Assembly (NCBI GenBank): GCA_022841645.1
Contig: JALHRC010000001.1
Span: 33,346-97,345 of the forward strand
Source: Minisyncoccota bacterium
GTDB lineage: Bacteria > Patescibacteriota > Minisyncoccia > Phycocordibacterales > UBA918
DNA: 64,000 nucleotides
Direction of reading: 5' to 3'
In this document: positions 1-64,000 of the stretch, one piece after another
How the letters are laid out: every line of letters starts with the position of its first letter
Position numbering within the stretch: position 1 is the first letter of the stretch
Made by a program: the position numbers and the translations under genes
Notes under the pieces: generated by a model
Database searches by the model: none
What the model saw: only the letters and a program-made list of their open reading frames with translations
Told to the model about the DNA's origin: nothing

Positions 1-460
1 CAAACGAGGGGATGATAGCGATAAGACCCGCGTGATGTTCGCGCAGGAGCTCTTCATCAAGACGCGGCCGGTAGTAGAAACCTTCGATGTTGGAACGAGT
101 GACGAGCTTGATGAGGTTTTGGTATCCTTCGAAGTTTTTGGCGAGCAAGACCAGGCGTGAGCGTGGTTTGTCGATGCGGGTGTCTTTATCATGCCGGGTG
201 CGGGGGGCGAGGTGAGCGTCGAGCCCAATGATCGGCTTAATCTTTTCTTTGGTACAGGCCTTGTAGAAATCGATGGCACCGTACAGGGCACCGTTATCAG
301 TCAAGGCAAGCGCCGGCTGCCCGTCGCCTTTGGCGGCGTAGGCGAGCTCCTTGGGGGTAGGGAGCGCGTTTAAAAGGGAATAGTGCGAGTGGACGTGGAG
401 GTGGACGAAGGTGGCGGTGCTCCCGTCGGTCGTGGTGTCGGTCGTGGAGGTGTCGGCCAT
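1..460 (-). CDS. dnaE: DNA polymerase III alpha subunit DnaE, N-terminal PHP domain (5' portion only; gene continues beyond window start)
   Basis: Minus-strand reading from ATG at 458-460 gives MADTSTTDTTTDGSTATFVHLHVHSHYSLL...GALYGAIDFYKAC...KPIIGLDAH, the canonical DnaE PHP-domain N-terminus. No stop codon occurs before position 1. Confidence 0.7.
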   Translation of the reverse strand, partial: MADTSTTDTTTDGSTATFVHLHVHSHYSLLNALPTPKELAYAAKGDGQPALALTDNGALYGAIDFYKACTKEKIKPIIGLDAHLAPRTRHDKDTRIDKPRSRLVLLAKNFEGYQNLIKLVTRSNIEGFYYRPRLDEELLREHHAGLIAIIPSF

Positions 461-479
461 GGTCGGGACAGTATAGCAC

Positions 480-1019
480 TCACTCAGGTTTACAAAAAAG
501 ATCAGAATGCTTCAGGCTTTCCGGTGCAAGTCGCCTCATAACGAAAACTGCCAAACTCGCTTCGCTCAGACAGTGACAGTTTTCTATTCGGCTCTGTGCA
601 CCGTAGAAAGCCTTCTCGCAATGATCTTTTTTTGGTAAACCCTCGCTCGTGTGTGGAGAGCCCTAAAACTCGCTTCGCTCAGACAGTCGCATTTTACTAG
701 TCCGTCCAGAATGCCACGTCCGCTCTGCGGCGTGGATGAATGGACAAAAGAAAACGTAACGGCGGAGCCGTTTCTTCTGCTAGCAAAAACACCCGGATTC
801 CGCCCGCGTAATGCCCCGCCCTGTTCTGCCGCGGGGATAGCGTGGCGGATGTTTTTACTGCTCTGGCTCATTACCCATCATCAATTACTCCGCAATGACG
901 ATTTTCCGAGAGTGCTCGCTCGTGTGCGTGAAAAAGGTCGCTTCATCGAGACTGAGACATTCCCGTTTTCATATCGGGAGCGACCGGCAGCGCGTCCTGT
1001 GCAATGTCTTTCCCACCCG
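480..1019. repeat. Non-coding stretch with short dispersed direct repeats (aactcgcttcgctcagacagt x2 at ~553 and ~668; (c)cctcgctcgtgtg at ~641 and ~913)
   Basis: Repeats are visible by eye. The ORFs listed here (584..871, 651..1052) overlap each other on opposite strands and have no recognisable domains. Confidence 0.4.
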
Positions 1020-1547
1020 CTACTGCACCCGTTGGGGGGAAAGATCATTTAGATATTGGTCCACCTCCCTGTAGTTTTTTAGAATGATTGATTTTGAGCG
1101 GTATGTTTTTACAAATTCCCTCATATCCTTACCGTGCGTAAACGTTCGTTTAATTATTTGGTAGGTAAATTTCATGTCTTCCCACCTAGTAATTTCTGGA
1201 TGTCTGTTAGTTCGAAAAACTCTCCGTACGTGATTTATTAACCTCCGCCACAAAGGTATATCGAGAAATACAATGATGTCCGCCTGTTCGGCAATTAGAG
1301 GCTGTACTCTGGAATACCAACCCTCAGAAACCCAGTCAGTATTTTTTTCTAAAAAACATTCGACGCCTAGACGAATCTTTTCACGAACACCAGCTCTACC
1401 GTCACTGTCGTCGCGTTTAAATGTATGACCGCCATTTTCAAACCAGAGTCGATCAAGTTGTAAATGCGGAATCTTATGACACTGACTAATTTTTTGAGCG
1501 AGCGTCGTCTTGCCGCTACCACAATTTCCTATGATAGTAATTTTCAT
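1020..1547 (-). CDS. P-loop NTPase, adenylate-kinase-like / topology-modulation (FlaR-like) family
   Basis: 175 aa with N-terminal Walker A motif IIGNCGSGKTTLA. Its start lies only 20 nt from the divergent rnhB start. Confidence 0.55.
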   Translation of the reverse strand: MKITIIGNCGSGKTTLAQKISQCHKIPHLQLDRLWFENGGHTFKRDDSDGRAGVREKIRLGVECFLEKNTDWVSEGWYSRVQPLIAEQADIIVFLDIPLWRRLINHVRRVFRTNRHPEITRWEDMKFTYQIIKRTFTHGKDMREFVKTYRSKSIILKNYREVDQYLNDLSPQRVQ

Positions 1548-1566
1548 TTGCTACTATTGTATCAAT

Positions 1567-2214
1567 ATGCAGTGGCTCATCGGTATCGACGAAGTGGGGC
1601 GGGGGCCTTTGGCGGGGCCAGTGATGGTCGGGGTGGTGGCCGTTCCTGTTGATTTTGATTGGACGTTGTTGCCTGGAGTTACTGATAGTAAAAAGCTGTC
1701 GGAAAAGCGGCGGGAAGCAATTTACAAAAATGCAAATGATTTGCAAGGTCAGGGGAAGCTTATATATAGGGTTGCGGGTGAGTCGGCGCAGGTGATTGAC
1801 GAAATCGGCATCGTTCCTGCTATTAAGCTTGCGCTTGAACGAGCGCTTGGCGAAGTGATGGAGCAAGTACAAATTTCCCCGAGGACCGACCTCGGGATAA
1901 AAAACCCGAGGTCGGTCCTCGGGTTTGACGGTGTGTTGGTGAAGCTCGACGGTGGTTTGGTGGCACCTCCCGAATACGTACATCAGGAGACAATTATCAA
2001 GGGGGATGGCAGCGAGCCGGTAATTGGTCTTGCGTCCATCGTGGCCAAGGTGACGCGTGATCGGGAAATGGTGCGGTTGTCGAGCGAGTACTCTGGGTAT
2101 GACTTGGATGTACATAAGGGGTATGGGACGGCGGCGCACTGCGCAGCGGTGCGCCGCCTCGGCCTTTCTCCGCTGCATCGGCGTAGCTTCTGTCGTAACC
2201 TAGTAGCGCGTTAG
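1567..2214 (+). CDS. rnhB: Ribonuclease HII
   Basis: MQWLIGIDEVGRGPLAGPVMVGVVAV... is the typical RNase HII N-terminus with the DEVGRG motif. The start was taken at the internal ATG 1567 rather than the ORF-track start 1510. Confidence 0.85.
   Translation: MQWLIGIDEVGRGPLAGPVMVGVVAVPVDFDWTLLPGVTDSKKLSEKRREAIYKNANDLQGQGKLIYRVAGESAQVIDEIGIVPAIKLALERALGEVMEQVQISPRTDLGIKNPRSVLGFDGVLVKLDGGLVAPPEYVHQETIIKGDGSEPVIGLASIVAKVTRDREMVRLSSEYSGYDLDVHKGYGTAAHCAAVRRLGLSPLHRRSFCRNLVAR
1877..1923. repeat. Palindromic mini-element (RPE-like) inserted in-frame inside rnhB
   Basis: ccccgaggaccgacctcggg-ataaaaaa-cccgaggtcggtcctcggg: two perfectly complementary 19-20-nt arms. It translates in the rnhB frame as ...SPRTDLGIKNPRSVLG.... 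A second copy sits in prmC (36607..36650). Confidence 0.7.
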
Positions 2215-2221
2215 ACACCGT

Positions 2222-2600
2222 GAGGTGGTTGACGAAGGGAAAGCGGGCGTAGTACGGTTACCTCATTCTCGCGGTTGGCGCGAGGGGTTCTTCAGGGAAG
2301 GGGGTTCCTGTGGGAGAGATCGTTGTTCCGGCTGGTAAGCAGTGCGCTGCCGTTTGCTCGTGTGCGTTTCCGCGCGACGGATCTGCCTGTTCGAAAGGAA
2401 TACCTGGGTTGGTTCCACCCGAATGTGATGGCTTCCTTCCTTTCGATTTCGGCCGTGGGGTGTGTCGCGTAGGCTGCAGCTGGGAATCGCAACCCGTTCC
2501 AGTGGTTGGTCGGCGCGCGATCGAGGCTGGCCGCCAATAGGGTTCAATCAACCCAAAATTAGATGGCCGACGGGAATTCCCCCGTCGGCGTTGGTGTTTT
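2222..2600 (+). ncRNA. Candidate structured non-coding RNA (possibly RNase P RNA); identity unresolved
   Basis: A ~380-nt G+C-rich block with no credible ORF; the track ORFs here overlap in all six frames. It has many local helices. Segments AGGGAAGGGGGUUCC (~2294) and GGAAUCGCAACCCGUUCC (~2481) could form a P4-like GGGUU/AACCC pairing. It ends in a strong hairpin plus T-run. Confidence 0.25.
2566..2600 (+). terminator. Rho-independent terminator-like hairpin + T-run
   Basis: gccgacggg-aattcc-cccgtcggc (9-bp stem) followed by gttggtgtttt. Confidence 0.55.
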
Positions 2601-2740
2601 AGGAGTTTAATTATCCACCTGGGTACGGCACTCATTCGGTTGACAGTGAAGGCTTTTGTATACTATGGTGTGCTTTGGCCTCGCGATTTTTGTTAGTGAG
2701 GTATACGATCTTTCATTTTTTCAAGGGGGGGGGTAGCCAA

Positions 2741-2953
2741 GTGCCTAAGCAAGATTACGAGCCGCCAGTTGGTCTTCCGTGTCAGCGAAATTGTGTACGT
2801 GCAGGAAAAGATGCCTGTGTGCATGGGAAGCACTACGCTCCTGATAACGGCATGATCACTGAGAAGTGCGTGGGAGCATACTATCCCCAGTACGTTCTTG
2901 AGATGGGGCTTGTCACTGTCGCACGTAAGACACAGCCGCTCGCGGCTGACTGA
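2741..2953 (+). CDS. Small Cys-containing hypothetical protein upstream of rpmF (YceD/DUF177-like position)
   Basis: GTG at 2741 is preceded by the G-rich SD-like tract aaggggggggg. It encodes 70 aa (MPKQDYEPPVGLPCQRNCVRAGKDACVHGKHY...) with 4 Cys. The longer ORF-track version (2675) starts at TTG. Confidence 0.3.
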   Translation: MPKQDYEPPVGLPCQRNCVRAGKDACVHGKHYAPDNGMITEKCVGAYYPQYVLEMGLVTVARKTQPLAAD

Positions 2954-3033
2954 ATGCAGCCGATGCGCCCGCGGGGGAACCCCTCCCGCGGCGCTTTGCT
3001 TTTTTATACAAAGCTGCTATAGTAGCGCCCATT

Positions 3034-3294
3034 ATGGTAGTCCGAATGCGTCATACAAGCGGTCAAACCCGCAGCCGCCGTTCCCACCACGCGCTTGAGG
3101 CGACAGCCCTCGCGGTGTGCAAGAACTGTGGTGCAGAGCACCGCCCGCACCACATGTGCCTTAGTTGTGGTTTTTATAAGGGTCGGGTAGTAATTGATCT
3201 CCTCGCGAAGAAGAAAGCCCGTGAGGCGCGCCTCGCAGAGAAGCGGGCCATCATCCGTGGGGATGAAGCGTCTCCCGTTACCGAAGAGAAATAA
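3034..3294 (+). CDS. rpmF: 50S ribosomal protein L32 (with C-terminal extension)
   Basis: MVVRMRHTSGQTRSRRSHHAL...C..CG..H..H.C..CG.Y matches the L32 consensus (M.VRMRHT.G.TRSRRSHHAL.) and its zinc ribbon. Confidence 0.85.
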   Translation: MVVRMRHTSGQTRSRRSHHALEATALAVCKNCGAEHRPHHMCLSCGFYKGRVVIDLLAKKKAREARLAEKRAIIRGDEASPVTEEK

Positions 3295-3305
3295 GTATTC
3301 ACAAG

Positions 3306-3332
3306 AAACCCCGCTCTCCGCGGGGTTTGTGG
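3306..3332 (+). terminator. Rho-independent terminator after rpmF
   Basis: aaaccccgc-tctcc-gcgggg followed by tttgtgg. Confidence 0.6.
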
Positions 3333-3402
3333 ATTGTAGTAGGTGACATCGTAACTGCGTGGTACAGTGGATGGCAGCAGAAGCTAGGTACATCCTTAAT
3401 AT

Positions 3403-4305
3403 ATGGCGAATCGGCACCTTTCCCGCAGCATCGTTCTTCAAACCCTCTTTGAGGGCGATCTAGGTGCTCTCGATCGCAGTGCTTTCAACGAAGTATTGAA
3501 TCGCAACGTTAATGAGTTTGCTCCTAACAAAGCCGATTTTCCTTTTATGGAGCGGCTCCTCGATGGAATTTTAGGGAAGCAGTCGGAGCTTGATTTAGTG
3601 ATCTCGAAGGCTGCACCCGAGTGGCCGCTTGAGCGTATTTCGCCGGTCGACCGGAATATTTTGCGTCTCGGCCTCTACGAGCTCCTCTTTTCCGAGCGTA
3701 GTGAAGTGCCGGCGAAAGTGGCCATCAACGAAGCGATTGAACTAGCAAAGCAATTTGGTGGAGAAAATAGTAGCCGGTTTGTAAACGGCGTACTAGGTGC
3801 TGTCTATAAGGAGATTGGTGAACCAGGGAAAGAAGAGATCAGTAAGCGGAAGAAGAAAGAAGTCCCGTTTGATCAAATGCCGATCGAGCGCCTCGCTGGA
3901 GCAGTGGTGTACGCCGAAGAAGACGGGGTGATGTACCTGGCGCTGGTCCATGACATTTTTGGTCACTGGACCCTCAGCAAGAGCAAGGTGCAGCCGGAGG
4001 AGACGGTGGAAGAGGGAGCCACACGCGCCCTTAAAGAGGAAATGGGCCTCCCGGTTACCATTGAGGCGGAGCTGGGGCACAACGAATACGTGGCTTCGCA
4101 GCCTGAAAAAGGAAAGGTGCGGAAGCAGGTCCACTACTTCTTGGCCCACGCCCCGTACCAAGACGTAACGTTGGCTAAAAAAGGTGGTCTCGACGATGCT
4201 AAGTGGTTTAAAGTAGCCGACATCCTAGAGCTCAATTTCTATGAAGATATTTTGCCAATTGTGACCAAGGCCGTCACGATGCTCGTTGGCAAAAAGAGTA
4301 AATAG
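3403..4305 (+). CDS. nusB: NusB antitermination domain fused to a C-terminal NUDIX hydrolase domain
   Basis: N-terminal part ...[36 protein letters not shown] is near-identical in pattern to E. coli NusB ([33 protein letters not shown]). After a KRKKKE linker the C-terminal part carries a NUDIX box, [30 protein letters not shown] (Gx5Ex7REuxEExGu). Confidence 0.8.
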   Translation: [300 protein letters not shown]

Positions 4306-5051
4306 TGCTAGGCTCACTGCCGTTACTAGCCTCCTATCCTGTTATGGAAGACCGCAATCCTGAGATTGATCTCGCTGCTCTTATGGACCTCGTCGAGGCG
4401 CGTTTTAATGATCCGACCCTTCTTCTCTCGGCAGTCACTCACCGTTCGTATCTTAACGAACATCGCGAAGCGACTTGGGAACACAACGAACGGCTGGAGT
4501 TTTTAGGCGATGCTGTTCTCGAGCTCGTGGTCACCGATTTTCTGTTTACTACTTATAGAGATAAGCCTGAAGGAGAGCTTACTGCTATTCGTGCTGCGCT
4601 CGTTAATACTGTGTCACTTGCGATTGCTTCGGAAGAACTGGGCATCAACAAGTTTCTCCTCATGTCGAAAGGCGAGGCCAAAGACGAAGGTCGGGCCCGG
4701 CAGTATATTTTGGCGAACGTCTTTGAAGCAATTATAGGCGCGCTGTATCTCGACCAGGGTTTTACCGCAGCGCGTGCCTTCATTGCGCCCCGTCTCTTTA
4801 AACACACGCAAGAGATTGTTGATAAACGCCTTTGGCAAGACCCTAAGAGTCGTTTCCAGGAACTAGCGCAGGAAAAGGCCTCTATCACGCCCACCTACGA
4901 AACCATGGCCCAAGAAGGTCCCGACCACGACCGGGTGTTTACTATCGGTGTATTTCTACGTCACGAGAAGGTAGCGGAAGGCAAGGGGCGCTCCAAGCAA
5001 GAAGCGGAGCAGCAAGCCGCTGAACGGGCGATTGCAGCGAAGGGGTGGTAG
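4305..5051 (+). CDS. rnc: Ribonuclease III
   Basis: Signature ERLEFLGDAVLELVVTDFLF and a C-terminal dsRBD. The ORF starts at GTG 4305, overlapping the nusB stop. An alternative ATG lies at 4344. Confidence 0.85.
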   Translation: MLGSLPLLASYPVMEDRNPEIDLAALMDLVEARFNDPTLLLSAVTHRSYLNEHREATWEHNERLEFLGDAVLELVVTDFLFTTYRDKPEGELTAIRAALVNTVSLAIASEELGINKFLLMSKGEAKDEGRARQYILANVFEAIIGALYLDQGFTAARAFIAPRLFKHTQEIVDKRLWQDPKSRFQELAQEKASITPTYETMAQEGPDHDRVFTIGVFLRHEKVAEGKGRSKQEAEQQAAERAIAAKGW

Positions 5052-5145
5052 TTAGTTGTCCATAGAAGTAGAGGGAGAATATTTTGAAAACAATGCACGC
5101 ACGACCCCGCCTCTCTCGGGGTCGTGCGTGGTACACTTTGATTGT

Positions 5146-6069
5146 ATGGAAGCGTTCTTACGCCGCCGGTCTACTCGTATTGGCCTACCACCCTACCACC
5201 GTGGTTTTACGCTGGTGGAAATTCTCGTGGTTGTGGCCATTATCAGCATATTGGCATCAGTGGTGGCCATATACTCTCTCCAGAGCGGTAGAGTTTCGCG
5301 TGATGCGCAACGTCAGGCTGACTTGCGCGAGATGCAAGCGGCAGTCGAGCTCTATAAGCAGCGGCATGGTCGATATCCGGAAGCATGTGGCAGTCCGCCA
5401 AGAGTTGCTCCGCAATGGGCCGGAGAAATTCTGGGTCCCCATGAGTGTTTTACAACTGGCGCTACAGCTACCCGGACACCCCAGTACATAGTAGGTGCGA
5501 ACGGTCGATGGTTTACTGATTTCATGGATCGTCTTCCAAGTGATCCGGCGCGCGGCTCCGGGGAAGGGTATGCCTATATGACCAATGCTGAAGGTACCGT
5601 CTACAAAATCATTGCGATGAATACGGTGGAGAGTGAGGTTGTGTCAGTAAGTCATCCTCTAAAAAGTTGTGATGTAAAACCAGATGAACTCGGCTCAAAT
5701 ATAGATATTCGTATTGTAGGATTGTGCGGAGCGCGCCCTTCAGGAGGCACTGCGGCAATGATCACTACAGCGGATGATTGTCATCCAGAAGGTACTCTTA
5801 CTAATGATCGTTTTGAGACAAGCTATGCCGTATGGGGAGGATTTGCCCCTGTCTTGGCTGATGGAGATACCGGCAATTCTGGTGGTTGTCGAAGCATTAG
5901 CGGAACAGTGACTTGCCTTCACCCAAACCCTCCGGACGCCAGAGCTGATTCTCTTAATGTGTTTATGAATTGGTCGAACAAAGCCACTACCACTATATCT
6001 CAGGAAAATAACGCCAATATCGTGCGAGTCCGCGGTTTGAGACATACTACTGATGTTATATGCAGTTAA
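5146..6069 (+). CDS. Type IV pilin/pseudopilin-like protein (prepilin N-terminal cleavage/methylation domain)
   Basis: Leader MEAFLRRRSTRIGLPPYHRG then G^FTLVEILVVVAIISILA (Phe at +1, Glu at +5). Shares a conserved ELYKQRHGRYP..CGSP block with the downstream paralogs. Confidence 0.75.
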   Translation: MEAFLRRRSTRIGLPPYHRGFTLVEILVVVAIISILASVVAIYSLQSGRVSRDAQRQADLREMQAAVELYKQRHGRYPEACGSPPRVAPQWAGEILGPHECFTTGATATRTPQYIVGANGRWFTDFMDRLPSDPARGSGEGYAYMTNAEGTVYKIIAMNTVESEVVSVSHPLKSCDVKPDELGSNIDIRIVGLCGARPSGGTAAMITTADDCHPEGTLTNDRFETSYAVWGGFAPVLADGDTGNSGGCRSISGTVTCLHPNPPDARADSLNVFMNWSNKATTTISQENNANIVRVRGLRHTTDVICS

Positions 6070-6650
6070 CTTTCCCCATTTGCCACCTTAAGCGCAGTCC
6101 CACAGCCGGTGGATTTACCTTAATTGAAATCCTTGTCGTTGTAACTCTTATCGGCATACTGGCGTCTATTGTTATAGTGAATCTAAGTAATGCGCGGGAG
6201 CAGAGCCAGATTGCCCGCGCTACCGAAGAGCTAAAAAACATTGAACAAGCTTTTCGTTTGTATCGCAACGAAACGGGTCGTATGCCACCAGGGAGTGATC
6301 ATTGTTCTTTGTGTGGTTGGGGTGGGTGGGCCGATCCTGCACCTAGCGAGTCTACTAAGGCTGCGTGGAGAGCTGCCTGGACTGATGTTGCTACTGATGT
6401 TAATGGTGTAACGGGTACTCGCTTACCTGAAAACGATCCGTGGGGAAATTACTACGCCTACGATAACAATTATTTAGTGACCAATGCTCAGGGTACTGAG
6501 GCTCCTAGTATCGTGTGTAGTGTGGGTCCAAATGGCACGCTTGATACCTGGAGGGACGCTGCCACACCGCTTGATGTTGATACACGGAAAGACGTGCTGG
6601 TCGATGACATTTGTATTTTCTTTGATGAGCCAGACGATAGTGACAGTTAA
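6060..6650 (+). CDS. Type IV pilin/pseudopilin-like protein
   Basis: AGG^FTLIEILVVVTLIGILASIV prepilin motif and a GspG-like NAREQ...L..A..LYRNETGRMP block. Confidence 0.75.
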   Translation: MQLTFPICHLKRSPTAGGFTLIEILVVVTLIGILASIVIVNLSNAREQSQIARATEELKNIEQAFRLYRNETGRMPPGSDHCSLCGWGGWADPAPSESTKAAWRAAWTDVATDVNGVTGTRLPENDPWGNYYAYDNNYLVTNAQGTEAPSIVCSVGPNGTLDTWRDAATPLDVDTRKDVLVDDICIFFDEPDDSDS

Positions 6651-6701
6651 GGGGAATAAGGTTACCGAGTAGCCTTGGCCAGCGTGGTAGCATACGGGTG
6701 T

Positions 6702-7304
6702 ATGCAAGCAGGTATGATTCGACTAGAGCGAGGCTTTTCATTGGTGGAATTACTTGTCGCCATTACGATAATGGGAATCTTGCTATCGCTCATTTATGTT
6801 AATTTCCAGCAGTCGCGGGCGAGTACACGCGATAAGATTCGTCAGACGACGCTCGCCGATTTGAAGCTCGCTATTGAACAGTATCGCGCTCAGACGGGTG
6901 CGTATCCAGTGCAGGGATGCGGTAGTCCTGATGAATGGGTGACTAGCGATAGCATACCGTCTGATTGGGAAGTTGATATTGGTGCGGCGGCGGAGAAGTG
7001 CACTTCCGGCACTGACTTTATTGCCGGATTAGTGCCCTCATACATTCAATCCCTTCCCAATCCCGCGCGAGCAGAAGGACGGCAGTTCTATTACCGCACT
7101 GACACTGATCGTACGGCCTACAAGCTGATTGTCTACGACGCGGTGGAAGTGTCGCGTAATTACATCGCATCATTTAACGATCGTTTTGCACCCTGCCCAC
7201 CGCAGGCAGCCGGAGGTGGAAGTCCATTTTGCGCGGGTGTTGTTGGGGTTCCTAATGAAAACCGCACCTATGCAGTCTATTCCCCTGGGGCTGAAGGTTG
7301 GTAA
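6702..7304 (+). CDS. Type IV pilin/pseudopilin-like protein
   Basis: RG^FSLVELLVAITIMGIL and EQYRAQTGAYPVQGCGSP. The start was taken at internal ATG 6702. Confidence 0.7.
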   Translation: MQAGMIRLERGFSLVELLVAITIMGILLSLIYVNFQQSRASTRDKIRQTTLADLKLAIEQYRAQTGAYPVQGCGSPDEWVTSDSIPSDWEVDIGAAAEKCTSGTDFIAGLVPSYIQSLPNPARAEGRQFYYRTDTDRTAYKLIVYDAVEVSRNYIASFNDRFAPCPPQAAGGGSPFCAGVVGVPNENRTYAVYSPGAEGW

Positions 7305-7309
7305 TTGGT

Positions 7310-7885
7310 ATGTTTAAACTTAAAAAAACAAAAACTGGCTTTACCTTGGTAGAGATGCTCGTGGTCATTGCTGTTATCGGAGTCCTGGCGGCTATTGTGT
7401 ATGCGTCATTCAGTAACTCGCGCGCGCAGGCGCGTGATCGGATCCGCATGGAGCACATGAAGCAATTGCAAGTGGCCCTGGAGCTGTACAAAGATAAGTA
7501 CGGGCGCTACCCGGCGCGTGGCTGTGTGTCAGACCAGGCAGTTGCGCCGTGGTGGTCGGGCAATGTGGTTTCTTCTGCGCAAGTAGCAGGGTGTCAAAAT
7601 TACATCGTTGGTCATGCCAATGGAATTAACTTCGTCCCAGATTTTATAGAAGAACTACCGACCGATCCACGACCGTCCACGCTCGCCGGAAGAGGTTTAC
7701 TGTATCGGACCGATGCAGTAGGGACAATGTACGCAATCATGTACAACTTGTCAGTTGAAAGCCTTTTGGTATACGACAAGACTCATCCATTTGCACGGGC
7801 GCAAAGTAGTCAGTGCGCTAGTACACCCCCTGAGGCGCGCACGTACTTTTTGTCATCGCCTAGCCGCACTGCAGCTTGTTGGTAG
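7310..7885 (+). CDS. Type IV pilin/pseudopilin-like protein
   Basis: MFKLKKTKTG^FTLVEMLVVIAVIGVLAAIV and ELYKDKYGRYPARGC. Confidence 0.75.
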   Translation: MFKLKKTKTGFTLVEMLVVIAVIGVLAAIVYASFSNSRAQARDRIRMEHMKQLQVALELYKDKYGRYPARGCVSDQAVAPWWSGNVVSSAQVAGCQNYIVGHANGINFVPDFIEELPTDPRPSTLAGRGLLYRTDAVGTMYAIMYNLSVESLLVYDKTHPFARAQSSQCASTPPEARTYFLSSPSRTAACW

Positions 7886-7890
7886 CCACT

Positions 7891-10149
7891 ATGTACCTCA
7901 AAGCTCTGACGATAAATGGTTTCAAGTCGTTTGCTAAAAAAGGCGAGCTCCAGTTTTCTGCACCGATTACTGGTATCGTTGGTCCAAACGGCTCGGGGAA
8001 GAGTAACGTCGCTGAATCATTTCGCTTTGTCCTTGGTGAGCAGTCGGTAAAGTCGATGCGCGGCCGGCGTGGTGAGGACTTGATTTGGGGCGGTAGCGAG
8101 AGTGTCTCGCGCGGCAACCGGGCTAGTGTGGAGGTGGTGTTGGATAATAGTAAGCGGCAATTCCCACTCGATTTTGATGAAATACGCATAGAGCGCGTAG
8201 TCCATCGTGACGGCCAAAACGACTACCTTTTAAATGGCTCGCCCGTGCGTCTTAAAGACGTTCAAGAGCTCTTGGCCTCGGCCAATATTGGCTCGACCGG
8301 TCACCACATCATTAGCCAGGGGGAAGCCGACCGCATCCTTTCAGCAAGCGTGCGCGAGCGTCGTGAGATGATTGAGGACGCCCTGGGGCTCAAGGTTTAC
8401 CAACTCAAAAAACAAGAAGCCGAGCGTAAACTCGACAAGACACGCGAGAATATTGCCCACGTGGAATCACTCCGGCGTGAAGCTGCACCACACCTACGTT
8501 ACCTCGAGAAGCAGGTACAGAAAATTGAAAAATCGCTCGAAGTACAAAAGGCGCTGCGCGCAGCCTACGTCGAGTATTTGCGTCGTGAAGATACGTATAT
8601 CGCGGTCCATTACGACCGTCTCACCGCACAGCGGCGCGAACCCGGTGCGGCACTCGAGGCAGTAAAAAAAGCGCTCGCGGAGGCCAAGGCAACTCTGCGT
8701 GAGGCAGAAGGGAGTGACAGCAAAAGCGCAGAGGTGGTAGCAGCCGAAGAGCGCTGGCGCGCAGCGTCAAAAGAGCGGCAGGGAGTGCTGCATGAACTAG
8801 GAAAACTGGAAGGACAGCTTTCGTACGTAGCGCGGCGGCTCGAGGAACGGGCGCGGCGAGTAGAGACCGGCGGCCCGGCGATTGCCCGCAGTGAGCTCGA
8901 GCGGGTGGTAGCAGCTATCGAAGCCCAAGTGACTGACGCGGTGGGCCGTGACGACTTGCCGGCACTGAAGCGCACCCTCACCGACGTGGTGCGCAAACTG
9001 CGTATTCTCCTGGAACGTGCACCGTCGGCTACTGATGATTTGGAGGCTCATGAGCGCGAACGTGGGGAGCTTGAGCGTAGCATCGCCGATTTACGCAACG
9101 GAATGGCCAAAGCCGAAGCCGCCGAAGCGGCCGCTGAAGCAGCCTATCAAACCGTGCGGCAAAACCTCGAAACGGAGGCTGCCGGTGCGCGCGAGGCCGA
9201 GCGTGAGGTGTTTCGGCTGGTGGGCGAACAACGTACACTCGAAGCCCAGGTCGAGCGCATCGACCGCGAGCTCGAAGGCCTCGCGCGCGATCGCGAGGAA
9301 TTTAAGCGGGAGCTCGAAGAAGGGGTGGCGCTCCTTGGCCGTGCCGTCATGCAGTACTATCAAGTGCCCCTTATGGTGGATGGTGGGGAAGTTTCGCCTG
9401 AGGCAATGGCAGCCGAAGATCGAAATATCCAGCGTACTCGCCGGCACGAGCTCGAAAAGCTCAAGATTCGCCTTGAGGAACTTGGTGTAGGTGCTACTGA
9501 CGACACGATGCGGGAGTGGCAGGAAGCCAAAGAGCGTGACGAATTTCTGGCGCGCGAACTGGCTGACCTCACTTCCTCGGTGGAAAAACTGTCGGCTCTT
9601 ATCACTGAGCTCTCCGCTGAACTCCACGAACAGTTTTTTGCTGGTATCGATAAAATCTCGGTCGAGTTTAATACCTTCTTTACCCTCATGTTTGGCGGTG
9701 GGGAAGCGTCGCTTACCCGCGTAGAGCCAAAAGTGCGGGCCAAAGCTGAAGATGAAGAGGAGCAGCTAGCGGATGACGAGCCCGACGAGAACGATGTTGG
9801 AATCGAGCTCAATGTAAAGCTTCCTAATAAGCGGGTGAAGGGCCTCGAGATGCTCTCGGGCGGTGAGCGGGCGCTCACCTCCATTGCACTTATTTTTGCG
9901 ATGAGCCAGGTCAACCCGCCACCCTTTATTATTCTCGACGAAACCGACGCTGCCCTCGATGAAGCCAATAGTCGCCGCTACGGCGACCTCATTGAGGCCT
10001 TGGCGAAAAAGAGTCAACTCATTCTCATTACCCACAACCGCGAGACGATGAGTCGCGCCAGTATTCTCTATGGCATCACGATGGGGAGCGACGGCGTCTC
10101 AAAACTCCTCTCGGTGCGGCTTGAAGAAGCGCTGGCGGTAGCGAAGTAA
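7891..10149 (+). CDS. smc: SMC-family chromosome segregation ATPase, unusually short (~750 aa) with no obvious hinge
   Basis: N-terminus MYLKALTINGFKSFAKKGELQFSAPITGIVGPNGSGKSN (Walker A). C-terminus has LSGGERALTSIALIFAMSQ (ABC signature) and FIILDETDAALD (Walker B). The middle is long Glu/Arg/Ala-rich coiled-coil. Confidence 0.7.
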   Translation: MYLKALTINGFKSFAKKGELQFSAPITGIVGPNGSGKSNVAESFRFVLGEQSVKSMRGRRGEDLIWGGSESVSRGNRASVEVVLDNSKRQFPLDFDEIRIERVVHRDGQNDYLLNGSPVRLKDVQELLASANIGSTGHHIISQGEADRILSASVRERREMIEDALGLKVYQLKKQEAERKLDKTRENIAHVESLRREAAPHLRYLEKQVQKIEKSLEVQKALRAAYVEYLRREDTYIAVHYDRLTAQRREPGAALEAVKKALAEAKATLREAEGSDSKSAEVVAAEERWRAASKERQGVLHELGKLEGQLSYVARRLEERARRVETGGPAIARSELERVVAAIEAQVTDAVGRDDLPALKRTLTDVVRKLRILLERAPSATDDLEAHERERGELERSIADLRNGMAKAEAAEAAAEAAYQTVRQNLETEAAGAREAEREVFRLVGEQRTLEAQVERIDRELEGLARDREEFKRELEEGVALLGRAVMQYYQVPLMVDGGEVSPEAMAAEDRNIQRTRRHELEKLKIRLEELGVGATDDTMREWQEAKERDEFLARELADLTSSVEKLSALITELSAELHEQFFAGIDKISVEFNTFFTLMFGGGEASLTRVEPKVRAKAEDEEEQLADDEPDENDVGIELNVKLPNKRVKGLEMLSGGERALTSIALIFAMSQVNPPPFIILDETDAALDEANSRRYGDLIEALAKKSQLILITHNRETMSRASILYGITMGSDGVSKLLSVRLEEALAVAK

Positions 10150-10157
10150 ACGCTTTG

Positions 10158-10296
10158 TAAAATCCCCCACAGACATTTTTGAACACGCATCGCCTGGTCC
10201 AGTACCGGTCGTGCTCCCGCTCGAGCAAAAACTTTCTACCGAAAGACCAGGCTTTTTGCTCTGCGCGAGTTTCAAAAATGTCTGTGGGGGATTTTA
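10158..10296. repeat. Nested inverted-repeat element (26-bp perfect terminal inverted repeats around ~85 nt with internal hairpins)
   Basis: taaaatcccccacagacatttttgaa ... ttcaaaaatgtctgtgggggatttta are exact reverse complements. The interior contains gagcaaaaa/tttttgctc and ggtc/gacc pairings and the core gctcccgctc. Confidence 0.6.
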
Positions 10297-10365
10297 AAAT
10301 AAAAACGCATAACTATTTCATAATAGACTCAAGTACCTTCATGTTGTGATGAGGGCCTTGCGCAG

Positions 10366-10417
10366 ATACACCGAAAATCACCGCGATCCTAGGATCGCGG
10401 TGATTTTCGGTGTATCG
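10366..10417. repeat. 52-nt perfect palindrome (hairpin) between convergent smc and rnr
   Basis: gatacaccgaaaatcaccgcgatccta|ggatcgcggtgattttcggtgtatc, exact. It could serve as a bidirectional terminator. Confidence 0.6.
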
Positions 10418-10493
10418 AGCAGAGGGGCATGGTTCTCCATCAAGAGAACCGTGAACACGTGCCCGAGGCGCGACGTGAAGGTGCCTAAGTAGG

Positions 10494-12434
10494 TTACGCC
10501 ACTAATTCAAAATCAAGTTGTCGCTCATCCTTGAGTACCTTCACTAATTTGATTTTTATCTCATCACCAAGGCGATAAATCTTGCCGGTCTTTTGTCCCT
10601 TCACACGGTAGTTCTTGGGGTCGTGCTCGTAGTAGTCGCCCTTGATGGCAGCCAGGCGCACCATTCCTTCAGTCAGCGAAGCCTTGTCTTGTACGTACAC
10701 ACCCCAGTCGCTCACGCCGGTAATGACGCCATCAAACGTGTGGCCAATGCGATTTTGCATGTACTCGACCTGTTTGAATTTAATCGAGTCGCGTTCAGCA
10801 GAGACAGCCTCCGCTTCGCGTTGTGACGATTGAATAGCAAGTTTCTCATAGTGGGCGAGCTCACCACCCTTGATGCCCGAATGGTCGAGATGGCGGCGCA
10901 AAAGACGGTGGGCCATGAGGTCGGGGTAGCGACGAATCGGGGAAGTAAAGTGTGTGTAGTACTTAAAGGCGAGACCAAAGTGGCCGATATTGCGCGTCGA
11001 GTAGACTGCCTTCGCCATGCTGCGGATGGTGGCGGTTTTGATGAGGTTTGCTTCGGGCTTGCCTTCCACTTCAGCGAGGAGCTTATTAACATTCTTCGCC
11101 GTGACGACCCCTTTGTGAGTTTCGAACTCATAGCCCAGGGCATTGAGAAACAGCGAGAGCCCTTCGATTTTGTCGGGGTTGGGTGTGTCGTGGATGCGGT
11201 AGATAAAGGCGAGGTCACGCCCGCTGTCTTTGGCAAGGTCGTAGATGTAGGTGGCCACCTCACGGTTGGCGAGCAGCATGAAATCCTCGATCATCATCAT
11301 GGTCTCGGTGCGGACTTTGGTATAGACGCGAATGGGGGCGCCGCGCTCGTCGAGCTCAAATTTCACCTCGGGCTGTTCAAAAGCAATCGCGCCCTCGCGG
11401 TAGCGTTCTTTGCGTAAAAGGCGTCCTTGGGTCATGAGCGTCGTGAGCTCACCATGAAAAGGTCCCTCACCACGGTCGAGGACTTCCTGCGCTTCTTCAT
11501 AGCTAAAACGTTTGTTGGAGTGGATGACGGTCTGTCCGTACCAGGCGTTCACAATATCTGCGCTGGGAGTGAGTTCAAAGATGGCTGAGAAGGCGAGGCG
11601 ATCTTCGTTTGGTCGTAGAGAACAGAGGTCATTACTGAGCACTTCGGGAAGCATTGGAATGACGCGGTCTACTAAATAGACCGAGGTGCCGCGCTCCTGT
11701 GCTTCTTTATCAATCGGCTCGCCGTCGCGCACGTAGTGGGAGACGTCGGCGATATGAATACCGACCTCGATGTTGCCCGAAGGGAGGGTGCGGACCGATA
11801 AGGCGTCGTCAAAGTCTTTTGCGTCCGCGGGGTCGATGGTCATAGTGGTGACGTCGCGCAGATCGCGGCGCTGTGGATCGGCGAGCGCTTCACGGAAAAT
11901 TTCGTCGCGGCGCGCGTGGATATCTTCGGCTGCTTTGGCTACTTCTGCCGGAAAGTCGACGGCAAACCCGCCACCGCGAATGATGGCGCGCATTTCTGTC
12001 TCATGATCACCTGAGCGTCCCAAGATCTCAATGATAGAGGCTTTGGGTTCTTGCTTGGGGTCAGTCCAGTCGGTGAGTGTGATTACGACCTTCATGCCTG
12101 TCTCTCCGGCGGCTTCAGCGGGGAGGGTAGGGCGGACATGGATACGGTGATTATCGGGCTGGAGATAGAGGCTCGTGCGATCACCGGGAGTGCGCTCTTT
12201 CACAATACCGATAAGCTCACGGTGGACGCGCTCGAGCACTTTTACCACTGTCCCCTCTGCCCGCTGCCCAGCCTGTGGCGGGGTATAGGTTACTTCGACA
12301 ATATCGCCATCGAGCGCGAGGCCCAGGCGGTCGCGTTCAATAACAATATCTTGGGTAAGATCAGGGTGGGCGAGGAAGCCGGTGCCCTTGCCGCGGATCA
12401 TGATGGGTCCAGCGACGGTATGTAGCGTAGTCAC
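10494..12434 (-). CDS. rnr: Ribonuclease R / RNase II-family 3'-5' exoribonuclease
   Basis: 646 aa with a central RNB catalytic domain and a C-terminal S1 domain (...GVITGVSDWGVYVQ...). Confidence 0.8.
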   Translation of the reverse strand: MTTLHTVAGPIMIRGKGTGFLAHPDLTQDIVIERDRLGLALDGDIVEVTYTPPQAGQRAEGTVVKVLERVHRELIGIVKERTPGDRTSLYLQPDNHRIHVRPTLPAEAAGETGMKVVITLTDWTDPKQEPKASIIEILGRSGDHETEMRAIIRGGGFAVDFPAEVAKAAEDIHARRDEIFREALADPQRRDLRDVTTMTIDPADAKDFDDALSVRTLPSGNIEVGIHIADVSHYVRDGEPIDKEAQERGTSVYLVDRVIPMLPEVLSNDLCSLRPNEDRLAFSAIFELTPSADIVNAWYGQTVIHSNKRFSYEEAQEVLDRGEGPFHGELTTLMTQGRLLRKERYREGAIAFEQPEVKFELDERGAPIRVYTKVRTETMMMIEDFMLLANREVATYIYDLAKDSGRDLAFIYRIHDTPNPDKIEGLSLFLNALGYEFETHKGVVTAKNVNKLLAEVEGKPEANLIKTATIRSMAKAVYSTRNIGHFGLAFKYYTHFTSPIRRYPDLMAHRLLRRHLDHSGIKGGELAHYEKLAIQSSQREAEAVSAERDSIKFKQVEYMQNRIGHTFDGVITGVSDWGVYVQDKASLTEGMVRLAAIKGDYYEHDPKNYRVKGQKTGKIYRLGDEIKIKLVKVLKDERQLDFELVA

Positions 12435-12621
12435 GCGGCGCAGTATACCACTTGCGCGCGTTTTTTCTAGTGCTATAGTGTAAGCGTTGGCCTGCTTCTC
12501 TCAAGCAAGCCATCAACCGCACCCCCCGGTGCGGTGCCCCAAACTGCCCAGTTCCGCAAGGGACTGGGCCTTTTTATTTCGTTTGACTACTTCGACCCTT
12601 TCTGGTAGTCTAGCGCCACTT

Positions 12622-12924
12622 ATGTTAATGATGCGTCTAAAGCGTGTAGGCCGCAAAAACGATCCGTCGTATCGTATTATTGTGGTCGACAAACGCGAGA
12701 GTGTTAAAAGCAATAATTTCGTTGCCCAGCTTGGTACCTACAACCCCAAGTCGGGAGAGATTTTGGTCGACGCTGAAGCCGCTAAACACTGGCTTTCCAA
12801 GGGTGTGCAGGCTTCAGGGACTGTCCACAACATGCTGGTCACCAAAAAGGTGATCGACGCCAAAAAGATCAACGTTTTGCCTAAAAAGACGGCTCCAAAG
12901 AAGGAAGAAGCGGTCGCTGCCTAG
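12622..12924 (+). CDS. rpsP: 30S ribosomal protein S16
   Basis: MLMMRLKRVGRKNDPSYRIIVVD matches the S16 N-terminus. A TTGACT-17-TAGTCT promoter-like pair sits just upstream (~12583-12611). Confidence 0.8.
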   Translation: MLMMRLKRVGRKNDPSYRIIVVDKRESVKSNNFVAQLGTYNPKSGEILVDAEAAKHWLSKGVQASGTVHNMLVTKKVIDAKKINVLPKKTAPKKEEAVAA

Positions 12925-13059
12925 TCTCTCTCTTGCTAGAGTAGAGTAATTACCAGCGCCACGTTGACGTGCTGGCCCTTTCTCTCGTATCATGGGGAGA
13001 GCTCGCTCCCTGTTAGTTTCGGTGGCGGACGCTTACCAGTAACGATAAGACTAAGCGGT

Positions 13060-13413
13060 ATGGATCAACACGAAGACAAACAATTTTTGGAATATCTTGT
13101 AAAGGCGCTGGTTGATAATCCTGAAGCTGTCCGGATTAACCGCACGGTAGACGAAATGGGCGTCCTCCTTACCCTCGACGTGCATGCTGACGACATGGGA
13201 AAGATTATTGGCCGCTCGGGCAATACTGCCAAGGCCATCCGTACGCTCCTGCGCGTCGTCGGTATGAAGCATGATGCGCGTGTTAACCTCAAAATCAACG
13301 AGCCAGTCGGCGGAAAGGGTATGAGCCGCGATATGGCGGAGGCGATGCAGGAAGATAACCCGGTTGCTACTACCAAAACATTGGATGAAGCGATCGATGA
13401 TTTGAAGATTTAG
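13060..13413 (+). CDS. KH-domain RNA-binding protein (YlqC-like) of the rpsP operon
   Basis: GKIIGRSGNTAKAIRTLLRVV is a KH-domain GXXG loop. The position between rpsP and trmD is typical. Confidence 0.7.
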   Translation: MDQHEDKQFLEYLVKALVDNPEAVRINRTVDEMGVLLTLDVHADDMGKIIGRSGNTAKAIRTLLRVVGMKHDARVNLKINEPVGGKGMSRDMAEAMQEDNPVATTKTLDEAIDDLKI

Positions 13414-13527
13414 CAGAAACAAGGAAGGGGGCCGAAGGCTGATTATGTTTTGCTGACGCAGGCGCTTCGCTACTTTTGAGCTTCAAAGAGAAAAAAGTAG
13501 CGGCGGCGAGCTGCCAAACTGAAGAAC

Positions 13528-13566
13528 GAAAGCACCGCCCCAAAGGGGCGGTGCTTTCGTCTGTTT
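13528..13566 (+). terminator. Rho-independent terminator after the KH gene
   Basis: gaaagcaccgcccc-aaa-ggggcggtgctttc followed by gtctgtttgt. Confidence 0.6.
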
Positions 13567-13570
13567 GTAG

Positions 13571-13576
13571 TATAAT
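13571..13576 (+). promoter_or_regulatory. -10 TATAAT placed 7 nt before the antitoxin ATG (leaderless transcript likely)
   Basis: gtagTATAATagaggcATG. Confidence 0.4.
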
Positions 13577-13582
13577 AGAGGC

Positions 13583-13783
13583 ATGAACAAACTTGACCTT
13601 GCGATAAACGAAGTTAAGCGACTCCCAACAGCAGATCAAGAAATAATTGCTGAACTCCTTGTGCGGGTAGCTACCCCCAATGCACCGTATGTGCTAAGTG
13701 ATGAAGAAGTTACAGAAGTTGAGCGACGATTAGCTACTGACAAGGAAAGGGTAGCGATGGCTGAGGCTTTTAAAGATCTCTAA
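13583..13783 (+). CDS. Type II antitoxin (ParD/RHH-like addiction-module antidote)
   Basis: 66 aa (MNKLDLAINEVKRLPTADQEIIAELLVRV...), a small acidic protein directly upstream of a RelE/ParE-like gene. Confidence 0.5.
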   Translation: MNKLDLAINEVKRLPTADQEIIAELLVRVATPNAPYVLSDEEVTEVERRLATDKERVAMAEAFKDL

Positions 13784-13795
13784 ATTATCGAGCGT

Positions 13796-14074
13796 ATGCG
13801 CGCTGTACGTTTTAATCAAACTGCAGTTCGTGACTTGCAAAAAATTGCCCGCTACTCTGAGGGGGAGTGGGGGAGTGTACAAAAAGAGCGCACGCTTGAT
13901 CGAATTGCGCGGGCCTGTGAAATGCTCATTGCTTTTCCGCATCTGGGTATAGAATCACGAGTGAAGGGGGTCTACCAAAGAGTAGTGCCAAAGCTGCCGT
14001 TTATTTTGCTTTATCAAATTACCGAAACTGACATCCTTATTGTGCAAATTCTCCACATGCGGCAAGATAGCTAA
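13796..14074 (+). CDS. Type II toxin, RelE/ParE family
   Basis: 92 aa. The ...RVVPKLPFILLYQITETDILIVQILHMRQD pattern (..Y.I....I.I.RI.H.RQD) is typical of the ParE/RelE C-terminus. Paired with the upstream antitoxin. Confidence 0.6.
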   Translation: MRAVRFNQTAVRDLQKIARYSEGEWGSVQKERTLDRIARACEMLIAFPHLGIESRVKGVYQRVVPKLPFILLYQITETDILIVQILHMRQDS

Positions 14075-14078
14075 CACT

Positions 14079-14798
14079 ATGCATTTCCACGTCATCACCC
14101 TGTTTCCAGAAGCCTGCAAAGCGTACACCGACGCGAGTGTATTGGGGCGGGCGCAGAAAACTGACAAAGGGAAGGGGGCCAAGGTTCGCGGCAAAAAGAT
14201 AACGGTCTCCTACTACAACCCCCGTGATTTTGCGACGGACAAGCATCGCAAAACCGACGACCGCCCCTATGGCGGGGGCCCTGGTATGGTGATGTTAGTC
14301 GAGCCCATCGTGCGCGCCTGGGAAAAAGCGGTGGGGAAGAAGACAGCCGCCCTAAAGGCCGGCAAGGTAAAAACATTTATCACCTCACCGCGCGGCCGAA
14401 CGTTTGCTCAGGAGCATGCTCAGGAGCTGGCTAAGGAGGCAGAGCATGTAGTCCTTATTGCCGGTCGTTATGAAGGCATCGATGCGCGGGTGAAGGAGAT
14501 TTTAGGTGCCGAGGAAGTGAGTGTGGGTGATTACATTCTGACCGGTGGGGAACTACCTGCCCTCACTATAGTGGATGCTATCTCGCGGCACATCCCCGGG
14601 GTCCTTGGCACCCACGATTCACTCGAGGACGACCGCGCAACCGAGGGAGTTACGTACACTCGGCCTCCGACATATACCCACAAAAAGCGGCAATTTGCGG
14701 TCCCACCTGTCCTTCTGGAGGGAGATCATAAGAAAATAGAGGCCTGGCGACAGGGCTTTCCTCATGGTCAAAATACCCCAAAATCTAAAAAACCGTAG
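14079..14798 (+). CDS. trmD: tRNA (guanine37-N1)-methyltransferase
   Basis: MHFHVITLFPEA..., DDRPYGGGPGMVM, GRYEGIDARV and GDYILTGGELPALTIVDAISRHIPGVLG align to E. coli TrmD. Confidence 0.85.
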   Translation: MHFHVITLFPEACKAYTDASVLGRAQKTDKGKGAKVRGKKITVSYYNPRDFATDKHRKTDDRPYGGGPGMVMLVEPIVRAWEKAVGKKTAALKAGKVKTFITSPRGRTFAQEHAQELAKEAEHVVLIAGRYEGIDARVKEILGAEEVSVGDYILTGGELPALTIVDAISRHIPGVLGTHDSLEDDRATEGVTYTRPPTYTHKKRQFAVPPVLLEGDHKKIEAWRQGFPHGQNTPKSKKP

Positions 14799-14824
14799 TT
14801 TTCCCCAGACAAACCCTTGCCAAC

Positions 14825-14853
14825 TTGCGGCTTTTTACCTCGCGTGCTAGAAT
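14825..14853 (+). promoter_or_regulatory. Sigma70-like promoter for rpoBC (TTGCGG-17-TAGAAT)
   Basis: Hexamers at 14825-14830 and 14848-14853 with 17-nt spacing. An 11-bp perfect hairpin lies in the leader (14967..14992). Confidence 0.4.
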
Positions 14854-15088
14854 CCTGCCACCAACGCGAAGGTCTCGAATGTGTCACGGGTGGAGATTTT
14901 TGAGCGGCGAGTAATGGTAGTTACGTTGTGTTACTTTCGTCTACATACTAAACCCGCATGAAGTTACAAGAACACGTCCACACGTGTTCTTGTTGCGTGT
15001 TAGTGATAGATGAAGCTCATACGTGAGGTTCTGGGGGAGGCATTTACTAACGCAGCGAGACAATTTTTTTAATCGATACATATTACGT

Positions 15089-18000
15089 ATGCGCACGACA
15101 AAAGATGTTGAACGGACCGTGTCGGTCGCCGAGCTTCCAGCCAAGGTGTTTGCCGTCAGTCCCGCGCCGCGGATTGAGCTGCCTGACCTGATTGTTCCCC
15201 AGCGTGATTCCTACCGCTGGTTTATCGAGACCGCCCTTAAGGAAATCTTCACTGAGTTTTCACCTATCTCTGACTACTCAGAGAAAAAGTTCGAGCTGCG
15301 TTTCCGCAAGTACGAGCTCGGTCAGCCAAAGACCACCCCTGAGTTTGCAAAAGAAAACAAGCTCACGTACGAAGCCCCTTTGCGCGCCCAGGTGGTCCTC
15401 AAGAACAAAACGTTCGAGAGTGAGAAAGAGCAGGAAATTTTCTTCACCGACCTCCCGGTGATGACCGAAAACGGCACCTTCATCATCAACGGTGTGGAGC
15501 GTGTGATCGTGCCCCAGCTTGCGCGCAGTTACGGTATCTTTTTTACCGCCAATGAAAGTAAGGGCCGCCAGCTGTTTGGCGCCAAGATCATCCCCGCCCG
15601 TGGCGCGTGGGTAGAGATCGAGTCGGAGGCCGACGGCGTCATCTACGTAAAAATCGACCGCAAGAAGAAATTCCCCGTTTCGTCACTCTTGCGCGTCCTT
15701 GGTGTACAGACCGAGAAAGACATGGTCGCCCTTCTTAAGGGTGTACCGCGTAGTGAGGAGTACCTCAAGGCCACCCTCGCCAAAGACCCAGCGAAAACTA
15801 CCGACGAGTCGTTCATCGAGATTTACAATCGCCTCCGTGATGGTGACCTCGCTACCGTCGAGAACGCCCGTGAATTCGTGCGCTCTATTTTTGCTCCTGA
15901 ACGCTACGACCTCTCAGAAATTGGTCGCCACCACTTCAACGAGCGTTTTGATCGCCCCACCGATAAGAAGACGGTGGAAGGACGAACGGTCTCTGTTGAC
16001 GACATGCGTCTCATTTTGACTCATATCATCACGCAAAACCACGAGCCTGGTGCCCTCCCCGACGACATCGACCACTTGGGCTTCCGCCGCGTCCGCTACT
16101 TTGGTGAAATGCTCCAGCAGCGTGTGCGAGTCGGTATGACGCGCATGAAGCGCAACATCCAGGACCGCATGTCGACCATCGAGGCCGAGACGAGCCTGCC
16201 GATGCAGATCATCAACCCACGCCCACTCCAGGCCGCTATCAAGGAATTCTTTACCACCAACCAGCTCTCGCAGTTTAGCCAGCAGCAAAACATCCTCGCG
16301 GAAATCGAGCACCTACGTACCCTCTCTGCCCTCGGTCCCGGTGGTCTTACACGTGAGCGCGCGGGCTTTGAAGTGCGCGACGTACACCCAAGTCACTATG
16401 GTCGCCTCTGTCCTATCCACACGCCAGAAGGTCCGAACATCGGTCTTATCCTTCGTCTCGCGATGTACTCACGCGTCAACCGCTTTGGCATTATTGAAAC
16501 CCCGTACGTAAAAGTAGAGAAGGGTGTGGTGACCGACGAAGTGGTGTACCTAAACGCGCACGAGGAAGAAAAGTTTAGTATTGCGCACGCCGCAGTCGAG
16601 CTCGACAAAAACGGTAAGATCGTCCCGGAGCTCGTTGAGGCGCGTAAGAAGGGTGACCCACGCGTGATCCCCCGCAAGGACGTCGAGTACATGGACATCG
16701 CTACCAACCAAGCGTTCTCCGTGGCTACTTCGATGATTCCATTCCTCAACCACGACGACGCCAACCGTACGCTCATGGGTAGCAATATGCAGAAGCAGGC
16801 CACACCATGTGTGGTGCCTGAGGCACCGCTCGTGGCAACGGGTGTTGAGGCCATTGCCGCCCGTGATACCGGACGCGTTATCTACGCTGCCGAAGCCGGT
16901 GAAGTGATCGAGTGCGATGCCCTTCACATTGTTGTGAAGGACAGGGATGGTAAGAAACATGAGTACACCCTTACCACCTTCCAGCGTACCAACGACTTTT
17001 CTGCTTTCTACCACCGTCCGGCTGTCCGCGTGGGTGACAAGGTAAAGCGTGGAGATCTCCTCGCTGACACCTCATCGACCGACAAGGGTCAGATTGCGGT
17101 AGGTCAAAACGCACTCGTGGCCTTCATGAGCTGGAACGGTGCGAACTATGAAGACGCTATTGTTATTTCAGAGCGTCTCGTGAAGCAGAGCAAGTTCTCC
17201 ACCATTCACATCGACGAGCTCGAAGTATCAGTACGTGACACCAAGCTTGGTCCAGAAGTTACCACCTCTGACATCCCTAACGTATCTGATGTAAAGCTGC
17301 GCAATCTTGATGAAGACGGTGTGATTCGCATCGGTGCCGAGGTCCGTCCCGGTGACATTTTGGTCGGTAAGGTAACGCCCAAGGGAGAGACCCAGCTCAC
17401 GCCGGAAGAGCGTCTCCTCCGTTCTATCTTCGGTGAAAAGGCGAAGGACGTGAAGGACACGAGTTTGCGCCTTGAAGCTGGTAAGCGTGGTCGCATCATC
17501 GGCGTGAAGGTCTTCTCGCGCGAGCATGGTGACCAGCTCGAGAGCGGTGTCATCAAGCGCATTCATATTACGGTCGCGCAGGTGCGCAATGTCTCGGTAG
17601 GCGACAAACTCGCGGGACGTCACGGTAACAAGGGTGTTATTTCACGCATCTTGCCGGAAGAAGATATGCCATACACCGAAGATGGTCGTCCAATCGACGT
17701 CCTCCTCACACCACTCGGCGTACCGTCACGTATGAACCTCGGTCAGATTCTTGAACTCCACCTTGGCATGGCCGCTAACACGCTTGGCTATCAGGCGGTG
17801 GTGCCACCATTTGCTGGTGCGTCCGAAGAGCACGTCAAGGCTGAACTCAAAGCTGCCGGTCTCCCGTCTGACGGCAAGATCCAGCTCCGTGACGGTCAGA
17901 CTGGTGAGCCGTTTGCGCAGAAAACAGCCGTAGGGTACATGTATATCTTGAAGCTCCATCACATGGTGGAAGACAAAATCCACATGCGCTCGATTGGGCC

Positions 18001-18310
18001 GTACTCGCTCATTACCCAGCAGCCACTCGGTGGTAAGGCGCAGGTGGGTGGTCAGCGTTTTGGAGAAATGGAAGTGTGGGCGCTTCTTGGTTACGGTGCC
18101 GCCTACACGCTCCGTGAAATGCTCACTATCAAGTCTGACGACATCGTGGGTCGTAGTGCGGCTTTCGACGCGATTGTGCGTGGCGAGAAGATCAGTCATC
18201 CACATACTCCGGCTGCTTTCAATGTGCTCGTCAACCAGTTGCGCGGACTTTCGCTCGATGTCCGTCTTGATAAGGAAGAAGCACCGCGCCGTACTTATGA
18301 GAATGCCTAA
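15089..18310 (+). CDS. rpoB: DNA-directed RNA polymerase subunit beta
   Basis: 1073 aa with all conserved RpoB blocks (e.g. ...GRHGNKGVISRILP..., ...GGQRFGEMEVWAL...). Notably compact. Confidence 0.95.
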   Translation: MRTTKDVERTVSVAELPAKVFAVSPAPRIELPDLIVPQRDSYRWFIETALKEIFTEFSPISDYSEKKFELRFRKYELGQPKTTPEFAKENKLTYEAPLRAQVVLKNKTFESEKEQEIFFTDLPVMTENGTFIINGVERVIVPQLARSYGIFFTANESKGRQLFGAKIIPARGAWVEIESEADGVIYVKIDRKKKFPVSSLLRVLGVQTEKDMVALLKGVPRSEEYLKATLAKDPAKTTDESFIEIYNRLRDGDLATVENAREFVRSIFAPERYDLSEIGRHHFNERFDRPTDKKTVEGRTVSVDDMRLILTHIITQNHEPGALPDDIDHLGFRRVRYFGEMLQQRVRVGMTRMKRNIQDRMSTIEAETSLPMQIINPRPLQAAIKEFFTTNQLSQFSQQQNILAEIEHLRTLSALGPGGLTRERAGFEVRDVHPSHYGRLCPIHTPEGPNIGLILRLAMYSRVNRFGIIETPYVKVEKGVVTDEVVYLNAHEEEKFSIAHAAVELDKNGKIVPELVEARKKGDPRVIPRKDVEYMDIATNQAFSVATSMIPFLNHDDANRTLMGSNMQKQATPCVVPEAPLVATGVEAIAARDTGRVIYAAEAGEVIECDALHIVVKDRDGKKHEYTLTTFQRTNDFSAFYHRPAVRVGDKVKRGDLLADTSSTDKGQIAVGQNALVAFMSWNGANYEDAIVISERLVKQSKFSTIHIDELEVSVRDTKLGPEVTTSDIPNVSDVKLRNLDEDGVIRIGAEVRPGDILVGKVTPKGETQLTPEERLLRSIFGEKAKDVKDTSLRLEAGKRGRIIGVKVFSREHGDQLESGVIKRIHITVAQVRNVSVGDKLAGRHGNKGVISRILPEEDMPYTEDGRPIDVLLTPLGVPSRMNLGQILELHLGMAANTLGYQAVVPPFAGASEEHVKAELKAAGLPSDGKIQLRDGQTGEPFAQKTAVGYMYILKLHHMVEDKIHMRSIGPYSLITQQPLGGKAQVGGQRFGEMEVWALLGYGAAYTLREMLTIKSDDIVGRSAAFDAIVRGEKISHPHTPAAFNVLVNQLRGLSLDVRLDKEEAPRRTYENA

Positions 18311-18315
18311 TTGTA

Positions 18316-21300
18316 GTGCTTATGTCATACGCTCCTCAGTTCAATAAAACACCCGTAGCACCGACCAACTACACCGGCATTAGCCTCAAATTGGCGGCTC
18401 CCGACACCATTCTTGAGTGGTCACACGGCGAGGTAACCAAGCCCGAGACCATCAACTACCGTACCCAGCGCCCAGAAAAGCATGGGCTCTTTGACGAACG
18501 AATTTTCGGTCCCGTCGAAGACTACGAATGTGCATGTAAAAAATATCGCGGTATTCGTTACAAGGGTATTGTCTGTGAGAAGTGTGGAGTAGAAATCACC
18601 CGCGCCATCGTACGTCGTGAACGCATGGGTCATATCGACCTCTGTGTACCAGTCTCCCACATTTGGTTTTTGCGTGGTGTCCCTAGCCGTATCGCGATGG
18701 TGCTTGGTATCACCGCTGCTTCGATCGAGAAAGTAATTTACTTCGCGGGCTATATCGTCACCAAAGTAAGTGAAAGTGAACGCAATCGTATTTTACGTGA
18801 CCTCGACACTGAGTACAAAGCGAAGCTCAAGACCCTCCAAAATGAAGAGGCTAAGATTGCACTCACGACGCGCATGGATGAAACCAAACGCGAAATTGAA
18901 AGTGTGGCGGTGGGTGTCGTGCTCGACGAAGCGCGATTCCACAAGTATTCGATTAAGTACTCGACGCTCTTTGACGCCCGTATTGGTGCGGAGGCTATCT
19001 TTGAACTCTTCAAGCAGATTGATTTGCCAAAGCTTCTCTCGGGCCTCGAGACTGATCGCGAGAAAGCTGGCGCCCTCGAGCGCGCCAAGCTCGACAAGCG
19101 CATCTCACTCGTTCGCGGCATGATTAACGCCGGTGTGCGTCCTGAGTGGATGTTCCTTACTCGCCTTCCGGTAGTACCTCCGGCAATCCGTCCCATGGTC
19201 GCCCTTGAAGGTGGCCGGCATGCCTCAAGTGACCTCAACGATCTCTATCGTCGCGTCATCAACCGCAACAACCGTCTCAAGAAGCTTATCGATATCATGG
19301 CGCCGGACGTGATCTTGCGTAACGAGAAGCGTATTCTGCAAGAAGCGGTCGACGCGCTCATCGACAACTCAATCCGTCACGGTGGTGGTGCCTATTCGGC
19401 CATGAGTCAGGCGCAACGCCGACCGCTGAAGTCACTCTCCGACTACCTCAAGAGTAAGCAAGGCTACTTTCGCCAAAACCTTCTTGGAAAACGTGTCGAC
19501 TATTCGGGTCGTAGTGTGATCGTGATCGGTCCTGAGCTTGCGCTTGATCAGTGTGGTCTTCCAAAGCACATGGCGCTTGAGCTTTTCCGTCCGTTTGTAA
19601 TCGCTGAACTCCTCAAGCAGGAACTCGCGTACAACATCCGTGGCGCCGGTCGACTCATTGAAGATGGCGTTCCTGAGGTATGGGCCATTCTTGAAAATAT
19701 CATCAACAAGAAGCACGTCCTTCTCAACCGAGCACCGACACTCCACCGACAGGGTATCCAAGCGTTTCGTCCGGTACTGATCGAAGGTAACGCTATCCAA
19801 GTGCACCCACTGGTGTGTCGCGCCTTCAACGCCGACTTCGACGGTGACCAGATGGCCGTGCACGTCCCACTCTCAGACGAGGCGCAGCTCGAGGCCAAAG
19901 AAATTATTTCCGCGAACAAGAACATCCTGAAGCCCGGTAGTTCAGAGCCGGTGGTGTCCGAGAAGCTCCTTGATATGGCGCTCGGTGCGTTCTGGATGAC
20001 CAAGATCATTCCTGGCGCCAAGGGCGAAGGCAAGTACTTCGCTTCACCAAATGATGCTATCAACGCGTACGACTACGGCATCATCGATTTGCGCGCCAAG
20101 GTGCATGTACTCTCGACCGATACGCCAAAGTATCGTCAGTACGAAGGTAAGCTCTTCGAGACGTCGGTGGGTCGCCTGCTCTTTAACAGTGTGCTTCCGA
20201 GCGATCACGCCTTCATCAACGACACCGTTGTGCAGCGCACGCTCTTTGGTATCATCATCGATATCATCGACGACCGCGGTGCCGAAGCGGTACCAGCGAT
20301 TGTCGACAAGCTCAAGAAGTTTGGCTTCAAGTACGCAACTATTTCTGGTACGACCTGGGGTATCGACGAAGTGGTAGTACCAAAAGGTAAATCCGCTATC
20401 ATCGACAAAGCGCGGGCTGCGGAGCGTGACGTCTTCTCTCATTTTGATGAGGGCTTGCTCTCCCGCGATGAGCGCCGTCGCATGATCGTCGAGATCTGGC
20501 ACGCCGCCAAGACTGAGCTCGAAAAGATTCTTCCAGAGACGCTCTCAGAAAATGGTTCAGCCTTTGAAATGTGGAAGTCGGGTGCTCGTGGATCGCTCGG
20601 ACAAATTGCCCAGATGGCTGGTATGAAAGGCCTTATCGTCAACACCCGTGGTGAGACACTCGAATTCCCCGTGCTTTCCTCAATGAAGGAAGGTATGACG
20701 CCGATTGAGTACTTTATTACGACGCACGGTTCGCGTAAGGGTCTTGCCGACACCGCGCTGCAGACCGCCAAGGCCGGTTACCTTACGCGTCGTCTCTTCG
20801 TGGTAGCCCAAGATGCTATCGTAACGGAGGCTGATTGTAAGACGAAAGAAGGTACTCGGATTGGACGGGTTTCATCATCCGGTATTGAGATCGCGTTCTC
20901 GAAGGCCATCAAGGGCCGCGTGCTCGCCGAAGACGCTGTCGACAGTAAAGGACGCGTACTCTTCCCGAAGGGACACCTCCTTTCACGTCGTGAAGCACTT
21001 TCCGTCGAAGATGCTACCTGTGAGTCAGTGGTGGTGCGCTCTCCAATGACCTGCAAGACCCTCCGTGGTGTCTGCCAGCAGTGTTATGGTATCGACCTCA
21101 CGACCAATCGCCTGGTCGACATTGGTGAAGCTGTTGGTACGGTAGCCGCGCAGGCGATCGGTGAGCCGGGTACACAGCTTACGATGAACACTAAGCATGC
21201 CGGTGGTGCTGCCTCAGTGGGTGGCGACGTAACATCGGGTCTTCCTCGTGTAGAAGAAGTATTTGAAAAGCGCGCCCCAAAGATCCCCGCAGTGGTCGCT

Positions 21301-21990
21301 AAGTCAGAAGGACTTGTCGTTGACATCAAGACCGTGGGCCGCGAAAAGATCATTATCGTTTCGCCCGACATGACCGCCAAGGGCGCTCCAAAGAAGAAAG
21401 ACAATATCGAGTATGCGGTGCATTATCGTCGCGTCGTGGCGGTCAGCAAGGGCGACACCGTGATCTCAGGCCAGATTATCACCGACGGTTCGGCACTTCT
21501 TCCAGAACTCTTCAAGTTTGGTGGTCAAGAAGTTACCCAGGACTACATCATTTCTGAAGTGAGCAAGATCTACGAGCTTCAGGGTGTAACCATTGCGCGC
21601 AAGCACATCGAGCTCATTGTGAAGCAGATGATGAGCCGCGTAAAAATTAGTGGCACTGGTGACAGTCGCTTCACGGTCGGAGACGTCGTCGAGGAGTGGA
21701 TCTTTGTGGAAGAAAATCTTAAGCTCAAAGAACAAGGCAAGGAGGCGGCGAAAGCGGAGAAGCTCATTCTTGGTATCACCGAGACCTCACTTTCTCGCAA
21801 GAGCTTCCTCTCAGCTGCGTCCTTCCAAAACACTACCCGTGTACTTATCAACGCGGCAGTGCGGGGCAGTGAAGACACCCTTTCGGGCCTTATGGAGAAC
21901 GTCATCATTGGCAAGCTCATCCCTGCCGGCTCCGGCTTTGCCGGCAGCAACAAGGATCTGATGATCAAAGAGATGCAGGCGAAACAGTAG
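18316..21990 (+). CDS. rpoC: DNA-directed RNA polymerase subunit beta'
   Basis: 1224 aa with a zinc-binding CxxC..CxxC N-terminus, NADFDGDQMAVH catalytic loop and trigger loop. Begins 5 nt after rpoB. Confidence 0.95.
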   Translation: MLMSYAPQFNKTPVAPTNYTGISLKLAAPDTILEWSHGEVTKPETINYRTQRPEKHGLFDERIFGPVEDYECACKKYRGIRYKGIVCEKCGVEITRAIVRRERMGHIDLCVPVSHIWFLRGVPSRIAMVLGITAASIEKVIYFAGYIVTKVSESERNRILRDLDTEYKAKLKTLQNEEAKIALTTRMDETKREIESVAVGVVLDEARFHKYSIKYSTLFDARIGAEAIFELFKQIDLPKLLSGLETDREKAGALERAKLDKRISLVRGMINAGVRPEWMFLTRLPVVPPAIRPMVALEGGRHASSDLNDLYRRVINRNNRLKKLIDIMAPDVILRNEKRILQEAVDALIDNSIRHGGGAYSAMSQAQRRPLKSLSDYLKSKQGYFRQNLLGKRVDYSGRSVIVIGPELALDQCGLPKHMALELFRPFVIAELLKQELAYNIRGAGRLIEDGVPEVWAILENIINKKHVLLNRAPTLHRQGIQAFRPVLIEGNAIQVHPLVCRAFNADFDGDQMAVHVPLSDEAQLEAKEIISANKNILKPGSSEPVVSEKLLDMALGAFWMTKIIPGAKGEGKYFASPNDAINAYDYGIIDLRAKVHVLSTDTPKYRQYEGKLFETSVGRLLFNSVLPSDHAFINDTVVQRTLFGIIIDIIDDRGAEAVPAIVDKLKKFGFKYATISGTTWGIDEVVVPKGKSAIIDKARAAERDVFSHFDEGLLSRDERRRMIVEIWHAAKTELEKILPETLSENGSAFEMWKSGARGSLGQIAQMAGMKGLIVNTRGETLEFPVLSSMKEGMTPIEYFITTHGSRKGLADTALQTAKAGYLTRRLFVVAQDAIVTEADCKTKEGTRIGRVSSSGIEIAFSKAIKGRVLAEDAVDSKGRVLFPKGHLLSRREALSVEDATCESVVVRSPMTCKTLRGVCQQCYGIDLTTNRLVDIGEAVGTVAAQAIGEPGTQLTMNTKHAGGAASVGGDVTSGLPRVEEVFEKRAPKIPAVVAKSEGLVVDIKTVGREKIIIVSPDMTAKGAPKKKDNIEYAVHYRRVVAVSKGDTVISGQIITDGSALLPELFKFGGQEVTQDYIISEVSKIYELQGVTIARKHIELIVKQMMSRVKISGTGDSRFTVGDVVEEWIFVEENLKLKEQGKEAAKAEKLILGITETSLSRKSFLSAASFQNTTRVLINAAVRGSEDTLSGLMENVIIGKLIPAGSGFAGSNKDLMIKEMQAKQ

Positions 21991-22034
21991 TTTGAAAGAG
22001 AAAAGAGAATAGCGAAGAGTTAAAATTTAAGAAA

Positions 22035-22070
22035 AACAGCGCGGCACCGTAGGTGCCGCGCTGTTTTTCT
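22035..22070 (+). terminator. Rho-independent terminator after rpoC
   Basis: cagcgcggcacc-gtag-gtgccgcgctg followed by tttttct. Confidence 0.7.
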
Positions 22071-22154
22071 CCGTTGTGAGTCCTGGGTAGTGTTGCCAGT
22101 AGTGCAGGTGTTCGAAGCGCAGCAGCTGATGACTCGGTAAAGGGCGGATGGTGC

Positions 22155-22184
22155 GGGCGGGTCTGGAAACTTCCAGACCCGCCC
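22155..22184. repeat. 13-bp perfect hairpin (gggcgggtctgga-aact-tccagacccgccc)
   Basis: Exact inverted repeat in the rpoC-dnaG spacer. Confidence 0.6.
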
Positions 22185-22212
22185 TTGATTGTCTTCTGCG
22201 ATTAGAAAAGCG

Positions 22213-22256
22213 CAGCAGCACTACTACTATCATGCATGATAGTAGTAGTGCTGCTG
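22213..22256. repeat. 44-nt perfect palindrome centred on ATGCAT
   Basis: cagcagcactactactatcatg|catgatagtagtagtgctgctg, exact. Confidence 0.7.
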
Positions 22257-22431
22257 ATCAAACTGTCTTCACAGGTCTGGCCTGTGTATTCCTAGTGAGC
22301 CCTCGCTCGTAGGGGGGGCATGATGCAAGCTACGCAGTTTACTACGTAATTAGTTACGTAGTTCGCGCGAAGTGTAAAAACGAACACCCCACCGGAGCAG
22401 AGTGCCCGTGGGGTGGGTGGGGGGGGTGGTG

Positions 22432-22587
22432 CTAGCAGCACCCCCCGGTGTTGATGATGGCGACGGCCTGATCGAGGGCTTCCACGGTTCCCTGGAGAGC
22501 CACGGCGAGCGCGACCGCTAGTGCGGCGACTGCCCCGACTGCCAGTAGGCCTGTCAGCAGGTCGTCAAAAAGATCAAGAATTCTCAT
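22432..22587 (-). CDS. Small hydrophobic peptide (51 aa) with strong SD, ending in GGCC
   Basis: Minus strand has gacaatcAGGAGGAtaccgg-ATG. The peptide is MRILDLFDDLLTGLLAVGAVAALAVALAVALQGTVEALDQAVAIINTGGCC. It is too short for the 60-aa ORF track. A G-quadruplex-like ggg-tggg-tgggggggg-tgg run sits at its 3' end. Confidence 0.4.
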   Translation of the reverse strand: MRILDLFDDLLTGLLAVGAVAALAVALAVALQGTVEALDQAVAIINTGGCC

Positions 22588-22686
22588 CCGGTATCCTCCT
22601 GATTGTCTTTAAAGAGTAGCACAAGTACCTTAAAAAAGCAAGTCCCTCACGCCTGGCCTTCAGGGGGCGTATAATGGTGCCACTTT

Positions 22687-24453
22687 ATGTCCGATGCGGT
22701 GCGGCAAGTGAAGGAGCGACTCAATATTATTGATGTGGTTTCGCCGTATGTGGAACTCCACAAGGCGGGGCGGAACTTTAAGGGCAAGTCGCCCTTTAGC
22801 AACGAACGCACCCCATCGTTTTATGTCTCGCCCGAGCGCGGGATGTACTACTGTTTTTCCACGAGCCAGGGTGGCGACATTTTTACCTTCATCCAAGCGA
22901 TGGAGGGGGTCGACTTTAAAGGCGCGTTAAAGATTTTAGCCGAGAAAGCCGGCATCGAGCTTGTTCCCGAGGCACCGGAAAAGCGCAGCGAGCGCGATCG
23001 CCTCTACGCACTCCTTGAAGACACCACGAAGTTTTTTGAAGAGTGGCTGCCGCAAGCAAGTGTTGCTACCGACTATATAAAAAAACGTGGCGTTACGCTT
23101 GCCACGGTTGCTAAGTGGCGTATTGGCTACGCCCCGGGTCCGACCTCAGGTGGCTGGCGGCTTCTTAAAGAACATCTTACCGGGAAAGGGTATGCCGTTA
23201 TCGAGATGCTCAAGGCGGGAATGGTAAAGCCGGGAGTAGACGGCAAGGAGCCGTTTGATGTATTTCGTGACCGGGTGATGTTTCCACTGCGCGACCCCTC
23301 GGGGAAGGTGGTGGGCTTCTCGGGTCGCACACTTACCCCCGACGAGAAAACACCGAAGTACGTTAACTCACCAGAAACTGAGCTCTACAAAAAATCTGAA
23401 CTGCTCTTTGGCTATGACCTCGCTAAAAACGCCATTCGCACCCTCGACTTCTCCCTGATTGTCGAAGGGCAGTTTGATGTCGTGATGAGTCACCAGGCAG
23501 GCTATGGCAACACCGTAGCGGTCTCAGGCACGGCCCTCACCCTTCACCACGTACAACTCCTCGAGCGGCTCTCTACTCGGGTAGTACTTGCCCTTGATGC
23601 CGATCGGGCGGGAATCGCTGCGATGGGCCGCGCAGCCAGTCTCATGCTTGAGCGGGGCTTTGACGTGAAGGTTGCAAAACTCCCACCCGGGGCCGATCCG
23701 GCTGACCTGGTGCGGAGTGATCCGGCGGCACTGAAGGCCGCCGTCGGAGGAGCCTTACCGGTTATCGAATTTCTCCTGGGCCATCTCAAAACTACGGTGA
23801 GCGATGAGCGCGCGTACAAACTACGTGTACGCGAGGAAGTAATTCCGTACATCACGCTTATTCCTAACCGCATCGACCAAGAGCACTTTGTGGGCGTCGT
23901 TGCCGCCGCACTGGGGGTCGGTGTCGAGGCCGTGCGCTATGAGGTGGAGCGTTCGCGCGCCGAACATGAGCGGGAAGTGATAAAAGCAGCCCAGCATGTG
24001 CCGGCGCCAAAGGTGGACGCAGTATCAGAAAATCTGCGAGCCCGTGGTGCTGAGCAGCGGGAGCTGTTTATTTCCTGGCTGGTGGCGGCGGTTGGTCTCT
24101 TGCCAGCGCGCGAGGCGGCCGTCCTCACCACACTCATTACTGAGTGCACCGGAAGCGAACTCGCGGTCCTCCAACAAAACCGTTCGTCTGATGCCCTGGC
24201 GCGCGCTACGATCGACATTGGTAATCGCTACGAGACGCGCAGTGAGCGAGCGCTGCTTGAGGACGTCATTGCTACCCTCAACCTGGTGCGCGACCTGGGG
24301 GTGCGAGAGGCGATTGCCGAACGTAAGATGCTCCTTAGAGAGATCGAAGCGGGTGGGGAGGGAAGTGTGGACACGCTCCTGTCTGAAATCACCCTCCTCG
24401 AGAGCCAGCGCAAGGCCCCTCCCTATACTATTGAGCGTTTCGTGACCACTTGA
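22687..24453 (+). CDS. dnaG: DNA primase
   Basis: N-terminal CHC2 zinc finger (...YYCFSTSQGGDIFTFI...), a Toprim domain (LIVEGQFDVVMSHQAG), and TATAAT at 22663-22668 upstream. Confidence 0.9.
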   Translation: MSDAVRQVKERLNIIDVVSPYVELHKAGRNFKGKSPFSNERTPSFYVSPERGMYYCFSTSQGGDIFTFIQAMEGVDFKGALKILAEKAGIELVPEAPEKRSERDRLYALLEDTTKFFEEWLPQASVATDYIKKRGVTLATVAKWRIGYAPGPTSGGWRLLKEHLTGKGYAVIEMLKAGMVKPGVDGKEPFDVFRDRVMFPLRDPSGKVVGFSGRTLTPDEKTPKYVNSPETELYKKSELLFGYDLAKNAIRTLDFSLIVEGQFDVVMSHQAGYGNTVAVSGTALTLHHVQLLERLSTRVVLALDADRAGIAAMGRAASLMLERGFDVKVAKLPPGADPADLVRSDPAALKAAVGGALPVIEFLLGHLKTTVSDERAYKLRVREEVIPYITLIPNRIDQEHFVGVVAAALGVGVEAVRYEVERSRAEHEREVIKAAQHVPAPKVDAVSENLRARGAEQRELFISWLVAAVGLLPAREAAVLTTLITECTGSELAVLQQNRSSDALARATIDIGNRYETRSERALLEDVIATLNLVRDLGVREAIAERKMLLREIEAGGEGSVDTLLSEITLLESQRKAPPYTIERFVTT

Positions 24454-24519
24454 AAGAAGACCACTTTGAGGGCGTAATAGACTAGACGTAAGCGTTTTTT
24501 TCTGTATAGTGTTCTCACC

Positions 24520-25866
24520 ATGGCTGCCAAAAAGAAAGCCGTCAAAAATAATACTCGGACCAAAAAAGTAGCCCACAAGGCTGCTCCCATCAAAAAGAAG
24601 GTCGCCCCAAAAAAGGCCACCCTAAAGACCACCAAAGCAGCGAAGCGCAGTAATCTCAAAAAGGCGTCCCCAGCGAAGAAACAGCCCGTAGCAAAGAAGT
24701 CGATCTCGACCAAGAAAGTTGCTCCGAAACCCGCCCCTAAAGCGCTGGTGAAGAAGGTGACGCCGGTAAAAGCCGCCCCGCTTTCGCGCGCTGAGAAGCT
24801 CCTTGCTTCTAAAGCAGCCGAGGTGATGCGAATTGGTCGTGAACGTGGGTACGTCACCTACGACGAACTACTGCGCTCATTCCCTGAAATTGAGAAGGAC
24901 ATCAACTTCCTCGAGGAACTGTATGAACGCCTCGCGGCGGCAAAGATTGATGTGCTCCAAAGTGGCGGTATGCTTGGTGATGATCTTAGTACCGACATCA
25001 TTGCGCAAAAGAACGCCTTCAAGCGCAGTGACTCGAGCTACGACTCGATTCAGATGTATCTGCGTGAAATTGGCCAGTACCCGCTTCTTAATGCGCACGA
25101 AGAGCGCGTGCTCGCCAAGCGCATCGTCGACGGTGACGATGAAGCTCGTAACCTACTCGCTCGCGCCAACCTCCGTCTCGTGGTTTCGATTGCGAAGAAG
25201 TATGTTGGTCGCAGCCCTGACCTCACGCTCCTTGACCTCATTCAAGAAGGAAACCTCGGTCTCTTTAAGGCGGTGGATAAGTTCGACTTCACTAAGGGCT
25301 TTAAGTTTTCTACCTACGCCACCTGGTGGATTCGTCAGGCTATTACCCGTGCACTGGCAGACCAGTCGCGCACTATCCGTATTCCGGTCCACATGGTGGA
25401 GACGATGGCGAAGTACAAGCAGGTGAGTCGTCGCCTTGCTCAAGACCTCGGTCGCGATCCGATGCCAGAGGAAATTGCCACCGAGATGGGTGTCGAAGTC
25501 GATAAGATTTACCAAATCGAAAAAATTAGCCAAGACACCATCTCGCTTGAATTGCCGGTAGGCAATGACGACGACGATCGATCACGCCTGTCTGACTTCA
25601 TCAGTGACGATAAAATTATCGCTCCCGACCAGGAGGTAGCGCACAGTATCCTCACCGACCAGATCACGGAGATTTTGGATACTCTCTCTGAGAAAGAGCG
25701 TAAGATTCTCGAGATGCGTCACGGCCTTACCGATGGCACGTACCACACCCTTGAGGAGGTAGGGAAGGAGTTTGGGGTAACGCGCGAGCGCATTCGCCAG
25801 ATCGAAGCCAAAGCGCTCGAAAAAATCCGCCAGCACGAGAAGGCGCGACGGTTGAAGTCGTACTAA
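24520..25866 (+). CDS. rpoD: RNA polymerase sigma-70 (primary sigma factor) with Lys/Ala/Pro-rich N-terminal tail
   Basis: Regions 2-4 are conserved (...[18 protein letters not shown]..., ...[24 protein letters not shown]...). The first ~95 aa are a KKAVK/KKVAPK repeat-like basic tail. Follows dnaG as in the classic dnaG-rpoD operon. Confidence 0.9.
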
Positions 25867-25877
25867 ACACTAAGAAC

Positions 25878-25916
25878 ACAAAGCCCCGCGCCGTTGGCGC
25901 GGGGCTTTGTGTTCTG
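25878..25916 (+). terminator. Rho-independent terminator after rpoD
   Basis: aaagccccgcgcc-gttg-gcgcggggcttt followed by gtgttct. Confidence 0.7.
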
Positions 25917-26094
25917 CGTAGCAACGTAAGTGGTAATACTTGCAGTTCGCCACCGTTACTTTTTCACCGTAATGCTCGAAAGTAACAAGGCGCCTGCACC
26001 ACAAGGGCATTTCCATTTTCATAGTCGCTTGCTCCTTGAAAGTTGGTCACTAAGGAAACTATAGTCGGGCTGCGCCTTCCTTGTTTCTGCTTAT

Positions 26095-28179
26095 CTACTC
26101 AACGTGGAATTTTTCTTTGAGCGTGACAAACAGCTTGGGGGTAATGAAGCGGCGTTCAAAGAGCTCTTCAAGCACGTGTTCTTCCACCTTAGCAACACCG
26201 CGGCTCGCAAAGCCTTCACCGAGCTTCTCGGTAAGAGCAGGGTGTTCACGGGCAATCGCGTCCATCTTTTTTTGTGAACCCTCGCGGAAGCTGGTGTAGG
26301 TCAGGGTGACGTGCGCAAGGGCGCTAGGGCTAAAGATTGAGGCTGCGTCTTCGGGCGTAATTTTAGTGAGTTCCTTCAGAACTTTGCGGGCGATGATGGA
26401 CTGCGCTCGGTAGTAGGAGTAGAGTTCCGCAGCCTGCTGTTCAGGGGTTTTCGGTTGCAGTAGGTCACCGATTTTTGCCACCGCCCGTTCAAAAATATCG
26501 CGACCATCAACTGGCGTCTGTGATACTTCAAGATTGCCGTGCTCAATGTCATCGAGCTGGAGAGTAAGTTTGCCGGTGATGCGCTTGTAGGTAGTTTCAC
26601 TCACTTCACCGTATTGGTAGAGTTCTTTAAGGGCCAGTGCTTCAATGCCAATAGCGTAGGCGCGTAGCACCTGGTGGGTGTAGTCGGTGGCACTGTCGGC
26701 AGCAAATTCCTTAAGTGCGAGGCAGGCCTTTTGGTACTCGTCTTTATGTTCTCCGAGGAGCTTCTTATACGTAGCGGGGGTGATATAGCCACGCTCGTGA
26801 AATTTCTCCAAGCGGTCGGCTACTTCATGGTGCGTGAGTGCACAAGCTTCTTCGTAGGCCACGCGCTCCTCGTCAGTCATGCGGTTGAGCTTGAGGAAAT
26901 TCATGAGCCCTTGGATGGTGGTCGCCTTCACAAAAATGGTGAAGAAGATACAGCCTATGGTGAGCGCTAAGAGAAAGTCTCGGGGTGAAATCTCTAACGT
27001 CCAGCCCGGGAGGTTGAGGTCACTGGGAATAAGAAGTACGAGCGTGACCGCGAGCGCACCACGCAAGCTACCCCAAGAGAGGAGGTGCTGCCAACTGCGG
27101 GGAATATGCTGCCGCTTGCCCACAAAGATGTTGTAGACACCGACGACTGGGTACACAGACAGCGCTCGGGCGAGCGCAACAACGACGATGGCAAGGAGAA
27201 TAGGGAGTAAGACTTCGCCTCCAGCAAACGGAATGTCAACAAACAGAATACCTACCATGATAAAGACCACTGAGTTGACGATAAACGCCAGTTGTCCCCA
27301 CAGACGATCGACAAACTCTTCGGCCCGCGGATGGATCTTTGGTCGGCCGTAGTTGCCCATGATGAGCGACGCGATGGTGGTAGCGATGATGGCTGAAATG
27401 TAGAGCTTTTGCTCACCAATGTGGAGGTAATGGGTGAGGAAGTCGGAGGCGAGGAAGGTACAGTAGGCCAGTACAAAGGTAAGGGCGATGCTGGCCTGTT
27501 CACTTTCGCGGGTGAGCTGCACGGCTTTGGCAAACACCACACCGCAGAGGGTACCGAAGATGATACCGTTCACGATCATGAGGGTGAATGTCACCACGCC
27601 ATCGAGCACGGTGCTAAAGCCAGCGTAGCCTACGAGCACTACTTCGAGCATCACCAAAAAGAGTGCTACGCCAGTAGCGTCGTTAAACAGACTCTCCCCC
27701 TCAAAGATGAGTGAGAGGCGGCGTGGGGCACCAAACTCTTTAAAGAGTGCGAGCACCGCTACTGGGTCGGTCGCTGAAATAAGCGCACCGAAAAGGAGGG
27801 CGATCATAAGCGGCAAATCGATGCCGATAAAACCAAGGCTATAAAAGAGCCCAAAGCCAATAAGCACAGTTGAGACGAGGAGGCTTACAATCGCGAGGAG
27901 GGTAATCGGGAGGGCGTTTTCGGCGAGCTTCCGCGCACTTATATTGTAGGCGGACTCAAAAATGAGAATGGGGAGAAATACGTAGAAGAGGATTTCTGGG
28001 GTGAGGTGGAATGATTCAAGAAAGCCGAAACTCTCGGTGGTCGACAGTAGACCAATGACGACGCCGAGGGCTACGAGGAGTACGGTGTGCGGGATGCGCA
28101 GGCTGCGCGCCCAGAACACCGCAAAGCTGGAGAGTGCCAAGGTACCAACGGCAATGAGAAGGGTAGAGAGTTCAAGCAT
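26095..28179 (-). CDS. CPA1-family Na+/H+ (cation/proton) antiporter with a large C-terminal cytoplasmic domain
   Basis: About 12 predicted TM helices (MLELSTLLIAVGTLALSS...) followed by a ~280-aa soluble C-terminus. The start was chosen at internal ATG 28179; the ORF track begins at TTG 28227. Confidence 0.7.
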   Translation of the reverse strand: MLELSTLLIAVGTLALSSFAVFWARSLRIPHTVLLVALGVVIGLLSTTESFGFLESFHLTPEILFYVFLPILIFESAYNISARKLAENALPITLLAIVSLLVSTVLIGFGLFYSLGFIGIDLPLMIALLFGALISATDPVAVLALFKEFGAPRRLSLIFEGESLFNDATGVALFLVMLEVVLVGYAGFSTVLDGVVTFTLMIVNGIIFGTLCGVVFAKAVQLTRESEQASIALTFVLAYCTFLASDFLTHYLHIGEQKLYISAIIATTIASLIMGNYGRPKIHPRAEEFVDRLWGQLAFIVNSVVFIMVGILFVDIPFAGGEVLLPILLAIVVVALARALSVYPVVGVYNIFVGKRQHIPRSWQHLLSWGSLRGALAVTLVLLIPSDLNLPGWTLEISPRDFLLALTIGCIFFTIFVKATTIQGLMNFLKLNRMTDEERVAYEEACALTHHEVADRLEKFHERGYITPATYKKLLGEHKDEYQKACLALKEFAADSATDYTHQVLRAYAIGIEALALKELYQYGEVSETTYKRITGKLTLQLDDIEHGNLEVSQTPVDGRDIFERAVAKIGDLLQPKTPEQQAAELYSYYRAQSIIARKVLKELTKITPEDAASIFSPSALAHVTLTYTSFREGSQKKMDAIAREHPALTEKLGEGFASRGVAKVEEHVLEELFERRFITPKLFVTLKEKFHVE

Positions 28180-28321
28180 AAAAATAGGGAAATAAAAAAC
28201 CCGCGGGCGGACAGACAGTGAACGCAACGCGAACGCCTGGCACTATACTCCTGCCTCCTAGCCTCGGCAAGGGGCCCTGGTGCGTATGTGGTGTTTGTTA
28301 CTAGGGGACGCCCAGTGGTTT

Positions 28322-28351
28322 TTGTCAATTGTCGGCGTGACGACGTATACT
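28322..28351 (+). promoter_or_regulatory. Promoter-like TTGTCA-18-TATACT upstream of the helicase-nuclease gene
   Basis: Hexamers at 28322-28327 and 28346-28351. Confidence 0.35.
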
Positions 28352-28373
28352 GAGGTGCTACAGTACTCGGGTT

Positions 28374-31300
28374 ATGCAATTACCACTCGCAACTGACCGT
28401 GATGCCGCCTTCCTTACTGCCTACAGCGCACTGAACGCAAAACAGCGCCAGGCGGTGGATGCTATCGAAGGGCCAGTTATGGTCATAGCCGGACCAGGTA
28501 CCGGGAAGACGCAGATTCTCACGTTGCGGATCGCCAACATCCTACGGCAGACCGACACCACGCCGGAAAGTATTTTGGCGCTCACGTTTACGAACGCTGG
28601 CGCACGCGCGATGCGCACGCGTCTTGCTCGTTTCATTGGCCCGCTGTCGTACCGTGTCCCTATTTTTACTTTCCATAGTTTTGCCGAGCACCTCATCAAG
28701 CGTTTTCCGGAAGCCTATCCCACCATCATCGGCGGCGTGGCGGCCACTGACTTGGAAATTGTCGAACTCATCGAAGAGATACTTGTCGATCCGCAGTTTA
28801 CCGTGCTGCGTCCCTCGGGTCGGCCTGATTATTACGTGTCAGATATTCGCTCGGCGATCTCTGATCTTAAGAAAGAATCCTACACCTCTCGCGACTTTTC
28901 ACGTTTCCTTGCAAAGCAAGAGGAGCAGCTTAATGAAATTCCCCGTTATCACGAGAAGGGTGCTCATAAAGGGAAAGAGCGCGGAGAGTACCGCGATGCT
29001 CTCAAATACTTTGAACGTGGGCGGGAACTGCTTGCTGTCTACCAGCGCTACGAGGCCCTTATGCACGAGCGTGGGCGCTATGACTACGACGACATGGTGC
29101 TTACGACCGTAGCGGCGCTTCACGGTAATGAGGACATGCGACTTTCGGTACAAGAAACGTACCAGTATGTTCTTGCAGATGAGCATCAGGATGTGAGCGG
29201 GAGTCAAAATCGCATCCTCGAACTCATTACCTCCTTTCATGAACGCCCCAACTTGTTTGTGGTGGGGGACGAAAAGCAGGCAATTTATCGTTTTCAAGGG
29301 GCGTCGCTTGAAAACTTTCTTCACTTTGAGCGGGCCTACCCGGCGGCCACGCTGATAGCACTGACGCAAAACTATCGCTCAAGCCAAGTCATTCTCGACA
29401 TTGCTGGAGAGCGTATCGCGACCGACGATGTGGCGCTCAGCAAACTGCGGGTCCCCTTAGTTTCAATGACAAACGAGGCAGCCGATCTTTCACACCGTCA
29501 CTTTGCTCACCAGGCGTTTGAAGAGGCAGCGCTGGTCACTACCGTACGCAAACTAGTAGCGGAAGGAATTTCACCGGGCGAGATTGCGGTGATGGTCCGG
29601 ACTAACCGTCAGGTTGAAAGTTGGAGCAGGGTCCTCCGCAGTGCTGGAGTGACCGTACAGGCTTCAGCCGACAGCGACATTTTAAACGAACCCCTCGCGC
29701 GGATGCTCCTTGCGCTTATACGAGCGGTGGTTTCTCCCCTTGATGAAGGAGCCCTCGCGGCGCTCCTTCATGAGCCGCTGTTTTCTCTTACGGCGCCTGA
29801 TGTGTGGCGGGTGCTCGCGGCCAGGCGCTATGACACACCCCTTACCGTACTCCTACAAGAGCCCGAGCGGATACCAAGCTTGCCCCCGGAGACCATCGCT
29901 CGTCTTAAAGAGCTTGCTCTCGTATTGGAGACTGCACGTCACCGACTTACCTTTGAGGCGCCCCAGCGGGTAGTAGCGTTCCTCGTTGAAGAAAGTGGCC
30001 TCCTCAAAGCTGCATTAGCACATGACCCGCTGGTGAGTAGTCGCATCATCCGCCGACTCTACGATGAATTTGAGGCGCAGGCACTTCGCTCGCCGCAGCG
30101 GTCACTGCGCGACCACCTCGTGGCCTTTGAGCGCAGGGCCGCACATCGTCTACCACTCTCAGCCCCCATCGTGCCCAGTGGCGAAGCGGCTGTCCTCGTG
30201 ACCACCGTTCATAAGGCGAAGGGTCTCGAGTACGAGGTGGTCCTCATGCCCGAGCTCACCGACGCTACGTGGAGTGGCTCTGTCCGCTCGAGCTCGTTTC
30301 GTTTGCCGGGCGGAGCTGGTGTCGCCGAAGATGCTGCTGCTTATGATGACGAAGTTCGATTATTCTACGTAGCGCTCACGCGGGCTAAGCGACGGCTCTA
30401 TATTTCATCGTCTGCAGTAGGGAGCGATGGTCGCGAACGCTCGCCAGCACGCGTGCTCTCTGAACTTACGCACCCAGCGCTTACTACTGTAATGGTCTCA
30501 CCTACGGACGCACCCCACGAGGCCCCGGTGGCCGCTCTCGCCATGAGTGCGGTCTCTCCGGTATCGGTGGGGTGGCTCACTGCCACACTGCGCGAGCACG
30601 GCCTGTCGGCAACAGCACTCAATAATTATCTGGCTAGTCCCTGGAATTACCTCTACCGCAGCGTGCTGCGCATCCCAGAACCAAAGTCACTCGACTTACA
30701 ATTTGGCACCACTATGCACGCCGTCATTGACGCAGCGGTGTCGACGCTTAAAGGTGGCACTGACACTCTGTCGCTTTCATCGGCAAAAACCATTTTGGAA
30801 CGCGAGCTTGGTCGCTTACCGATTTCGCGTGATGAGTTTGTGCGTCTCCACGGCCGGGCGCTTACTGCTCTTGCGGGGTATCTGCCACACCTCGAACACG
30901 GAGTGGTCGGTGTCGAGCATCGTACCGAAGCCAGCTTCACGGCTCTTCTCCCTACGGGCGTTGCGGCACTGCCCGAGCTCACGCTTACTGGCAAGCTCGA
31001 CCGACTGGATTTTGACGCGAGTGGGACGCTCATTCGCGTCACTGATTACAAAACGGGCAAGGTAAAGACGCGGGGACAAATCGAAGGTACGACCAAAGAC
31101 GGTGACGGCAACTACAAGCGTCAACTCACGTTTTACGCGCTGCTGCTCTCGCTCCAGGCTGACGAACGCTACCATTGTTCCTCGATGGTCATCTCCTTTG
31201 TTGAGCCCACGCCCCGCGGAGACATCAAGGAAGAACTATTTCTCATTACCGACGATGAGATTGCGGCCCTGCGGAAAGAGATACTGCGCGTCGTGGACGA

Positions 31301-31391
31301 AATCGTCAGTGGGCGAAGCTTGCAGGCACCATGCGACCCTGAAAAGAGTAACTACTGTGATTTGGTAACGCAGCTCACGTTGCGTCCCTAA
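28374..31391 (+). CDS. UvrD/PcrA-type SF1 helicase fused to a C-terminal PD-(D/E)XK RecB-family nuclease domain (AddA/AdnB-like)
   Basis: N-terminus has AGPGTGKTQILTLRIANIL (Walker A) and the UvrD motifs. The C-terminus has GKLDRLDFDASGTLIRVTDYKTGK, the RecB/Cas4-type nuclease motif (D...D/E.K then YKTGK). Confidence 0.8.
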   Translation: MQLPLATDRDAAFLTAYSALNAKQRQAVDAIEGPVMVIAGPGTGKTQILTLRIANILRQTDTTPESILALTFTNAGARAMRTRLARFIGPLSYRVPIFTFHSFAEHLIKRFPEAYPTIIGGVAATDLEIVELIEEILVDPQFTVLRPSGRPDYYVSDIRSAISDLKKESYTSRDFSRFLAKQEEQLNEIPRYHEKGAHKGKERGEYRDALKYFERGRELLAVYQRYEALMHERGRYDYDDMVLTTVAALHGNEDMRLSVQETYQYVLADEHQDVSGSQNRILELITSFHERPNLFVVGDEKQAIYRFQGASLENFLHFERAYPAATLIALTQNYRSSQVILDIAGERIATDDVALSKLRVPLVSMTNEAADLSHRHFAHQAFEEAALVTTVRKLVAEGISPGEIAVMVRTNRQVESWSRVLRSAGVTVQASADSDILNEPLARMLLALIRAVVSPLDEGALAALLHEPLFSLTAPDVWRVLAARRYDTPLTVLLQEPERIPSLPPETIARLKELALVLETARHRLTFEAPQRVVAFLVEESGLLKAALAHDPLVSSRIIRRLYDEFEAQALRSPQRSLRDHLVAFERRAAHRLPLSAPIVPSGEAAVLVTTVHKAKGLEYEVVLMPELTDATWSGSVRSSSFRLPGGAGVAEDAAAYDDEVRLFYVALTRAKRRLYISSSAVGSDGRERSPARVLSELTHPALTTVMVSPTDAPHEAPVAALAMSAVSPVSVGWLTATLREHGLSATALNNYLASPWNYLYRSVLRIPEPKSLDLQFGTTMHAVIDAAVSTLKGGTDTLSLSSAKTILERELGRLPISRDEFVRLHGRALTALAGYLPHLEHGVVGVEHRTEASFTALLPTGVAALPELTLTGKLDRLDFDASGTLIRVTDYKTGKVKTRGQIEGTTKDGDGNYKRQLTFYALLLSLQADERYHCSSMVISFVEPTPRGDIKEELFLITDDEIAALRKEILRVVDEIVSGRSLQAPCDPEKSNYCDLVTQLTLRP

Positions 31392-31393
31392 GG

Positions 31394-32146
31394 TTATTCG
31401 TCTGTCGCTGGTTGGGGCAGTGGGGTAGGGGGCGGTGTGCCCTCGAGTTGCGAGATGAGGTTGTCGACGATTTCTTTGATAGTGGCGTATGATTGCGCGC
31501 CCTCAATCACTGCTTGCTGGTTTCCGACGAGCAAGACCGAATGAGGAGTGCCGGTGACACCGGCCGCAAAGCCTGCTTCCACGCCCTCTGCCACCCGCTC
31601 ACGCCAGCGACCGCCGTCGTAGCACGCTCTAAAGGCAGTAGTGTCGGCACCGGCACGCTCGGCGTACTCGTAAAGTCGCGTCATGTTGGTTGGCTCTTCC
31701 GGTAACCGCTCACCGAAGACGAGGTCGGAAAAGGTCCAAAAGGCTTCGTTACCAGCTACTTCACCGACACAGAGCGCCGCCTCAGAGATTTTTTGCGCAT
31801 TAGGGTGGAGTTCAACTATCGGCATTTGGCGGTATACCCACGCCACCTTACCCAAAAGGGCATACTCGGTCATCAGTTGCTGCATTGTCTCATGGAAAAT
31901 TTTGCAATACGGACAATCGTAATCGGAGTACTCTACGATCATGATGGGGGCATTGGGGTTGCCACGGATGTAGTCACTGTCGCCGACTGGAGGGATACCA
32001 CTCTCAAGAGCAGCGGTAGCGGCTGCGGGGGTGGTCGCTACCGAGCGGGCGCCGATGCCGCTAAAGTAGATAGCAATCGCAATAAACGCAAAACCTGCGA
32101 GAATAGCGAGGGGGACAGTGGCTGAAGTTGAGGTCGATCGATCCAT
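31394..32146 (-). CDS. DsbA-like thiol:disulfide oxidoreductase (thioredoxin fold, membrane-anchored)
   Basis: CPYC active site (YSDYDCPYCKIFHE) and an N-terminal TM segment. Start taken at internal ATG. Confidence 0.65.
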   Translation of the reverse strand: MDRSTSTSATVPLAILAGFAFIAIAIYFSGIGARSVATTPAAATAALESGIPPVGDSDYIRGNPNAPIMIVEYSDYDCPYCKIFHETMQQLMTEYALLGKVAWVYRQMPIVELHPNAQKISEAALCVGEVAGNEAFWTFSDLVFGERLPEEPTNMTRLYEYAERAGADTTAFRACYDGGRWRERVAEGVEAGFAAGVTGTPHSVLLVGNQQAVIEGAQSYATIKEIVDNLISQLEGTPPPTPLPQPATDE

Positions 32147-32351
32147 AATTATGAACGAGAGAAATTTACTCAATAACACGCCAAACAACCTTAGTGTGGC
32201 AGATTAGTGGAGTATACCATGGGACGTTTCTCTGGCGGAGAGACAAGGCCGTCGCCCATCCTCACAAGTGGCCCGGCATCCAACTTTATGCCCGTAATGC
32301 GCAGTACTTTTGCCATTACGTGGCAGTCTGACAGTGCTATACTTGCGTCGT

Positions 32352-33161
32352 ATGGAATGGTGGCAGGCACTCGTATTGGGAGTAGTCCAGGGTATTACAG
32401 AATTTCTTCCGATTTCCTCGAGCGGGCATTTGGTGTTGGTGCAAGATTTTCTCGACATCACGGGCGAGTATTTGTTGGCGTTCAATATATTCGTTCACCT
32501 GGGCACCTTGGCAGCCGTGGTACTTTATTTTTGGAGTGACCTCTTAACGCTTTCGCAGACCCTCTTCCGCAAGCTGGGACGTCTGCCGGTAAATGATAAG
32601 GACTGGGTACTATTGGTTTCACTTGCTATCGGCACGGTACCAGCGGTCATTATTGGTTTTTTTCTCGGTCCGATTGTCGAGTCATTTTTGATGGTCCCGG
32701 TCGTGGTGGCGCTGGCACTCATCGCTGGCGCCGGTCTCTTTATGTACGCGGAGTGGCGGCAGTTTAAGTACCCCGCACCACAAGTGCTGTCTACTCGTTC
32801 AGGTTTTCTTATCGGCTGCTTTCAGGTACTTGCCCTTATACCTGGGATGTCGCGTTCCGGGGCGACCCTGGCTGGCGGGATGCTACTCGGCCTCACTCGC
32901 TATGAAGCGGCGCGCTTCTCGTTTTTGCTTGCTATACCTATCATCGCTGGTGCTGGCCTCAGTATTACTATCGAGTATATCAGTGACCCTACCGCCATCC
33001 CGTGGATGGCGGTCACCATCGGTACCACCACCGCTTTTTTTCTGGCCCTCGGGGTCATTCATTTGTTTCTGTCATTCATCCGTCGCTACACCCTCTGGCC
33101 ATTTATTTGGTATCGGGTAGCGCTGGCTGTCCTTATTTTGTACAAGGAACTCTTTGTTTAA
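32352..33161 (+). CDS. uppP: Undecaprenyl-diphosphate phosphatase
   Basis: MEWWQALVLGVVQGITEFLPISSSGHL and the later PGMSRSGATL motif are UppP/BacA signatures. Confidence 0.85.
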   Translation: MEWWQALVLGVVQGITEFLPISSSGHLVLVQDFLDITGEYLLAFNIFVHLGTLAAVVLYFWSDLLTLSQTLFRKLGRLPVNDKDWVLLVSLAIGTVPAVIIGFFLGPIVESFLMVPVVVALALIAGAGLFMYAEWRQFKYPAPQVLSTRSGFLIGCFQVLALIPGMSRSGATLAGGMLLGLTRYEAARFSFLLAIPIIAGAGLSITIEYISDPTAIPWMAVTIGTTTAFFLALGVIHLFLSFIRRYTLWPFIWYRVALAVLILYKELFV

Positions 33162-33733
33162 AAAAGGAGTGAATGGGTCATCGCGCTTTCCTCACGAATA
33201 CCCCAGGTCGAAGTGTCGAGGGGAATCTCACGCTTGCGACCACCGTCCTTGAATTTTACATGACCATTCGTGAGAGCGTAATCAAACACTTTTTTGGTCA
33301 CGCGTACGTCCTGCTCGCAGTATTTTTTAATTTCATCAATTTTCCCTTCGCGCCACCAGCGAACGGCTTCAAGCCCGGAGGCTGATTTCTTTGCTCCGAC
33401 AGTTGCCTCAGCAACGCTATCAAGTCGCAGGCGACGGCCAAGTGATTTCTTAATTTCTTCAAGGAGATCAATCGACTTAATGCGTGTGAGGTCGCCAGGG
33501 TAGTACTTATTGAGAATTGGAATATCAAAGTGGTTACTGTTGTAGCCCACAAGCGCATCAGCATGCTCAAGAATTGGCCAGACGGTGCTCAGTTCTTCGA
33601 GGGCGACAGTCGTATATCGGTCGGTACCGACGTCATAGAGGGAGATAACAGAAATATCGAGAGCAGCTGGGTCACTGCTGCCCACGTCCTGAAAGGTATT
33701 TTGTGTTTCTAAATCAAAAATGACGTAGCGCAT
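33158..33733 (-). CDS. DEDD-family 3'-5' exonuclease (DnaQ/RNase T-like fold)
   Basis: MRYVIFDLETQN (Exo I motif D-x-E), ...YNSNHFDIPIL... (Exo II) and ...YCEQDVRVT... (Exo III). Overlaps the uppP stop by 4 nt, convergent. Confidence 0.6.
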   Translation of the reverse strand: MRYVIFDLETQNTFQDVGSSDPAALDISVISLYDVGTDRYTTVALEELSTVWPILEHADALVGYNSNHFDIPILNKYYPGDLTRIKSIDLLEEIKKSLGRRLRLDSVAEATVGAKKSASGLEAVRWWREGKIDEIKKYCEQDVRVTKKVFDYALTNGHVKFKDGGRKREIPLDTSTWGIREESAMTHSLLF

Positions 33734-33869
33734 ATTCTGTAATCGCTATTATGCCCCATCTACTTTGCCCCTCCCTTTATCCACACACTCATCGTACATT
33801 GAGTTCGTCTCATATGCTCTTTTGGTTGCGCTGTGTGCTGGGACATTCTAGCGACTACAGTTTGAAGTA

Positions 33870-35123
33870 TCATCGACTGTTAATGCTACTTTCAATAATC
33901 GCGAGGGAGCCGGTAGTCTCTTCGCCACTGCGCAGGTCTTTAATGGTATAAGTTTGGCTTCCTATCTCCTTTTCACCCACGACGATGATGAAGCGCACAC
34001 CGCGGTCGCTGGCGTCGCCGATCTTTTTCCCGAGTTTCTTGGTACTGATATCGGTGGCGATGCGTGCGGACGTGGCGCGGCGTAGCAGCGAAGCCAGTAC
34101 CTCTCCAGCAATATTGAACTCCGTTTCCATCGGGATAATCATCACCTGAGGGCCGGTCACTGCCAGATTTTCTGGAAGGAGTTTATGGGTGGTAAGAAAG
34201 TCACGCATGGTAACGTCGCCCATACCAAAACCAATGCCGGAGAGAGGGTCTCCGCCAAACATGGAGGTCAGGTTGTCGTAGCGGCCACCGCCAAGCATCG
34301 AGCGGTTATTCTCGCCCGAGACGTCAAAGATTTCGAAAATGGTACCGGTGTAATAACTAAACCCACGCACGATAGAAGGGTCGTACTCGACATTGTTAAT
34401 ACCAAGTGGGATGAGGCCACCAATAACGTGATGCACCGCTTCGGGCATGGTCTCTGGGAGGGCCAAGGGACGACCCGCCGCCGCCTCCATCAGCTCAGCA
34501 AACTCATCTGCCGACACCTTTGCTTTTCGATCAATGACGTTGCTGACCGCCCGTACTTGTTCTGGGCTTTCGATACCAGCCTCTGCGAGGTAGGCGCCCA
34601 AGGCAGCGCGATTGTTGACACGGATACGAAACATCTCTGACGTCGCGCCAAAATCAAGAAGGAGCTGGTGGGCGAGGGCAATAATCTCAACATCAGCAGC
34701 AAAGTCATCGGCACCAAAAATATCGCAGTTTAGTTGCCAGTGCTCACGCAGACGGCCGCGCTGTGGGCGCTCGTACCGGAAAAGGTTGGGGATGGAATAC
34801 CAGCGGACCGGAAGGGAAAGTTCACGGCGCTTTCCGGCTACCATACGCGCGACGGTCGGGGTCATCTCAGGACGCAGTGTTACCTCACGCTCACCCCGAT
34901 CGATAAAGGTGTACGTTTGTTCGTTCACCATTTCCTCGTTCTCAGCTCCCTTGGCCTTATAGAGGTCTGACGGCTCAAGAATTGATGCATCATAGCGCTC
35001 AAAGCCAAAGCTTTCGGCAGTCTTGGACCAGGTGTCAAAAATATACCGCTGGACGGCCATGTCCTCGGGGTAGAAGTCGCGCACGCCTTTGTAGGACTCG
35101 GTAGAGAGGGCTTTGTCAGACAT
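33870..35123 (-). CDS. hisS: Histidine--tRNA ligase
   Basis: Class II aaRS motifs and a HisRS-specific pattern (...GVRDFYPEDMAVQRYIFD..., ...RYDNLTSMFGGDPLSGIGFGMGD...). Start at internal ATG 35123. Confidence 0.9.
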   Translation of the reverse strand: MSDKALSTESYKGVRDFYPEDMAVQRYIFDTWSKTAESFGFERYDASILEPSDLYKAKGAENEEMVNEQTYTFIDRGEREVTLRPEMTPTVARMVAGKRRELSLPVRWYSIPNLFRYERPQRGRLREHWQLNCDIFGADDFAADVEIIALAHQLLLDFGATSEMFRIRVNNRAALGAYLAEAGIESPEQVRAVSNVIDRKAKVSADEFAELMEAAAGRPLALPETMPEAVHHVIGGLIPLGINNVEYDPSIVRGFSYYTGTIFEIFDVSGENNRSMLGGGRYDNLTSMFGGDPLSGIGFGMGDVTMRDFLTTHKLLPENLAVTGPQVMIIPMETEFNIAGEVLASLLRRATSARIATDISTKKLGKKIGDASDRGVRFIIVVGEKEIGSQTYTIKDLRSGEETTGSLAIIESSINSR

Positions 35124-35287
35124 AAATATGGTGAGATTGTACGGCAGGGAGGCTAGAGATACAAGGAAAACCGTAGGGTAGAAAAGGGTGGGCCGGCGGC
35201 ACTGTAGGCACCGCTTGTCCCGGTCCTCGCTCAGGTCATTATCGCTGCGGGGGACGCGCTCCACCTACAGTGCCGCCGGCTACCACA
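35124..35287 (-). promoter_or_regulatory. Structured hisS leader: 16-bp perfect inverted repeat with T-tract on the hisS strand (terminator/attenuator; T-box-like?)
   Basis: ccggcggcactgtagg (35193-35208) and cctacagtgccgccgg (35264-35279) pair. On the minus strand they are followed by cccacccttttct. The sequence ggtggtagccggcgg overlapping the 5' arm resembles the T-box core GGUGGUACCGCG. Confidence 0.3.
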
Positions 35288-35845
35288 CTACATAATCACC
35301 ATTCCTCCTAAGATCTGCAGACGGGCGTCCATAGCGCCCTGGATGGTCGCTTGGACACCGCGGGGGTCAGGCATACCGGTGGCGGCAAAATTGCTCTCGT
35401 TCGCGCCCGCTGTCTGCGCGCGGATGGTTCCGAAGTTAAGGAGGGTGGCGACAATGCCTTTGATAGTCACCTTAATATCTTGCAGGCGTTCGAGACGGAA
35501 ACTTGAAACCTTGCGATTAAAAAAGCCCCGCTGGTCTATGACGATGACACGTCGGTCGGTGATGACCCATAAATCTAGGTAGTAGTTGGTCCACACCATG
35601 AAGGCCATCAGGGTGGTCATAAGGAGCCAACTCGCGGTAACAAGTGTGATGAGGGGGGTTTGTCCAGAAAGTAGTTCGGCTATCTTAAATTCTGCCGGTA
35701 AAAGCGAAGTGAGTGAGAGGAGGAGTGGAGGCAGCAGGGCGATTATTCCGACACTCACCAGTTCAACGGTAATGATAAACCAGTGCTTGCGGACAGTGCC
35801 CAGCACCACCTCACCTTCTTCAAATTCAATTTTTTCGTACAACAT
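35288..35845 (-). CDS. Membrane protein with bacterial PH (bPH_2/YdbT-like) domain
   Basis: 185 aa: two N-terminal TM helices followed by a YdbT-like PH domain. Confidence 0.55.
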   Translation of the reverse strand: MLYEKIEFEEGEVVLGTVRKHWFIITVELVSVGIIALLPPLLLSLTSLLPAEFKIAELLSGQTPLITLVTASWLLMTTLMAFMVWTNYYLDLWVITDRRVIVIDQRGFFNRKVSSFRLERLQDIKVTIKGIVATLLNFGTIRAQTAGANESNFAATGMPDPRGVQATIQGAMDARLQILGGMVIM

Positions 35846-35848
35846 ACG

Positions 35849-36067
35849 CTATAAAAAGAGGAGGGTGATTCCCATAAGTGCCGCCAGTGGCAGGGTGGTG
35901 GCAAAATACAGCACGAGAGTCAAGTTCATGACGCGCGCGTTGACTGCATATGACACCCAGTGATAGTAAAAAATGACACTAAAAATGACGTAGAGCGCCG
36001 CTATGACGTAGAAAACGACCAAGGCTATACTCCCCAGGTCAAACGACACAAACGTGGGCATGGGCAT
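35849..36067 (-). CDS. Small membrane protein (YdbS-like partner?)
   Basis: 72 aa with two hydrophobic helices. Lies 3 nt upstream of the PH-domain gene. Confidence 0.35.
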   Translation of the reverse strand: MPMPTFVSFDLGSIALVVFYVIAALYVIFSVIFYYHWVSYAVNARVMNLTLVLYFATTLPLAALMGITLLFL

Positions 36068-36073
36068 ACCAAT

Positions 36074-36919
36074 TTATTGTAGCACCAAGATAGAAAAGCG
36101 CAGGACACCAAATTGGTCGCTGTGGGAACTCGCAGTAAAGCCATGGGTGTGGGCGAGGTCCGTAACGATGGGCACGTGTTCGGGTTCGTGTTCGATCCAT
36201 AGCTCTCCGCTCGCCGTAAGGTGCCCCCGGGCTCCCTTAATGATTCGTTCGATGATTTCTATACCACCTTGCCCGCCATAGAGCGCTAGGTGTGGTTCAT
36301 GCCTTTTGACAGACTGTTCAGCTCGGTCGATAGCGGGGTCAATATACGGTGGATTGGCAAGGATGAAATCAAATGTACCTGCTACCTGTTCAAACAAATC
36401 AGAACAAAGGAGAATAGTACGATCGATCGTACTATTCTTGCGGCGGTTCTTTTCAATGGTCGGGAGGTGAGTGGGGTCAATCTCGGCGAAGGTGACGTGC
36501 GCACCTCGTACATGCTTTGCGATCGCTACACCGATACAGCCCGAGCCAGCGCAGAGGTCAAGGATGGAAATGTCACCGGCCGCTTGGCTCTGTACAACAC
36601 TGTCTTCCCCCGAGGACCGACCTCGGGTAAATCCGAGGTCGGTTCTCGGGACAGTGATTTCCATTATGTTTGCCCCTAGGCTCTCCCTGGGGATAGCCTT
36701 GCTAATGCTGGCAACGGCCTTTTCTACCCACCACTCGGTTTCGGGGCGGGGGATGAGTGGACGACTATCGAGCCAGATTTTGCAACCCAAAAACGGTACC
36801 CAACCAATCACATAGCTGAGCGGTTCCCCAGCTTTAAGACGCTCACAATCGGCCGAAAAACCCGCGGTTTTTCGGCCGAGATATTTCTCGTTTAGTAGCC
36901 AGTTGATGTCTTGCTCCAT
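36074..36919 (-). CDS. prmC: Release-factor glutamine N5-methyltransferase (PrmC/HemK)
   Basis: ...LDLCAGSGCIGVAIA... (SAM motif I) and ...FDFILANPPYI... (NPPY). The true start is likely ATG 36919 (MEQDINWLLNEKYLGRK...); the long ORF-track N-terminal extension has no homology pattern. Confidence 0.75.
   Translation of the reverse strand: MEQDINWLLNEKYLGRKTAGFSADCERLKAGEPLSYVIGWVPFLGCKIWLDSRPLIPRPETEWWVEKAVASISKAIPRESLGANIMEITVPRTDLGFTRGRSSGEDSVVQSQAAGDISILDLCAGSGCIGVAIAKHVRGAHVTFAEIDPTHLPTIEKNRRKNSTIDRTILLCSDLFEQVAGTFDFILANPPYIDPAIDRAEQSVKRHEPHLALYGGQGGIEIIERIIKGARGHLTASGELWIEHEPEHVPIVTDLAHTHGFTASSHSDQFGVLRFSILVLQ
36607..36650. repeat. Second copy of the palindromic RPE-like mini-element, in-frame inside prmC
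   Basis: cccccgaggaccgacctcggg-taaat-ccgaggtcggttctcggg, with one mismatch in the right arm. In the prmC frame it encodes ...VPRTDLGFTRGRSSGE..., the same PRTDLG peptide as the rnhB copy. Confidence 0.7.
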
Positions 36920-36973
36920 CACAAAATTCGTTGTACTATGCAGTTGGCAAAGTAAAACGTCAAGGAGACAACA

Positions 36974-37462
36974 ATGTCTGTTCCTGTTGAAAAAATTTTG
37001 GCCGCAGCAAAAACGTTGGCTGGTTTTAATATCAGGGGGGTAAGAGGTGATCCTTCTTTTACTTTTACGCTCAACGCTTCTCAAATAGAAGCACTTATGG
37101 TGCTGGTGCAGGCTGCACCCCAGATTGCTGATGTCTTTAAGGGGAGGACTGGTGATCAAAAAACTGAGGCAGGTATTACGCTGCCGTCCGGATATCACCT
37201 CGATACAAATTTGTTTTCCGCCGGGGTATTTGAAGGCCTTGGTGCGCGGGCTCACAACGTGCTGCGTGATGCTGGACTCGAAACTCCTCGCTTGCTTCGC
37301 TATTTTCCCGATCGAAAAGATAATTCCTTCGGAGCAGTCACCCTTTTGGTGCATCTGCCAAACTGTGGACGCGTAACCTTGAGGATTGTTCGGGATGCTT
37401 TGGAGCGAGTTGGGTTTATTCCCGACAAATTTCCCTGTTTACGTATGACACATGGGAGATAG
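36974..37462 (+). CDS. Small protein with RNA polymerase alpha-subunit C-terminal-domain-like (HhH) fold
   Basis: SD aaggaga sits 6 nt upstream. The C-terminal ARAHNVLRDAGLETPRLL..LLVHLPNCGRVTLRIVRDALERVGF mirrors alphaCTD (LSVRSANCLKRAGIHTVGDL....[24 protein letters not shown]). Confidence 0.45.
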   Translation: MSVPVEKILAAAKTLAGFNIRGVRGDPSFTFTLNASQIEALMVLVQAAPQIADVFKGRTGDQKTEAGITLPSGYHLDTNLFSAGVFEGLGARAHNVLRDAGLETPRLLRYFPDRKDNSFGAVTLLVHLPNCGRVTLRIVRDALERVGFIPDKFPCLRMTHGR

Positions 37463-37506
37463 ACATAAGCGGCTGATCCTACGGGGTTAGCCGCTTAATC
37501 GTATCG

Positions 37507-37515
37507 TGTTATAAT
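37507..37515 (+). promoter_or_regulatory. Extended -10 (TGtTATAAT) only ~10 nt before the ABC ATPase ATG; preceded by an 8-bp hairpin (37467..37496)
   Basis: cgTGtTATAATgccaaaactATG. Confidence 0.35.
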
Positions 37516-37524
37516 GCCAAAACT

Positions 37525-38280
37525 ATGGCTACGCCAATGCTCGAAATTAAAAATCTGACCAAGGTGTATGGAAAAGGTAAGAGTGAGAAGGTGGCCGTAA
37601 GTGGTATTTCGCTCACGGTCGAGCGCGGGGCGTTTTTTGGCCTCCTTGGCCCGAACGGAGCAGGGAAGTCGACCACTATTCATTGTATTACTGGCATCGC
37701 TCAGCCCACTTCGGGTCAGATTTTGATTGATGGCACTGACGTGGTCACCGACTATAAAGTAGCGCGTACCAAGGTCGGCCTTTCGCCACAAGAATTCAAT
37801 GTGGATATTTTTGCTACTCCTGAGCAGCTCATGGACTATATGGGTGGTTACTACAGTATTCCAGCGGCAGCGCGGAAGACGCGTGTCGACGAGCTTATCA
37901 AGCGCTTTGATCTAGAAGAGCACCGCAACGTAAAGTTTCAAAAGCTTTCAGGTGGGCTCAAACGCCGAGCGATGCTGGGGAGGGCGCTCGTCCATACGCC
38001 CGACCTGCTTATTCTCGACGAGCCCACCGCCGGGGTGGACGTTGAGCAGCGCCGTGATCTCTGGGCCTACCTTAAAGAAATGAATGAGGCGGGGAAGACC
38101 ATCATTCTTACCTCTCACTACCTCGAAGAAATCCAGTACCTCTGCAACGAAATTGCGATTATTAATCATGGACGGATTGTGGCTGAGGGGACGAAGGAAG
38201 AATTTATGAAGGATGGTAAATCGGTTGAAGAGCGGTATCTCGAAATTACCCGCGCGGATGATAAAAAGAACTCCACATGA
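37525..38280 (+). CDS. ABC transporter ATP-binding protein (ABC-2 exporter type)
   Basis: Walker A GPNGAGKST, signature LSGGLKRR, Walker B LLILDEPTAGVD. Confidence 0.85.
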   Translation: MATPMLEIKNLTKVYGKGKSEKVAVSGISLTVERGAFFGLLGPNGAGKSTTIHCITGIAQPTSGQILIDGTDVVTDYKVARTKVGLSPQEFNVDIFATPEQLMDYMGGYYSIPAAARKTRVDELIKRFDLEEHRNVKFQKLSGGLKRRAMLGRALVHTPDLLILDEPTAGVDVEQRRDLWAYLKEMNEAGKTIILTSHYLEEIQYLCNEIAIINHGRIVAEGTKEEFMKDGKSVEERYLEITRADDKKNST

Positions 38281-38561
38281 ATCCTGTTACAGTTAAGAAA
38301 AGTTGGTATACCTACGTACTGCAGTCGCTTGCTGATGGTAACTTTTATACTGGAAGTACAGGTGACTTACGAAAGCGAATGAGTGAGCATCGTTCAGGAA
38401 AAACAACCTCGACACGGCACAGACAGCCGCTAGAGCTCATTTATTATGAAATGTGCTTAAGTGAGACCGATGCTCGCGCACGCGAAATATATCTCAAGTC
38501 CGGAATGGGGAAACGATATTTGCGTAATAGACTTACTAGCTTTCTAACTGTAACAGGATGA
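38277..38561 (+). CDS. Free-standing GIY-YIG nuclease-domain protein
   Basis: 94 aa with WYTYVLQSLADGNFYTGSTGDLRKRMSEH (GIY..YIG, Arg and Glu present). Its start overlaps the ATPase stop (ATGA) and its stop overlaps the permease start (ATGA). Confidence 0.7.
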   Translation: MNPVTVKKSWYTYVLQSLADGNFYTGSTGDLRKRMSEHRSGKTTSTRHRQPLELIYYEMCLSETDARAREIYLKSGMGKRYLRNRLTSFLTVTG

Positions 38562-39319
38562 ATTGGATAGGCCTCTATACCATGTTCCGTCGCGAAGTGG
38601 AGCGCACTATGCGGGTGGTTATCCAGACGTTGGTTGCGCCGGTTATTTCGGCAGCGCTTTATTTGTTCATCTTCGGAACCGTCATCGGGACGAAGATAGA
38701 CGACTTTGCCGGTGTACCGTACATCACGTTCGTATTTCCTGGCGTCCTTATGCTCTCTATCATCAACGCGTCGTTTTCAAGTGCGTCGTCCGCGCTGTAC
38801 TTCATGCGTTTTACCCGCGGTCTTGAAGAAATTCTGATCGCCCCTTTTTCCTACTTTGAAATGCTCCTCGGGTTTGTGGGAAGCGCGGTGACGCGCGCAC
38901 TCATGGTCGCGTTTCTTATCTTGGGGGTAGGACTACTGTTTGGTGCGGTATCGCTGGTTAACCCCCTGGGCTTTATCTTTTACGTGGCCGCCATCTCAGC
39001 CATTTTTGCTATGCTCGGTATTCTCGTTGCGCTGTGGGCAGAAGGCTTTGAACAGCTGCAGGCACTCAATACCTTTGTGATTACCCCGCTCACGTATTTA
39101 GGTGGCATTTTTTACTCCATCACGATGCTGCCGCCACTGGCCGCTCAAATTACTATCCTAAATCCTTTCTTTTACTTCGCTGACGGCATTCGTAGCAGCA
39201 TGATTGGTTATAGCGAAGCTGATGCCGCTGTGGGACTCATAGTTATTCTGGGCCTGGTAATTGTTCTTGGAGCAACCGTCACGCATATTTTCCGGATTGG
39301 TTGGAAGATTCGGGCATAG
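38558..39319 (+). CDS. ABC-2 family transporter permease
   Basis: 253 aa, 6 predicted TM helices, ABC-2 type. Coupled to the upstream ATPase. Confidence 0.75.
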   Translation: MNWIGLYTMFRREVERTMRVVIQTLVAPVISAALYLFIFGTVIGTKIDDFAGVPYITFVFPGVLMLSIINASFSSASSALYFMRFTRGLEEILIAPFSYFEMLLGFVGSAVTRALMVAFLILGVGLLFGAVSLVNPLGFIFYVAAISAIFAMLGILVALWAEGFEQLQALNTFVITPLTYLGGIFYSITMLPPLAAQITILNPFFYFADGIRSSMIGYSEADAAVGLIVILGLVIVLGATVTHIFRIGWKIRA

Positions 39320-39381
39320 TTGTGTTTTGCACACAGGCTTCACAACCAAGTGCGCGTCGTCCTGCTACACTACGGGGTAGT

Positions 39382-40410
39382 ATGAAACACGCTACCAAGC
39401 TCTACGAAACAGTTGCTGCACTGATGGCACCCGGCAAGGGTATTTTGGCCGCTGACGAAAGTGACGCCACGGCGGGGAAGCGCCTCGCGATGGTACACCT
39501 CCCCAATGAGCCAGAACACCGACAAGACTTCCGCGAACTCCTCTTTACTGCTCCAGGTATCGAAGAATATCTTTCTGGTGTTATTCTCTACGATTCTTCG
39601 ATCAAGAATTTTACCGACGACGGTGTACCATTTCCTGATGTACTGACTGCCAAGGGTATTGTGCCCGGCATCAAGGTGGATATTGGTACCAAGGACCTTC
39701 ACGGGTTTAAGGGTGAGGTAGTCACCGAAGGACTCGATGGTCTCGACGATCGCTTTGCCGAATACTATGAGCTGGGGGCGCGGTTTGCTAAGTGGCGATC
39801 AGTTATTTTGATTGATGAAGAGCACACTCCAACTGACGCCGCCCTTGAGATGAACGCGCTCCAACTCGCACGCTACGCGCAGCTCGCCCAAGCTGCGGGC
39901 ATTGTACCTATGGTCGAGCCAGAAGTGCTCTATGCCGGTGATCACTCAATTGCACGGGCGGAAATGGTGACTACTCGTACCCTACAGATCCTTTTCCAAG
40001 CCTTGATTAAATACCGCGTCGATTTACCAGGGCTGATTCTTAAGTCCTCGATGGTGCTCGCGGGCGACATGAATCACGACCAATCATTGCCAGAAGAGAT
40101 TGCGAACGCCACCCTCAGGACCTTTCATATGTCGGTACCACACGAGGTGGGCGGAATTGTCTTTCTCTCCGGTGGCCAAACACCCAAGCGCGCGACTGAA
40201 AACCTCAACGCCATTGCGAAGCTCGGTGAACAACCATGGCCGATCACCTTCTCCTACTCCCGCGCGATTGAAGAGCCCGTTCTCCTTACCTGGCAAGGCA
40301 AGCCAGAGAACATTCCTGAGGCACAAAAAATGCTCCTCCATGCGGTAAAGATGAATAGCCTGGCGGCCCAGGGGCAGTATGATGCGGCGAAGGATACGAA
40401 GTTGAAGTAG
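39382..40410 (+). CDS. fba: Fructose-bisphosphate aldolase, class I
   Basis: MKHATKLYETVAALMAPGKGILAADES... and a Schiff-base lysine context (...VLLEGDMN-like ILKSSMVLAGD...). Start at internal ATG 39382. Confidence 0.8.
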   Translation: MKHATKLYETVAALMAPGKGILAADESDATAGKRLAMVHLPNEPEHRQDFRELLFTAPGIEEYLSGVILYDSSIKNFTDDGVPFPDVLTAKGIVPGIKVDIGTKDLHGFKGEVVTEGLDGLDDRFAEYYELGARFAKWRSVILIDEEHTPTDAALEMNALQLARYAQLAQAAGIVPMVEPEVLYAGDHSIARAEMVTTRTLQILFQALIKYRVDLPGLILKSSMVLAGDMNHDQSLPEEIANATLRTFHMSVPHEVGGIVFLSGGQTPKRATENLNAIAKLGEQPWPITFSYSRAIEEPVLLTWQGKPENIPEAQKMLLHAVKMNSLAAQGQYDAAKDTKLK

Positions 40411-40412
40411 CA

Positions 40413-40438
40413 AAAAAGCTCCCTTCGGGAGCTTTTTT
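40413..40438. terminator. Bidirectional rho-independent terminator (between fba and rpmG)
   Basis: aaaaaagctccc-ttcg-ggagctttttt. Confidence 0.75.
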
Positions 40439-40540
40439 GCTAACAGATAATGTGGTAGTTCGGAGTGGTAGTTCCAGCGATTTGCCCAAGGGAAAGGCAA
40501 ATCGGGAACAAAATTCGCCATAGTCGCTACGCTCGTTGGC

Positions 40541-40720
40541 TCATTTTTTTTGCTTATATACAGTATGCTTCTTCGCTACCGGGTTGAACTTCTTCAGCTC
40601 GAGCTTCTTTGAGGGGTCCTTTTTCGTCTTATTATTATAACGGACGTAGTACGTGTGACCTTTGCCGACACCTTTGCTGTCGCCGGCACTGACGAGCTTG
40701 ATAAGTAAATCCTGTGACAT
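40541..40720 (-). CDS. rpmG: 50S ribosomal protein L33 (Cys-less form)
   Basis: ...GHTYYVRYNNKTKKDPSKKLELKKFNPVAKKHTVYKQKK matches the L33 pattern (Y.T.KNK.N.PD.LELKK..P...KH..HKE.K). Start taken at ATG 40720. Confidence 0.7.
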   Translation of the reverse strand: MSQDLLIKLVSAGDSKGVGKGHTYYVRYNNKTKKDPSKKLELKKFNPVAKKHTVYKQKK

Positions 40721-40905
40721 AGTGGCCGCAATACTACCAAAAGTGGGGCCAGTCGTCAACTTTAGGCCATCTTTGGCACACCTATCAACAGGCGGTGGTG
40801 TACATAAAAAACTTATGGAAACCCTGCGTGCTATCATGGCTTCGTGGCCTCTAAAACCACGACACATCTGTCATCCTCACAGAGGCGTTTTTTCTATAAG
40901 CGCCT

Positions 40906-42129
40906 ATGAGAGTACTTACGTTTGGCTGGGATTATCCCCCGACCCGCAATGGCGGTTTGGGTGTTGCTTGTTATGGTCTTACGCGCGAACTCCTCGGTCA
41001 GGGGGTAGAGGTGATCTTTGTGCTCCCCAAGCGGCAGCCAGTCCTTGGGGGCACCCGCTTTGTCTTTGCCGAAGACACCAAAGCCGTACGAGTTCGAGAG
41101 GTGGACGCCGTACTACAGCCCTACCACCAAGCGAGCAGCTTGGTGCATTTTATTGACGGCTATGACGCCGTGGGAGCACCCATCATCCGTAGTCGGCGCC
41201 TCATTGATGAAGTCCACCGCTTTGCCCACGCTGCCGCACAAATTGCGCGCGAAGAGTCTTTCGATATCATTCATGCTCACGACTGGACCGCCTACCTCGC
41301 TGGTGTGGCCGCCAAGCGCGCCTCGGGAAAGCCACTGGTTCTCCATGTCCACGCCACATCATTTGACCAGGCGGCCAGTGAACATGTCGACCCCGATATT
41401 TATCAAATCGAACGTGAGGCGTTTGCTGTTGCTGATAAGGTGGTGACGGTGAGTCACTTCACGAAGCAGGTTGTCGTCGAGCGCCACGGTGTGCCGGCCG
41501 CCAAGGTAGTAGTCGTCCATAATGGTTGCGATGTCCATGAACCACCAAGGCACGAGCCCACCCTGCGTGAGCTAAAGGCCCAAGGCAAGCACATTGTGCT
41601 CTATCACGGTCGCATTACTATCCAGAAGGGTGTTGACTATTTTGTGCGGGCGGCTCGGCGGGTAGTGGATGTAGACCCAAAAGTCGTGTTTGTAATTTCA
41701 GGGTGGGGCGATATGACGAGGCAGATTATAGAACAAGTAGGCCAGCTTGGACTGAGCGCACATGTCATCTTTGCCGGTGCCCTGTGGGAGGAGGAGCGTG
41801 ACCGGATGTACCAAAGCGTTGACTTGGTGGTCATGCCCTCAGTGTCAGAGCCATTTGGCCTCGTGCCACTCGAGGCCCTGCAGCACGGTACGCCATCGGT
41901 CATCACCAAGCAATCAGGAGTAGGTGAGGTACTTGCCCACGTTTTACGGGTAGATTTTTGGGATGTTGATGAAATGGCCAACAAAATTTTGGCCGCCTTG
42001 CGGTATCCGGTGATGCGTGGGCAGCTTGTCGCCGAGGGTAGGCAACAACTGGCACACCTCTCGTGGAAAGAAGCCGCCCATAAAGTCTACGAGTTGTACC
42101 GTCGACTGGTACAATGGGTCGCCACCTAG
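40906..42129 (+). CDS. Glycosyltransferase family 4/5-like (glycogen/alpha-glucan synthase-type)
   Basis: MRVLTFGWDYPPTRNGGLGVACYGL... plus a C-terminal E-x7-E-containing GT-B fold (...MPSVSEPFGLVPLEALQHGTP...). Confidence 0.7.
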   Translation: MRVLTFGWDYPPTRNGGLGVACYGLTRELLGQGVEVIFVLPKRQPVLGGTRFVFAEDTKAVRVREVDAVLQPYHQASSLVHFIDGYDAVGAPIIRSRRLIDEVHRFAHAAAQIAREESFDIIHAHDWTAYLAGVAAKRASGKPLVLHVHATSFDQAASEHVDPDIYQIEREAFAVADKVVTVSHFTKQVVVERHGVPAAKVVVVHNGCDVHEPPRHEPTLRELKAQGKHIVLYHGRITIQKGVDYFVRAARRVVDVDPKVVFVISGWGDMTRQIIEQVGQLGLSAHVIFAGALWEEERDRMYQSVDLVVMPSVSEPFGLVPLEALQHGTPSVITKQSGVGEVLAHVLRVDFWDVDEMANKILAALRYPVMRGQLVAEGRQQLAHLSWKEAAHKVYELYRRLVQWVAT

Positions 42130-42133
42130 TGCC

Positions 42134-43558
42134 ATGCTTACCGTTTGTCCGTACTTCCATGTGCACCAGCCGTACCGCGTCAAACGCTATCGTGTATTTG
42201 ATATTGGTAATGATCCTGAGTATTTCAATGCCGACGACGAGACTGATTTAAATAATCGCCGCATTGTCGAGAAGGTTGCCAATAAATCCTACCGTCCTAC
42301 CAATAAGGTGCTGGGCGATCTGCTCGAAAATCATCCAGAGTTTTGCTTCGCCTTATCTTTTTCGGGAACGGCGCTCGATCAGTTCGAGGAGTACGCACCC
42401 GATGTTTTAGAGTCCTTTCAGAAACTCATTGCGACAGGTCGCGTAGAAGTACTGGCCGACACCTACCACCACTCACTCGCGTTCTTTTATTCTGTTCCAG
42501 AATTTGAGCGACAGGTCAACAAGCACCGCGCCCGCATCGAGTCGCTGTTTGGCGTGACGCCGCGCGTGTTTCGTAACACCGAGCTCTCCTACCGCAATGA
42601 CCTGGCGCGTTGGTGTGAGGACAATGGCTACGTCGGTATCATGGCGGAAGGGTGGGATAAGTACCTGGGGTGGCGCAGCCCCAATTACGTTTACCGTCCG
42701 ATAGGCTGCTCGACCATCAAAGTACTCCTTAAAAACTACAAGCTCTCCGACGACATAGCCTTTCGTTTTGGCAATCGGGGCTGGGCAAGTTGGCCACTCT
42801 CGGCCGACACCTTTGCTTCGTGGGTGCACGCTCACCATGGAGATGGGCAGACCGTCAATCTTTTCATGGATTACGAAACCTTTGGTGAGCATCAGTGGGA
42901 AGACACGGGTATTTTTAATTTTCTCCGGGCCCTTCCTGAAGTTTTGTTGCGTCACCCCGACACCTCGTTTAAGACACCAACCGAAACTGCCGAGAGCTAC
43001 GAACCGGTTGGTGAATTTGATGTTCCAGAGATTCTCACTTGGGCTGACACCGATCGCGACCTCACTGCCTGGACCGGCAACGACATTCAGCGCGATGCGA
43101 TTGCTGCTACCTATCGTCTCGAGGCTGATCTCATGGACATCGGTGACGAAAAGCTCATTGAAACGTGGCGCAAACTGCAAACGTCTGACCACTTCTACTA
43201 CATGTGCACGAAGTGGTCCGCCGACGGTGATGTACACGCGTACTTCAGTCCGTACCAATCCCCATATGATGCGTATATCGCTTTCATGAATGCCCTTAGT
43301 GACTTACAATTGAGAGTGAACGATGCGAAAGTGCGGGCAGCACATCTTGCTGCACCGGCGCTTATATCACAGTCGCTCGTGGTGGTGCGAGAGCCAGAAA
43401 GTTTTTGGCGTACCGTACGGGAGTGGGGAGAGTATATCGTCGCGTGGGCTCGCCGAATGGTGATAAAAATAGCGAAACTTATTAGTTCATTGTGGCAGCA
43501 GTATAGTTCTTACATTTTTTATGGTACGAAAAAAGACCGCAACAGCGACCGCTCCTAA
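42134..43558 (+). CDS. Glycoside hydrolase family 57 (alpha-amylase / branching-enzyme type)
   Basis: MLTVCPYFHVHQPYR... is the characteristic GH57 N-terminus (HxHQP). Confidence 0.7.
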   Translation: MLTVCPYFHVHQPYRVKRYRVFDIGNDPEYFNADDETDLNNRRIVEKVANKSYRPTNKVLGDLLENHPEFCFALSFSGTALDQFEEYAPDVLESFQKLIATGRVEVLADTYHHSLAFFYSVPEFERQVNKHRARIESLFGVTPRVFRNTELSYRNDLARWCEDNGYVGIMAEGWDKYLGWRSPNYVYRPIGCSTIKVLLKNYKLSDDIAFRFGNRGWASWPLSADTFASWVHAHHGDGQTVNLFMDYETFGEHQWEDTGIFNFLRALPEVLLRHPDTSFKTPTETAESYEPVGEFDVPEILTWADTDRDLTAWTGNDIQRDAIAATYRLEADLMDIGDEKLIETWRKLQTSDHFYYMCTKWSADGDVHAYFSPYQSPYDAYIAFMNALSDLQLRVNDAKVRAAHLAAPALISQSLVVVREPESFWRTVREWGEYIVAWARRMVIKIAKLISSLWQQYSSYIFYGTKKDRNSDRS

Positions 43559-43868
43559 AAAAGCCGTCGCCAAGAAAATCAAAATCGAGCACGCCGCTCG
43601 TCCGCTCGTCTACGCCAATGACCCGGAGTCGTTTTGGGTAGTCAATGGCAAGATTCTTAATAGTCTGCTCTCGCTCCGCGAGGCACTCGTTCACATGGAC
43701 AAGGACACGTACAGTCATCACGTGAATGCACAGAGGAATGACTTTGCCGACTGGGTGGCAGTGGTGCTTTCTGACAGTGCCTGTGCGGCGGACCTGCGGC
43801 GCGCCAAAACAGCTGCCTCGGCAGGGACTGTTGTTTCGCGTCACCTCGCTCACTACCTCCTTCCATAA
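43521..43868 (+). CDS. Hypothetical protein with Lys/Ala-rich N-terminal tail
   Basis: MVRKKTATATAPKKAVAKKIKIEH... then a ~90-aa globular part. Overlaps the GH57 3' end by 38 nt. Sits between GH57 and GH15. Confidence 0.35.
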   Translation: MVRKKTATATAPKKAVAKKIKIEHAARPLVYANDPESFWVVNGKILNSLLSLREALVHMDKDTYSHHVNAQRNDFADWVAVVLSDSACAADLRRAKTAASAGTVVSRHLAHYLLP

Positions 43869-43874
43869 GCGCCC

Positions 43875-45851
43875 ATGGCCCGCGCTTTCACTATTGGGAA
43901 CGGCAATCTACTCGTCGGCATTGACGGGCGCGGCCAGGTGCGCGACATCTATTTTCCGTTTGTTGGTGAATCAAACCACGTGAGTGGAGCCTCGGGTAAT
44001 TTTGTTCACCGTATCGGTGTTTTTGCCGATGGGGTGATGGCGTGGTTTGATGACCCGGCCTGGGAGTTTGATTTTAGTGGCACAAGCGGGACAATGATTG
44101 GACATTTTATTGCGAGACACCACGCGCTCGGGATAGAAGTTGAGGCTGCTGACGCGGTCCACAATGAACACAATGTTCTCATTCGTCTCTTCACCGTGCG
44201 CAATCTGCGCGAGGACGAGCGCACGGTAAAACTTTTTCTAGCGCAACAGTTTCGCATTGGTGAATCGCGGCGGGGCGACACGGCTTTTTATGATCCACGT
44301 GTGCGCGCCATCGTGCACTACAAAGGCACTACCACTTTTCTCGTGAATGCTAGCCGAGGTGCTGTCCAGTTTACCGAATACAACATCGGTCTCTTTGGTA
44401 TTGAAGGCAGGGAAGGTACGTACCTTGATGCAATGGACGGTCGCCTTGAAGGCAATCCGATTGAACATGGCTCGGTCGATTCTGTTATCGGTGTGTCGTG
44501 CCCGCTTACGCCCCAGGGGGAGTGTGTGGTGTCGTACTGGGTGGTGGTAGGGGAGTCGGTACCAGCGGTACACGAACTTGATGCGCATGTGCTTAAAGAA
44601 ACGCCAGAACGTCTCCTTTCTTCGACTGAAGCCTACTGGCAGGCCTGGGCGGAGAAGGATGGTCGCGACCTGTCGCCCCTTTCTACCGCTATGCAGACTC
44701 TCTTTCGCCGGTCGCTGATGGTTATGCGTGTCCATGCCGATAATCGCGGCGGTATTATCGCCTCCTCCGACACCGACATGCTCCATCACGGCCGCGACAC
44801 CTATTCCTACGTCTGGCCGCGTGACGCGGCTATTATTGCCCACACCTTTGATCGTACTGGCTACCCAGACGTCGCCAAGCGTTTTTACACCTTCGCCGCC
44901 TCGGTGCGCGAACCGGGTGGGTACCTCATGCACAAATACCGCAGTGACGGTGTGCTCGGGAGTTCATGGCACGCCTGGATGCGTGATGGACGGCCTTGTC
45001 TCCCCATTCAGGAAGATGAAACCGCTACCACCATCGTCATGCTCTGGCACCACTACGAGCGCGAGCGTGATCTCGAGTTCATCGAATCACTCTACAATTC
45101 TTTTATCGAGCCAGCGGCACAGTTTATGGCGGAGTTTATCGAACCGACGACCGGACTACCCGAGCCATCGTACGATTTGTGGGAAGAAAAATACGGCATC
45201 TCGACATACACGGCATCATCGGTGTACGGTGCTATGATGGCGGCTGCGCGTTTTGCCACACTCCTTGGTAAAGACCCCGATGCGCGCGCCTACCAAGCGA
45301 TTGCCCAACGGTTGCAAATTGCTATCGGAACGCATCTCTACGACCCCGAATTAAAAATGTTTGTGAAGCAGATCATGATTGATGAAGCCGGTAACCACCA
45401 CGTCGATCGTACGCTCGACGTCAGTAGCTTCTACGGCCCCTTCTTCTTTGGTGTTTTCGAGGCTGAGGATGAGCGCTTAAAAACAGCGCTCAGTACCGTC
45501 GAGGCGAAGCTCTCAGCTCCCGGCGCGAGTCAGGGCTACGTCCGTTACGAAGGTGACGCCTACTACCGCATGCACGATGCCGGTTCCCCAAATCCTTGGG
45601 TAGTGACTACCTTGTGGGTAGCACAGTACTACATCGAGCGTGCGCGGAAACTCACCGACCTTAAGCGTCCCCTCGAGCTCCTCGCGTGGACGGTCTCACA
45701 CGCTGCCGGCAGCGGCATGCTCGCTGAGCAAATGCACCCGACGACTCGTGTTCACCTCTCCACCGCGCCTTTGGTGTGGAGTCACGCCGAATACGTGCTG
45801 GCTGTCGAGGCATACCTCGAGAAATACCGCGCCCTTACCGAGGAGAAATAA
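43875..45851 (+). CDS. Glycoside hydrolase family 15 (glucoamylase/glucodextranase-type) with N-terminal beta-sandwich domain
   Basis: GH15 motifs YSYVWPRDAAII and DLWEEKYG and an (alpha/alpha)6 barrel region. Confidence 0.8.
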   Translation: MARAFTIGNGNLLVGIDGRGQVRDIYFPFVGESNHVSGASGNFVHRIGVFADGVMAWFDDPAWEFDFSGTSGTMIGHFIARHHALGIEVEAADAVHNEHNVLIRLFTVRNLREDERTVKLFLAQQFRIGESRRGDTAFYDPRVRAIVHYKGTTTFLVNASRGAVQFTEYNIGLFGIEGREGTYLDAMDGRLEGNPIEHGSVDSVIGVSCPLTPQGECVVSYWVVVGESVPAVHELDAHVLKETPERLLSSTEAYWQAWAEKDGRDLSPLSTAMQTLFRRSLMVMRVHADNRGGIIASSDTDMLHHGRDTYSYVWPRDAAIIAHTFDRTGYPDVAKRFYTFAASVREPGGYLMHKYRSDGVLGSSWHAWMRDGRPCLPIQEDETATTIVMLWHHYERERDLEFIESLYNSFIEPAAQFMAEFIEPTTGLPEPSYDLWEEKYGISTYTASSVYGAMMAAARFATLLGKDPDARAYQAIAQRLQIAIGTHLYDPELKMFVKQIMIDEAGNHHVDRTLDVSSFYGPFFFGVFEAEDERLKTALSTVEAKLSAPGASQGYVRYEGDAYYRMHDAGSPNPWVVTTLWVAQYYIERARKLTDLKRPLELLAWTVSHAAGSGMLAEQMHPTTRVHLSTAPLVWSHAEYVLAVEAYLEKYRALTEEK

Positions 45852-46698
45852 AGCGCTTGGTCCAAAGGCCCCAGCTGCCTATAAGCGACCGGTAGCGGCC
45901 GATCGTGGTGCGATGAATCGACCACGCGAGGCCACGAGTACCCACAGACTGCGCCAGTACATCGGCCAGGGTACGCATGTACGTGCCCGACGAACAGATG
46001 CAGGTAAACGAAAGAAGGCAGAATGTATCGTCGGATTTACCCGCGGCCGCAACGCGCTCCCAGCTCGCGTATACGTCGCTGCGGCGAAAGTCATTGCCGA
46101 GGGCTTTTCGTTCGTCAGTGACAGTGGGAAGAAGAGCGATTTTTTGTGTCGCTTCGCTATACATCTCTGCTCGCGATAGTGATCGTTTTCCGGTGAACGT
46201 AAGTGTATGAATGGTCGAGGTTTTGAAGGGAATGGTAATTTCGTCTAGTCGACCGGTTACTGCCCAAGTGTGGAGGGGTATGCCACTGACTGTCCGCGAT
46301 GAGTAGTGGGGGTAGGGGAGAGTAATTTTCCCAACATGCGAGGCTGAAGTGGCGGCCCAGTCGCTAGAGCTTTGGTAATCATGGGGTTGCTCCTCGATAA
46401 GACCAAGCACGTCGCCACTATCAGACGAGATGCCTAAGAGGACTTCAATTTCGTACGCCTTATCCAGACCATGGTACGCGTCTTGGCGCTTACATTCCTC
46501 ACCAACAAGCACGAGTAAAACCCCCGATGCCATCGGATCAAGGCGTCCGGCGTAGGCCATAGGAACACCTTTAAGTTCGGGGTGTTTCTCGCGGTATTTT
46601 TCCAAACAAACCAGTGGAGTTTCTCCCACTCGTTTATCCAAGACCACGTAGCGCGGTAGGGACACAGGCGCTCGCTTAGCCACCAAATGGATTACCAC
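45835..46698 (-). CDS. truB: tRNA pseudouridine(55) synthase
   Basis: GRLDPMASGVLLVLVGE contains the catalytic Asp motif. Its 3' end overlaps GH15 by 17 nt, convergent. Confidence 0.85.
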   Translation of the reverse strand: MVIHLVAKRAPVSLPRYVVLDKRVGETPLVCLEKYREKHPELKGVPMAYAGRLDPMASGVLLVLVGEECKRQDAYHGLDKAYEIEVLLGISSDSGDVLGLIEEQPHDYQSSSDWAATSASHVGKITLPYPHYSSRTVSGIPLHTWAVTGRLDEITIPFKTSTIHTLTFTGKRSLSRAEMYSEATQKIALLPTVTDERKALGNDFRRSDVYASWERVAAAGKSDDTFCLLSFTCICSSGTYMRTLADVLAQSVGTRGLAWSIHRTTIGRYRSLIGSWGLWTKRFISPR

Positions 46699-46778
46699 CT
46701 AAAAAGGCATTGAGGATAGCAATCGCGACCAAAATGGCGATAGCAATGGCAACAGCTTTCATATGCTACCAGTATAGC

Positions 46779-48152
46779 TTATTCGTTGGGTACGAAGGTG
46801 AGCGCACTTCCACGCTTGTCACCACGGCCAGTACGACCAATGCGGTGCACGTAGTCTTCGTAGGTACCAGGGAGGTCGTAGTTGATTACGTGCGATACGT
46901 TGTCGACGTGGATACCGCGCGCAGCGACGTCGGTCGCCACCAGTACCTTCACCTCGCCACTCTTAAAGCGGGTAAGGGCGCGTTGGCGCTGACCATGCGA
47001 CTTGTTGCCGTGGATAGACTCGGCGGGGATGCCGGTCTTAGACAGTTCGATACCGAGCTTTTCGACACTGTGCTTCATCGCACCAAAGACGATTACGCGG
47101 GTAAACTCGGCCTTGCCAAGCAGGGTAACGAGGAGATCAAACTTGTGGGCATGATCATAGCGCACCACGTCTTGCGAAATCGCGGCAGTAATATCCTTCT
47201 TGCGTACCGAAACAGTAAGCGGGTCATTGAGAAATTCGTGGACGAGGCCCTCGATACTCTTTGACATGGTAGCTGAGAAGAAGAGGGTCTGCGCATTTTC
47301 CGGTACATCCTTGAGGATGGTCTTCATGTCATGGATGAATCCCATGTCGAGCATACGGTCAGCCTCGTCGAGAACGGCGGTAGTGACACGAGTGGTGTCG
47401 ATAAAACCACGCTCCATGAGGTCCTGGACACGGCCTGGCGTACCGATAATAAAGTTGTTCTTGCGCTTCAGTCCTGCAATTTGTGGGCGAATGTTAGCAC
47501 CTCCCACGCAGACGGTGGAGAAGAGCTTCATGTGCGGCGTGAGCTTGCGCAATTCCTGCTCGATCTGGATCGCGAGTTCGCGGGTAGGAGTGAGGATGAG
47601 GGTGACGCGGTTGCGGTCCCGCAGAGTATGGTGAATGATCGGGAGAAGGAACGCTGCAGTTTTGCCGGTGCCGGTTTGGGCGAGGCCAATAACATCCTTG
47701 CCTTCCAAAATAGGCATGATGGTCTGGTCCTGGATGGCACTTGGCACTTCAATACCTAGGCTATGGACTGCTCGCACAATCTCGGGCGCGAGGCCAAAGT
47801 CGTTGAAGGTGTGCGTTGGTACGTAGGCTGTCTCCGTCTCCACGGTTACCGGGTTCTTGTTGATATAGAGTGCAACGTCAAACGACGAACGCTGGCGACC
47901 GCGACCGCGGCCGGCGCCACCACCAAAGTGACCACCACGGCTACCGCTGGCTGAACGATGTGAGCCACCATGGTGTGAGGGGCGACTGCTGTACGAACCA
48001 CGGCTATGACCACCACCGTTGTGGGTGGCACTACTGCGATGCGGACTGTGGGGACGTGCCGATGGACGGTGACTAGTGTTACCGCCAGTGCGGCTCGGCG
48101 AATACGCGCGGCGCGGCGCCGGCGATGCGGGTAAGGGGGGCAATTGATACAT
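46779..48152 (-). CDS. DEAD-box ATP-dependent RNA helicase with N-terminal Arg/Gly/Ser/His-rich disordered region
   Basis: AQTGTGKT, VLDEADRMLDMGF, SAT and HRIGRTGRG motifs. The first ~95 aa are RGG/SH-rich low complexity. Confidence 0.9.
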   Translation of the reverse strand: MYQLPPLPASPAPRRAYSPSRTGGNTSHRPSARPHSPHRSSATHNGGGHSRGSYSSRPSHHGGSHRSASGSRGGHFGGGAGRGRGRQRSSFDVALYINKNPVTVETETAYVPTHTFNDFGLAPEIVRAVHSLGIEVPSAIQDQTIMPILEGKDVIGLAQTGTGKTAAFLLPIIHHTLRDRNRVTLILTPTRELAIQIEQELRKLTPHMKLFSTVCVGGANIRPQIAGLKRKNNFIIGTPGRVQDLMERGFIDTTRVTTAVLDEADRMLDMGFIHDMKTILKDVPENAQTLFFSATMSKSIEGLVHEFLNDPLTVSVRKKDITAAISQDVVRYDHAHKFDLLVTLLGKAEFTRVIVFGAMKHSVEKLGIELSKTGIPAESIHGNKSHGQRQRALTRFKSGEVKVLVATDVAARGIHVDNVSHVINYDLPGTYEDYVHRIGRTGRGDKRGSALTFVPNE

Positions 48153-48427
48153 AAAAGCTAACGCTCAAAAAAATAGTAAGCAAAGAAACTTCCAACACTG
48201 CACGAATATGGCAATGCACCTCTGTTCTTTCTCTAGAGGGTGCAGGAGTGTAATGAGAGGGCGAACGTGTCGCCGCGCAGCCTAAGAGCCCTGCACGCAA
48301 TTCCTAAGGTGCCGTTACACTAACATGAAGTAAGCTAAAGGTCAATCACCTACACGAGCACGCTGCTGTCTCGCCTCGGGCACGTGTTCACTGTTCTCTT
48401 TTAGGGAGAACAGTGCCCCTCTGCTCG

Positions 48428-48475
48428 CAGCACGGAAAAGCACCAGACATTTGTCTGGTGCTTTTCCGTGCTGCT
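48428..48475. terminator. 23-bp perfect palindromic hairpin (terminator of apbE operon / 5'UTR structure of helicase)
   Basis: gcagcacggaaaagcaccagaca-ttt-gtctggtgcttttccgtgctgc. Confidence 0.6.
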
Positions 48476-48542
48476 GCGCAAGGCCCCCATCGCGACACCA
48501 GCGTGCTCGTAATCAAAGTAAGGTCAGATTTCCACGGGCTTT

Positions 48543-49403
48543 TTAGAGCGATTGAAAAGGGAAGTGAGCGGTAAAAAAGGTGCTGGTGGCGGGGTGGTAG
48601 CGCGCGACGCCAAGGCCCTCCCGCTCTGCGAGGTCGGTAAGGGCAGCTTCGGGGAGCAGGAGTACGGCGGTCGCAAAGGCGTCGGCGTCGCGCGCGCTTT
48701 TCGCTAGCACAAAACTAGCGGCTTCGGTCTCTCCTATTATGTGGTGCTCGGTGCGGCCGTCTTTCCGCCACACTCGTTTGAAGGGACTCGAAGCGGCGAA
48801 GCCCCGGTTTTTGAGTGCTACCGTACCGAGATAGGTGTCGACCTCGGTGGGATGTTCGAGATGGATAGTGAGTGGCGCATCGTCGTCAGTGCTGCCGTAC
48901 ATATCACCCCCACCATTTATAAGAAATGACGCTACGCCACGGCTCCTTAATAGTGTCGCGAGTTCATCAACTAAATAGCCCTTTCCGAAACCGCCCGGGT
49001 CGAAGCTACCGGTTTCGAGTCTGATCTCACCCTCGGTGATGATGAGGTCGCTCTCGGGTGACGGCAGAGCGGCCGCAACCGCGGCCGCTCTGCCGTCACC
49101 ATAACCTCGCGCTACTAGTACTTCGCCCACCAAGCAATTAAATGTCCCCTCGGTACGTGTAAATAGCTCTTGCGCATACCTAAACAGCGCTAGACACGCG
49201 GGGTCGGGCACGCGCAGTACGCGCTCGCGATTGAGGATACCGACGAGTGAGTCCGGTCGAAACCTCGAGTAACGCGCTTCAAAGGTTGTTATGAGTGAAG
49301 TGAGTTCTGCGTGCACGTCTCCATGGTCAACTCCTATGGGCAGAGTTGCTTCGATCCACCACGCCGTGCCGAGAGCCGGAAAGCGGTCGAGGAGGAACTC
49401 CAT
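48543..49403 (-). CDS. apbE: FAD:protein FMN transferase (ApbE family)
   Basis: 286 aa with the ApbE fold pattern, including ...GGFGKGYLVDELA... and the C-terminal ...DADAFATAVLLL.... Confidence 0.75.
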   Translation of the reverse strand: MEFLLDRFPALGTAWWIEATLPIGVDHGDVHAELTSLITTFEARYSRFRPDSLVGILNRERVLRVPDPACLALFRYAQELFTRTEGTFNCLVGEVLVARGYGDGRAAAVAAALPSPESDLIITEGEIRLETGSFDPGGFGKGYLVDELATLLRSRGVASFLINGGGDMYGSTDDDAPLTIHLEHPTEVDTYLGTVALKNRGFAASSPFKRVWRKDGRTEHHIIGETEAASFVLAKSARDADAFATAVLLLPEAALTDLAEREGLGVARYHPATSTFFTAHFPFQSL

Positions 49404-49408
49404 GTTGA

Positions 49409-49924
49409 CTACGACTGCGTCTTAACGATCGCCTCAGCTACCACTGCATTAAAGGCTTGGCTCGTAAGCGAAGCGCCACCAACCCGCGAGAGGGAAATGT
49501 CGCTGAGCTTCTTTCCTACCACCAGCGTTTTATAGCTGTCGTCAAAGCGCTCTTGGAAAGGGTTTTGTCCTTGACCCTCGTTGTAGCTACTATCGACGGC
49601 GGTCACCACGCCATCCTTCACGACCAGGTTTACTGTGATCGACTCCTGGATCTTGGCCGGTGAACGGTACGGCATATGAACGGTGAGGGACTGTGAGGCA
49701 GCCACTACCGGTGCTGGCGTGGGTGGCGGAGCGGTGGGGGTGCTGGCTGGTGGTGTCGCGGGCTGTTGCGCAGTTGCGCCCGTCGGTTGTGCTGTAGTAG
49801 TAGGTGACACGGTTTCCTCTACCACCACTTCAGGTTCTGTGCCTGGCGTTGGTTCGGCACGGTTAACATAGACAACACCCACAACAATAAGTACGAGAGC
49901 AACAATTCCGATAACAATTGGCAT
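49409..49924 (-). CDS. Membrane-anchored extracytoplasmic FMN-binding domain protein (RnfG/NqrC-like)
   Basis: N-terminal TM helix, a Pro/Thr/Ala-rich linker, and an FMN_bind-like domain with GGASLTS resembling the [S/T]GA[T/S] covalent-FMN site. Directly downstream of apbE (5-nt gap). Confidence 0.6.
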   Translation of the reverse strand: MPIVIGIVALVLIVVGVVYVNRAEPTPGTEPEVVVEETVSPTTTAQPTGATAQQPATPPASTPTAPPPTPAPVVAASQSLTVHMPYRSPAKIQESITVNLVVKDGVVTAVDSSYNEGQGQNPFQERFDDSYKTLVVGKKLSDISLSRVGGASLTSQAFNAVVAEAIVKTQS

Positions 49925-50015
49925 AGGATAGGTTACAAGGAAATTAAAAGCTTAAACAGAAGAAGTATACACGACAGCGGGGCTCGTTTGCTCACTTCTG
50001 GTACAATACGGGTTC

Positions 50016-51578
50016 ATGACAGATTTATTTCATAAGGTAGCGGCCCCGTTTGCGCGTCATCTCGACCGCACTGGTATGTATCGCGTAGTGACGCAGAGTC
50101 TCATTGCCTTAACACTCATCTCACTCATTGCTGGAGCGTTTGGCCGTATACCGTACACCGTTCCCGAGCAGCTTATTTCACTTGCTCTAGCACTCGGGAC
50201 GGCATTTCTATTTAACGCTCTCGGAGCCCGGCTGTGGCGCATACATGTTAATTATGAATCCGCTATTATCACTGCGCTTATAGTCCACTTCCTCGTGGTA
50301 CCACCGACACTGAGTAGCGTGGTGGACAACTGGCAGGTGATGGCCGTGACGGCCATCGCTATTACGTCGAAATTTGTACTCGCTTGGCGTGGGCAGCATC
50401 TTATGAATCCGGCTGCGACGGGCGCTGTTGTGCTCGCGCTCGGCCTAGGGTTCTTTTCCACCACCGGTTTTTATAGTGGTTGGTGGATCGGCAGTCCCAC
50501 GCTGTTTATCCCACTGCTTATCTGTGGCGCTCTCGTGGTCTCGAAAGTCCGGGCCTGGCCACCGGTCTTGGCGTTTCTTGGTGTTGGCTTTCTGGTCTTT
50601 CTGTTTGAAGAGTGGCGCTTTAGTGGGGATGTGATCACGGGCGCGCAATATTTTTGGCTATCAGGACCATCAATCTTTTTGGCGGCCTTTATGCTCACTG
50701 AGCCGTTTACCATGCCACCAACCCGTAATCTTCGTCTGGCCTACGGTGCACTGGTGGGCGCGATCGCACAAACTTCGCTCTTCATGCCGTTTGTTACCAT
50801 TACTCCTGAGCTCGCGCTCGTTGCTGGCAACTTGGCGTTTTTTAGTTTTACAGTTCGACAAAAGCTCCGGTTGCCGCTCCTGCAGGCCCGCACAATTGCC
50901 GACCGCACCTACGAGCTAATCTTTAAAAAGCCGGCTAGTTTTACCTTTAAAGCGGGGCAGTACCTGGAGTGGATGTTGCCGCATCAAGGTGCCGACAGTC
51001 GGGGTATTCGCCGCTATTTCACGATCGCTTCATCGCCCACCGAGCCCGATATTCGCCTGGCGCTCCGCGTGCCTCCGGAAGCGGGGAGTACCTACAAGCA
51101 ATCACTTGTATCCCTCGCGCCCGGGCAGGTGGTGACCGCGAGCCAGCTGGCGGGAGATTTTGTACTGCCGAGCGATCATACACTTAAAATTGCGATGGTG
51201 GCCGGTGGCATTGGGGTCACACCATTTCGTAGTCACTTGGCGTTTCTTACCGATGCCGGTACCAAACAAGACATCGTACTTTTTTACTGTAACAACACTG
51301 CTGCAGAGATTGCTTATAAGGATGAGTTTGCGCACTTTGCGAAGGCGCTACCGCTGCGGATAGTACATGTTTTAGCCAAGGAAACGGTTCGGGGTGCCGA
51401 GTATGAGCAAGGCTTCTTGTCAGGTGAAATTATTGTCCGCCGCAGCCCCGATTACCGAGAACGTCTTTGGTATGTCTCCGGTCCACCACCAATGGTAAAC
51501 GCTATTACGTCACAGCTGCGCACACTTGGCGTGCCACGTGGGCAGATCGTGAAGGACTTTTTCCCGGGCCTAGCCTAG
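50016..51578 (+). CDS. Fusion protein: RnfD/NqrB-like polytopic membrane domain + ferredoxin-NADP reductase-type FAD/NAD(P)H-binding domain
   Basis: The N-terminal ~280 aa have 8+ TM helices and GQHLMNPAATGAVVL (cf. RnfD/NqrB GQNPFNPAM). The C-terminus has RRYFTIASSP (R-x-Y-S/T FAD site) and GGIGVTPF (NAD(P)H site). -10 TACAAT at 50002-50007. Confidence 0.65.
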   Translation: MTDLFHKVAAPFARHLDRTGMYRVVTQSLIALTLISLIAGAFGRIPYTVPEQLISLALALGTAFLFNALGARLWRIHVNYESAIITALIVHFLVVPPTLSSVVDNWQVMAVTAIAITSKFVLAWRGQHLMNPAATGAVVLALGLGFFSTTGFYSGWWIGSPTLFIPLLICGALVVSKVRAWPPVLAFLGVGFLVFLFEEWRFSGDVITGAQYFWLSGPSIFLAAFMLTEPFTMPPTRNLRLAYGALVGAIAQTSLFMPFVTITPELALVAGNLAFFSFTVRQKLRLPLLQARTIADRTYELIFKKPASFTFKAGQYLEWMLPHQGADSRGIRRYFTIASSPTEPDIRLALRVPPEAGSTYKQSLVSLAPGQVVTASQLAGDFVLPSDHTLKIAMVAGGIGVTPFRSHLAFLTDAGTKQDIVLFYCNNTAAEIAYKDEFAHFAKALPLRIVHVLAKETVRGAEYEQGFLSGEIIVRRSPDYRERLWYVSGPPPMVNAITSQLRTLGVPRGQIVKDFFPGLA

Positions 51579-51629
51579 GACGAGTAGCCTTTCACAGGTC
51601 CGACCTGTGAATATTAAAGAGTACCTGAT

Positions 51630-52292
51630 TTACCACTCGATCGGAGTTTGGCCGCGTTCCTTCAAATAGGCATTGGCTTTGCTGAAGTGTTTGCAGCCGA
51701 AAAAGCCATTATAGGCAGAGAAGGGGGAGGGGTGAGCTGCTTCGAGGATTAAATGTTTATCGCGATTGATGTGGGCACCTTTTTGCTTGGCGTAGTTGCC
51801 CCACAGCATAAACACTAGGTGCTCGCGCTCCTCGGAAAGCGCTTTCACTACAGCGTCGGTAAATTGTTCCCAACCCTTGCCTTGATGCGAGCCGGGACTA
51901 CTGGCTGCCACCGTCAGTGTGGCGTTAAGTAAAAGTACGCCTTGCTTGGCCCAGCGCTCGAGATTACCGGAGGAGGGAATTGGTGTACCAATGTCATCAG
52001 CGATTTCCTTATACATGTTTTGTAGCGACGGCGGCGGTCGCACACCATCGCGCACTGAGAAGGAAAGACCGTGGGCTTGGCCAACACCGTGATACGGGTC
52101 TTGTCCCAAAATTACTACCTTTACCTTTGCAAAAGGGCAGTGCGCAAAAGCGTTGAAGATATCTTTTGGCGCCGGATAGACCGTGCCGGCGAGGTAGGCG
52201 GCGCGCACAAATTCCTTGAGCTCCTTGAAATAATCCTGTTCGAATTCAGGGGCGAGCACCATTTTCCAGCTTTCTTCAATACGAACGTTCAT
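51630..52292 (-). CDS. ung: Uracil-DNA glycosylase (family 1)
   Basis: GQDPYHGVGQAHGLSFSV and HPSPFS(A) motifs. Confidence 0.9.
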   Translation of the reverse strand: MNVRIEESWKMVLAPEFEQDYFKELKEFVRAAYLAGTVYPAPKDIFNAFAHCPFAKVKVVILGQDPYHGVGQAHGLSFSVRDGVRPPPSLQNMYKEIADDIGTPIPSSGNLERWAKQGVLLLNATLTVAASSPGSHQGKGWEQFTDAVVKALSEEREHLVFMLWGNYAKQKGAHINRDKHLILEAAHPSPFSAYNGFFGCKHFSKANAYLKERGQTPIEW

Positions 52293-52320
52293 CGCGGAAG
52301 TATACGATACTTGTCAGCTC

Positions 52321-52467
52321 AGCGTCACGGCAGCAATTGTTCGGCACGCGTCTCGTTTTCTCTTGGGGGAGAAAACACGCGCTCCCGCTCAGGGTGGTAC
52401 TTTTCTCAAGCAGGCTTGAGAAAAGTACCACCCTTCCGCGAGACCTCACATTTGCTGCCGTGACGCT
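52321..52467. repeat. Nested inverted-repeat element (16-bp perfect outer arms, 20-bp inner hairpin, extra 8-bp hairpin)
   Basis: Outer arms are agcgtcacggcagcaa ... ttgctgccgtgacgct. Inner hairpin is agggtggtacttttctcaag-caggc-cttgagaaaagtaccaccct. It also contains gctcccgctc and a ccgcgag motif, as in the 10158..10296 element. Confidence 0.6.
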
Positions 52468-52480
52468 TGTCCACTATTTT

Positions 52481-53215
52481 TTATACTTCGGGCTGAAAGT
52501 TATTACGGCTCCAGTTCCATAAAATTGGATGGAGCGTAATCGGGGCAATGCCGGTATTTTGAAGAAGGGTAAACCACGCCGCCGCTACCTCTTCAGGAGA
52601 AGCTCCAGCTGGTACAAGACCAAGGTGTACTGAACACTGCTGTACGTGCGTGTCGGGAATAATTGAAAGTTGCTCTTTGTTCTGCAACGGTATGTCGGTG
52701 TAATGGTGGAGAATGTACAGCCAGTAATTGGCCATTTTGCCGCCATTTAGGTAGGGAAAGTCGACCTTGTGTTCACGCAAATAAGGAATAACACTCGGGA
52801 CATCGTAGTGGTGTGTTTTCAGAAGTAAGCGTGGGTCACTGTGCCAGTCGCGGTGGAGTGTGGTGCATAGCCGATGCCAGATGGCGGTATGTTTGTTCTC
52901 TTGTAGTGAGAGCTTGTGTTTCCGTAGGTCACTGCGCAGTTTTTCGTATGGTGCAGCGACGACGAGCTCAGGAAAAAACACATAGTTCGTTTCCGGATCT
53001 TCCCACGTGGCGAGCGCCGCCCGCCATAGAGCGGGGCTTTGACGTTGAAAGTTGAGCGCTGGTGCAAGAGTAAAATACAAGTAACGTTCGCGACTATCCC
53101 GCGGCAGGTCTGGATGTACTTCATGTTCGTGTTCACGCGGGATAGCGCCGGCATCCCAGAGTGCCATCAGTTTTTTAACTTTTGCGAGTGGTAAGTCGTT
53201 CATGGCTTCTGGCAT
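52481..53215 (-). CDS. Hypothetical protein embedded in fpg-X-ung operon (possible DNA-repair glycosylase/accessory; family not recognised)
   Basis: 244 aa, Trp/His-rich, with no motif I can assign by eye. Overlaps the fpg 3' end by 16 nt and has slightly lower G+C than its neighbours. Confidence 0.45.
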   Translation of the reverse strand: MPEAMNDLPLAKVKKLMALWDAGAIPREHEHEVHPDLPRDSRERYLYFTLAPALNFQRQSPALWRAALATWEDPETNYVFFPELVVAAPYEKLRSDLRKHKLSLQENKHTAIWHRLCTTLHRDWHSDPRLLLKTHHYDVPSVIPYLREHKVDFPYLNGGKMANYWLYILHHYTDIPLQNKEQLSIIPDTHVQQCSVHLGLVPAGASPEEVAAAWFTLLQNTGIAPITLHPILWNWSRNNFQPEV

Positions 53216-54060
53216 TTAGGGCAATAATGGGTGCCGCGGCCGGCGCAGCGGATCTTTACAATGTTGGTGCCACATACCGCGCAGGGAGTATTTTGTTTGC
53301 CAAAGACACGCAGGTAGTCAGAGAAGTTGCCCTTCTCGCCGCCCGTGTCGGCAAAATGTTGGAAGGTGGTGCCGCCGACAGCGATTGATTCCGAAAGTAC
53401 GTCGCGGGCAGCCACCGCCACGAGGCGCAGGCGTGGCAGTGAAAGGGAAGTACCTAAGCTCGTAGGGCGTACCCCGGCGCGAAAAAGCGCTTCGTCGACG
53501 TAGATGTTCCCGAGGCCCGCGATGAATGACTGGTCGAGGAGAATGGCCTTGATGGGTGTGCGACGCTTTTTGGCACCGCGTACAAATGCTTCCACATCAA
53601 ACGTGTCGCTGATCGGTTCGGGGCCAAAGGCGGCGCGCGCTTCCTCTACCTCGCGTGGACTCGCGAGTTTGGTGTAGCCAAAAAGCCGCATGTCGTTGAA
53701 GTAGAGGGTGCTGCCGCCCTCCAAGTGAAAAGCCACGCGCGTGTGCTTACTTGGCAGTGTGGTGTCGATGGGGGAGAGGGTGTGCCCGCCACCCGACACT
53801 TTCCCCTTGTCTACATAGAGAAACTGCCCGGTCATCTTAAGGTGCGCGAGGAGGTGGTGCGCGGAGTCTTGAAAAGACACAATAAGCAGCTTTCCTACGC
53901 GGTCGATGTCAGCGATGGTAAGTCCTTTGAGTTTTCGGCCAATGGCGCGATCGTGTGCGACAGTTTTGGGGTGAAAAACCTCTACGCAGGCGATAGTTTT
54001 GCCGCGTACTTTCTGTCGTAACTGTAGGCGCACCGTCTCGACTTCGGGTAGTTCGGGCAT
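53200..54060 (-). CDS. mutM: Formamidopyrimidine-DNA glycosylase (Fpg/MutM)
   Basis: MPELPEVETVRLQL, the N-terminal catalytic Pro2/Glu3; a H2TH region; a C-terminal zinc finger CAVCGTNIVKIRCAGRGTHYCPKCQ. Confidence 0.9.
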   Translation of the reverse strand: MPELPEVETVRLQLRQKVRGKTIACVEVFHPKTVAHDRAIGRKLKGLTIADIDRVGKLLIVSFQDSAHHLLAHLKMTGQFLYVDKGKVSGGGHTLSPIDTTLPSKHTRVAFHLEGGSTLYFNDMRLFGYTKLASPREVEEARAAFGPEPISDTFDVEAFVRGAKKRRTPIKAILLDQSFIAGLGNIYVDEALFRAGVRPTSLGTSLSLPRLRLVAVAARDVLSESIAVGGTTFQHFADTGGEKGNFSDYLRVFGKQNTPCAVCGTNIVKIRCAGRGTHYCPKCQKP

Positions 54061-54193
54061 AGGGAAGTGGGGTCATTCTAGCACTCAAAGAGGTGGGTGT
54101 CGTGCCTAGGGCAGGCCAGAGTAGCCTTGTTTTTAGCCATGCCCACGGGCTTTGGGCGAGGGGCTTGACAGTAAGGCATATATATTGACAAAT

Positions 54194-54222
54194 CGAATAG
54201 AATTTGCTATACTATATGTGTA
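54194..54222 (+). promoter_or_regulatory. Consensus sigma70 promoter (TTGACA-17-TATACT) with no ORF for ~400 nt downstream
   Basis: TTGACA at 54194-54199 and TATACT at 54217-54222. A second TTGACA lies at 54174-54179. The region 54061..54632 is A+T-rich and lacks ORFs of 60 aa or more. Confidence 0.5.
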
Positions 54223-54534
54223 GAGTTCCTCCTTAGGTACGTGACTTGGGTTACTACCTCGTTCTCCAGAATAGTAAGCGTTGTGTCGAAAACGACAAGT
54301 GTACTTTGTTAGTTTTCGGTAGAACGCTCACTGGATGGTGAGAACGGTTCTTTGACTTTGACGTAAATAAAAAGAAATCAGGACTTCCGAGAAGCTTTCT
54401 TGTCCCATCTACGGCGTTGCCTGCGTCGCAAAAACATTCACTGTACGTCTAGTACAGCTTATGCTTTTGCTCCTGGGCGCCTTGTAGCTAGAACAATAAA
54501 TCTTCTCTTAAAACAGAATCTAGCGAGCGAATTG

Positions 54535-54596
54535 CGGCGACCGAGGTGTTTGGGTGATGTGGTGTTTCTATACCACCTCGCCACCTCGGTCGCCGC
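54535..54596 (+). promoter_or_regulatory. 15-bp perfect inverted repeat hairpin immediately upstream of the lipoprotein gene RBS
   Basis: gcggcgaccgaggtg ...32 nt... cacctcggtcgccgc. The RBS gaagggaga lies at ~54618 and the ATG at 54633. Confidence 0.4.
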
Positions 54597-54632
54597 GATC
54601 CTGCGGCACCAATTCCCTGAAGGGAGAACGCC

Positions 54633-55205
54633 ATGCGCGTGCTTCGTAACTTGGGCGCCTGCTTGGCGCTCCTCCTCTCGCTCGTCGCCTGCGCTACCAC
54701 CCAGACCGGTGGAGCGCAGTGGGCCGGCCTCGACGCGGACCGCTGGGGCGGGGTTCTCTGGATCAAGGAGACCACCCGTACCCGCCAGATGATGGCGGGT
54801 CTCACCGGGGCGCAGCGGTTCGCGCAGCTCTATGCGGCGATCAATCCGCGTACGCCCGCCGATCGCATCAGCGGCGTCGAGCCGGGTCGGAACGGACCGG
54901 TCACCATGACCATCCGTTCCGGTCCCACCGTCCACTGGCGGGGTGAGGGGCAGATCGACAATGGCATCGCGCGAGTGCGCGTGCCGGCGGGGACGAGGAT
55001 TCCCTCGACTGCGTCCCTCTGCGCCGTCTTCCCGACGACGCTCGGCCCGAACAATCAGGTTAGCCCGCGTGAAGATATCGTGGCGAGAGGCGAAGAGGGT
55101 CGAACGGCCTGCCTCGATGGGCGGATCTTCGACTACTTCGTCAACCAGAGCCGCGGTCGGCGAGCGGAGGACGGCCTGGCCGTCCTTGGCTTCGAAAGGA
55201 GCTGA
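54633..55205 (+). CDS. Lipoprotein of unknown function (G+C-rich islet)
   Basis: Signal peptide with lipobox LLLSLVAC; 190 aa. Codon usage is strongly GC3-biased, unlike the core genes. Confidence 0.55.
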   Translation: MRVLRNLGACLALLLSLVACATTQTGGAQWAGLDADRWGGVLWIKETTRTRQMMAGLTGAQRFAQLYAAINPRTPADRISGVEPGRNGPVTMTIRSGPTVHWRGEGQIDNGIARVRVPAGTRIPSTASLCAVFPTTLGPNNQVSPREDIVARGEEGRTACLDGRIFDYFVNQSRGRRAEDGLAVLGFERS

Positions 55206-55207
55206 GG

Positions 55208-55783
55208 ATGATCAAGCGTCGTTCTATCATCTTCGCTGCCGGAGCGAGCTTGCTCGCTCCGGCGGTGGCCACAGCCCGTCAGTCGCGTTCGAACTACGAG
55301 CCGGTCTGGTGGAATGCCACCACCGGCGTCTCCGAGTGGCGGCAGCTGGGTGCGCGACCGCAGCGGGAGACCGCGACGTTTGCGCAGTTCCTTGCCATGC
55401 CGCGCGTGCGTCGGGCTCTCTCCGAGAACCCGACCACAGCGGCAGTGCGGGCAGCGGCACTGGGTGCGGAGATGGGGCGTGTGAAGCGGGAACATCCCCG
55501 CGGCAATGTTCATCTCTTCCAGCACCAGCGGTTCGACATCATGGGCTTCGCCGCCCCGCGCGGTAGCCAGAGTGGTGTCGCTTCGCTGGCCACCAACGTC
55601 CTCCTGACCGCTTCGCTCGACGGTGTCAACACCGCGGGTTGGGTGGTCAACGAGTACTGGAGCGGTGGTGGTGTTCAGGCTGCCGAGTGGGCTGTCTGTG
55701 GCAACTCCACCCTCGACGGTCACGGCTCCACACTCCCATGCGAGTGCGTCCCTCGGCTGGGTGACTTCTGCCCACAGTCCTGA
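55208..55783 (+). CDS. Secreted protein of unknown function (G+C-rich islet; possible Tat-type signal)
   Basis: MIKRRSIIFAAGASLLAPAVATA signal (RR motif); 191 aa. Starts 3 nt after the lipoprotein gene. Confidence 0.5.
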   Translation: MIKRRSIIFAAGASLLAPAVATARQSRSNYEPVWWNATTGVSEWRQLGARPQRETATFAQFLAMPRVRRALSENPTTAAVRAAALGAEMGRVKREHPRGNVHLFQHQRFDIMGFAAPRGSQSGVASLATNVLLTASLDGVNTAGWVVNEYWSGGGVQAAEWAVCGNSTLDGHGSTLPCECVPRLGDFCPQS

Positions 55784-55904
55784 TCGGTGTTGGCCGTCGC
55801 GTTACAGATGTTTCGCGACGGCTCCACCACCTTTTTATTTTTATTATTCTCGCGTACATGGTGTAGGTGAGAATAACTGAAATAAAAATAATTATTTATT
55901 GACT

Positions 55905-57200
55905 ATGCAAATCTTTATCAAAGGTACTTTAATTGCGGTTGTGGCCATTGGAGTTTTCTCTTCAGTAGTGGTTTTCGACCTGCAACAGCACGCTGGCTAC
56001 CTTACTTCCACAGTAGCCGCTTTCGGTGAAGGTGGTAATGATGGTGGTGGTGGTAATGACGGCGGTAGTAACGGTGGTGATGGTGGTAATGATGGTTGTG
56101 GTGGTTGTAATCCTGCACCTGCTGACCCGGGAGGCGGCGGCACCACTAACCCCCCTTCAAACGAAAACGGTGGTGATATTCCACCCCCTCCACCCCCGCA
56201 GCCTCCGGCAAACATCCCGCCCGTGTGTACCTTACAGGCAAACCTTACCTCAATCGTGCGGGGTAACAGCGCAGTCCTCACCTGGACCATGAGTGCCGAC
56301 ACCACCGGTGCGACGCTCAATGGCGCTTTCCTGGCCGTCGGAAATGGTTCACAGACGGTCTCTCCGACTGAGACTATTACCTACACCATATTAGTAACCG
56401 ATGGCGAACTCTCTTCTACGTGTGCCGCTACGGTAACGGTTACTACCACTCCCACTACACCGACCTTCACGTGTGAAAACAACGTGACCTTGAGCGTTAG
56501 TCCAACCCGTATCACGCGTGGCAATAGTGCAACAATTTCCTGGAACGTTACGGGTGCAACCAGTGTGTCGATCGATAATGGGGTGGTGACCAATAATGCC
56601 CGTTCTGGATCGGCAGCCGTGTCGCCTAGCGACAGCACCACCTATACACTTACCGCAGTGAAGGGTGCTACTACCATTACCTGCGCGGTAACGCTTACTG
56701 TAGAGAGTGGTGGCGGAGGTGGGGGTGGTGGCGGTTCTTCTACTCCCCGCTGTGAGCTCACGGCGTCTGACCGCACTATTCGCTCGGGCGACCGGGTCAC
56801 CCTCCGTTGGGAGACGTCACGCGCTACCTTTGTCGAAATTCGCGACAATCGTAACAATGTGATTGTGACCACCCGCGGCAAGCTTGGTCGCGATAAGGAA
56901 GAGCTGTATGACGGCAGCATTACCGTGCGTCCAGCCCGCGATACCACTTATACCCTCACGGCAGAACGTGGTAGTCGTGATCGTGAATGTACGGTAAAGA
57001 TCGATGTGAGTGACGACGTTACGGTAATCCGTGATCAACAGCCACTCGTGGTCAGTATCCCACTTTCCTCACTACCGTACACTGGTGTTGACGCAAAGAC
57101 GGCGATGCAGCTCTCGATATTGGCACTCCTTGTAGCATGGGCCGGGTACCTCGCGTACACCTTCTACCGCCGCGACAAGTTGGCAGTAGTGAAGCGCTAA
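55905..57200 (+). CDS. Sortase-anchored (LPxTG-type) surface protein with three Cys-bracketed Ig-like repeats
   Basis: N-terminal TM/signal; a Gly/Asn/Asp-rich tract and P9 linker. Three ~85-aa repeats (C..L..(R)GNSA.L.W.......TYTLTA..G....C..T..V). C-terminal LPYTG + hydrophobic helix + RRDK tail is the classic sorting signal. Confidence 0.75.
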   Translation: MQIFIKGTLIAVVAIGVFSSVVVFDLQQHAGYLTSTVAAFGEGGNDGGGGNDGGSNGGDGGNDGCGGCNPAPADPGGGGTTNPPSNENGGDIPPPPPPQPPANIPPVCTLQANLTSIVRGNSAVLTWTMSADTTGATLNGAFLAVGNGSQTVSPTETITYTILVTDGELSSTCAATVTVTTTPTTPTFTCENNVTLSVSPTRITRGNSATISWNVTGATSVSIDNGVVTNNARSGSAAVSPSDSTTYTLTAVKGATTITCAVTLTVESGGGGGGGGGSSTPRCELTASDRTIRSGDRVTLRWETSRATFVEIRDNRNNVIVTTRGKLGRDKEELYDGSITVRPARDTTYTLTAERGSRDRECTVKIDVSDDVTVIRDQQPLVVSIPLSSLPYTGVDAKTAMQLSILALLVAWAGYLAYTFYRRDKLAVVKR

Positions 57201-57227
57201 GGAAGTCAAAACGAGCAAATAAACAAC

Positions 57228-57268
57228 AAAGCCGCGGCCCCCACTATGGGGGCCGCGGCTTTGTCTTA
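57228..57268. terminator. Bidirectional rho-independent terminator
   Basis: aaagccgcggccccc-acta-tgggggccgcggcttt followed by gtcttat. Confidence 0.7.
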
Positions 57269-57356
57269 TGAGTTTCCATGAGGAAACCCCACCCGAGGGA
57301 TACGGGTGGGGTGTGTGGTAGACGGACGACACAAGTGCGTCGTCCGTCTACCACCG

Positions 57357-57896
57357 TTAACGCCTGGCCTCGGCCACTTCATCATGCCCACCATTTTCAT
57401 CGAGGGCACGCAAGGCCGCGAGTTCGCTGCGTACCCGTTCCTCCCCGGCGTAGTGCCAGCAGCGGCGTGACATATTCCAGTCAGAGAGTGGATGCTGGCG
57501 AGCCCGGAGGCGGGCACGCACGAGCGAGTACGCTACCTCAAGATAGTCGTCCAGGTTGTCGCGGGGACGTAGGCCACGCCTTTCTGCGGCATCAAGGTGT
57601 CGGCCGATAAGCTGAAGCACGCCATAGCCGCCCGGCTTACGAACATTATGTGTCAGTCGACCGTCCGGCAGGCGGTGCGCAAAACCAGTCACCTCGCAGG
57701 CGGCGACGCGCACCATCTCCGTCCCAATTTCAGGGGTAGGGGCGCGAGCACGGATAAGCTCAATGACGAGCTCGGCACGCTCAAGTAGCTGTGGGGGTAA
57801 ATTGTGTGGACTCAAGGCCCAGGCGCTCTTCGCTGCGCTCGCTGCTACCAAATTGGCGGCGATGAGTGCGGCGACGAGAAGTGTTTTTTTGAACAT
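57357..57896 (-). CDS. Secreted protein, possibly lytic-transglycosylase (SLT)-like (G+C-rich islet)
   Basis: Signal peptide MFKKTLLVAALIAANLVAASA. Has ..ACEVTGF.. followed by GGYGVLQL, reminiscent of the SLT catalytic Glu and GLMQ motifs. Weak assignment. Confidence 0.4.
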   Translation of the reverse strand: MFKKTLLVAALIAANLVAASAAKSAWALSPHNLPPQLLERAELVIELIRARAPTPEIGTEMVRVAACEVTGFAHRLPDGRLTHNVRKPGGYGVLQLIGRHLDAAERRGLRPRDNLDDYLEVAYSLVRARLRARQHPLSDWNMSRRCWHYAGEERVRSELAALRALDENGGHDEVAEARR

Positions 57897-58088
57897 GGTC
57901 CTCTCTCACGAACGAGCGTGAACGGACCTCCCTGTGTGTTTTTTGAGTGGCTCGCTTTTACAAGCGGGCCCATTTTTGTACTTCCATAGCGTATGACGGA
58001 TGAAACTGACATTTCTTTCATGCAGTAGAAATATAGCGAGCCCCCGCCGCGGCGCGAGCCGGGGCGGGGGTACGTCGGTTGAAGAACT

Positions 58089-58457
58089 TCAGGCGGCCTG
58101 GCGCTCCTTCTTGCGCGCGGCCTGCTCGGCGGTGGCCATGATGGACTTCATGTCGCGGAGGTACGCTGCGCCCTTGAGCGTCCGCTGCACGAGCATGCTG
58201 CGACGGTCCGTCGGGTCCACCTTGCGACGGGCGAGGTCGAGCTCGCCGAGCCGATCGAGCGCCCTCGTGATCGCCGGTTTCGAGACGTTCAGCTTCGCCG
58301 CGAGGCCGCGCACCGTGTGCGGCCCTCCCTCGAGATAGACGGTGAGGAACACGCCGAGCTGGCGGGCCGAGAGATCGGGCCCGTCGCGGCGCACCAGCGC
58401 GACCACGGTGTCGCGGAGGATACCCACCAGCTCGTCGGGATTGGATTGATTGGCCAT
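58089..58457 (-). CDS. MarR-family transcriptional regulator (G+C-rich islet)
   Basis: Winged HTH: LTRRQLGVFLTVYLEGGPHTVRGLAAKLNVSKPAITRALDRLGELDLARRKVDPTDRR. Confidence 0.8.
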   Translation of the reverse strand: MANQSNPDELVGILRDTVVALVRRDGPDLSARQLGVFLTVYLEGGPHTVRGLAAKLNVSKPAITRALDRLGELDLARRKVDPTDRRSMLVQRTLKGAAYLRDMKSIMATAEQAARKKERQAA

Positions 58458-58588
58458 CGTTGGCCTCCTATGAAAAAGGCGGAGGATACCACCATACTTA
58501 GATAGTAAACTATACTTGCTAAACTGTCAATAGTATGTTGGGCCGCGGACACGTAGTGTCCGCGGCCTTTTTCGGGTAGTATGGCGGC

Positions 58589-59434
58589 ATGTCGTGGCGT
58601 CGCTACCTTAGTATTTCCCGCCCTCGTTTTTGGCTGTATGAGCTTGGCACGTTCGCGTTGGGTGTGCTTTTAGCCTATCCATTTGCTCCCGAGGTTTCCT
58701 TCACCCTGATCGCGCTTTTTGCGCTGTACTTTCTATTTCCGGGAAATCTTCTCATTTACGGTATTAATGATGTTTACGATTACGAAACTGATCTACGCAA
58801 TCCAAAAAAGACCGGATATGAAGACGTACTTCAGCCCGCACTACACATACCAGTGCTGCGGATGGTAGCGCTCACCACTGCTCCGTTTGTGCTTCTCTCG
58901 CTCACGCTCCCGCACTCGGCGCTCGTCTCGTTCCTCGTTTTTATATTTTTTGCTGTTTTTTACTCGATGCCGCCAGTACGTGCCAAAGCGCGGCCTGGGC
59001 TCGATAGTCTCTTTTCCGCCGGGCATTATGTAGCAACGGGTGTGTTTGGCTTCTATCTTGCCGGTGGTACGGGTGACGTAACACTGCTCGTCCTGGCCGG
59101 TATGCTGTGGGCTACTGCGATGCACGCCTACTCGGCAGTGCCTGATATCGAAGCCGATACGGCAGCGGGGCTCGCCACCGTCGCTACGTTTCTTGGTAAA
59201 TCACGTACGATTATTGTCTGCGCTCTCCTTTACCTCGCCGCGTGGGTGACACTCTATTTGTGGCTCGAAGATATGGCACTCCTCCTCGCGCTGCCGTATC
59301 TCGCAGTGATGGCGGCATCGCTACGAGCGACGCCTGAGCGCCTATGGCAACTGTATACCTACTTTCCCTGGCTTAATACGGTGGTCGGTATGGTTTTGGT
59401 GCTCACCTTGTTGCACCTCAAAGGATTCTTTTAA
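58589..59434 (+). CDS. UbiA-family prenyltransferase, lycopene-elongase-like (CrtEb/LyeJ-type) by context
   Basis: 8 TM helices and Asp-rich motif NDVYDYETD. Convergent with, and overlapping, the crtI 3' end. Confidence 0.65.
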   Translation: MSWRRYLSISRPRFWLYELGTFALGVLLAYPFAPEVSFTLIALFALYFLFPGNLLIYGINDVYDYETDLRNPKKTGYEDVLQPALHIPVLRMVALTTAPFVLLSLTLPHSALVSFLVFIFFAVFYSMPPVRAKARPGLDSLFSAGHYVATGVFGFYLAGGTGDVTLLVLAGMLWATAMHAYSAVPDIEADTAAGLATVATFLGKSRTIIVCALLYLAAWVTLYLWLEDMALLLALPYLAVMAASLRATPERLWQLYTYFPWLNTVVGMVLVLTLLHLKGFF

Positions 59435-60939
59435 AGCGACGTTAAGGGATGGGGGGTAGTGATGCCCATAATGCGCTTATAGACATTTTGAGCGGAGATA
59501 ACACAGATCGGCATACCAATGCCGGGGTTTTGGTAGGAGCCGACGAAGTAGAGGTTTTTGACTTTCTTCGATACGTTGTTGGGGCGCCAGAGCGCCGATT
59601 GTCCGAGGGTATGCGCCAGGCCAAGGGCGGTGCCTTTAAAGCTGTGGTAGTCAAGTGAAAAATCTTCGGCACAGTAGATACGTTCGTAGTCGAGGTTGGT
59701 TCGTAGTCCGGTTAGGCCGAGACGTGTTTCCAGGATACTAAGGGTACGGTCGGCCCAGGCGCGCTTTTTGCTTTCGTCGTAGGTGACGCCGGCGGAAAGC
59801 GGTACGAGGACAAAGAGATTTTCGTGGCCAGGCGGAGCGACGTTTCTGTCGCTTTTACTGGGAGCACAGACGTAGATGGATGGGTCGGTGGGGAAGTCGT
59901 CGTGGTTAAAAATCTCCTTAAAGTTTTGTTCCCAGTTTTCGGTAAAGAGGAGGTTGTGGTGGGTGAGGTTTTCAAACTGCTTTTTAACCCCCAGGTACAT
60001 AATAAACGCACTCGGCGCCAGGGTACGTTTGTTCCAGTAGCGCTCACTATGGTCGCGCTCTTGCGGTGCCAAGAGAGCCGTTTCGGTATGGTGGAGATCG
60101 GCATTACTGACTACTAGGTCAGCGTGCTGTACGGTACCGTTTTCTAGTTCAACACCCACCGCCTGACCGTTTTCGGTAACGATGCGGCGCACGGGGGCGT
60201 GGTAGTGGAAGTGCACGCCGCATTTCTCGGCCAGCTTCCCGATAGCTTTTGGTAGTTCGCCAATGCCACCGTCGGGGTACCAGATACCAAGGTCGAAGTC
60301 GACATGATTCATGAGGCGGTACATACCGGGTGCGTCTTTAGGTGCGGTGCCAAGGAGTACCATCTGAAAGAGCATCACCTTGCGCAATAGTTCACTCGTA
60401 AAGGTGCGGTGAATAATCCGCTCCATGCTATTTAATATCTCGAGCTTGCGTCCCTCACGCATGACGCGTTTGTTAAAAAAGTCGAAAATGGAGTCGTAGT
60501 TTTTGTAGATAAACTCGTGTTTGGCAATACCATACTGGCGCGCTGATTCATCAAGATAATCAATCAGTTTTTTGCCTGCTCCGGGTTCGATGGCGTCAAA
60601 TACAGCAGCATTACGCGCGCGGTCAGCAAAGAAATCATGATGTTCGCCGGTTGAACCGAGAAAGACGCGGTAGGAAGGAGCCAGTTTTTTTAGGGTGAGG
60701 TAGTCGTGAATATTTTCACCCATCAAGGTAAAGAAATGTTCAAAAACGTCCGGCATCATGTACCACGATGGGCCCATGTCAAAGGTATAGCCGTGGTCGC
60801 TAAAGACGCGCGCTCGGCCGCCAATTGATTCGTTTTTTTCGTAGACGTCGACAGTGCAGCCCTGCTTTCCGAGCATAGCGGCGAGCGAAATACCACCAAA
60901 GCCGGCACCGATAATAATGGCGGATTTACGAGCTGACAT
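59431..60939 (-). CDS. crtI: Phytoene desaturase
   Basis: N-terminal Rossmann AIIIGAGFGGISLAAML...VYEKNESIGGRA and a CrtI-family C-terminus. Confidence 0.85.
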   Translation of the reverse strand: MSARKSAIIIGAGFGGISLAAMLGKQGCTVDVYEKNESIGGRARVFSDHGYTFDMGPSWYMMPDVFEHFFTLMGENIHDYLTLKKLAPSYRVFLGSTGEHHDFFADRARNAAVFDAIEPGAGKKLIDYLDESARQYGIAKHEFIYKNYDSIFDFFNKRVMREGRKLEILNSMERIIHRTFTSELLRKVMLFQMVLLGTAPKDAPGMYRLMNHVDFDLGIWYPDGGIGELPKAIGKLAEKCGVHFHYHAPVRRIVTENGQAVGVELENGTVQHADLVVSNADLHHTETALLAPQERDHSERYWNKRTLAPSAFIMYLGVKKQFENLTHHNLLFTENWEQNFKEIFNHDDFPTDPSIYVCAPSKSDRNVAPPGHENLFVLVPLSAGVTYDESKKRAWADRTLSILETRLGLTGLRTNLDYERIYCAEDFSLDYHSFKGTALGLAHTLGQSALWRPNNVSKKVKNLYFVGSYQNPGIGMPICVISAQNVYKRIMGITTPHPLTSL

Positions 60940-61771
60940 AACTGCGCAGTATCATACTACCTTTGCGCCAAGCCGGAACACGTACCCGCTCACTAAATAC
61001 GTCGTAGCGGGCGTGCTCAATTTCATCCAAAATGGCTTCGTAGAAACGAGCCGCTAGACGAACAGCGCGTCGTGACTGCGGTGAGAGGAGCTCTATACCC
61101 AGCTCGGCCGTGCGGTAGAGGGTGCGCGCACGGGCGACCTCGTGCTGCATGAGTGTAATAAACTGTGGGGTAGGAGCGTGTTCCGCAATCATGGCCTCGG
61201 TGACGCCAAATCGTGCACATTCGTCTTGTGGAAGGTATATGCGACCGCGCTCATCGTAATCTTCTCGAACGTCGCGCAGGAAGTTGGTAAGTTGCATCGC
61301 CTCACCTAAAGCGGCCGCGTAGAAAAAAGCTTCGTCACTCTTAAACCCGAAAATGTAGGTCAGCATGACACCTACGGCCTGGGCGGAGCCGCGCATGTAG
61401 GTACGCAATTCTTCGTAGTTGTGGTAGCGGGTTTTTTCCAGGTCCATAATCATGGCGTCAATAAACTCGAGACTAACCGAGAGGGGAATGTGGTAGTGAT
61501 GGAACAGTTCGCTGGTGGCGGCGAGAATGGGGTGATGTGATTCCTTCGTATCGTAAGCGAGTATCCAGTCGTTCTTCCACTCATGGAGGCGTACTGCTGG
61601 GTCGCTCCCAGGGAGGGGATTGTCAACCATTTCATCCGGGAGGCGCGCAAAAGCGTAGAGGACAAACACTGCGTCGCGCAGCGCTCCAGGCAAAAACAAG
61701 GTGGCGCGGTAGTAGCTTGTGCCATAGCGGGCAGCAATAGCGCGAGCGGTGGTGATGGTGGCGGGGGACAT
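60926..61771 (-). CDS. crtB: Phytoene synthase
   Basis: Squalene/phytoene synthase Asp-rich motifs (..FARLPDEMVDN.. and ..ILDEIEHARYDVF..). Confidence 0.85.
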   Translation of the reverse strand: MSPATITTARAIAARYGTSYYRATLFLPGALRDAVFVLYAFARLPDEMVDNPLPGSDPAVRLHEWKNDWILAYDTKESHHPILAATSELFHHYHIPLSVSLEFIDAMIMDLEKTRYHNYEELRTYMRGSAQAVGVMLTYIFGFKSDEAFFYAAALGEAMQLTNFLRDVREDYDERGRIYLPQDECARFGVTEAMIAEHAPTPQFITLMQHEVARARTLYRTAELGIELLSPQSRRAVRLAARFYEAILDEIEHARYDVFSERVRVPAWRKGSMILRSYVSS

Positions 61772-61773
61772 GG

Positions 61774-62862
61774 CTAGGTAGTGCGGTGATGTACGAGCTC
61801 GAGGAGTCCAAAGAGTAGTGCTACCTCACCTTGAGAAAGGAGTGGGTCAGTGAGGGCTTTCTGAGCGTTGTCAGCTAGGCTAGTTATGCACGTTTGGGCG
61901 TAGGCGATTGCGCCACTTTCCAGAAACATTTCTAGCAGTTCGGCCTTTTGCTGGGGCGTGAGGGGGTTGCCGCTGTGGGCATCAAGGAGCGCGGCGGCTT
62001 TGCCGCCGCGCTCGCGTACAAACGCCGTGAGTAGGGTGTGTTGCCCTTGTTCAACATCTTGAAAGGTAGGCTTCTGAGTTTCTTGTTCGTTTCCCAACAC
62101 ATCAAGCAGGTCGTCTTGGATTTGGTAGAGCTGTCCAAGGGCTAGACCAAAACGAGTGAGGGCAGGGATGGTTGCTTCTCGTCCGGCGAGGGTGGCGCCG
62201 ATATGGAGTGGTCGCACAAAAGAATAACGAGCGGTTTTAAACTCGTTCTTTTTTCGCACGAGCTCCTCACTCACGTGCTCGGCGACGGTAAGGTCGATAT
62301 CGAGCATTTGCCCGAGACACACCTCTTCGACCAGTGTATGAAAAATAGTACTAATAGCTGGCGAGTAAGGAAGGCCGCGGGCTGCGGCAGCAAACAGTAG
62401 CTGACTTACGAGGTTGAATACCATATCACCCACTAAAATGGCCTGACTTTCGCTCGCCCGTACAGCGGCCTCGTCTCGAGACACCTCCTGATACATGGTG
62501 CTCCTGGTAAAGTGGTGGAGCGTTGGCACGCCGTGACGTAGTGGAGCCTCGTCCATCACATCGTCGTGAATGAGGCAAAAAATATGAAAGAGCTCGACGG
62601 CTAAAAGAAGTTCGCGCAGGTCGGCGAGTGCTGCGGTGGGGTATTGTTCCTTGTAGAGAGCAAAAACAACAAAGGGCCGCAGGCGCTTGCCACCCTCGGC
62701 CACCTTGAGTAGGTGTAGAAACAGCGTGTTGATCGTCGGATGATCAACGGTGGTGTGATAGCGCTTGGTAGTTTCTGAAAGATAGTCTCGGAGCAATTCA
62801 TCAAAGGCCGCTTTAAAGCGGCCGGCCTCGACTTTCAGATCTGGGGATGAAACGCTCGGCAC
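61774..62862 (-). CDS. crtE: Polyprenyl (geranylgeranyl) diphosphate synthase
   Basis: FARM LIHDDVMDEAPLRHG and SARM GQLYQIQDDLLD. Confidence 0.8.
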   Translation of the reverse strand: MPSVSSPDLKVEAGRFKAAFDELLRDYLSETTKRYHTTVDHPTINTLFLHLLKVAEGGKRLRPFVVFALYKEQYPTAALADLRELLLAVELFHIFCLIHDDVMDEAPLRHGVPTLHHFTRSTMYQEVSRDEAAVRASESQAILVGDMVFNLVSQLLFAAAARGLPYSPAISTIFHTLVEEVCLGQMLDIDLTVAEHVSEELVRKKNEFKTARYSFVRPLHIGATLAGREATIPALTRFGLALGQLYQIQDDLLDVLGNEQETQKPTFQDVEQGQHTLLTAFVRERGGKAAALLDAHSGNPLTPQQKAELLEMFLESGAIAYAQTCITSLADNAQKALTDPLLSQGEVALLFGLLELVHHRTT

Positions 62863-62961
62863 GTGACGGTCGTGGCTCCACTATAGCACGCAGTAGGTCG
62901 TCAGACAAAGAAAAACCCCGCTATTTGTTGATCGCCGCGGGGTAGGCGATTGATTCGTAGG

Positions 62962-63060
62962 TCAGAGAGGTTCGAAGAGTTCCCTGACCTTCCAAAGATG
63001 TGCGATGAACTCCTGCCTCTCCTTGTCTGTCATTTCTTCCAACGGTTCTGTCTTTTTCAT
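62962..63060 (-). CDS. Putative 32-aa peptide with strong SD and own terminator upstream of crtE
   Basis: Minus strand has ctAAGGAGGGcggtggag-ATG. Peptide MKKTEPLEEMTDKERQEFIAHLWKVRELFEPL, then hairpin ccccgc..gcgggg + TTTTT (62906..62943). Confidence 0.3.
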   Translation of the reverse strand: MKKTEPLEEMTDKERQEFIAHLWKVRELFEPL

Positions 63061-63113
63061 CTCCACCGCCCTCCTTAGCGGTTGTTCTTACAACATGTAG
63101 TGAGCGAGAAAAG

Positions 63114-63680
63114 TTACACCTTAGCTTTCCGTTTGTTTTTCGCTCTGCGCTTGGGCTTCTCGAGTGACTCGCGACTATTAATTTGTGCTGGCGAAAGTGG
63201 CGTCTCCGCATAGGCCGCCTCGAGGGCTTCGATGTCGAGCTTTTTCATCTCAAGCATGGCCGTAAATAGACGGTCGGCGGCTGGCCCTGGTGTGGCCATG
63301 AGTTCTTGAAGTTTCCGGGGCACTACCTGCCACGATACGCCAAAGCGGTCACGCAACCACCCGCACTGCTCGGGCGTGCCTTTAGCCACTAACCGCCGCC
63401 AGATCTTGTCGAGCTCTTTCTGGGTTTCGCAGTTAACGAGTAGCGAAATGGCCGGCGAAAACGAAAAGTGCGGCCCACCGTTGATCGCTATAAAAGTTTG
63501 TTCTTCAAGTTCAAAGGTGATCGTAAGTACCGAACCTGGTACTCGCCCTAGCCGTTTAGCGGCGGCGTCACTGTAATAAGCAGTATCGACAATGCGACTG
63601 CGTTTGAAAATACTCGTGTAGTAACGGACAGCCTCCTCAGCGTTTTCATCAAACCACAGATTGGTAACAATCTTTTGCAT
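63114..63680 (-). CDS. VOC-family (glyoxalase/bleomycin-resistance/PhnB-like) protein with basic C-terminal tail
   Basis: MQKIVTNLWFDENAEEAVRYYTSIF... is the PhnB-like VOC fold start. The C-terminus is KRRAKNKRKAKV. Confidence 0.65.
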   Translation of the reverse strand: MQKIVTNLWFDENAEEAVRYYTSIFKRSRIVDTAYYSDAAAKRLGRVPGSVLTITFELEEQTFIAINGGPHFSFSPAISLLVNCETQKELDKIWRRLVAKGTPEQCGWLRDRFGVSWQVVPRKLQELMATPGPAADRLFTAMLEMKKLDIEALEAAYAETPLSPAQINSRESLEKPKRRAKNKRKAKV

Positions 63681-63731
63681 ATGTGGGTGATTGTAGCATG
63701 TAGGGAGGCAAGGCGCGTGTAGAATAGACCT

Positions 63732-64000
63732 ATGGCGTTTCTGCGAAGTTGGTTACAGGGTAGTTCTCCGGCGGCCCTATTTGCACTGGCCGTGTTAGTC
63801 GGTGTGGGCGGCGCAGTCGGAGCGGTGCTTTTCCATGCCTGTATTTCACTCGGTACCTGGCTGTTTTATGGCGAGGTGGGAAGTGATTTCATCACGCATG
63901 TCACCGACTTGCCGTGGTGGCTGCGGCTGCTTATTCCGGCTGCGGGCGGACTTTTGGTTGGTCTCCTCTTTCATGTAGCCAAGGTGCGCGAGGCTGAGGG
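63732..64000 (+). CDS. Membrane protein, 5' fragment (possibly ClC-type channel/transporter); runs off window end
   Basis: MAFLRSWLQGSSPAALFALAVLVGVGGAVGAVLFHACISLGTWLFYGEVGSDF...LLIPAAGGLLVGLLF resembles a ClC N-terminus. Only 89 aa are visible. Confidence 0.3.
   Translation, partial: MAFLRSWLQGSSPAALFALAVLVGVGGAVGAVLFHACISLGTWLFYGEVGSDFITHVTDLPWWLRLLIPAAGGLLVGLLFHVAKVREAE

Follow-up and report, generated by a model that had tools for sequence, protein, structure and literature searches.

Palindromic inserts in rnhB and prmC of a Patescibacteria genome as probable miniature REPINs of a RAYT-like transposase system

Introduction

Patescibacteria have some of the most streamlined genomes known, which are generally portrayed as repeat-poor. 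In the 64-kb stretch of Patescibacteria DNA analysed here (hereafter the window), the rnhB gene for RNase HII contains a palindromic insert that keeps the reading frame, which raises the question of what kind of DNA can settle within the coding sequence of a conserved enzyme. A first-pass annotation reported that the same repeat also lies in frame in prmC, a second and unrelated housekeeping gene, and likened its behaviour to that of the Rickettsia palindromic elements (RPEs). The presence of the repeat in both genes was confirmed by the sequence, the open reading frames and shuffled controls, and the likeness to RPEs also stands, in that these in-frame palindromic inserts resemble the short Rickettsia elements. 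The evidence described below suggests, with a probability of roughly 75%, that the inserts are head-to-head doublets (miniature REPINs) of a 19-nt REP-type hairpin, which belongs to a Patescibacteria-wide family partnered by a RAYT-like HUH/Y1 transposase.

Structure of the Inserts in rnhB and prmC

The rnhB gene is located on the plus strand (1567..2214), with an ATG at 1567 and a stop codon that ends at 2214, and its product is recognised by the Pfam RNase_HII model (112.7 bits) and is 100% identical to the public protein P0001. The insert spans positions 1877-1923, reads C-CCCGAGGACCGACCTCGGG-ATAAAAAA-CCCGAGGTCGGTCCTCGGG and is translated in frame as ...ISPRTDLGIKNPRSVLGF... Its two 19-nt arms (1878-1896 and 1905-1923) are 100% complementary and lie 8 nt apart. 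While the insert was initially thought to be a single hairpin around an A-rich loop, each arm is itself a hairpin with a 7-bp stem and a 5-nt loop, and each insert is consequently a head-to-head doublet of two 19-nt units. The first unit (CCCGAGG-ACCGA-CCTCGGG, 1878..1896), which is recovered by both a palindrome search and a hairpin scan, encodes PRTDLG; the 8-nt spacer (ATAAAAAA, 1897..1904) encodes IKN; and the second unit (CCCGAGG-TCGGT-CCTCGGG, 1905..1923), the exact reverse complement of the first, encodes PRSVLG. The first unit in isolation has a predicted DNA folding energy of -8.4 kcal/mol, and the single-stranded doublet is indeed predicted to fold as one 19-bp hairpin (-27.2 kcal/mol as DNA, -45.1 kcal/mol as RNA).

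The second doublet is found in a prmC-type gene on the minus strand (36074..36919), whose 281-residue product equals P0241, contains a Pfam MTS domain and the NPPY motif, and has homologues annotated as release factor glutamine methyltransferase. As reported in the first-pass annotation, the copy in this minus-strand reading frame is nearly identical to that in rnhB; it occupies positions 36609-36650, has 18-nt arms that are 94% complementary, and is translated as TVPRTDLGFTRGRSSGED, with predicted folding energies of -20.1 (DNA) and -37.1 kcal/mol (RNA). The unit at 36609..36627 (CCCGAGGACCGACCTCGGG on the plus strand) encodes RGRSSG on the minus strand, and the second unit by coordinate (36632..36650, TCCGAGGTCGGTTCTCGGG), which has two mismatches to the consensus, encodes PRTDLG. 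It had been proposed that the palindrome yields the same peptide in either orientation. This is true of the unit that is translated first, but the unit translated second in prmC is read in another frame (RGRSSG) because the spacer (36628-36631) measures 4 nt instead of 8. An older, decayed third unit (CCCCAGG-GAGAG-CCTAGGG on the minus strand, PRESLG) was identified by the hairpin scan at 36674..36692, in the position that a unit occupies in other PrmC homologues.

The proposal that the inserted peptides form loops agrees with the structural data. In the AF2 model of the window RNase HII, residues 104-119 are predicted to form a low-confidence coil between a helix (82-103) and a strand (123-127), with pLDDT values below 50 at residues 106-109 and 113-116. 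The alignment with E. coli RNase HII (7uwe) covers only the two sides of the insert, and this enzyme has no counterpart of the segment. The PrmC insert, a segment of 14 residues, is located in a linker that precedes motif I (LDLCAGSG) and varies from 29 to 118 residues across homologues.

Additional units are present in the window. The hairpin scan identified a possible decayed unit in dnaG (23132..23150, CCCCGGGTCCGACCTCAGG, PGPTSG), a tentative assignment with three mismatches. A variant hairpin, TTCACAGG-TCCGA-CCTGTGAA (51589..51612), retains the conserved AGG-WCSGW-CCT core with a covaried outer stem and is located between two convergent genes (50016-51578 on the plus strand and 51630-52292 on the minus strand). 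Copy number is low, at about 5-7 units in the 64 kb. A chance origin of these repeats is excluded: a 17-mer search allowing three or fewer mismatches returned 7 matches against 0.15 expected, a count reached in 0 of 100 shuffles, and 3 hairpin units were exact or within one mismatch, against 0.07 in shuffled sequence. Searches of Rfam returned no family for the whole window at the gathering score and no match over 2200-3050; matches near 10365 were rejected as spurious, as they involve miRNA-precursor families that fit a plain hairpin. The window also holds many long perfect palindromes, some of them in open reading frames that do not differ in length from their homologues.

A Repeat Family across Patescibacteria

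The repeat unit is a 19-nt hairpin, CCCGAGG-N5-CCTCGGG, and AGG-WCSGW-CCT is the core conserved across the family, often extended to 25-31 nt as CT(G/A)T-core-A(C/T)AG. The unit core contains no stop codon in any of its six frames, and a genic copy is therefore always translatable. The first-pass annotation proposed a search for further copies in related genomes and intergenic regions, and these were found. A scan of a genome collection with CCCGAGGWCSGWCCTCGGG returned 107 loci, 46 of which were counted as Patescibacteria (42 named as such and 4 low-GC genomes labelled only as 'bacterium' MAGs). The remaining loci are mostly from high-GC genomes (GC 0.6-0.74), in which chance matches are expected. 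The 19-mer is thus strongly enriched in Patescibacteria, at 1-6 exact matches per genome, with one in the complete 753-kb genome of a Campbellbacteria member. In viral contigs the 19-mer has only 2 matches, and carriage by phages was rejected on this basis.

The Patescibacteria copies are found within genes in all three frames and between genes, where they form the tips of terminator-like hairpins. In-frame units occur in uvrA (L108), in a miaA-like gene (L095), and in rnhB and prmC of Saccharibacteria (L040, L033). The use of all three frames also led to the rejection of a restriction site or a PRxxLG protein motif as the explanation of the repeat. Base pairing within the stems is maintained across the family: 94.7% of cells are paired, double-sided changes occur in 3 of 7 pairs, and none of 500 shuffles scores as high, in a set that includes the variant hairpin at 51589-51612; as several members of this set were themselves located by searching for hairpins, the count is biased towards pairing. 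The flanks of the units display at most a weak T-(A/T)-(T/C) preference, and flank frequencies gave no conserved unpaired GTAG or CGTC tag. Identity with the CGTC-type REPs was considered, as CGTC or CTGT precedes some copies, but these letters are mirrored, hence paired, and are not constant.

Presence, Absence and Decay at Orthologous Sites

The first-pass annotation expected the inserts to be specific to one lineage. Comparison of orthologues contradicts this, as one or two units are present in the corresponding loops of many RNase HII and PrmC proteins of Patescibacteria, including those of Saccharibacteria. Relatives hold two, one or no units at these positions, and some copies have decayed (P0019, P0005). 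The site of the second rnhB unit is orthologous in P0002, P0003, P0004, P0005 and P0019, and many RNase HII orthologues of similar identity have no PRxxLG (P0006, P0014-16, P0018). Unit-free orthologues are nested among unit-bearing ones. The metagenomic RNase HII loci, which served as a negative control for the transposase gene and not in the codon analysis, encode mostly distant homologues (37-53% identity), nearly all of which have no insert. A filled and an empty rnhB (P0004 with one unit, P0006 with none) differ by ~21 nt, but their flanks have diverged so far that this comparison delimits neither the ends of the insertion nor a target sequence. Since the occupied rnhB site is common to relatives at 65-72% identity, the window copies may, judging from these sequences, be old residents and not recent arrivals.

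A homologous peptide at the same position in orthologues was initially named as an observation that would count against an inserted element. Such peptides do exist, and the point is formally touched; the shared feature is, however, the DNA palindrome and not an ancestral motif, because three frames are used and many orthologues, as well as the E. coli enzyme, are devoid of it.

A RAYT-like Y1 Transposase Gene Flanked by the Repeats

Ten of the scan loci encode a protein of ~230 residues with a YHxxNRG motif, the HUH motif PNHFH and the tyrosine motif Y(I/V)HLNP, the latter two being invariant or nearly so; such a protein is encoded in 0 of 80 control rnhB loci. The protein passes the Pfam Y1_Tnp model (39 and 33.6 bits, cutoff 23). 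Its best and sole NCBIfam match is REP_Tyr_transpos (REP-associated tyrosine transposase, NF047646), with scores of 39.3 and 34.9 bits that fall below the 80-bit cutoff of this curated model. An AF2 model of the transposase (pLDDT 83.8) has its best fold match in 4er8_A (E 3e-6), the complex of the E. coli RAYT with a REP hairpin, followed by the IS608 and ISDra2 TnpA proteins (~1e-3). When a profile of the family was searched against PDB sequences, only ISDra2 was retrieved (E 0.19), and 4er8 was not. Given the sub-cutoff NCBIfam score and the profile search that finds only ISDra2, the protein is a candidate and not a strict member of the RAYT family, and is here termed RAYT-like.

The repeats and this gene are closely associated. 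In 8 of the 10 scan loci, units are located no more than ~130 nt from either end of the gene or within it, and the transposase gene of L087 itself carries an in-frame unit as a clean 27-nt insertion. At L107 and L108 the CCCGAGG unit is found only kilobases away, and other palindromes flank the gene. The first unit of the window rnhB is identical to a unit ~50 nt upstream of the RAYT-like gene in L017, and the second is identical to a unit downstream of the gene in L047. The association was replicated with four transposase genes picked solely by protein similarity, three of which are flanked by the same hairpins, with outer stems that covary: single units and doublets are located at both gene ends in L202 and L203, a doublet is located upstream of the gene in L201, and L200 has no units. 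The doublet of L203 follows the same ACCGA...TCGGT plan as in the window, with ACAAAGG/CCTTTGT as its outer stem. The flanking hairpins consist of one palindrome on both sides of the gene, as singles or doublets in either orientation, with no distinct left and right ends.

The transposase gene is located upstream of rplJ-rplL in five genomes, in which its copies are just 40-55% identical, a position that supports vertical descent. No tnpB-like gene was called next to it in four annotated loci. The 64-kb window does not contain the transposase gene.

Origin of the Inserts

The hairpin biochemistry of TnpA-REP from E. coli and of IS608 TnpA is established. By analogy with these enzymes, the Y1 protein of Patescibacteria would bind the unit hairpins on single-stranded DNA, and would then cut and rejoin them, thereby copying or moving units singly or as doublets. 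A copy that arrives within a gene would survive if its added length keeps the frame and the site is a tolerant surface loop, such as the helix-to-strand loop of RNase HII or the linker before motif I of PrmC would be. Under this proposal the transposase presumably mobilises the units, its gene is probably still present elsewhere in the genome from which the window derives, the units may still be mobile there, and the peptides that they add are probably neutral. A broader form of the proposal, towards which we lean slightly less than away from it, holds that the partnership of RAYT-like protein and REP is ancient and vertically inherited throughout the phylum, that the core predates the split between Saccharibacteria and Paceibacteria, and that units were repeatedly inserted into, and precisely removed from, a few loops and terminator tips. 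If so, the units would be a standing source of variation in protein loops and terminators in minimal genomes, and this REP family would combine a frequent in-frame location within genes, as in the RPE-like CGTC REPs, with a transposase of its own.

Could the hairpin instead have been selected locally and independently of any transposase, for example as a pause site, an RNase site, a stabiliser of mRNA or a protein binding site? The nucleotide sequence of the units is conserved beyond the needs of the protein, as conserved P, R, L and G residues use identical codons in 63% of cases inside units and in 32% elsewhere in the same genes, and stem changes at orthologous sites are compensated (CCTAGG/CCTAGG in unit 1 of P0002 and unit 2 of P0003). 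The occupation of the same loops in many lineages and the high predicted RNA stability (-45 kcal/mol) also fit this idea. It is nevertheless unlikely, as an identical 19-mer is found in unrelated genes, in three frames, in intergenic hairpins and beside the transposase gene, many close orthologues have no unit and others hold decayed ones, and it is difficult to conceive of a role that RNase HII, PrmC, UvrA and the transposase gene would have in common. The evidence against local selection is compatible with a secondary co-option of the hairpins. Codon choice that preserves pairing in turn argues against the notion that PRxxLG is a functional, ancestral peptide of RNase HII and PrmC with the palindrome as a by-product of its codons. 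The recurrence of PRxxLG at the same place in many homologues of both enzymes would favour such a peptide, but this DNA encodes PExxPR or RGxxSG in other genes and in the second unit of prmC itself, the motif is missing from the orthologues listed above, from E. coli RNase HII and from most metagenomic Patescibacteria RNase HII proteins, and the segment is predicted to be a low-confidence coil. An ancestral peptide is thus exceedingly improbable and already largely refuted.

A different source of mobility would be an ordinary insertion sequence of the IS200/IS605 type, with MITE-like derivatives of its end hairpins (palindrome-associated transposable elements) in place of a domesticated RAYT and its REPs. 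Such elements have hairpins at both ends, are excised precisely and insert at a fixed short target, properties that could explain the reused sites and the unit-free orthologues nested among unit-bearing ones; the protein, moreover, passes only the general Pfam model, lies under the NCBIfam RAYT cutoff and has ISDra2 TnpA as its sole match among PDB sequences. This origin is also improbable given the best fold match to the E. coli RAYT-REP complex, a neighbourhood that is kept at 40-55% identity and is not IS-like, the four annotated loci in which no tnpB-like gene was called alongside, and the single palindrome that serves both sides. Independent local origin through template-switch mutation ('quasi-palindrome perfection') would suit a genome as rich in long palindromes as the window, and the palindrome does continue into copy-specific flanking sequence in 49 of 64 units. 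Template switching leaves unexplained, however, both the identical 19-mers in different genes and in genomes of different classes and their adjacency to a transposase gene; it is refuted as the origin of the core and very unlikely as an account of the inserts, while it may have contributed to the extension of the flanks. Patescibacteria are naturally competent, and a DNA-uptake sequence was therefore weighed, but was rejected on account of the link to the transposase and of a unit density that falls short of one per kb by orders of magnitude.

Significance

Interpreted as doublets of a REP-type hairpin with a RAYT-like partner, the inserts represent the known REP/RAYT type of miniature mobile DNA, here in a new phylum, and not an element of a new type. 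The first-pass annotation had regarded the inserts as merely analogous to RPEs, whereas they belong to a REP/REPIN-type family that flanks a RAYT-like Y1 gene, and the novelty claimed for them is smaller than supposed, as in-frame intragenic REP dimers were already published (PMC3733652). What is extended is the range of REP/RAYT systems, which would now include Patescibacteria (the candidate phyla radiation); among the papers of the collection searched, none was found that links RAYT or REPIN to Patescibacteria. At least a share of the insertions observed in these Patescibacteria proteins can be traced to the family, which also explains part of the variation in loop length of PrmC and RNase HII. 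With hairpins both beside a transposase gene and, commonly, within genes, the family lends itself to testing how in-frame palindromes of the RPE kind are mobilised, a process for which the Rickettsia-type CGTC REPs have no known enzyme (PMC3733652), and whether Y1 enzymes use hairpin tips or fixed targets as insertion sites. Genome annotation is affected as well, as the units falsely mimic 'conserved motifs' (PRxxLG, RGRSSG, PEDRPR) and give rise to very stable mRNA hairpins within essential genes.

Comparison with Known Systems

The RPE-1 element of Rickettsia is much longer than the units described here, at about 100-150 bp. The closer counterparts are RPE-4 and RPE-6, which are classed as CGTC-type REPs and include published in-frame intragenic dimers (Di Nocera et al. 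2013, PMC3733652). Similar to these, the Patescibacteria units occur in frame in conserved housekeeping genes as singles and dimers, add roughly 6-30 residues and do not disrupt their hosts. Genes of replication and repair are often hit in both cases (here rnhB, uvrA and possibly dnaG). The CGTC REPs are described as having 8-9-bp stems that start with A/T pairs, an unpaired CGTC/TGTC tag, a CCA tail and no associated transposase (PMC3733652). The Patescibacteria units are set apart from these descriptions by a 7-bp GC stem, the lack of a constant GTAG- or CGTC-type tag and their location beside a transposase gene.

With IS200/IS605 elements the system shares the Y1 HUH fold, the catalytic motifs and, by analogy, hairpin recognition on single-stranded DNA, and precise excision at fixed target sites would fit the pattern of presence and absence. 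In contrast to those elements, the Patescibacteria gene appears to be single-site and syntenic, has no TnpB partner in view, and has the same palindrome at both sides in place of separate left and right ends.

The greatest similarity is to the REP/REPIN-RAYT systems, such as the E. coli REP/BIME sequences with TnpA-REP and the Pseudomonas REPINs (Nunvar 2010, PMC2817692; Bertels & Rainey 2011, PMC3116915; Bertels 2017, PMC5581495). The Patescibacteria unit falls within the description of a REP as a short (20-40 bp), GC-rich, imperfect palindrome with a stem-loop, and the rnhB and prmC doublets have the architecture of a REPIN, in which two inverted REPs with a short spacer fold into one long hairpin. 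In related genomes the repeats directly flank a Y1/HUH transposase gene whose product has the HUH motif and catalytic tyrosine of the Y1 fold and finds its best structural match in a RAYT-REP complex. The stem variants differ by protein lineage, some of the repeats adjoin the ends of genes or separate convergent ones, and the chromosomal neighbourhood of the transposase gene is conserved. This last feature would be in keeping with the housekeeping-like pattern described for RAYTs (PMC5581495), the marks of which are about one copy per genome, vertical inheritance and absence from plasmids. The differences concern scale and setting. The hosts are Patescibacteria with genomes of ~1 Mb, the unit is very short (a 19-nt core, with doublets of only 42-47 nt), and its protein partner is too divergent for the NCBIfam RAYT cutoff. 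Classical REPs exceed 100 copies per genome and are species- or genus-specific, whereas this family is of low copy number and its core sequence is kept across classes. Finally, while many copies in relatives are intergenic and terminator-like, and one variant in the window lies between convergent genes, the two window doublets are intragenic, and many Patescibacteria copies are in frame within genes, the transposase gene included.

Anatomy of the Palindromic Element

The palindromic element described in rnhB by the first-pass annotation was found at window 1877–1923 (C-CCCGAGGACCGACCTCGGG-ATAAAAAA-CCCGAGGTCGGTCCTCGGG), as had been reported. Its two 19-nt arms are perfectly complementary, and it lies in frame within the RNase HII gene (1567–2214, + strand; Pfam RNase_HII, 112.7 bits), where it is translated as ISPRTDLGIKNPRSVLGF. 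The second copy, proposed for a PrmC-type methyltransferase gene on the opposite strand, is likewise present (36609–36650, translated as TVPRTDLGFTRGRSSGED). Each arm forms a hairpin of its own, CCCGAGG-N5-CCTCGGG, with a 7-bp stem and a 5-nt loop; consequently, the element is a doublet, its two inverted units having the loops ACCGA and TCGGT and a spacer that measures 8 nt in the rnhB copy and 4 nt in the prmC copy. Single units fold as DNA with energies of -8.4 and -9.0 kcal/mol, and the single-stranded rnhB doublet folds into one long hairpin (DNA -27.2, RNA -45.1 kcal/mol; z about -8.4). The palindrome runs on into copy-specific flanks in 49 of 64 units.

A 17-mer search allowing up to 3 mismatches gave 7 matches in the window versus 0.15 expected, and no shuffle reached 7. 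Also present in the window are a third, decayed prmC unit (36674–36692, encoding PRESLG), a possible decayed unit in dnaG (23132–23150), and an intergenic variant hairpin, TTCACAGG-TCCGA-CCTGTGAA (51589–51612), flanked by convergent genes. All six frames of the 19-mer are free of stop codons, and it reads as P-R-x-x-L-G, P-E-x-x-P-R, or R-G-x-x-S-G. Across the hairpins, the outer stem covaries around an invariant inner AGG-WCSGW-CCT: paired cells make up 94.7% of the total, double-sided changes occur at 3 of 7 pairs, and none of 500 shuffles attains the observed score. One caveat is that a hairpin search supplied part of this sequence set.

Insertion Sites in RNase HII and PrmC

The nearest relatives of the window RNase HII are from Patescibacteria (Kaiserbacteria, Nomurabacteria, Paceibacterota; 54–72% identity). 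Their alignment has a hypervariable gap at the insert site, with a conserved helix on one side and the KLDGG strand on the other, and the relatives carry 2, 1, or 0 PRxxLG peptides. In the AF2 model of the window protein (pLDDT 89.8), residues 104–119 form a low-confidence coil between helix 82–103 and strand 123–127. DNA of six orthologues shows that the KLDGG-adjacent unit is positionally orthologous and passes from perfect through compensated to decayed states: CCCGAGGTCGGTCCTCGGG in the window, CCCGAGGACGGTCCTCGGG in P0002, CCCGAGGACCGGCCTCGGG in P0004, the compensated TCCTAGGCCGGTCCTAGGG in P0003, and decayed units in P0005 and P0019. Codons at the conserved P/R/L/G residues are identical in 63% of cases within units versus 32% elsewhere in the same genes, the pairs being non-independent. 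The insert is absent from nearly all of the more distant Patescibacteria RNase HII genes and from E. coli RNase HII.

In a neighbour-joining tree built without the insert region, unit-free RNase HII proteins of identical short length are nested amid unit-bearing ones at least 4 times, indicating either repeated gain or repeated precise loss. The shared sites may reflect site-specific insertion or, alternatively, precise excision. The single unit in a Saccharibacteria RNase HII gene (locus L040) is offset by two codons from the window's site, and this points to an independent insertion into the same loop.

The PrmC linker from ETExWVEKAI to VLDLCAGSG varies in length among homologues, from 29–31 residues in the shortest to as many as 118. 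PRxxLG followed by RGxxSG occurs in many of them and represents the same doublet, translated in the same pair of frames. In the window PrmC, an old decayed unit occupies the common position, and an almost intact doublet follows eight residues further downstream. Other recurrent peptides are also inserted in this linker in other Patescibacteria (AESLGRERKD..., tandem DCPSGNKDIL..., and GGFGWG...SESG in the PrmC alignment; P0249, P0264, P0269, P0273, P0278, P0289, P0294, P0296, P0307, P0321, P0326, P0359), suggesting that further insert families use the PrmC loop.

Distribution of the 19-mer

An exact-match scan for CCCGAGGWCSGWCCTCGGG, using one genome per species, returned 107 loci. Named Patescibacteria lineages account for 42 of these (Saccharibacteria, Paceibacterota, Nomura-, Yonath-, Campbell-, Adler-, Terry-, Nealson-, Falkow-, and Staskawicz-bacteria, and Minisyncoccia), and low-GC MAGs without a lineage name for 4 more. 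As Patescibacteria contribute, by rough estimate, a few percent of the bases scanned, this share is a strong enrichment. The remaining loci are mostly in genomes of 60–74% GC, where the match is expected by chance or marks one conserved orthologous place. Patescibacteria units occur within ORFs in all three frames, including genes for UvrA (L108), a MiaA-like protein (L095), and Saccharibacteria RNase HII (L040) and PrmC (L033). Intergenic units are hairpins with the palindrome extended by flanks and A/T runs at the ends.

In high-GC Actinomycetota the 19-mer occupies two conserved orthologous places, one within a small ORF (MKTNAF..PEVGPRGRR..) and one immediately 5' of a gene start. The loci are from Microlunatus and relatives (L007, L009, L014, L018, L038, L050, L069, L105) and Microbacterium-like genomes (L013, L030, L054, L063, L098, L111). 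Both places are unrelated to the Patescibacteria repeat family.

A RAYT-like Transposase Associated with the Units

Several CCCGAGGWCSGWCCTCGGG matches lie within or adjoin an ORF of ~230 residues with the motifs YHxxNRG, PNHFH (HUH), and Y(I/V)HLNP. The protein matches Pfam Y1_Tnp (39 and 33.6 bits, above the cutoff of 23), and its sole NCBIfam match is the REP-associated tyrosine transposase model (39 bits, below the cutoff of 80). By tblastn, the gene occurs in 10 places among the pattern-hit loci, in 0 of 80 rnhB control loci, and nowhere within the 64-kb window. At 8 of the 10 genes, units are either internal or no more than ~130 nt from the gene ends, and those flanking the Nomurabacteria gene (L017/L047) are identical to the two window units. 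The AF2 model (pLDDT 83.8) has as its top match 4er8 (E 3e-6), a complex of the E. coli REP-associated tyrosine transposase with a REP hairpin; the IS608 and ISDra2 transposases rank below.

The protein family is large: a search at E ≤ 1e-3 gave 1325 clusters, which belong to Kaiser-, Adler-, Parcu-, and Paceibacterota and whose source names are transposase and, once, REP-associated tyrosine transposase. Four members were picked by protein similarity only, and hairpins are present again at 3 of these 4 genes: the L202 gene is preceded by ACCAAGGACGGTCCTTGGT, contains ACCGAGGACCGTCCTCGGT, and carries a doublet at its 3' end; in L203 a doublet, ACAAAGGACCGACCTTTGT-TATG-ACAAAGGTCGGTCCTTTGT, spans the start and a single unit lies at the end; and L201 has a related doublet upstream. 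In five genomes the gene is upstream of rplJ-rplL, with copies only 40–55% identical. Housekeeping-like behaviour, as with this synteny, has been reported for RAYTs (PMC5581495).

Perfect units are in frame within several of these genes (L027 7412–7430, L044 6861–6879, L022 7339–7357), falling at the family-wide conserved KY-RGRS(S/F)G-EIF (~residue 55–62 of the family alignment). The perfect unit at KY-RGRSSG-EIF may, as one possibility, have a regulatory role. The L087 gene has a separate clean 27-nt unit insertion directly after the HUH motif. Other RAYT-like genes (L107 5763–6437, L108 2053–2709, L035 1814–2467) have palindromes of a different kind on either side (GGGCCACCCTTCGC..GCGAAGGGTGGCCC, CCTGCGAGGCCTTGCCTCGCAGG, and TGTCAAGGGTTCCCCTTGACA), indicating that several REP types coexist in the phylum.

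Other Palindromes and Features of the Window

Two intergenic copies of a ~150-nt element (10342–10494, +; 48348–48497, -) are ~79% alike, inverted, and 38 kb apart. Each contains a long perfect palindrome (10365–10416, 26-nt arms; 48427–48474, 23-nt arms) whose sequence differs yet remains self-complementary, while the flanks are conserved. The pair may represent a structured RNA family or, alternatively, mark the two ends of an element 38 kb long; its only Rfam matches were spurious ones to miRNA precursors. Unusually long perfect palindromes, each unique in sequence (16–22-nt arms, 0–4-nt loops), also lie between long ORFs at 25873–25915, 22030–22070, 57226–57264, 57315–57354, 40408–40442, 13526–13560, 52391–52434, and 22213–22256. 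Five are within ~50 nt of an ORF end, and in length these palindromes far exceed the stems of ordinary terminators. Perfect palindromes in coding sequence occur in prmC (36411–36438, 36849–36879) and in ORF 48543–49403 (49057–49100); those in prmC bring no length change relative to homologues and hence are not insertions.

The rnhB-rpmF gap (2215–3033) is ~800 nt versus ~390–450 nt in relatives L006, L196, and L197; it lacks a convincing ORF, and nothing in Rfam matches it even at E ≤ 1. Over the whole window (1–64000), no match attains the gathering score of any Rfam family, indicating that genes for tRNA, rRNA, and known riboswitches are absent. At 56025–56105 an ORF contains an imperfect, GGT-rich tandem repeat with periods of 9–18 nt.

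Proposed Mechanism and Comparison with Known REP Systems

The window inserts are probably REPIN-like doublets of a Patescibacteria REP family served by a RAYT-like enzyme (probability roughly 0.75). In the best-supported reading, this enzyme would mobilise the units and doublets. It is established that E. coli TnpA-REP and IS608 TnpA recognise and cleave hairpins on single-stranded DNA, and by analogy the RAYT-like enzyme may act in the same way. Since the unit is free of stops in all frames, insertion into genes would be filtered only by length and site tolerance, which would explain the repeated occupation of the same permissive loops.

REPs, REPIN doublets, and RAYT-flanking repeats are already well described (PMC2817692, PMC3116915, PMC5581495). 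Di Nocera et al. reported intragenic REPs, often dimers encoding 20–30 residues and frequent in genes for replication and repair (uvrA and uvrB among them), and identified RPE-4 and RPE-6 of Rickettsia as REPs of the CGTC type, which have no known transposase (PMC3733652). Our search of a literature collection returned no paper linking RAYT or REPIN to Patescibacteria, CPR, Saccharibacteria, or Parcubacteria; thus the type of system is known and the phylum is new. In contrast to the known systems, the Patescibacteria family has a very short unit, low in copy number and without a constant unpaired tag, keeps one core sequence across classes, and is accompanied by a protein too divergent for the curated RAYT model.

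Follow-up and report, generated by a model that had tools for sequence, protein, structure and literature searches.

The 64,000-nucleotide stretch of a Minisyncoccota genome that we analyzed (hereafter, the window) carries the gene prmC, which encodes a release-factor glutamine N5-methyltransferase. The identity of this gene is secure. Its product matches Escherichia coli HemK (2B3T/1T43), its AlphaFold model compares with the E. coli PrmC structures 2B3T/1T43 at TM scores of 0.72–0.76, and homologues from Patescibacteria and Parcubacteria bear the annotation of release-factor glutamine methyltransferase. Inside prmC lies a palindrome (positions 36609–36650, read from the sequence) made of an arm CCCGAGGACCGACCTCGGG (36609–36627), the spacer TAAAT (36628–36632), and a second arm CCGAGGTCGGTTCTCGGG (36633–36650). 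A sister copy of this palindrome is found in rnhB, the gene for RNase HII. The two loci comprise the following features:

1567–2214, plus strand: host gene rnhB (RNase HII), with the insert in the loop between helix 82–101 and strand 123–128
1878–1923, plus strand: rnhB copy, a perfect doublet A - ATAAAAAA - A', in frame, reading PRTDLGIKNPRSVLG
36074–36919, minus strand: host gene prmC (release-factor glutamine N5-methyltransferase), 281 aa
36569–36700, minus strand: expanded PrmC linker, residues ~74–117, between helix 59–75 and strand 117–122
36598–36603, no strand assigned: outer flank CACTGT, pairing with ACAGTG at 36651–36656 (flank consensus of the family CTNT...ANAG)
36609–36627, no strand assigned: unit A, a 19-nt mini-hairpin (stem CCCGAGG, loop ACCGA, stem CCTCGGG), left arm of the doublet, its minus-strand reading being part of ...RGRSSG
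36628–36632, no strand assigned: spacer TAAAT, loop of the long hairpin
36633–36650, no strand assigned: inverted unit A', one mismatch at 36644, minus-strand reading PRTDLG
36651–36656, no strand assigned: outer flank ACAGTG, complementary to 36598–36603
36673–36692, minus strand: degenerate third unit CCCCAGGGAGAGCCTAGGGG, reading PRESLG in prmC

The arms of the prmC palindrome pair over 18 bp with one mismatch, a T at position 36644; scored over 19 bp, they show two mismatches. This bears out the sequence-only reading, which had reported a palindrome with a single mismatch in its right arm. In the folded structure, the outer flanks CACTGT and ACAGTG lengthen the helix past a 5-nt bulge. Folded as RNA, the palindromes reach −41 to −46 kcal/mol, with z-scores between −5.7 and −8.1. 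The sequence that comes after the hairpin on the prmC sense strand is GGAAGACAG, without the T-tract of an intrinsic terminator. The palindrome is translated in the prmC frame, on the minus strand, as PRTDLGFTRGRSSG, without any break of the frame; the translated element reads TVPRTDLGFTRGRSSGE and its wider context in the protein is EITVPRTDLGFTRGRSSGEDSVV. The insert had been described as lying immediately upstream of the motif LDLCAGSG. It is near this motif but not adjacent to it, as it ends 15 residues before. The rnhB copy has perfect 19-bp arms separated by an 8-nt spacer, and its translation is SPRTDLGIKNPRSVLG. Within the window, the arm has seven matches with up to three mismatches for 0.10 expected, which excludes a chance origin.

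In the AlphaFold model of PrmC (mean pLDDT 83.7), residues 79–116 have a pLDDT of ~38–66 and no secondary structure. The insert is located in the connection between helix 59–75 and strand β1 (117–122), where E. coli PrmC has four residues; the linker of the window PrmC is ~40 residues longer. In class I methyltransferases, this connection enters β1 on the side opposite the SAM pocket. Proximity of the insert to the SAM motif in the sequence therefore does not imply proximity to the active site. As to whether an insert would be tolerated near the active site, the question had been one of modeling PrmC with and without it; the model built is that of the insert-bearing protein, and it places the insert in a low-pLDDT, unstructured stretch, consistent with tolerance. 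Similarly, the model of RNase HII (mean pLDDT 87.6) has insert residues ~102–122 at a pLDDT of 53–62, without secondary structure. As modeled, both the PrmC and the RNase HII inserts look like tolerated, disordered surface loops.

Assembly or read errors had also been considered as a source of the two palindromes. They are not an artifact of the window, since independent assemblies carry both copies. Thirteen contigs encode an identical PrmC protein, and both of the loci that were read, from two independent runs (SRR28154526 and SRR28154518), contain the hairpin. The rnhB copy is also present in a third run (SRR28154530). Related units occur at the same sites in orthologues from other projects, and the reading frames are intact.

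Other features of the window were recorded. Two structured intergenic copies of ~150 nt (10342–10494, plus strand, and 48348–48497, minus strand) are ~80% identical and share the layout conserved GGGCCTTGCGCAG, long perfect hairpin, CGAGCAGAGGGGCA, second hairpin, GTGAACACGTGCCCGAGGCG. The arms of their long hairpin are wholly different between the two copies, yet still complementary. This element has no Rfam match and has the appearance of a MITE or of a structured RNA that lacks an annotation. Perfect or near-perfect palindromes with 21- to 29-nt arms are found in intergenic DNA, for example after rpoC, at 22213–22256, 52391–52434, and 10155–10183/10271–10299, and may represent terminators or members of other repeat families. 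A stand-alone 94-aa GIY-YIG ORF (38277–38561, plus strand) lies between an ABC ATPase and an ABC permease gene, with a 4-nt overlap at the ATPase stop. Three related genomes (contigs L004, L005, and L006) lack it at this position, which suggests a mobile nuclease gene. The cumulative GC skew rises monotonically over positions 1–64000. In the 64 kb, no tRNA gene was found and no Rfam family reached its gathering score, the only sub-threshold Rfam matches being to generic hairpins (miRNA precursor).

Anatomy and conservation of the 19-nt unit

The basic unit of the repeat is not the 44-nt palindrome but its 19-nt arm, itself a mini-hairpin with a 7-bp stem and a 5-nt loop. The 44-nt prmC palindrome is an inverted doublet of this unit. 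In the window, each arm matches its own reverse complement with three mismatches. According to the alignment of 28 distinct contexts, the unit and its flanks CTNT...ANAG form an 11-bp stem of ~27 nt in total. Inverted doublets were identified at positions 1878–1923 and 36609–36650 of the window and on contigs L003, L005, L025, L026, and L036. The doublet spacer ranges from 2 to 12 nt, and the number, orientation, and reading frame of the units vary as well. The prmC orthologue on L004 contains two direct copies of CCCGAGGACAGAGCTCGGGACAG, whereas the units are inverted elsewhere; L004 also shows a local 23-nt direct duplication. The orthologue on L005 carries a perfect palindrome with 20-bp arms, CCCAAGGTCCGACCTCGGGC-TA-GCCCGAGGTCGGACCTTGGG, together with an extra unit CCCGAGGCGAGACCTCGGG, and the one on L006 harbors two units with different loops. 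On L036, the long arms are perfect over 20 bp despite a mismatch in the mini-stem.

We did not observe any GTAG or CGTC tag, nor any target-site duplication, in the 28 distinct flank contexts. The unit resembles intragenic REP and RPE elements but is a sequence class of its own, and the missing tag places it outside the GTAG and CGTC classes of REPs. Two other assignments were discarded. A recombinase core site is ruled out by the variable length of the spacers. As for a DNA uptake sequence, CCCGAGG and CCTCGGG occur 8 and 12 times, respectively, in the 64 kb, which is near expectation once the elements themselves are discounted.

Across hosts, the second arm is read in three frames, giving PRSVLG, RGRSSG, or PEVGPR, which speaks strongly against selection for the peptide. 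The codons used in the units are also distinctive. Arginine is encoded by AGG or AGA in all 15 units with available DNA, compared with 1% of the 619 arginine codons of 16 window genes, and glycine by GGG in 12 of 15 cases for a background of 13%. The unit is conserved at the nucleotide and not at the peptide level.

The two arms of a doublet change together. Doublets with both arms in frame 2 are compatible with reverse complementarity in 9 of 12 cases (chance 0.5–0.8%), with eight different cores (e.g., TD/SV, AT/VA, KG/PF, and EA/AS). Those combining frames 2 and 3 are compatible in 8 of 10 cases (chance 5–15%). At the DNA level, paired arm changes are exemplified by L005, L034, and L036. 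The 72%-identical rnhB orthologue on L034 reads CCTAGG/CCTAGG, compared with CCGAGG/CCTCGG in the window, a paired change within the mini-stem. The two window loci carry an identical unit, and the orthologous units of relatives differ. Taken from the sequences, this pattern points to homogenization within the genome or to replacement by a dominant variant.

Hot spots and distribution of the unit

For the census of the encoded peptides, 240 homologues were retrieved, with 81 PrmC proteins having clear anchors and 116 RNase HII. The PrmC linker, from the RPETE..E helix to LDLCAGSG, ranges from 8 to 99 residues among homologues. It contains the PRxxLG motif in 18 of the 81 proteins, and this motif is found nowhere else in PrmC. 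Similarly, the RNase HII loop ranges from 4 to 50 residues and carries PRxxLG in 34 of the 116 proteins (44 units), again with no occurrence elsewhere in the protein. In 41 kb of a related genome from the same sample, syntenic with the window (L004 and L034), units are present only in rnhB and prmC. Close orthologues without any unit have loops of 4–9 residues in RNase HII and of 8–12 residues in PrmC. On neighbor-joining trees, the distribution of the units requires at least 16 gains or losses for RNase HII (mean of 29 with shuffled tips) and at least 15 for PrmC (16.4 with shuffled tips). The two loops are therefore long-standing hot spots shared across orthologues, in which units are frequently lost, decay, or are replaced.

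These data modify the earlier view of the two copies, according to which the same palindrome in two housekeeping genes was not a coincidence but argued for a mobile or duplicative element. Coincidence is indeed untenable, as both copies are members of a family of repeats dispersed at the DNA level. However, the shared PRTDLG core is a by-product of translation, and the copies are not two independent, fresh insertions, their sites being old shared hot spots.

Two further observations concern insertions in PrmC homologues. P0114 carries an insert of ~29 residues, ADSEFDPPIPSSRRHREFPSGDETGIKAKQFA, before LIPRPETE, at another site (columns 70–98 of alignment A1); other loops of the PrmC family therefore accept insertions too. 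A second recurrent peptide, ESLGRERKD(P/R)xSPV, is present in the same PrmC linker in several lineages of other Patescibacteria (P0024, P0029, P0033, P0049, and P0086). It probably represents another in-frame repeat family sharing this hot spot.

A scan of one genome per species with the two-arm pattern yielded a single match, in a Candidatus Terrybacteria MAG of 39% GC. The doublet is in frame in an unrelated 418-aa protein, where it reads VIPRTDLGEPEVGPRGG. Scanning metagenome contigs with the single 19-mer identified 27 loci. About 15 of these are on low-GC contigs (33–50% GC), where less than one is expected by chance as estimated from base composition. About 12 others, in coding sequences of high-GC contigs (GC 0.60–0.74), were set aside as probable chance matches. 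The units of low-GC contigs are mostly single; they immediately follow a gene at its 3' end or lie in the gap separating two convergent ones (L007, L008, L019, L021, and L022). Their flanks often lengthen the single-unit stem, and a T-tract sometimes follows (L023 and L009). On L026, a copy is inserted in frame in the gene of a XerC/D-like recombinase (PF00589). Based on the names of its protein clusters, L007 groups with Levybacteria/Patescibacteria; in all, two of the contigs carrying the 19-mer could be assigned to Patescibacteria. The exact 19-mer, loop included, is therefore common to distant CPR groups.

The 19-mer had no match in viral contigs and the doublet none in phage records and plasmids. 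A concatenated 52-aa query of the PRTDLG type returned no candidates from a database of 5.8 billion proteins. The 9 kb of sequence beyond the window contains no further units, which brings the count to two loci, both intragenic, in ~73 kb of this genome. Two of the metagenome contigs have an unusual structure. L033 (1–1301), with a coverage of ~2, folds back perfectly around the 19-mer over at least 39 nt to either side; it probably results from chimeric assembly or from hairpin priming. L031 contains the 19-mer at 88–106 and 1084–1102, 996 nt apart, with 40+ nt of context at both ends. This pattern suggests a small circular or tandemly repeated molecule.

One contig, L024 (1,250 nt, 37% GC, low coverage), carries an exact unit 19 nt upstream of a truncated Y1_Tnp gene and a unit with one mismatch ~100 nt upstream of it, both preceded by CTGT. 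The ORF matches Pfam PF01797 (E = 3.5e-6, 27.6 bits for a cut-off of 23) and contains the HUH motif NHFHIL. Its best NCBIfam match, below the curated cut-off, is the REP-associated tyrosine transposase. Units beside a Y1 gene are the genomic signature of REP-RAYT systems (PMC3733652; PMC3116915). No Y1 gene was detected by tblastn with the L024 protein in the window or at the other loci. A Pfam scan of 20 genes in the 1–36 kb portion of the window, made in search of a mobilizing enzyme, identified housekeeping functions only. The Y1 link, seen in the sequence of a single 1.25-kb contig, is a lead rather than a proof.

Origin of the unit and relation to known repeats

These features are probably best explained by a REP/REPIN-like 19-nt hairpin repeat of Patescibacteria, tolerated in frame as intragenic REPs and RPEs are. 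Like REPs and REPINs, the unit is a short GC-rich stem-loop, with a 7- to 11-bp stem and a 5-nt loop, and occurs both as singletons and as inverted dimers that form one longer hairpin. Singletons follow genes directly at the 3' end or separate convergent genes. Some dimers are intragenic and encode 15–30 residues, often in genes of replication or repair (here rnhB and the XerC/D-like gene of L026), and on L024 two units lie in the 5' flank of a truncated Y1 transposase gene. Di Nocera et al. 2013 (PMC3733652) describe intragenic REPs as frequently dimeric, with 20–30 encoded residues, and as frequently located in genes for replication or repair. Vertically inherited REPINs persist at orthologous sites, like the hairpin units described here (bioRxiv 10.1101/2021.07.10.451892).

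The unit differs from REPs and REPINs by the lack of GTAG/CGTC, by its CTNT...ANAG flanks, and by its doublet spacers of 2–12 nt. Its hosts are Patescibacteria, and our literature searches retrieved no REP/RAYT report for CPR bacteria, nor any report of such elements in CPR/Patescibacteria. Several points also count against the REP/REPIN-like reading. The copy number is low, the two loci in ~73 kb being far below classical REP densities, and no RAYT gene is present in these ~73 kb. Neither a tag nor a target-site duplication was seen in the 28 contexts, and no Y1 gene was detected in the window or at the other loci. In addition, the lasting presence of units with complementary arms at orthologous sites would also be in keeping with selection for the hairpin itself.

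If the repeat is REP/REPIN-like, a GC-rich mini-hairpin CCCGAGG-N5-CCTCGGG would circulate in Patescibacteria, its inverted doublet in prmC being the REPIN-like form. The unit would be a DNA-level element whose ends are probably recognized in the form of a folded, single-stranded hairpin. Single units that directly follow genes sit in terminator-like positions, and single or paired units reside inside genes. There, a unit would survive only if it leaves the frame intact and falls within a permissive loop. Its translation would then yield a short disordered peptide that the enzyme tolerates, with the sequence PRxxLG, RGxxSG, or PExxPR according to the frame. In the structural models, the regions of in-frame units are of low confidence and without secondary structure, and may be read as disordered loops. 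A Y1 HUH transposase (RAYT or IS200-like) may propagate or homogenize the units through hairpins in single-stranded DNA. Existing units may in turn attract replacement or addition, keeping the hot spots populated, and the host protein would gain no benefit from the hairpin.

RPEs offer a second parallel. They are also palindromic repeats inserted in frame, and translated, in unrelated housekeeping genes of a reduced-genome bacterium. In-frame RPEs, summarized in a review of MITEs, are thought to be compatible with the protein fold (PMC10969869), and RPE-4 and RPE-6 are short REPs of the CGTC type (PMC3733652). However, classical RPEs are ~100–150 bp long and restricted to Rickettsia. The doublet of 44–46 bp described here, built from a 19-nt unit, is set apart by its length and by its host lineage, and many distantly related lineages carry units in the same loops. 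The unit is also distinct from MITEs, as it has no direct repeat, its flanks are complementary, and its size is below their range (50–500 bp). The prmC hairpin differs from an intrinsic terminator by the missing T-tract, whereas the singletons of L023 and L009 do fit one. Yeast mitochondrial GC clusters and "byp" elements are very short GC-rich hairpin mobile sequences of AT-richer genomes that may lie inside coding regions. They belong to a eukaryotic organelle and are unrelated in sequence, and byp elements are bypassed by the ribosome, whereas the units described here are in frame, without stops, and most simply translated.

An alternative that we regard as unlikely is that the hairpin is functional, vertically inherited, and kept by selection at the RNA or DNA level. 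A stem of −41 kcal/mol combined with rare AGG codons in the coding region could cause ribosome pausing, provide an RNase III site through which the mRNA levels of prmC and rnhB are tuned, or be bound by a sequence-specific protein. Such selection would account for units at orthologous positions in many lineages, for arms that remain complementary though their cores differ, for the paired mini-stem change between the window and its 72%-identical orthologue, for the conservation of the exact 19-mer and its loop between distant CPR groups, and for single units in terminator-like positions. However, many close orthologues, those with the short loops, lack the unit, and its presence on the PrmC tree is near random (15 changes compared with 16.4 after shuffling). 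The number, orientation, spacer, and frame of the units all vary, no Rfam family matches, and the prmC hairpin lacks a T-tract downstream on the sense strand. It is likewise doubtful that the hairpins, instead of being mere passengers, form an ancient system, inherited vertically, in the same permissive loops of housekeeping genes throughout Patescibacteria. Selection, or an enzyme dedicated to hairpin processing, would keep their arms complementary. The role of such a system could be, for instance, translational pausing or control of mRNA decay inside coding regions, or a long-term association of the REPIN-RAYT type in reduced genomes.

We consider improbable a local mutational origin without movement between sites, in which intramolecular template switching (quasipalindrome correction), together with slippage in a linker prone to repeats, would have produced the palindrome and kept it perfect. 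Quasipalindrome correction could explain the perfect arms and the extension of the stem into the flanks. The flanks of many units lengthen the stem with unrelated sequences (gaaat/atttc, cctt/aagg, and ctgt/acag), the long arms of L036 are perfect despite the mini-stem mismatch, and L004 shows the 23-nt direct duplication. However, this is a mutational process and not an element. It does not explain the dispersal of an identical 19-mer, loop included, to unlinked genes and to CPR lineages of 33–54% GC, nor the units adjoining a Y1 transposase gene. Template switching may act as a secondary process that perfects or lengthens the arms.

It is highly improbable that PRxxLG is a functional peptide motif selected at the protein level, the palindrome being incidental. 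Its recurrence at the same loops of two enzymes and the prevalence of the PRxxLG frame in the first arm are what such selection would produce, but the arginine and glycine codon bias, the three readings of the second arm, the presence of the same 19-mer in intergenic DNA, and the modeled disorder of the region all argue against it. Finally, despite the chimeric-looking fold-back of contig L033 around the unit, an assembly or amplification artifact can be dismissed almost with certainty in view of the 13 contigs, the several sequencing runs, the intact frames, and the related units at the same sites in orthologues from other projects.

Short palindromic repeats within genes are known from Proteobacteria, Verrucomicrobia, and Rickettsia, and the small genomes of CPR bacteria are usually thought to be poor in repetitive DNA. 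A REP/REPIN-like repeat in Patescibacteria would explain, by repeat DNA, length variation and PRxxLG low-complexity stretches in CPR proteins. It also marks permissive loops in PrmC and RNase HII, and is a warning to annotators and modelers that these segments are translated repeat DNA. As a tiny unit of 19–27 nt, shared by distant CPR groups and with covarying arms, it would provide a test of selfish DNA against a domesticated transposase partner or a functional structure.

Follow-up and report, generated by a model that had tools for sequence, protein, structure and literature searches.

The architecture closest to the locus described here was defined by Meheust et al. 2021 (eLife, PMC8238504), who, in the part of that paper dealing with it, call it an "NQR/RNF-like system" and count it in 127 genomes, mainly from Actinobacteria and CPR. 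A model of it as a two-subunit complex came from Huang et al. 2024 (PMC10979944), who note that the NqrB/RnfD-like domain does not retain the Thr that is flavinylated in NqrB/RnfD. We found no biochemically characterized member of this system in the literature searched. The three genes analyzed here are one more member of it, with the same proposed function: the same PF03116::PF00175 fusion stands beside apbE and an FMN-binding gene, in the same taxa (Actinobacteria and CPR/Patescibacteria), the RnfD flavinylation site is lost there too, and the same one-way flow from NAD(P)H to the outside has been proposed. An earlier, sequence-only reading of this DNA was not aware of any description of the architecture as a unit, and its claim of novelty is overturned by these two papers. 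Nothing essential differs between the published system and the locus in our window (the whole 64-kb stretch of DNA that was analyzed), its FMN-binding subunit being too divergent for the Pfam FMN_bind threshold. What we add is that the RnfD flavinylation loop is missing and that the ApbE of the module is leaderless family-wide.

Among the better-known relatives, RNF and Na+-NQR share the RnfD/NqrB fold, which carries riboflavin close to its cytoplasmic side and covalently bound FMN close to its outer side (PMC12174285). Compared with RNF (RnfABCDGE), the module lacks both the RnfA/E [2Fe-2S] switch and RnfB, has a fused FNR domain in place of RnfC, is devoid of the loop in which RnfD bears its Thr with covalent FMN, and carries an FMN subunit whose globular domain is ~95 aa rather than the ~180 of RnfG; its electron flow is presumed to be one-way outward, whereas that of RNF is a loop. 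Compared with Na+-NQR (NqrABCDEF), it has neither the NqrF ferredoxin domain nor NqrA/D/E, the quinone-binding N-terminal helices of NqrB are missing, and there is no sign of Na+ pumping. The flavin-based extracellular electron transfer (EET) of Listeria likewise delivers NADH-derived electrons to a surface lipoprotein that has FMN_bind domain(s) and is flavinylated by an ApbE, and its lipoprotein PplA resembles the Actinomycetota orthologues of our FMN subunit, which are lipoproteins. However, that pathway uses a quinone intermediate, Ndh2 and EetA/B, all absent from the module, whose transmembrane step is instead an RnfD-like flavoprotein, and the Listeria FmnB is an exported lipoprotein, unlike the leaderless ApbE found here. 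Finally, NOX/FRE, MsrQ-like and PepSY-like reductases share the design of a cytoplasmic FNR domain joined to a membrane domain, with electrons delivered outside, but their transmembrane domains are bis-haem, whereas that of the module is of the RnfD/NqrB type and presumably flavin-only.

The three genes named by the sequence-only reading are open reading frames at the expected coordinates, encoding an ApbE-family FAD:protein FMN transferase (48543..49403, minus strand, 286 aa), a membrane-anchored FMN-binding subunit (the published "NqrC/RnfG-like" subunit; 49409..49924, minus strand, 171 aa) and an RnfD/NqrB-like::FNR fusion protein (50016..51578, plus strand, 520 aa). The start of apbE lies 5 nt past the stop of the FMN-binding gene; this gap had been read correctly, but apbE, which had been placed upstream, is the downstream gene by direction of transcription, 3' of the FMN-binding gene. 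The divergent intergenic region (49925..50015) measures 91 nt, one fewer than the 92 first given. It holds the TACAAT hexamer previously proposed as a -10 element (50002..50007), directly preceded by TGg (TGgTACAAT), and because the end of this hexamer is only 8 nt from the ATG of the fusion gene, a leaderless mRNA is suggested for that gene. No complete -35/-10 pair turned up in the divergent intergenic region when it was scanned for consensus promoters. Across the window, neither Rfam models nor a tRNA scan gave matches.

Of 80 species-level genomes drawn from Patescibacteria and Actinomycetota, 68 keep the three genes side by side, and because of this synteny we consider the trio to be far beyond chance; the conservation of the neighborhood, which had been left as a point to check, is thus borne out. 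No other rnf or nqr genes were found among ~40 screened open reading frames of the 64-kb window, as had been claimed, and RnfA/E (NqrD/E) and RnfB/C (NqrA/F) are never a conserved neighbor in the 80 loci, so that neither the window nor these loci hold the six-subunit operon of canonical RNF or Na+-NQR. These observations bear on the idea that the three proteins belong to a full RNF or NQR complex whose other genes lie elsewhere in the genome; this is conceivable in that the genome was inspected over 64 kb only. We regard it as extremely unlikely: the RnfD-like domain has an NAD(P)H module of its own in the same chain and is without the flavinylated loop that RNF and NQR need, the trio is a conserved unit, the screened window open reading frames gave zero Rnf/Nqr family matches, and the classification of Meheust et al. 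(PMC8238504), in the part concerned, treats this as a separate system.

The N-terminal part of the fusion protein (approximately residues 1-283; 50016..50864, plus strand) is a polytopic membrane domain, and the sequence-only reading was right to call it RnfD/NqrB-like, on the strength of its GQHLMNPAATG motif (50391..50423, plus strand). The fusion matches PF03116 (NQR2_RnfD_RnfE) at 44 bits (cut-off 27.7), and although the membrane domain as a single query found nothing among PDB sequences, RnfD in the PDB was reached once a 25-sequence profile was used. The AlphaFold2 model, built with database homologues as input, has a mean pLDDT of 88.5 and a pTM of 0.85, and a fold search with the membrane domain ranked Amt/Rh transporters next-best after the RnfD/NqrB fold. 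The N-terminal domain is thus a true RnfD/NqrB fold, without being a full-length equivalog, since it scores 28.9 bits against a cut-off of 207 for TIGR01946 (rnfD) and 20 against 414 for the NqrB model; the FMN subunit likewise gave no match to the RnfG/NqrC models. Nearly all of the best 120 database relatives of the fusion (50-100% identity) are full-length, with both domains.

In the alignment of the membrane-domain profile with RnfD, RnfD residues ~143-221 face only ~9 profile positions. We take the flavinylated Thr of RnfD (V. cholerae RnfD Thr187) to sit in that loop, a position reportedly given by Backiel et al. in 2008. Judged from its sequence, the domain is RnfD-like without a flavinylation loop of its own and hence, because that loop has been lost, would not be an ApbE substrate; the conserved flavinylated Thr is missing, as Huang et al. 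2024 describe for the NqrB/RnfD-like domain. The background of the sequence-only reading, by which ApbE flavinylates RnfD-type domains, does not carry over to this protein. A cytoplasmic flavinylation motif in the fusion was also rejected, as its entire sequence contains none of the [ST]GA[ST] type.

The retained RnfD/NqrB fold, with Amt/Rh transporters as next-best matches, also bears on an energy-coupled variant, in which the membrane domain would move Na+ or H+ during outward electron transfer and the device, no longer a passive wire, would act either as an ion transporter powered by redox or as a reductase powered by membrane potential. Such a variant could draw on the invariant polar intramembrane residues of the fusion (E81, K119, Q127, H128, N131 and E229), and in Na+-NQR the path for Na+ is proposed to run through NqrB (PMC12174285). 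We nevertheless consider it unlikely, since coupling in RNF and NQR is ascribed to RnfG and RnfD acting with the RnfA/E (NqrD/E) switch, whose subunits are absent from the screened window open reading frames and from the conserved neighbors in the 80 loci.

The C-terminal part of the same polypeptide (approximately residues 284-520; 50865..51575, plus strand) is a complete FNR-type module on the cytoplasmic side, in agreement with the earlier assignment of an FAD/NAD(P)H domain. The fusion matches PF00175 (NAD_binding_1) at E = 5e-15, and the domain comprises an FAD-binding barrel and an NAD(P)-binding Rossmann fold, with the R-x-[YF]-[ST] and GGxGxxP signatures in RRYFTIASSP (51009..51038, plus strand) and GGIGVTPF (51204..51227, plus strand); these FAD and NAD(P)H motifs are conserved. 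This one polypeptide therefore has the N-terminal PF03116 and C-terminal, NqrF-type PF00175 domains by which Meheust et al. 2021 recognize the system, and the ApbE and FMN_bind genes, of which that definition asks for one or both within five genes, are both directly adjacent.

The FMN subunit is a minimal FMN_bind domain of ~95 aa on a long Pro/Thr linker. A hydrophobicity scan and the predicted helix place an N-terminal transmembrane anchor at residues 3-21 (49862..49918, minus strand), followed by a disordered Pro/Thr/Ala-rich linker at residues 22-75 (49700..49861, minus strand; composition scan, pLDDT 50-62), of which the scan-delimited stretch is 83% P/T/S/A/G/E/Q, and by the extracytoplasmic FMN_bind domain at residues 76-171 (49412..49699, minus strand), supported by profile matches and by the AlphaFold2 model. 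In that model (mean pLDDT 81.8), residues 3-21 form a helix and residues 78-170 a beta-beta-beta-alpha-alpha domain. Linkers of varying length are present in every orthologue. The match of the window protein to Pfam FMN_bind is sub-threshold (15.2 bits against 22, E = 0.035), 18 of 30 orthologues match this family (best 4.7e-6), and the window protein would count as FMN_bind only by way of its orthologues. The family profile finds 8p2a (E = 0.0017), an FMN-binding domain of solved structure, and the alignment keeps register with the SGAT motif there, such that Ser152 (SRVGGA-S-LTS; 49469..49471, minus strand) falls on the SGAT Thr, and the Ser of G-[AS]-S is invariant across the aligned orthologues. 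Ser152 is thus the predicted site of covalent FMN attachment, and the GGASLTS motif (49460..49480, minus strand) holds up as a flavinylation-type site.

The fold search with the window subunit returned IscU/SufU-like small alpha/beta folds (E ~ 0.02), with 8p2a at rank 22 (E = 0.21), a ranking that we count neither for nor against the FMN_bind assignment. There were no RnfG or NqrC chains among its top 50 matches, and in the HMM search the subunit matched no RnfG or NqrC models. Taken together, the FMN_bind-type domain read from the sequence is upheld through the orthologues, 8p2a and the conserved Ser, with the window copy itself below the Pfam threshold, and the RnfG-like label is apt for an exported FMN_bind protein with a flavinylatable Ser, but not in the sense of a match to RnfG or NqrC models. 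The protein does correspond to the second subunit of Huang et al. 2024, described there as an FMN_bind protein that is anchored in the membrane and bears a flavinylation motif.

A lipoprotein signal peptide with lipobox is present in 36 of 71 FMN-subunit sequences (the window copy plus orthologues), almost all of them Actinomycetota records, and in the Patescibacterial subunits a transmembrane anchor is flanked by an acidic stretch rich in Pro and Thr. The N-terminus of the window protein is such an anchor, without a clear cleavable signal, and the acidic C-terminal flank of the anchor fits an N-in/C-out orientation, with which the protein sequence appears consistent. The Tat route was ruled out for this subunit, as the twin arginine is missing from most of the signal peptides.

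The ApbE protein matches PF02424 over residues 12-262 (121.7 bits, E = 5e-35) and PDB ApbE chains at E values as low as 4e-11. It has the FAD- and metal-binding motifs of the family, in that its GKGY, GGGD, TSG-like, HxI and DADxxAT segments align with ApbE structures in the PDB, including those of E. coli and Salmonella. It carries no N-terminal lipoprotein or secretory signal in the window copy, neither signal peptide nor lipobox: the conserved ALGT motif begins at residue 10, with 9 residues ahead of it, and upstream extension of the reading frame is impossible. The same holds across the family, with <75 nt separating the stop of the upstream gene from the conserved motif in 62 of 63 informative loci and a signal peptide absent from essentially all orthologues. 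An exported ApbE with a lipoprotein or secretory signal is typical, though not universal. Cytosolic ApbEs with cytosolic substrates exist (PMC12052999), and a leaderless ApbE is not discussed in the relevant portions of PMC8238504 or PMC10979944.

A leaderless ApbE together with a presumed substrate that is exported creates a maturation puzzle, namely by which route Ser152 is flavinylated, and thereby a concrete question about the site of flavinylation. Tentatively, and on the doubtful side, FMN may be attached in the cytoplasm before the chain is exported, or ApbE may gain access by an unrecognized route, either of which would depart from the periplasmic ApbE paradigm. If true, FAD export would no longer be needed, which would suit minimal Patescibacterial genomes, equipped in that case with a surface reductase that is self-sufficient, runs on NAD(P)H and uses flavins only. 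The missing leader in 62 of 63 loci, along with the known cytosolic ApbE-substrate pairs, could also point to cytoplasmic flavin chemistry without electron export, with ApbE either flavinylating an FMN domain that works inside or acting as an FAD pyrophosphatase or flavin-loading factor for the membrane domain. Jointly, we judge these two variants very unlikely, because roughly one in two FMN-subunit orthologues starts with a classical Sec-type lipoprotein signal peptide, the remainder have a signal-anchor and an acidic Pro/Thr stalk, and the published multimer model, in the portion of PMC10979944 that presents it, puts the FMN domain on the outer face.

Taking these points into account, our preferred reading, to which we assign a probability of roughly 0.62, is that the trio is an NQR/RNF-like system, that is, a two-subunit, flavin-only transmembrane electron conduit with its maturation enzyme. 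NAD(P)H would reduce the FAD held by the FNR-type domain on the cytoplasmic side, and the electrons would move on into the fused RnfD/NqrB-type membrane domain. The outer flavin position would probably be filled by covalent FMN on Ser152 of the separate, tethered FMN subunit, put there by ApbE, and this subunit, on its long flexible linker, would hand electrons to an extracytoplasmic acceptor. Such a conduit would amount to the RnfC-RnfD-RnfG half of RNF working backwards, the FNR domain standing in for RnfC and the return path being gone. The path from NAD(P)H through FAD and a membrane flavin to extracytoplasmic FMN, already proposed from sequence, is well supported by the observed domain identities and folds, the conserved Ser, the exported FMN subunit in orthologues and the tight three-gene synteny. 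The cofactor content and the direction of flow we infer, and the docking of the two subunits would follow the model of Huang et al. 2024 (PMC10979944), by which the covalent FMN gets to the flavin site of the RnfD-like domain. If that published model is right, this would be the simplest known transmembrane electron route from NAD(P)H to the outside, with two proteins and flavins only, and with quinone, haem and iron-sulfur cluster all unneeded. In ultra-small fermentative Patescibacteria, the module could be a main outlet for reducing equivalents or, alternatively, could supply reducing power at the cell surface.

The extracytoplasmic acceptor also underlies the proposal of a dedicated enzyme, in which the exported flavin would serve to reduce Fe(III) or siderophores outside the cell so that iron can be taken up, or to reduce O2 in the manner of NADPH oxidases, instead of balancing redox in general. 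The VIT1 ferrous-iron transporter occurs in 6 of the 127 clusters tallied in the pertinent part of Meheust et al. (PMC8238504), MsrQ-like and PepSY-like analogues with C-terminal NAD-binding domains are tied to iron reduction, and the FNR domain is similar to NOX dehydrogenase domains. We find this distinctly unlikely, as the NOX similarity is restricted to the FNR domain, and an iron-transport or acceptor gene neither is conserved beside the trio in the 80 loci nor adjoins it in the window. More generally, clustering of open reading frames in these loci revealed no fourth conserved gene or terminal acceptor, no extra family being present in >12 loci.

For the electron conduit that we favor, the locus is of value as a further clean, compact example, and cultivable Actinomycetota orthologues open a route to experiments. 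The sequence-only reading had suggested that the module could dump redox equivalents at the host interface of a probable episymbiont that has no respiratory chain, which may be so but is conjecture. The module is found in hundreds of Patescibacteria and Actinomycetota genomes and is not episymbiont-specific, because free-living Actinomycetota have it too. The three genes occur in five arrangements, with the divergent order of the window a minority (14 of 68 loci). Beyond the trio, the most frequent families are neighbors peculiar to one lineage: a P-type ATPase and a histidine kinase in Microbacterium, UDG and Fpg in the clade to which the window belongs.

The three open reading frames proposed in the sequence-only reading are all present at the coordinates it claimed: an ApbE (48543..49403, −; 286 aa; Pfam ApbE, 5e-35), an FMN subunit (49409..49924, −; a 171 aa ORF) and, divergently, a fusion protein (50016..51578, +; 520 aa; Pfam NQR2_RnfD_RnfE and NAD_binding_1), with the quoted peptide motifs likewise located where expected. 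The divergent spacer measures 91 nt rather than the 92 nt first given, and the −10 sequence TACAAT proposed within it does exist, as part of an extended −10-like element (TGgTACAAT, starting at 49999), but a promoter scan of the spacer found no full consensus promoter. As this element ends 8 nt 5′ of the fusion ATG, and no Shine-Dalgarno sequence precedes that ATG, the sequence suggests that the fusion mRNA is leaderless.

The locus is thus real and was correctly read, but it is a further member of a class already described. The architecture had been thought undescribed; Meheust, Huang, Rivera-Lugo, Banfield and Light (eLife 2021, PMC8238504) describe it as “NQR/RNF-like systems”, defined operationally by a PF03116::PF00175 fusion within a flavinylation-associated cluster and comprising 127 clusters from 127 genomes, primarily Actinobacteria and the candidate phyla radiation. 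Huang et al. 2024 (PMC10979944) modeled the Ktedonobacter complex with the two subunits docking directly, and suggested that the NqrC/RnfG-like subunit uses its covalent FMN to sample the flavin site within the membrane subunit. Both the architecture and the mechanism put forward from the sequence match this published proposal. The literature searched yielded no experimental characterization of such a system.

The identities of both fusion domains are well established. The predicted RnfD/NqrB-like membrane domain scores 44 bits against Pfam NQR2_RnfD_RnfE (cut-off 27.7 bits), and its profile (25 sequences) matches RnfD in the PDB (E=7.4e-5), in an alignment spanning both the K...H-x-x-NPA segment, which had been compared with GQNPFNPAM, and the FMLTEPxT/FFIATDPVT segment. 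NCBIfam RnfD, RsxD and NqrB give weak, partial matches, far under their equivalog cut-offs. The proposed FNR-type partner is borne out by NAD_binding_1 (5e-15), by NCBIfam, which groups the C-terminal half with FNR-type reductases (flavohaemoprotein, BenC, NqrF), and by the FAD (RRYFTIASS) and NAD(P)H (GGIGVTPF) motifs, whose residues are mostly invariant among 24 homologues. AlphaFold2, run with 24 homologues, models the fusion confidently (mean pLDDT 88.5, pTM 0.85). RnfD residues 143–221 (about 78), a loop which we take to bear the flavinylated Thr of RnfD, have no equivalent in the membrane-domain profile. As this loop is lacking and the fusion sequence contains no [ST]GA[ST] motif, its RnfD-like domain is not itself an ApbE substrate, in agreement with the loss of the NqrB/RnfD flavinylation site described in PMC10979944.

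The FMN subunit consists of two N-terminal residues, a transmembrane helix (residues 3–21), a Pro/Thr/Ala-rich linker of ~55 residues modeled with low confidence, and a confidently modeled beta-beta-beta-alpha-alpha domain of ~95 residues. On its own it scores 15.2 bits against Pfam FMN_bind, below the threshold of 22; 18 of 30 syntenic orthologues match this family (best 4.7e-6), and the family profile matches the solved FMN-binding domain 8p2a (E=0.0017), with VaGaS-LTS in register with VSGAT-YTS. The Ser equivalent to Ser152, the predicted FMN attachment site, is invariant across the aligned orthologues, and six residues before it Ser alternates with the canonical Asp. Taken together, the orthologue matches, the 8p2a match and the invariant Ser make the FMN_bind assignment by sequence secure. 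No RnfG or NqrC model matches the protein, initially proposed to be RnfG/NqrC-like; rather than an RnfG orthologue, it is a minimal FMN_bind module. As a modest addition to the published description, we note that Patescibacterial FMN subunits mostly lack a precomputed domain, and are thus largely missed by Pfam.

Among 71 FMN-subunit sequences (that of the window and orthologues), 36, nearly all from Actinomycetota records, start with a basic n-region, a hydrophobic core and a lipobox (e.g., LAGC), mostly without a twin arginine. These signals identify them as predicted Sec-type lipoproteins, and therefore place the FMN domain outside the cytoplasm. In the Patescibacterial proteins, including that of the window, “MP” leads into a transmembrane helix and, beyond it, an acidic Pro/Thr stalk, consistent with an N-in/C-out topology.

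In RNF and NQR, RnfD/NqrB holds two flavins about 8 Å apart, a riboflavin close to the cytoplasmic face and a covalently bound FMN close to the outer one; its electron-exchange partners are the FMN of RnfG/NqrC on the outer side and RnfC or quinone on the inner side (PMC12174285). The most economical reading is that the module would be this half-pathway run outward. NAD(P)H would reduce the FAD of the FNR domain, which would stand in for RnfC; electrons would then move onto a flavin seated in the inner pocket of the RnfD-like domain, from there to the FMN that the tethered subunit carries on Ser152, at or near the vacated outer pocket, and finally to an external acceptor within reach of the flexible ~55-residue stalk. 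The domain identities, folds, FMN-subunit topology and gene linkage are demonstrated, whereas we infer cofactor occupancy, docking, direction of flow and the acceptor. A DsbA-like thioredoxin-fold protein encoded about 18 kb from the module (31394..32188, −; a below-cut-off match to the Rcas_1661 thioredoxin-like lipoprotein family) is another extracytoplasmic redox protein, which might conceivably draw on the exported reducing power but is not linked to the module.

The fusion family is large, with the best 120 database relatives being 50–100% identical and about 520 aa long, nearly all with both domains. Scanning species-representative genomes gave 468 confirmed relatives; the best 80 of these fall into two groups, Patescibacteria (Paceibacteria, Kaiserbacteria, Saccharibacteria, Peribacteria) and Actinomycetota (Microbacterium, Agreia, Plantibacter, Arthrobacter, Aeromicrobium, Nakamurella). 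The trio is adjacent in 68 of these 80 loci, which demonstrates the conserved neighborhood that the sequence-only reading had wished to see checked: FMN gene > apbE > fusion in 47, the divergent order of the window in 14, fusion > FMN gene > apbE in four, and two further orders in three. No fourth family is conserved with the trio across the 80 loci, the next commonest occurring in 12 and being lineage-specific. In line with the sequence-only reading, none of the ~40 other long ORFs of the window matched an Rnf/Nqr family; the families they did match were of housekeeping, glycan, DNA-repair and carotenoid type only. In eight Patescibacterial loci (L019–L022, L025, L026, L053, L057), the FMN subunit was not detected beside the fusion gene and the ApbE, if detected, is shorter (about 250 aa) and weakly similar; these loci may carry a module sub-type that has diverged. 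Downstream of the fusion gene lie UDG, an unknown 244-aa protein and Fpg (51630..54060, −); UDG and Fpg homologues also neighbor the module in its six closest relatives (L001–L006), which looks like clade-level synteny rather than a functional link.

ApbEs are mostly exported lipoproteins. The module ApbE, our second modest addition, appears from its sequence to carry neither a signal peptide nor a lipobox across virtually all lineages. In the window, the ORF has just nine residues ahead of its conserved ALGT motif, and its upstream extension is impossible; in 3pnd, a Salmonella ApbE construct with its signal peptide truncated, this motif lies at residue 21. Across the 63 loci with the FMN gene directly ahead of apbE, the distance from the upstream stop to the codon of the conserved ApbE Gly is < 75 nt in 62 (median 32 nt), which therefore leaves no room for a leader. 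Known cytosolic ApbEs have cytosolic substrates (PMC12052999), whereas the sole plausible substrate here is exported, as a Sec-type lipoprotein (Actinomycetota) or a signal-anchored protein (Patescibacteria). Possibly, the still-unfolded C-terminal motif of the FMN subunit is flavinylated in the cytoplasm and then exported; a second, secreted ApbE may instead be encoded elsewhere in the genome, or the module ApbE could have another role, such as flavin loading. The available texts of PMC8238504 and PMC10979944 do not discuss a leaderless ApbE.

Elsewhere in the window, no tRNA genes, and no Rfam families at gathering threshold, were found over the whole 64 kb. A carotenoid-type cluster (58589..62862) encodes a UbiA-family prenyltransferase (NF009516, 239 bits, above cut-off), a CrtI-family desaturase (TIGR02734, 485 bits), a phytoene/squalene synthase and a polyprenyl synthase, and is unexpected in a Patescibacteria-like genome; the pathway, like the Nqr/Rnf-like module, also occurs in Actinomycetota, which hints at gene exchange. 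A 433-aa protein (55899..57200, +) without a match in a family search combines Gly-rich and Thr/Ser-rich repeat modules with a hydrophobic anchor at its C-terminus; it is a possible surface protein. Beside it, GC is locally raised (0.586) across 54400..55800, where both strands hold many long ORFs that overlap; the two best candidates (54633..55205 and 55208..55783) gave no match in family searches. A DEAD-box helicase (46779..48152, −) carries an N-terminal tail of ~90 residues rich in Arg, Ser, Gly, His and Pro, a single 300-aa ORF (3403..4305, +) fuses NusB to a NUDIX hydrolase domain, and four genes in a row (5056..7885, +) carry N-terminal methylation (type IV pilin-like) motifs.
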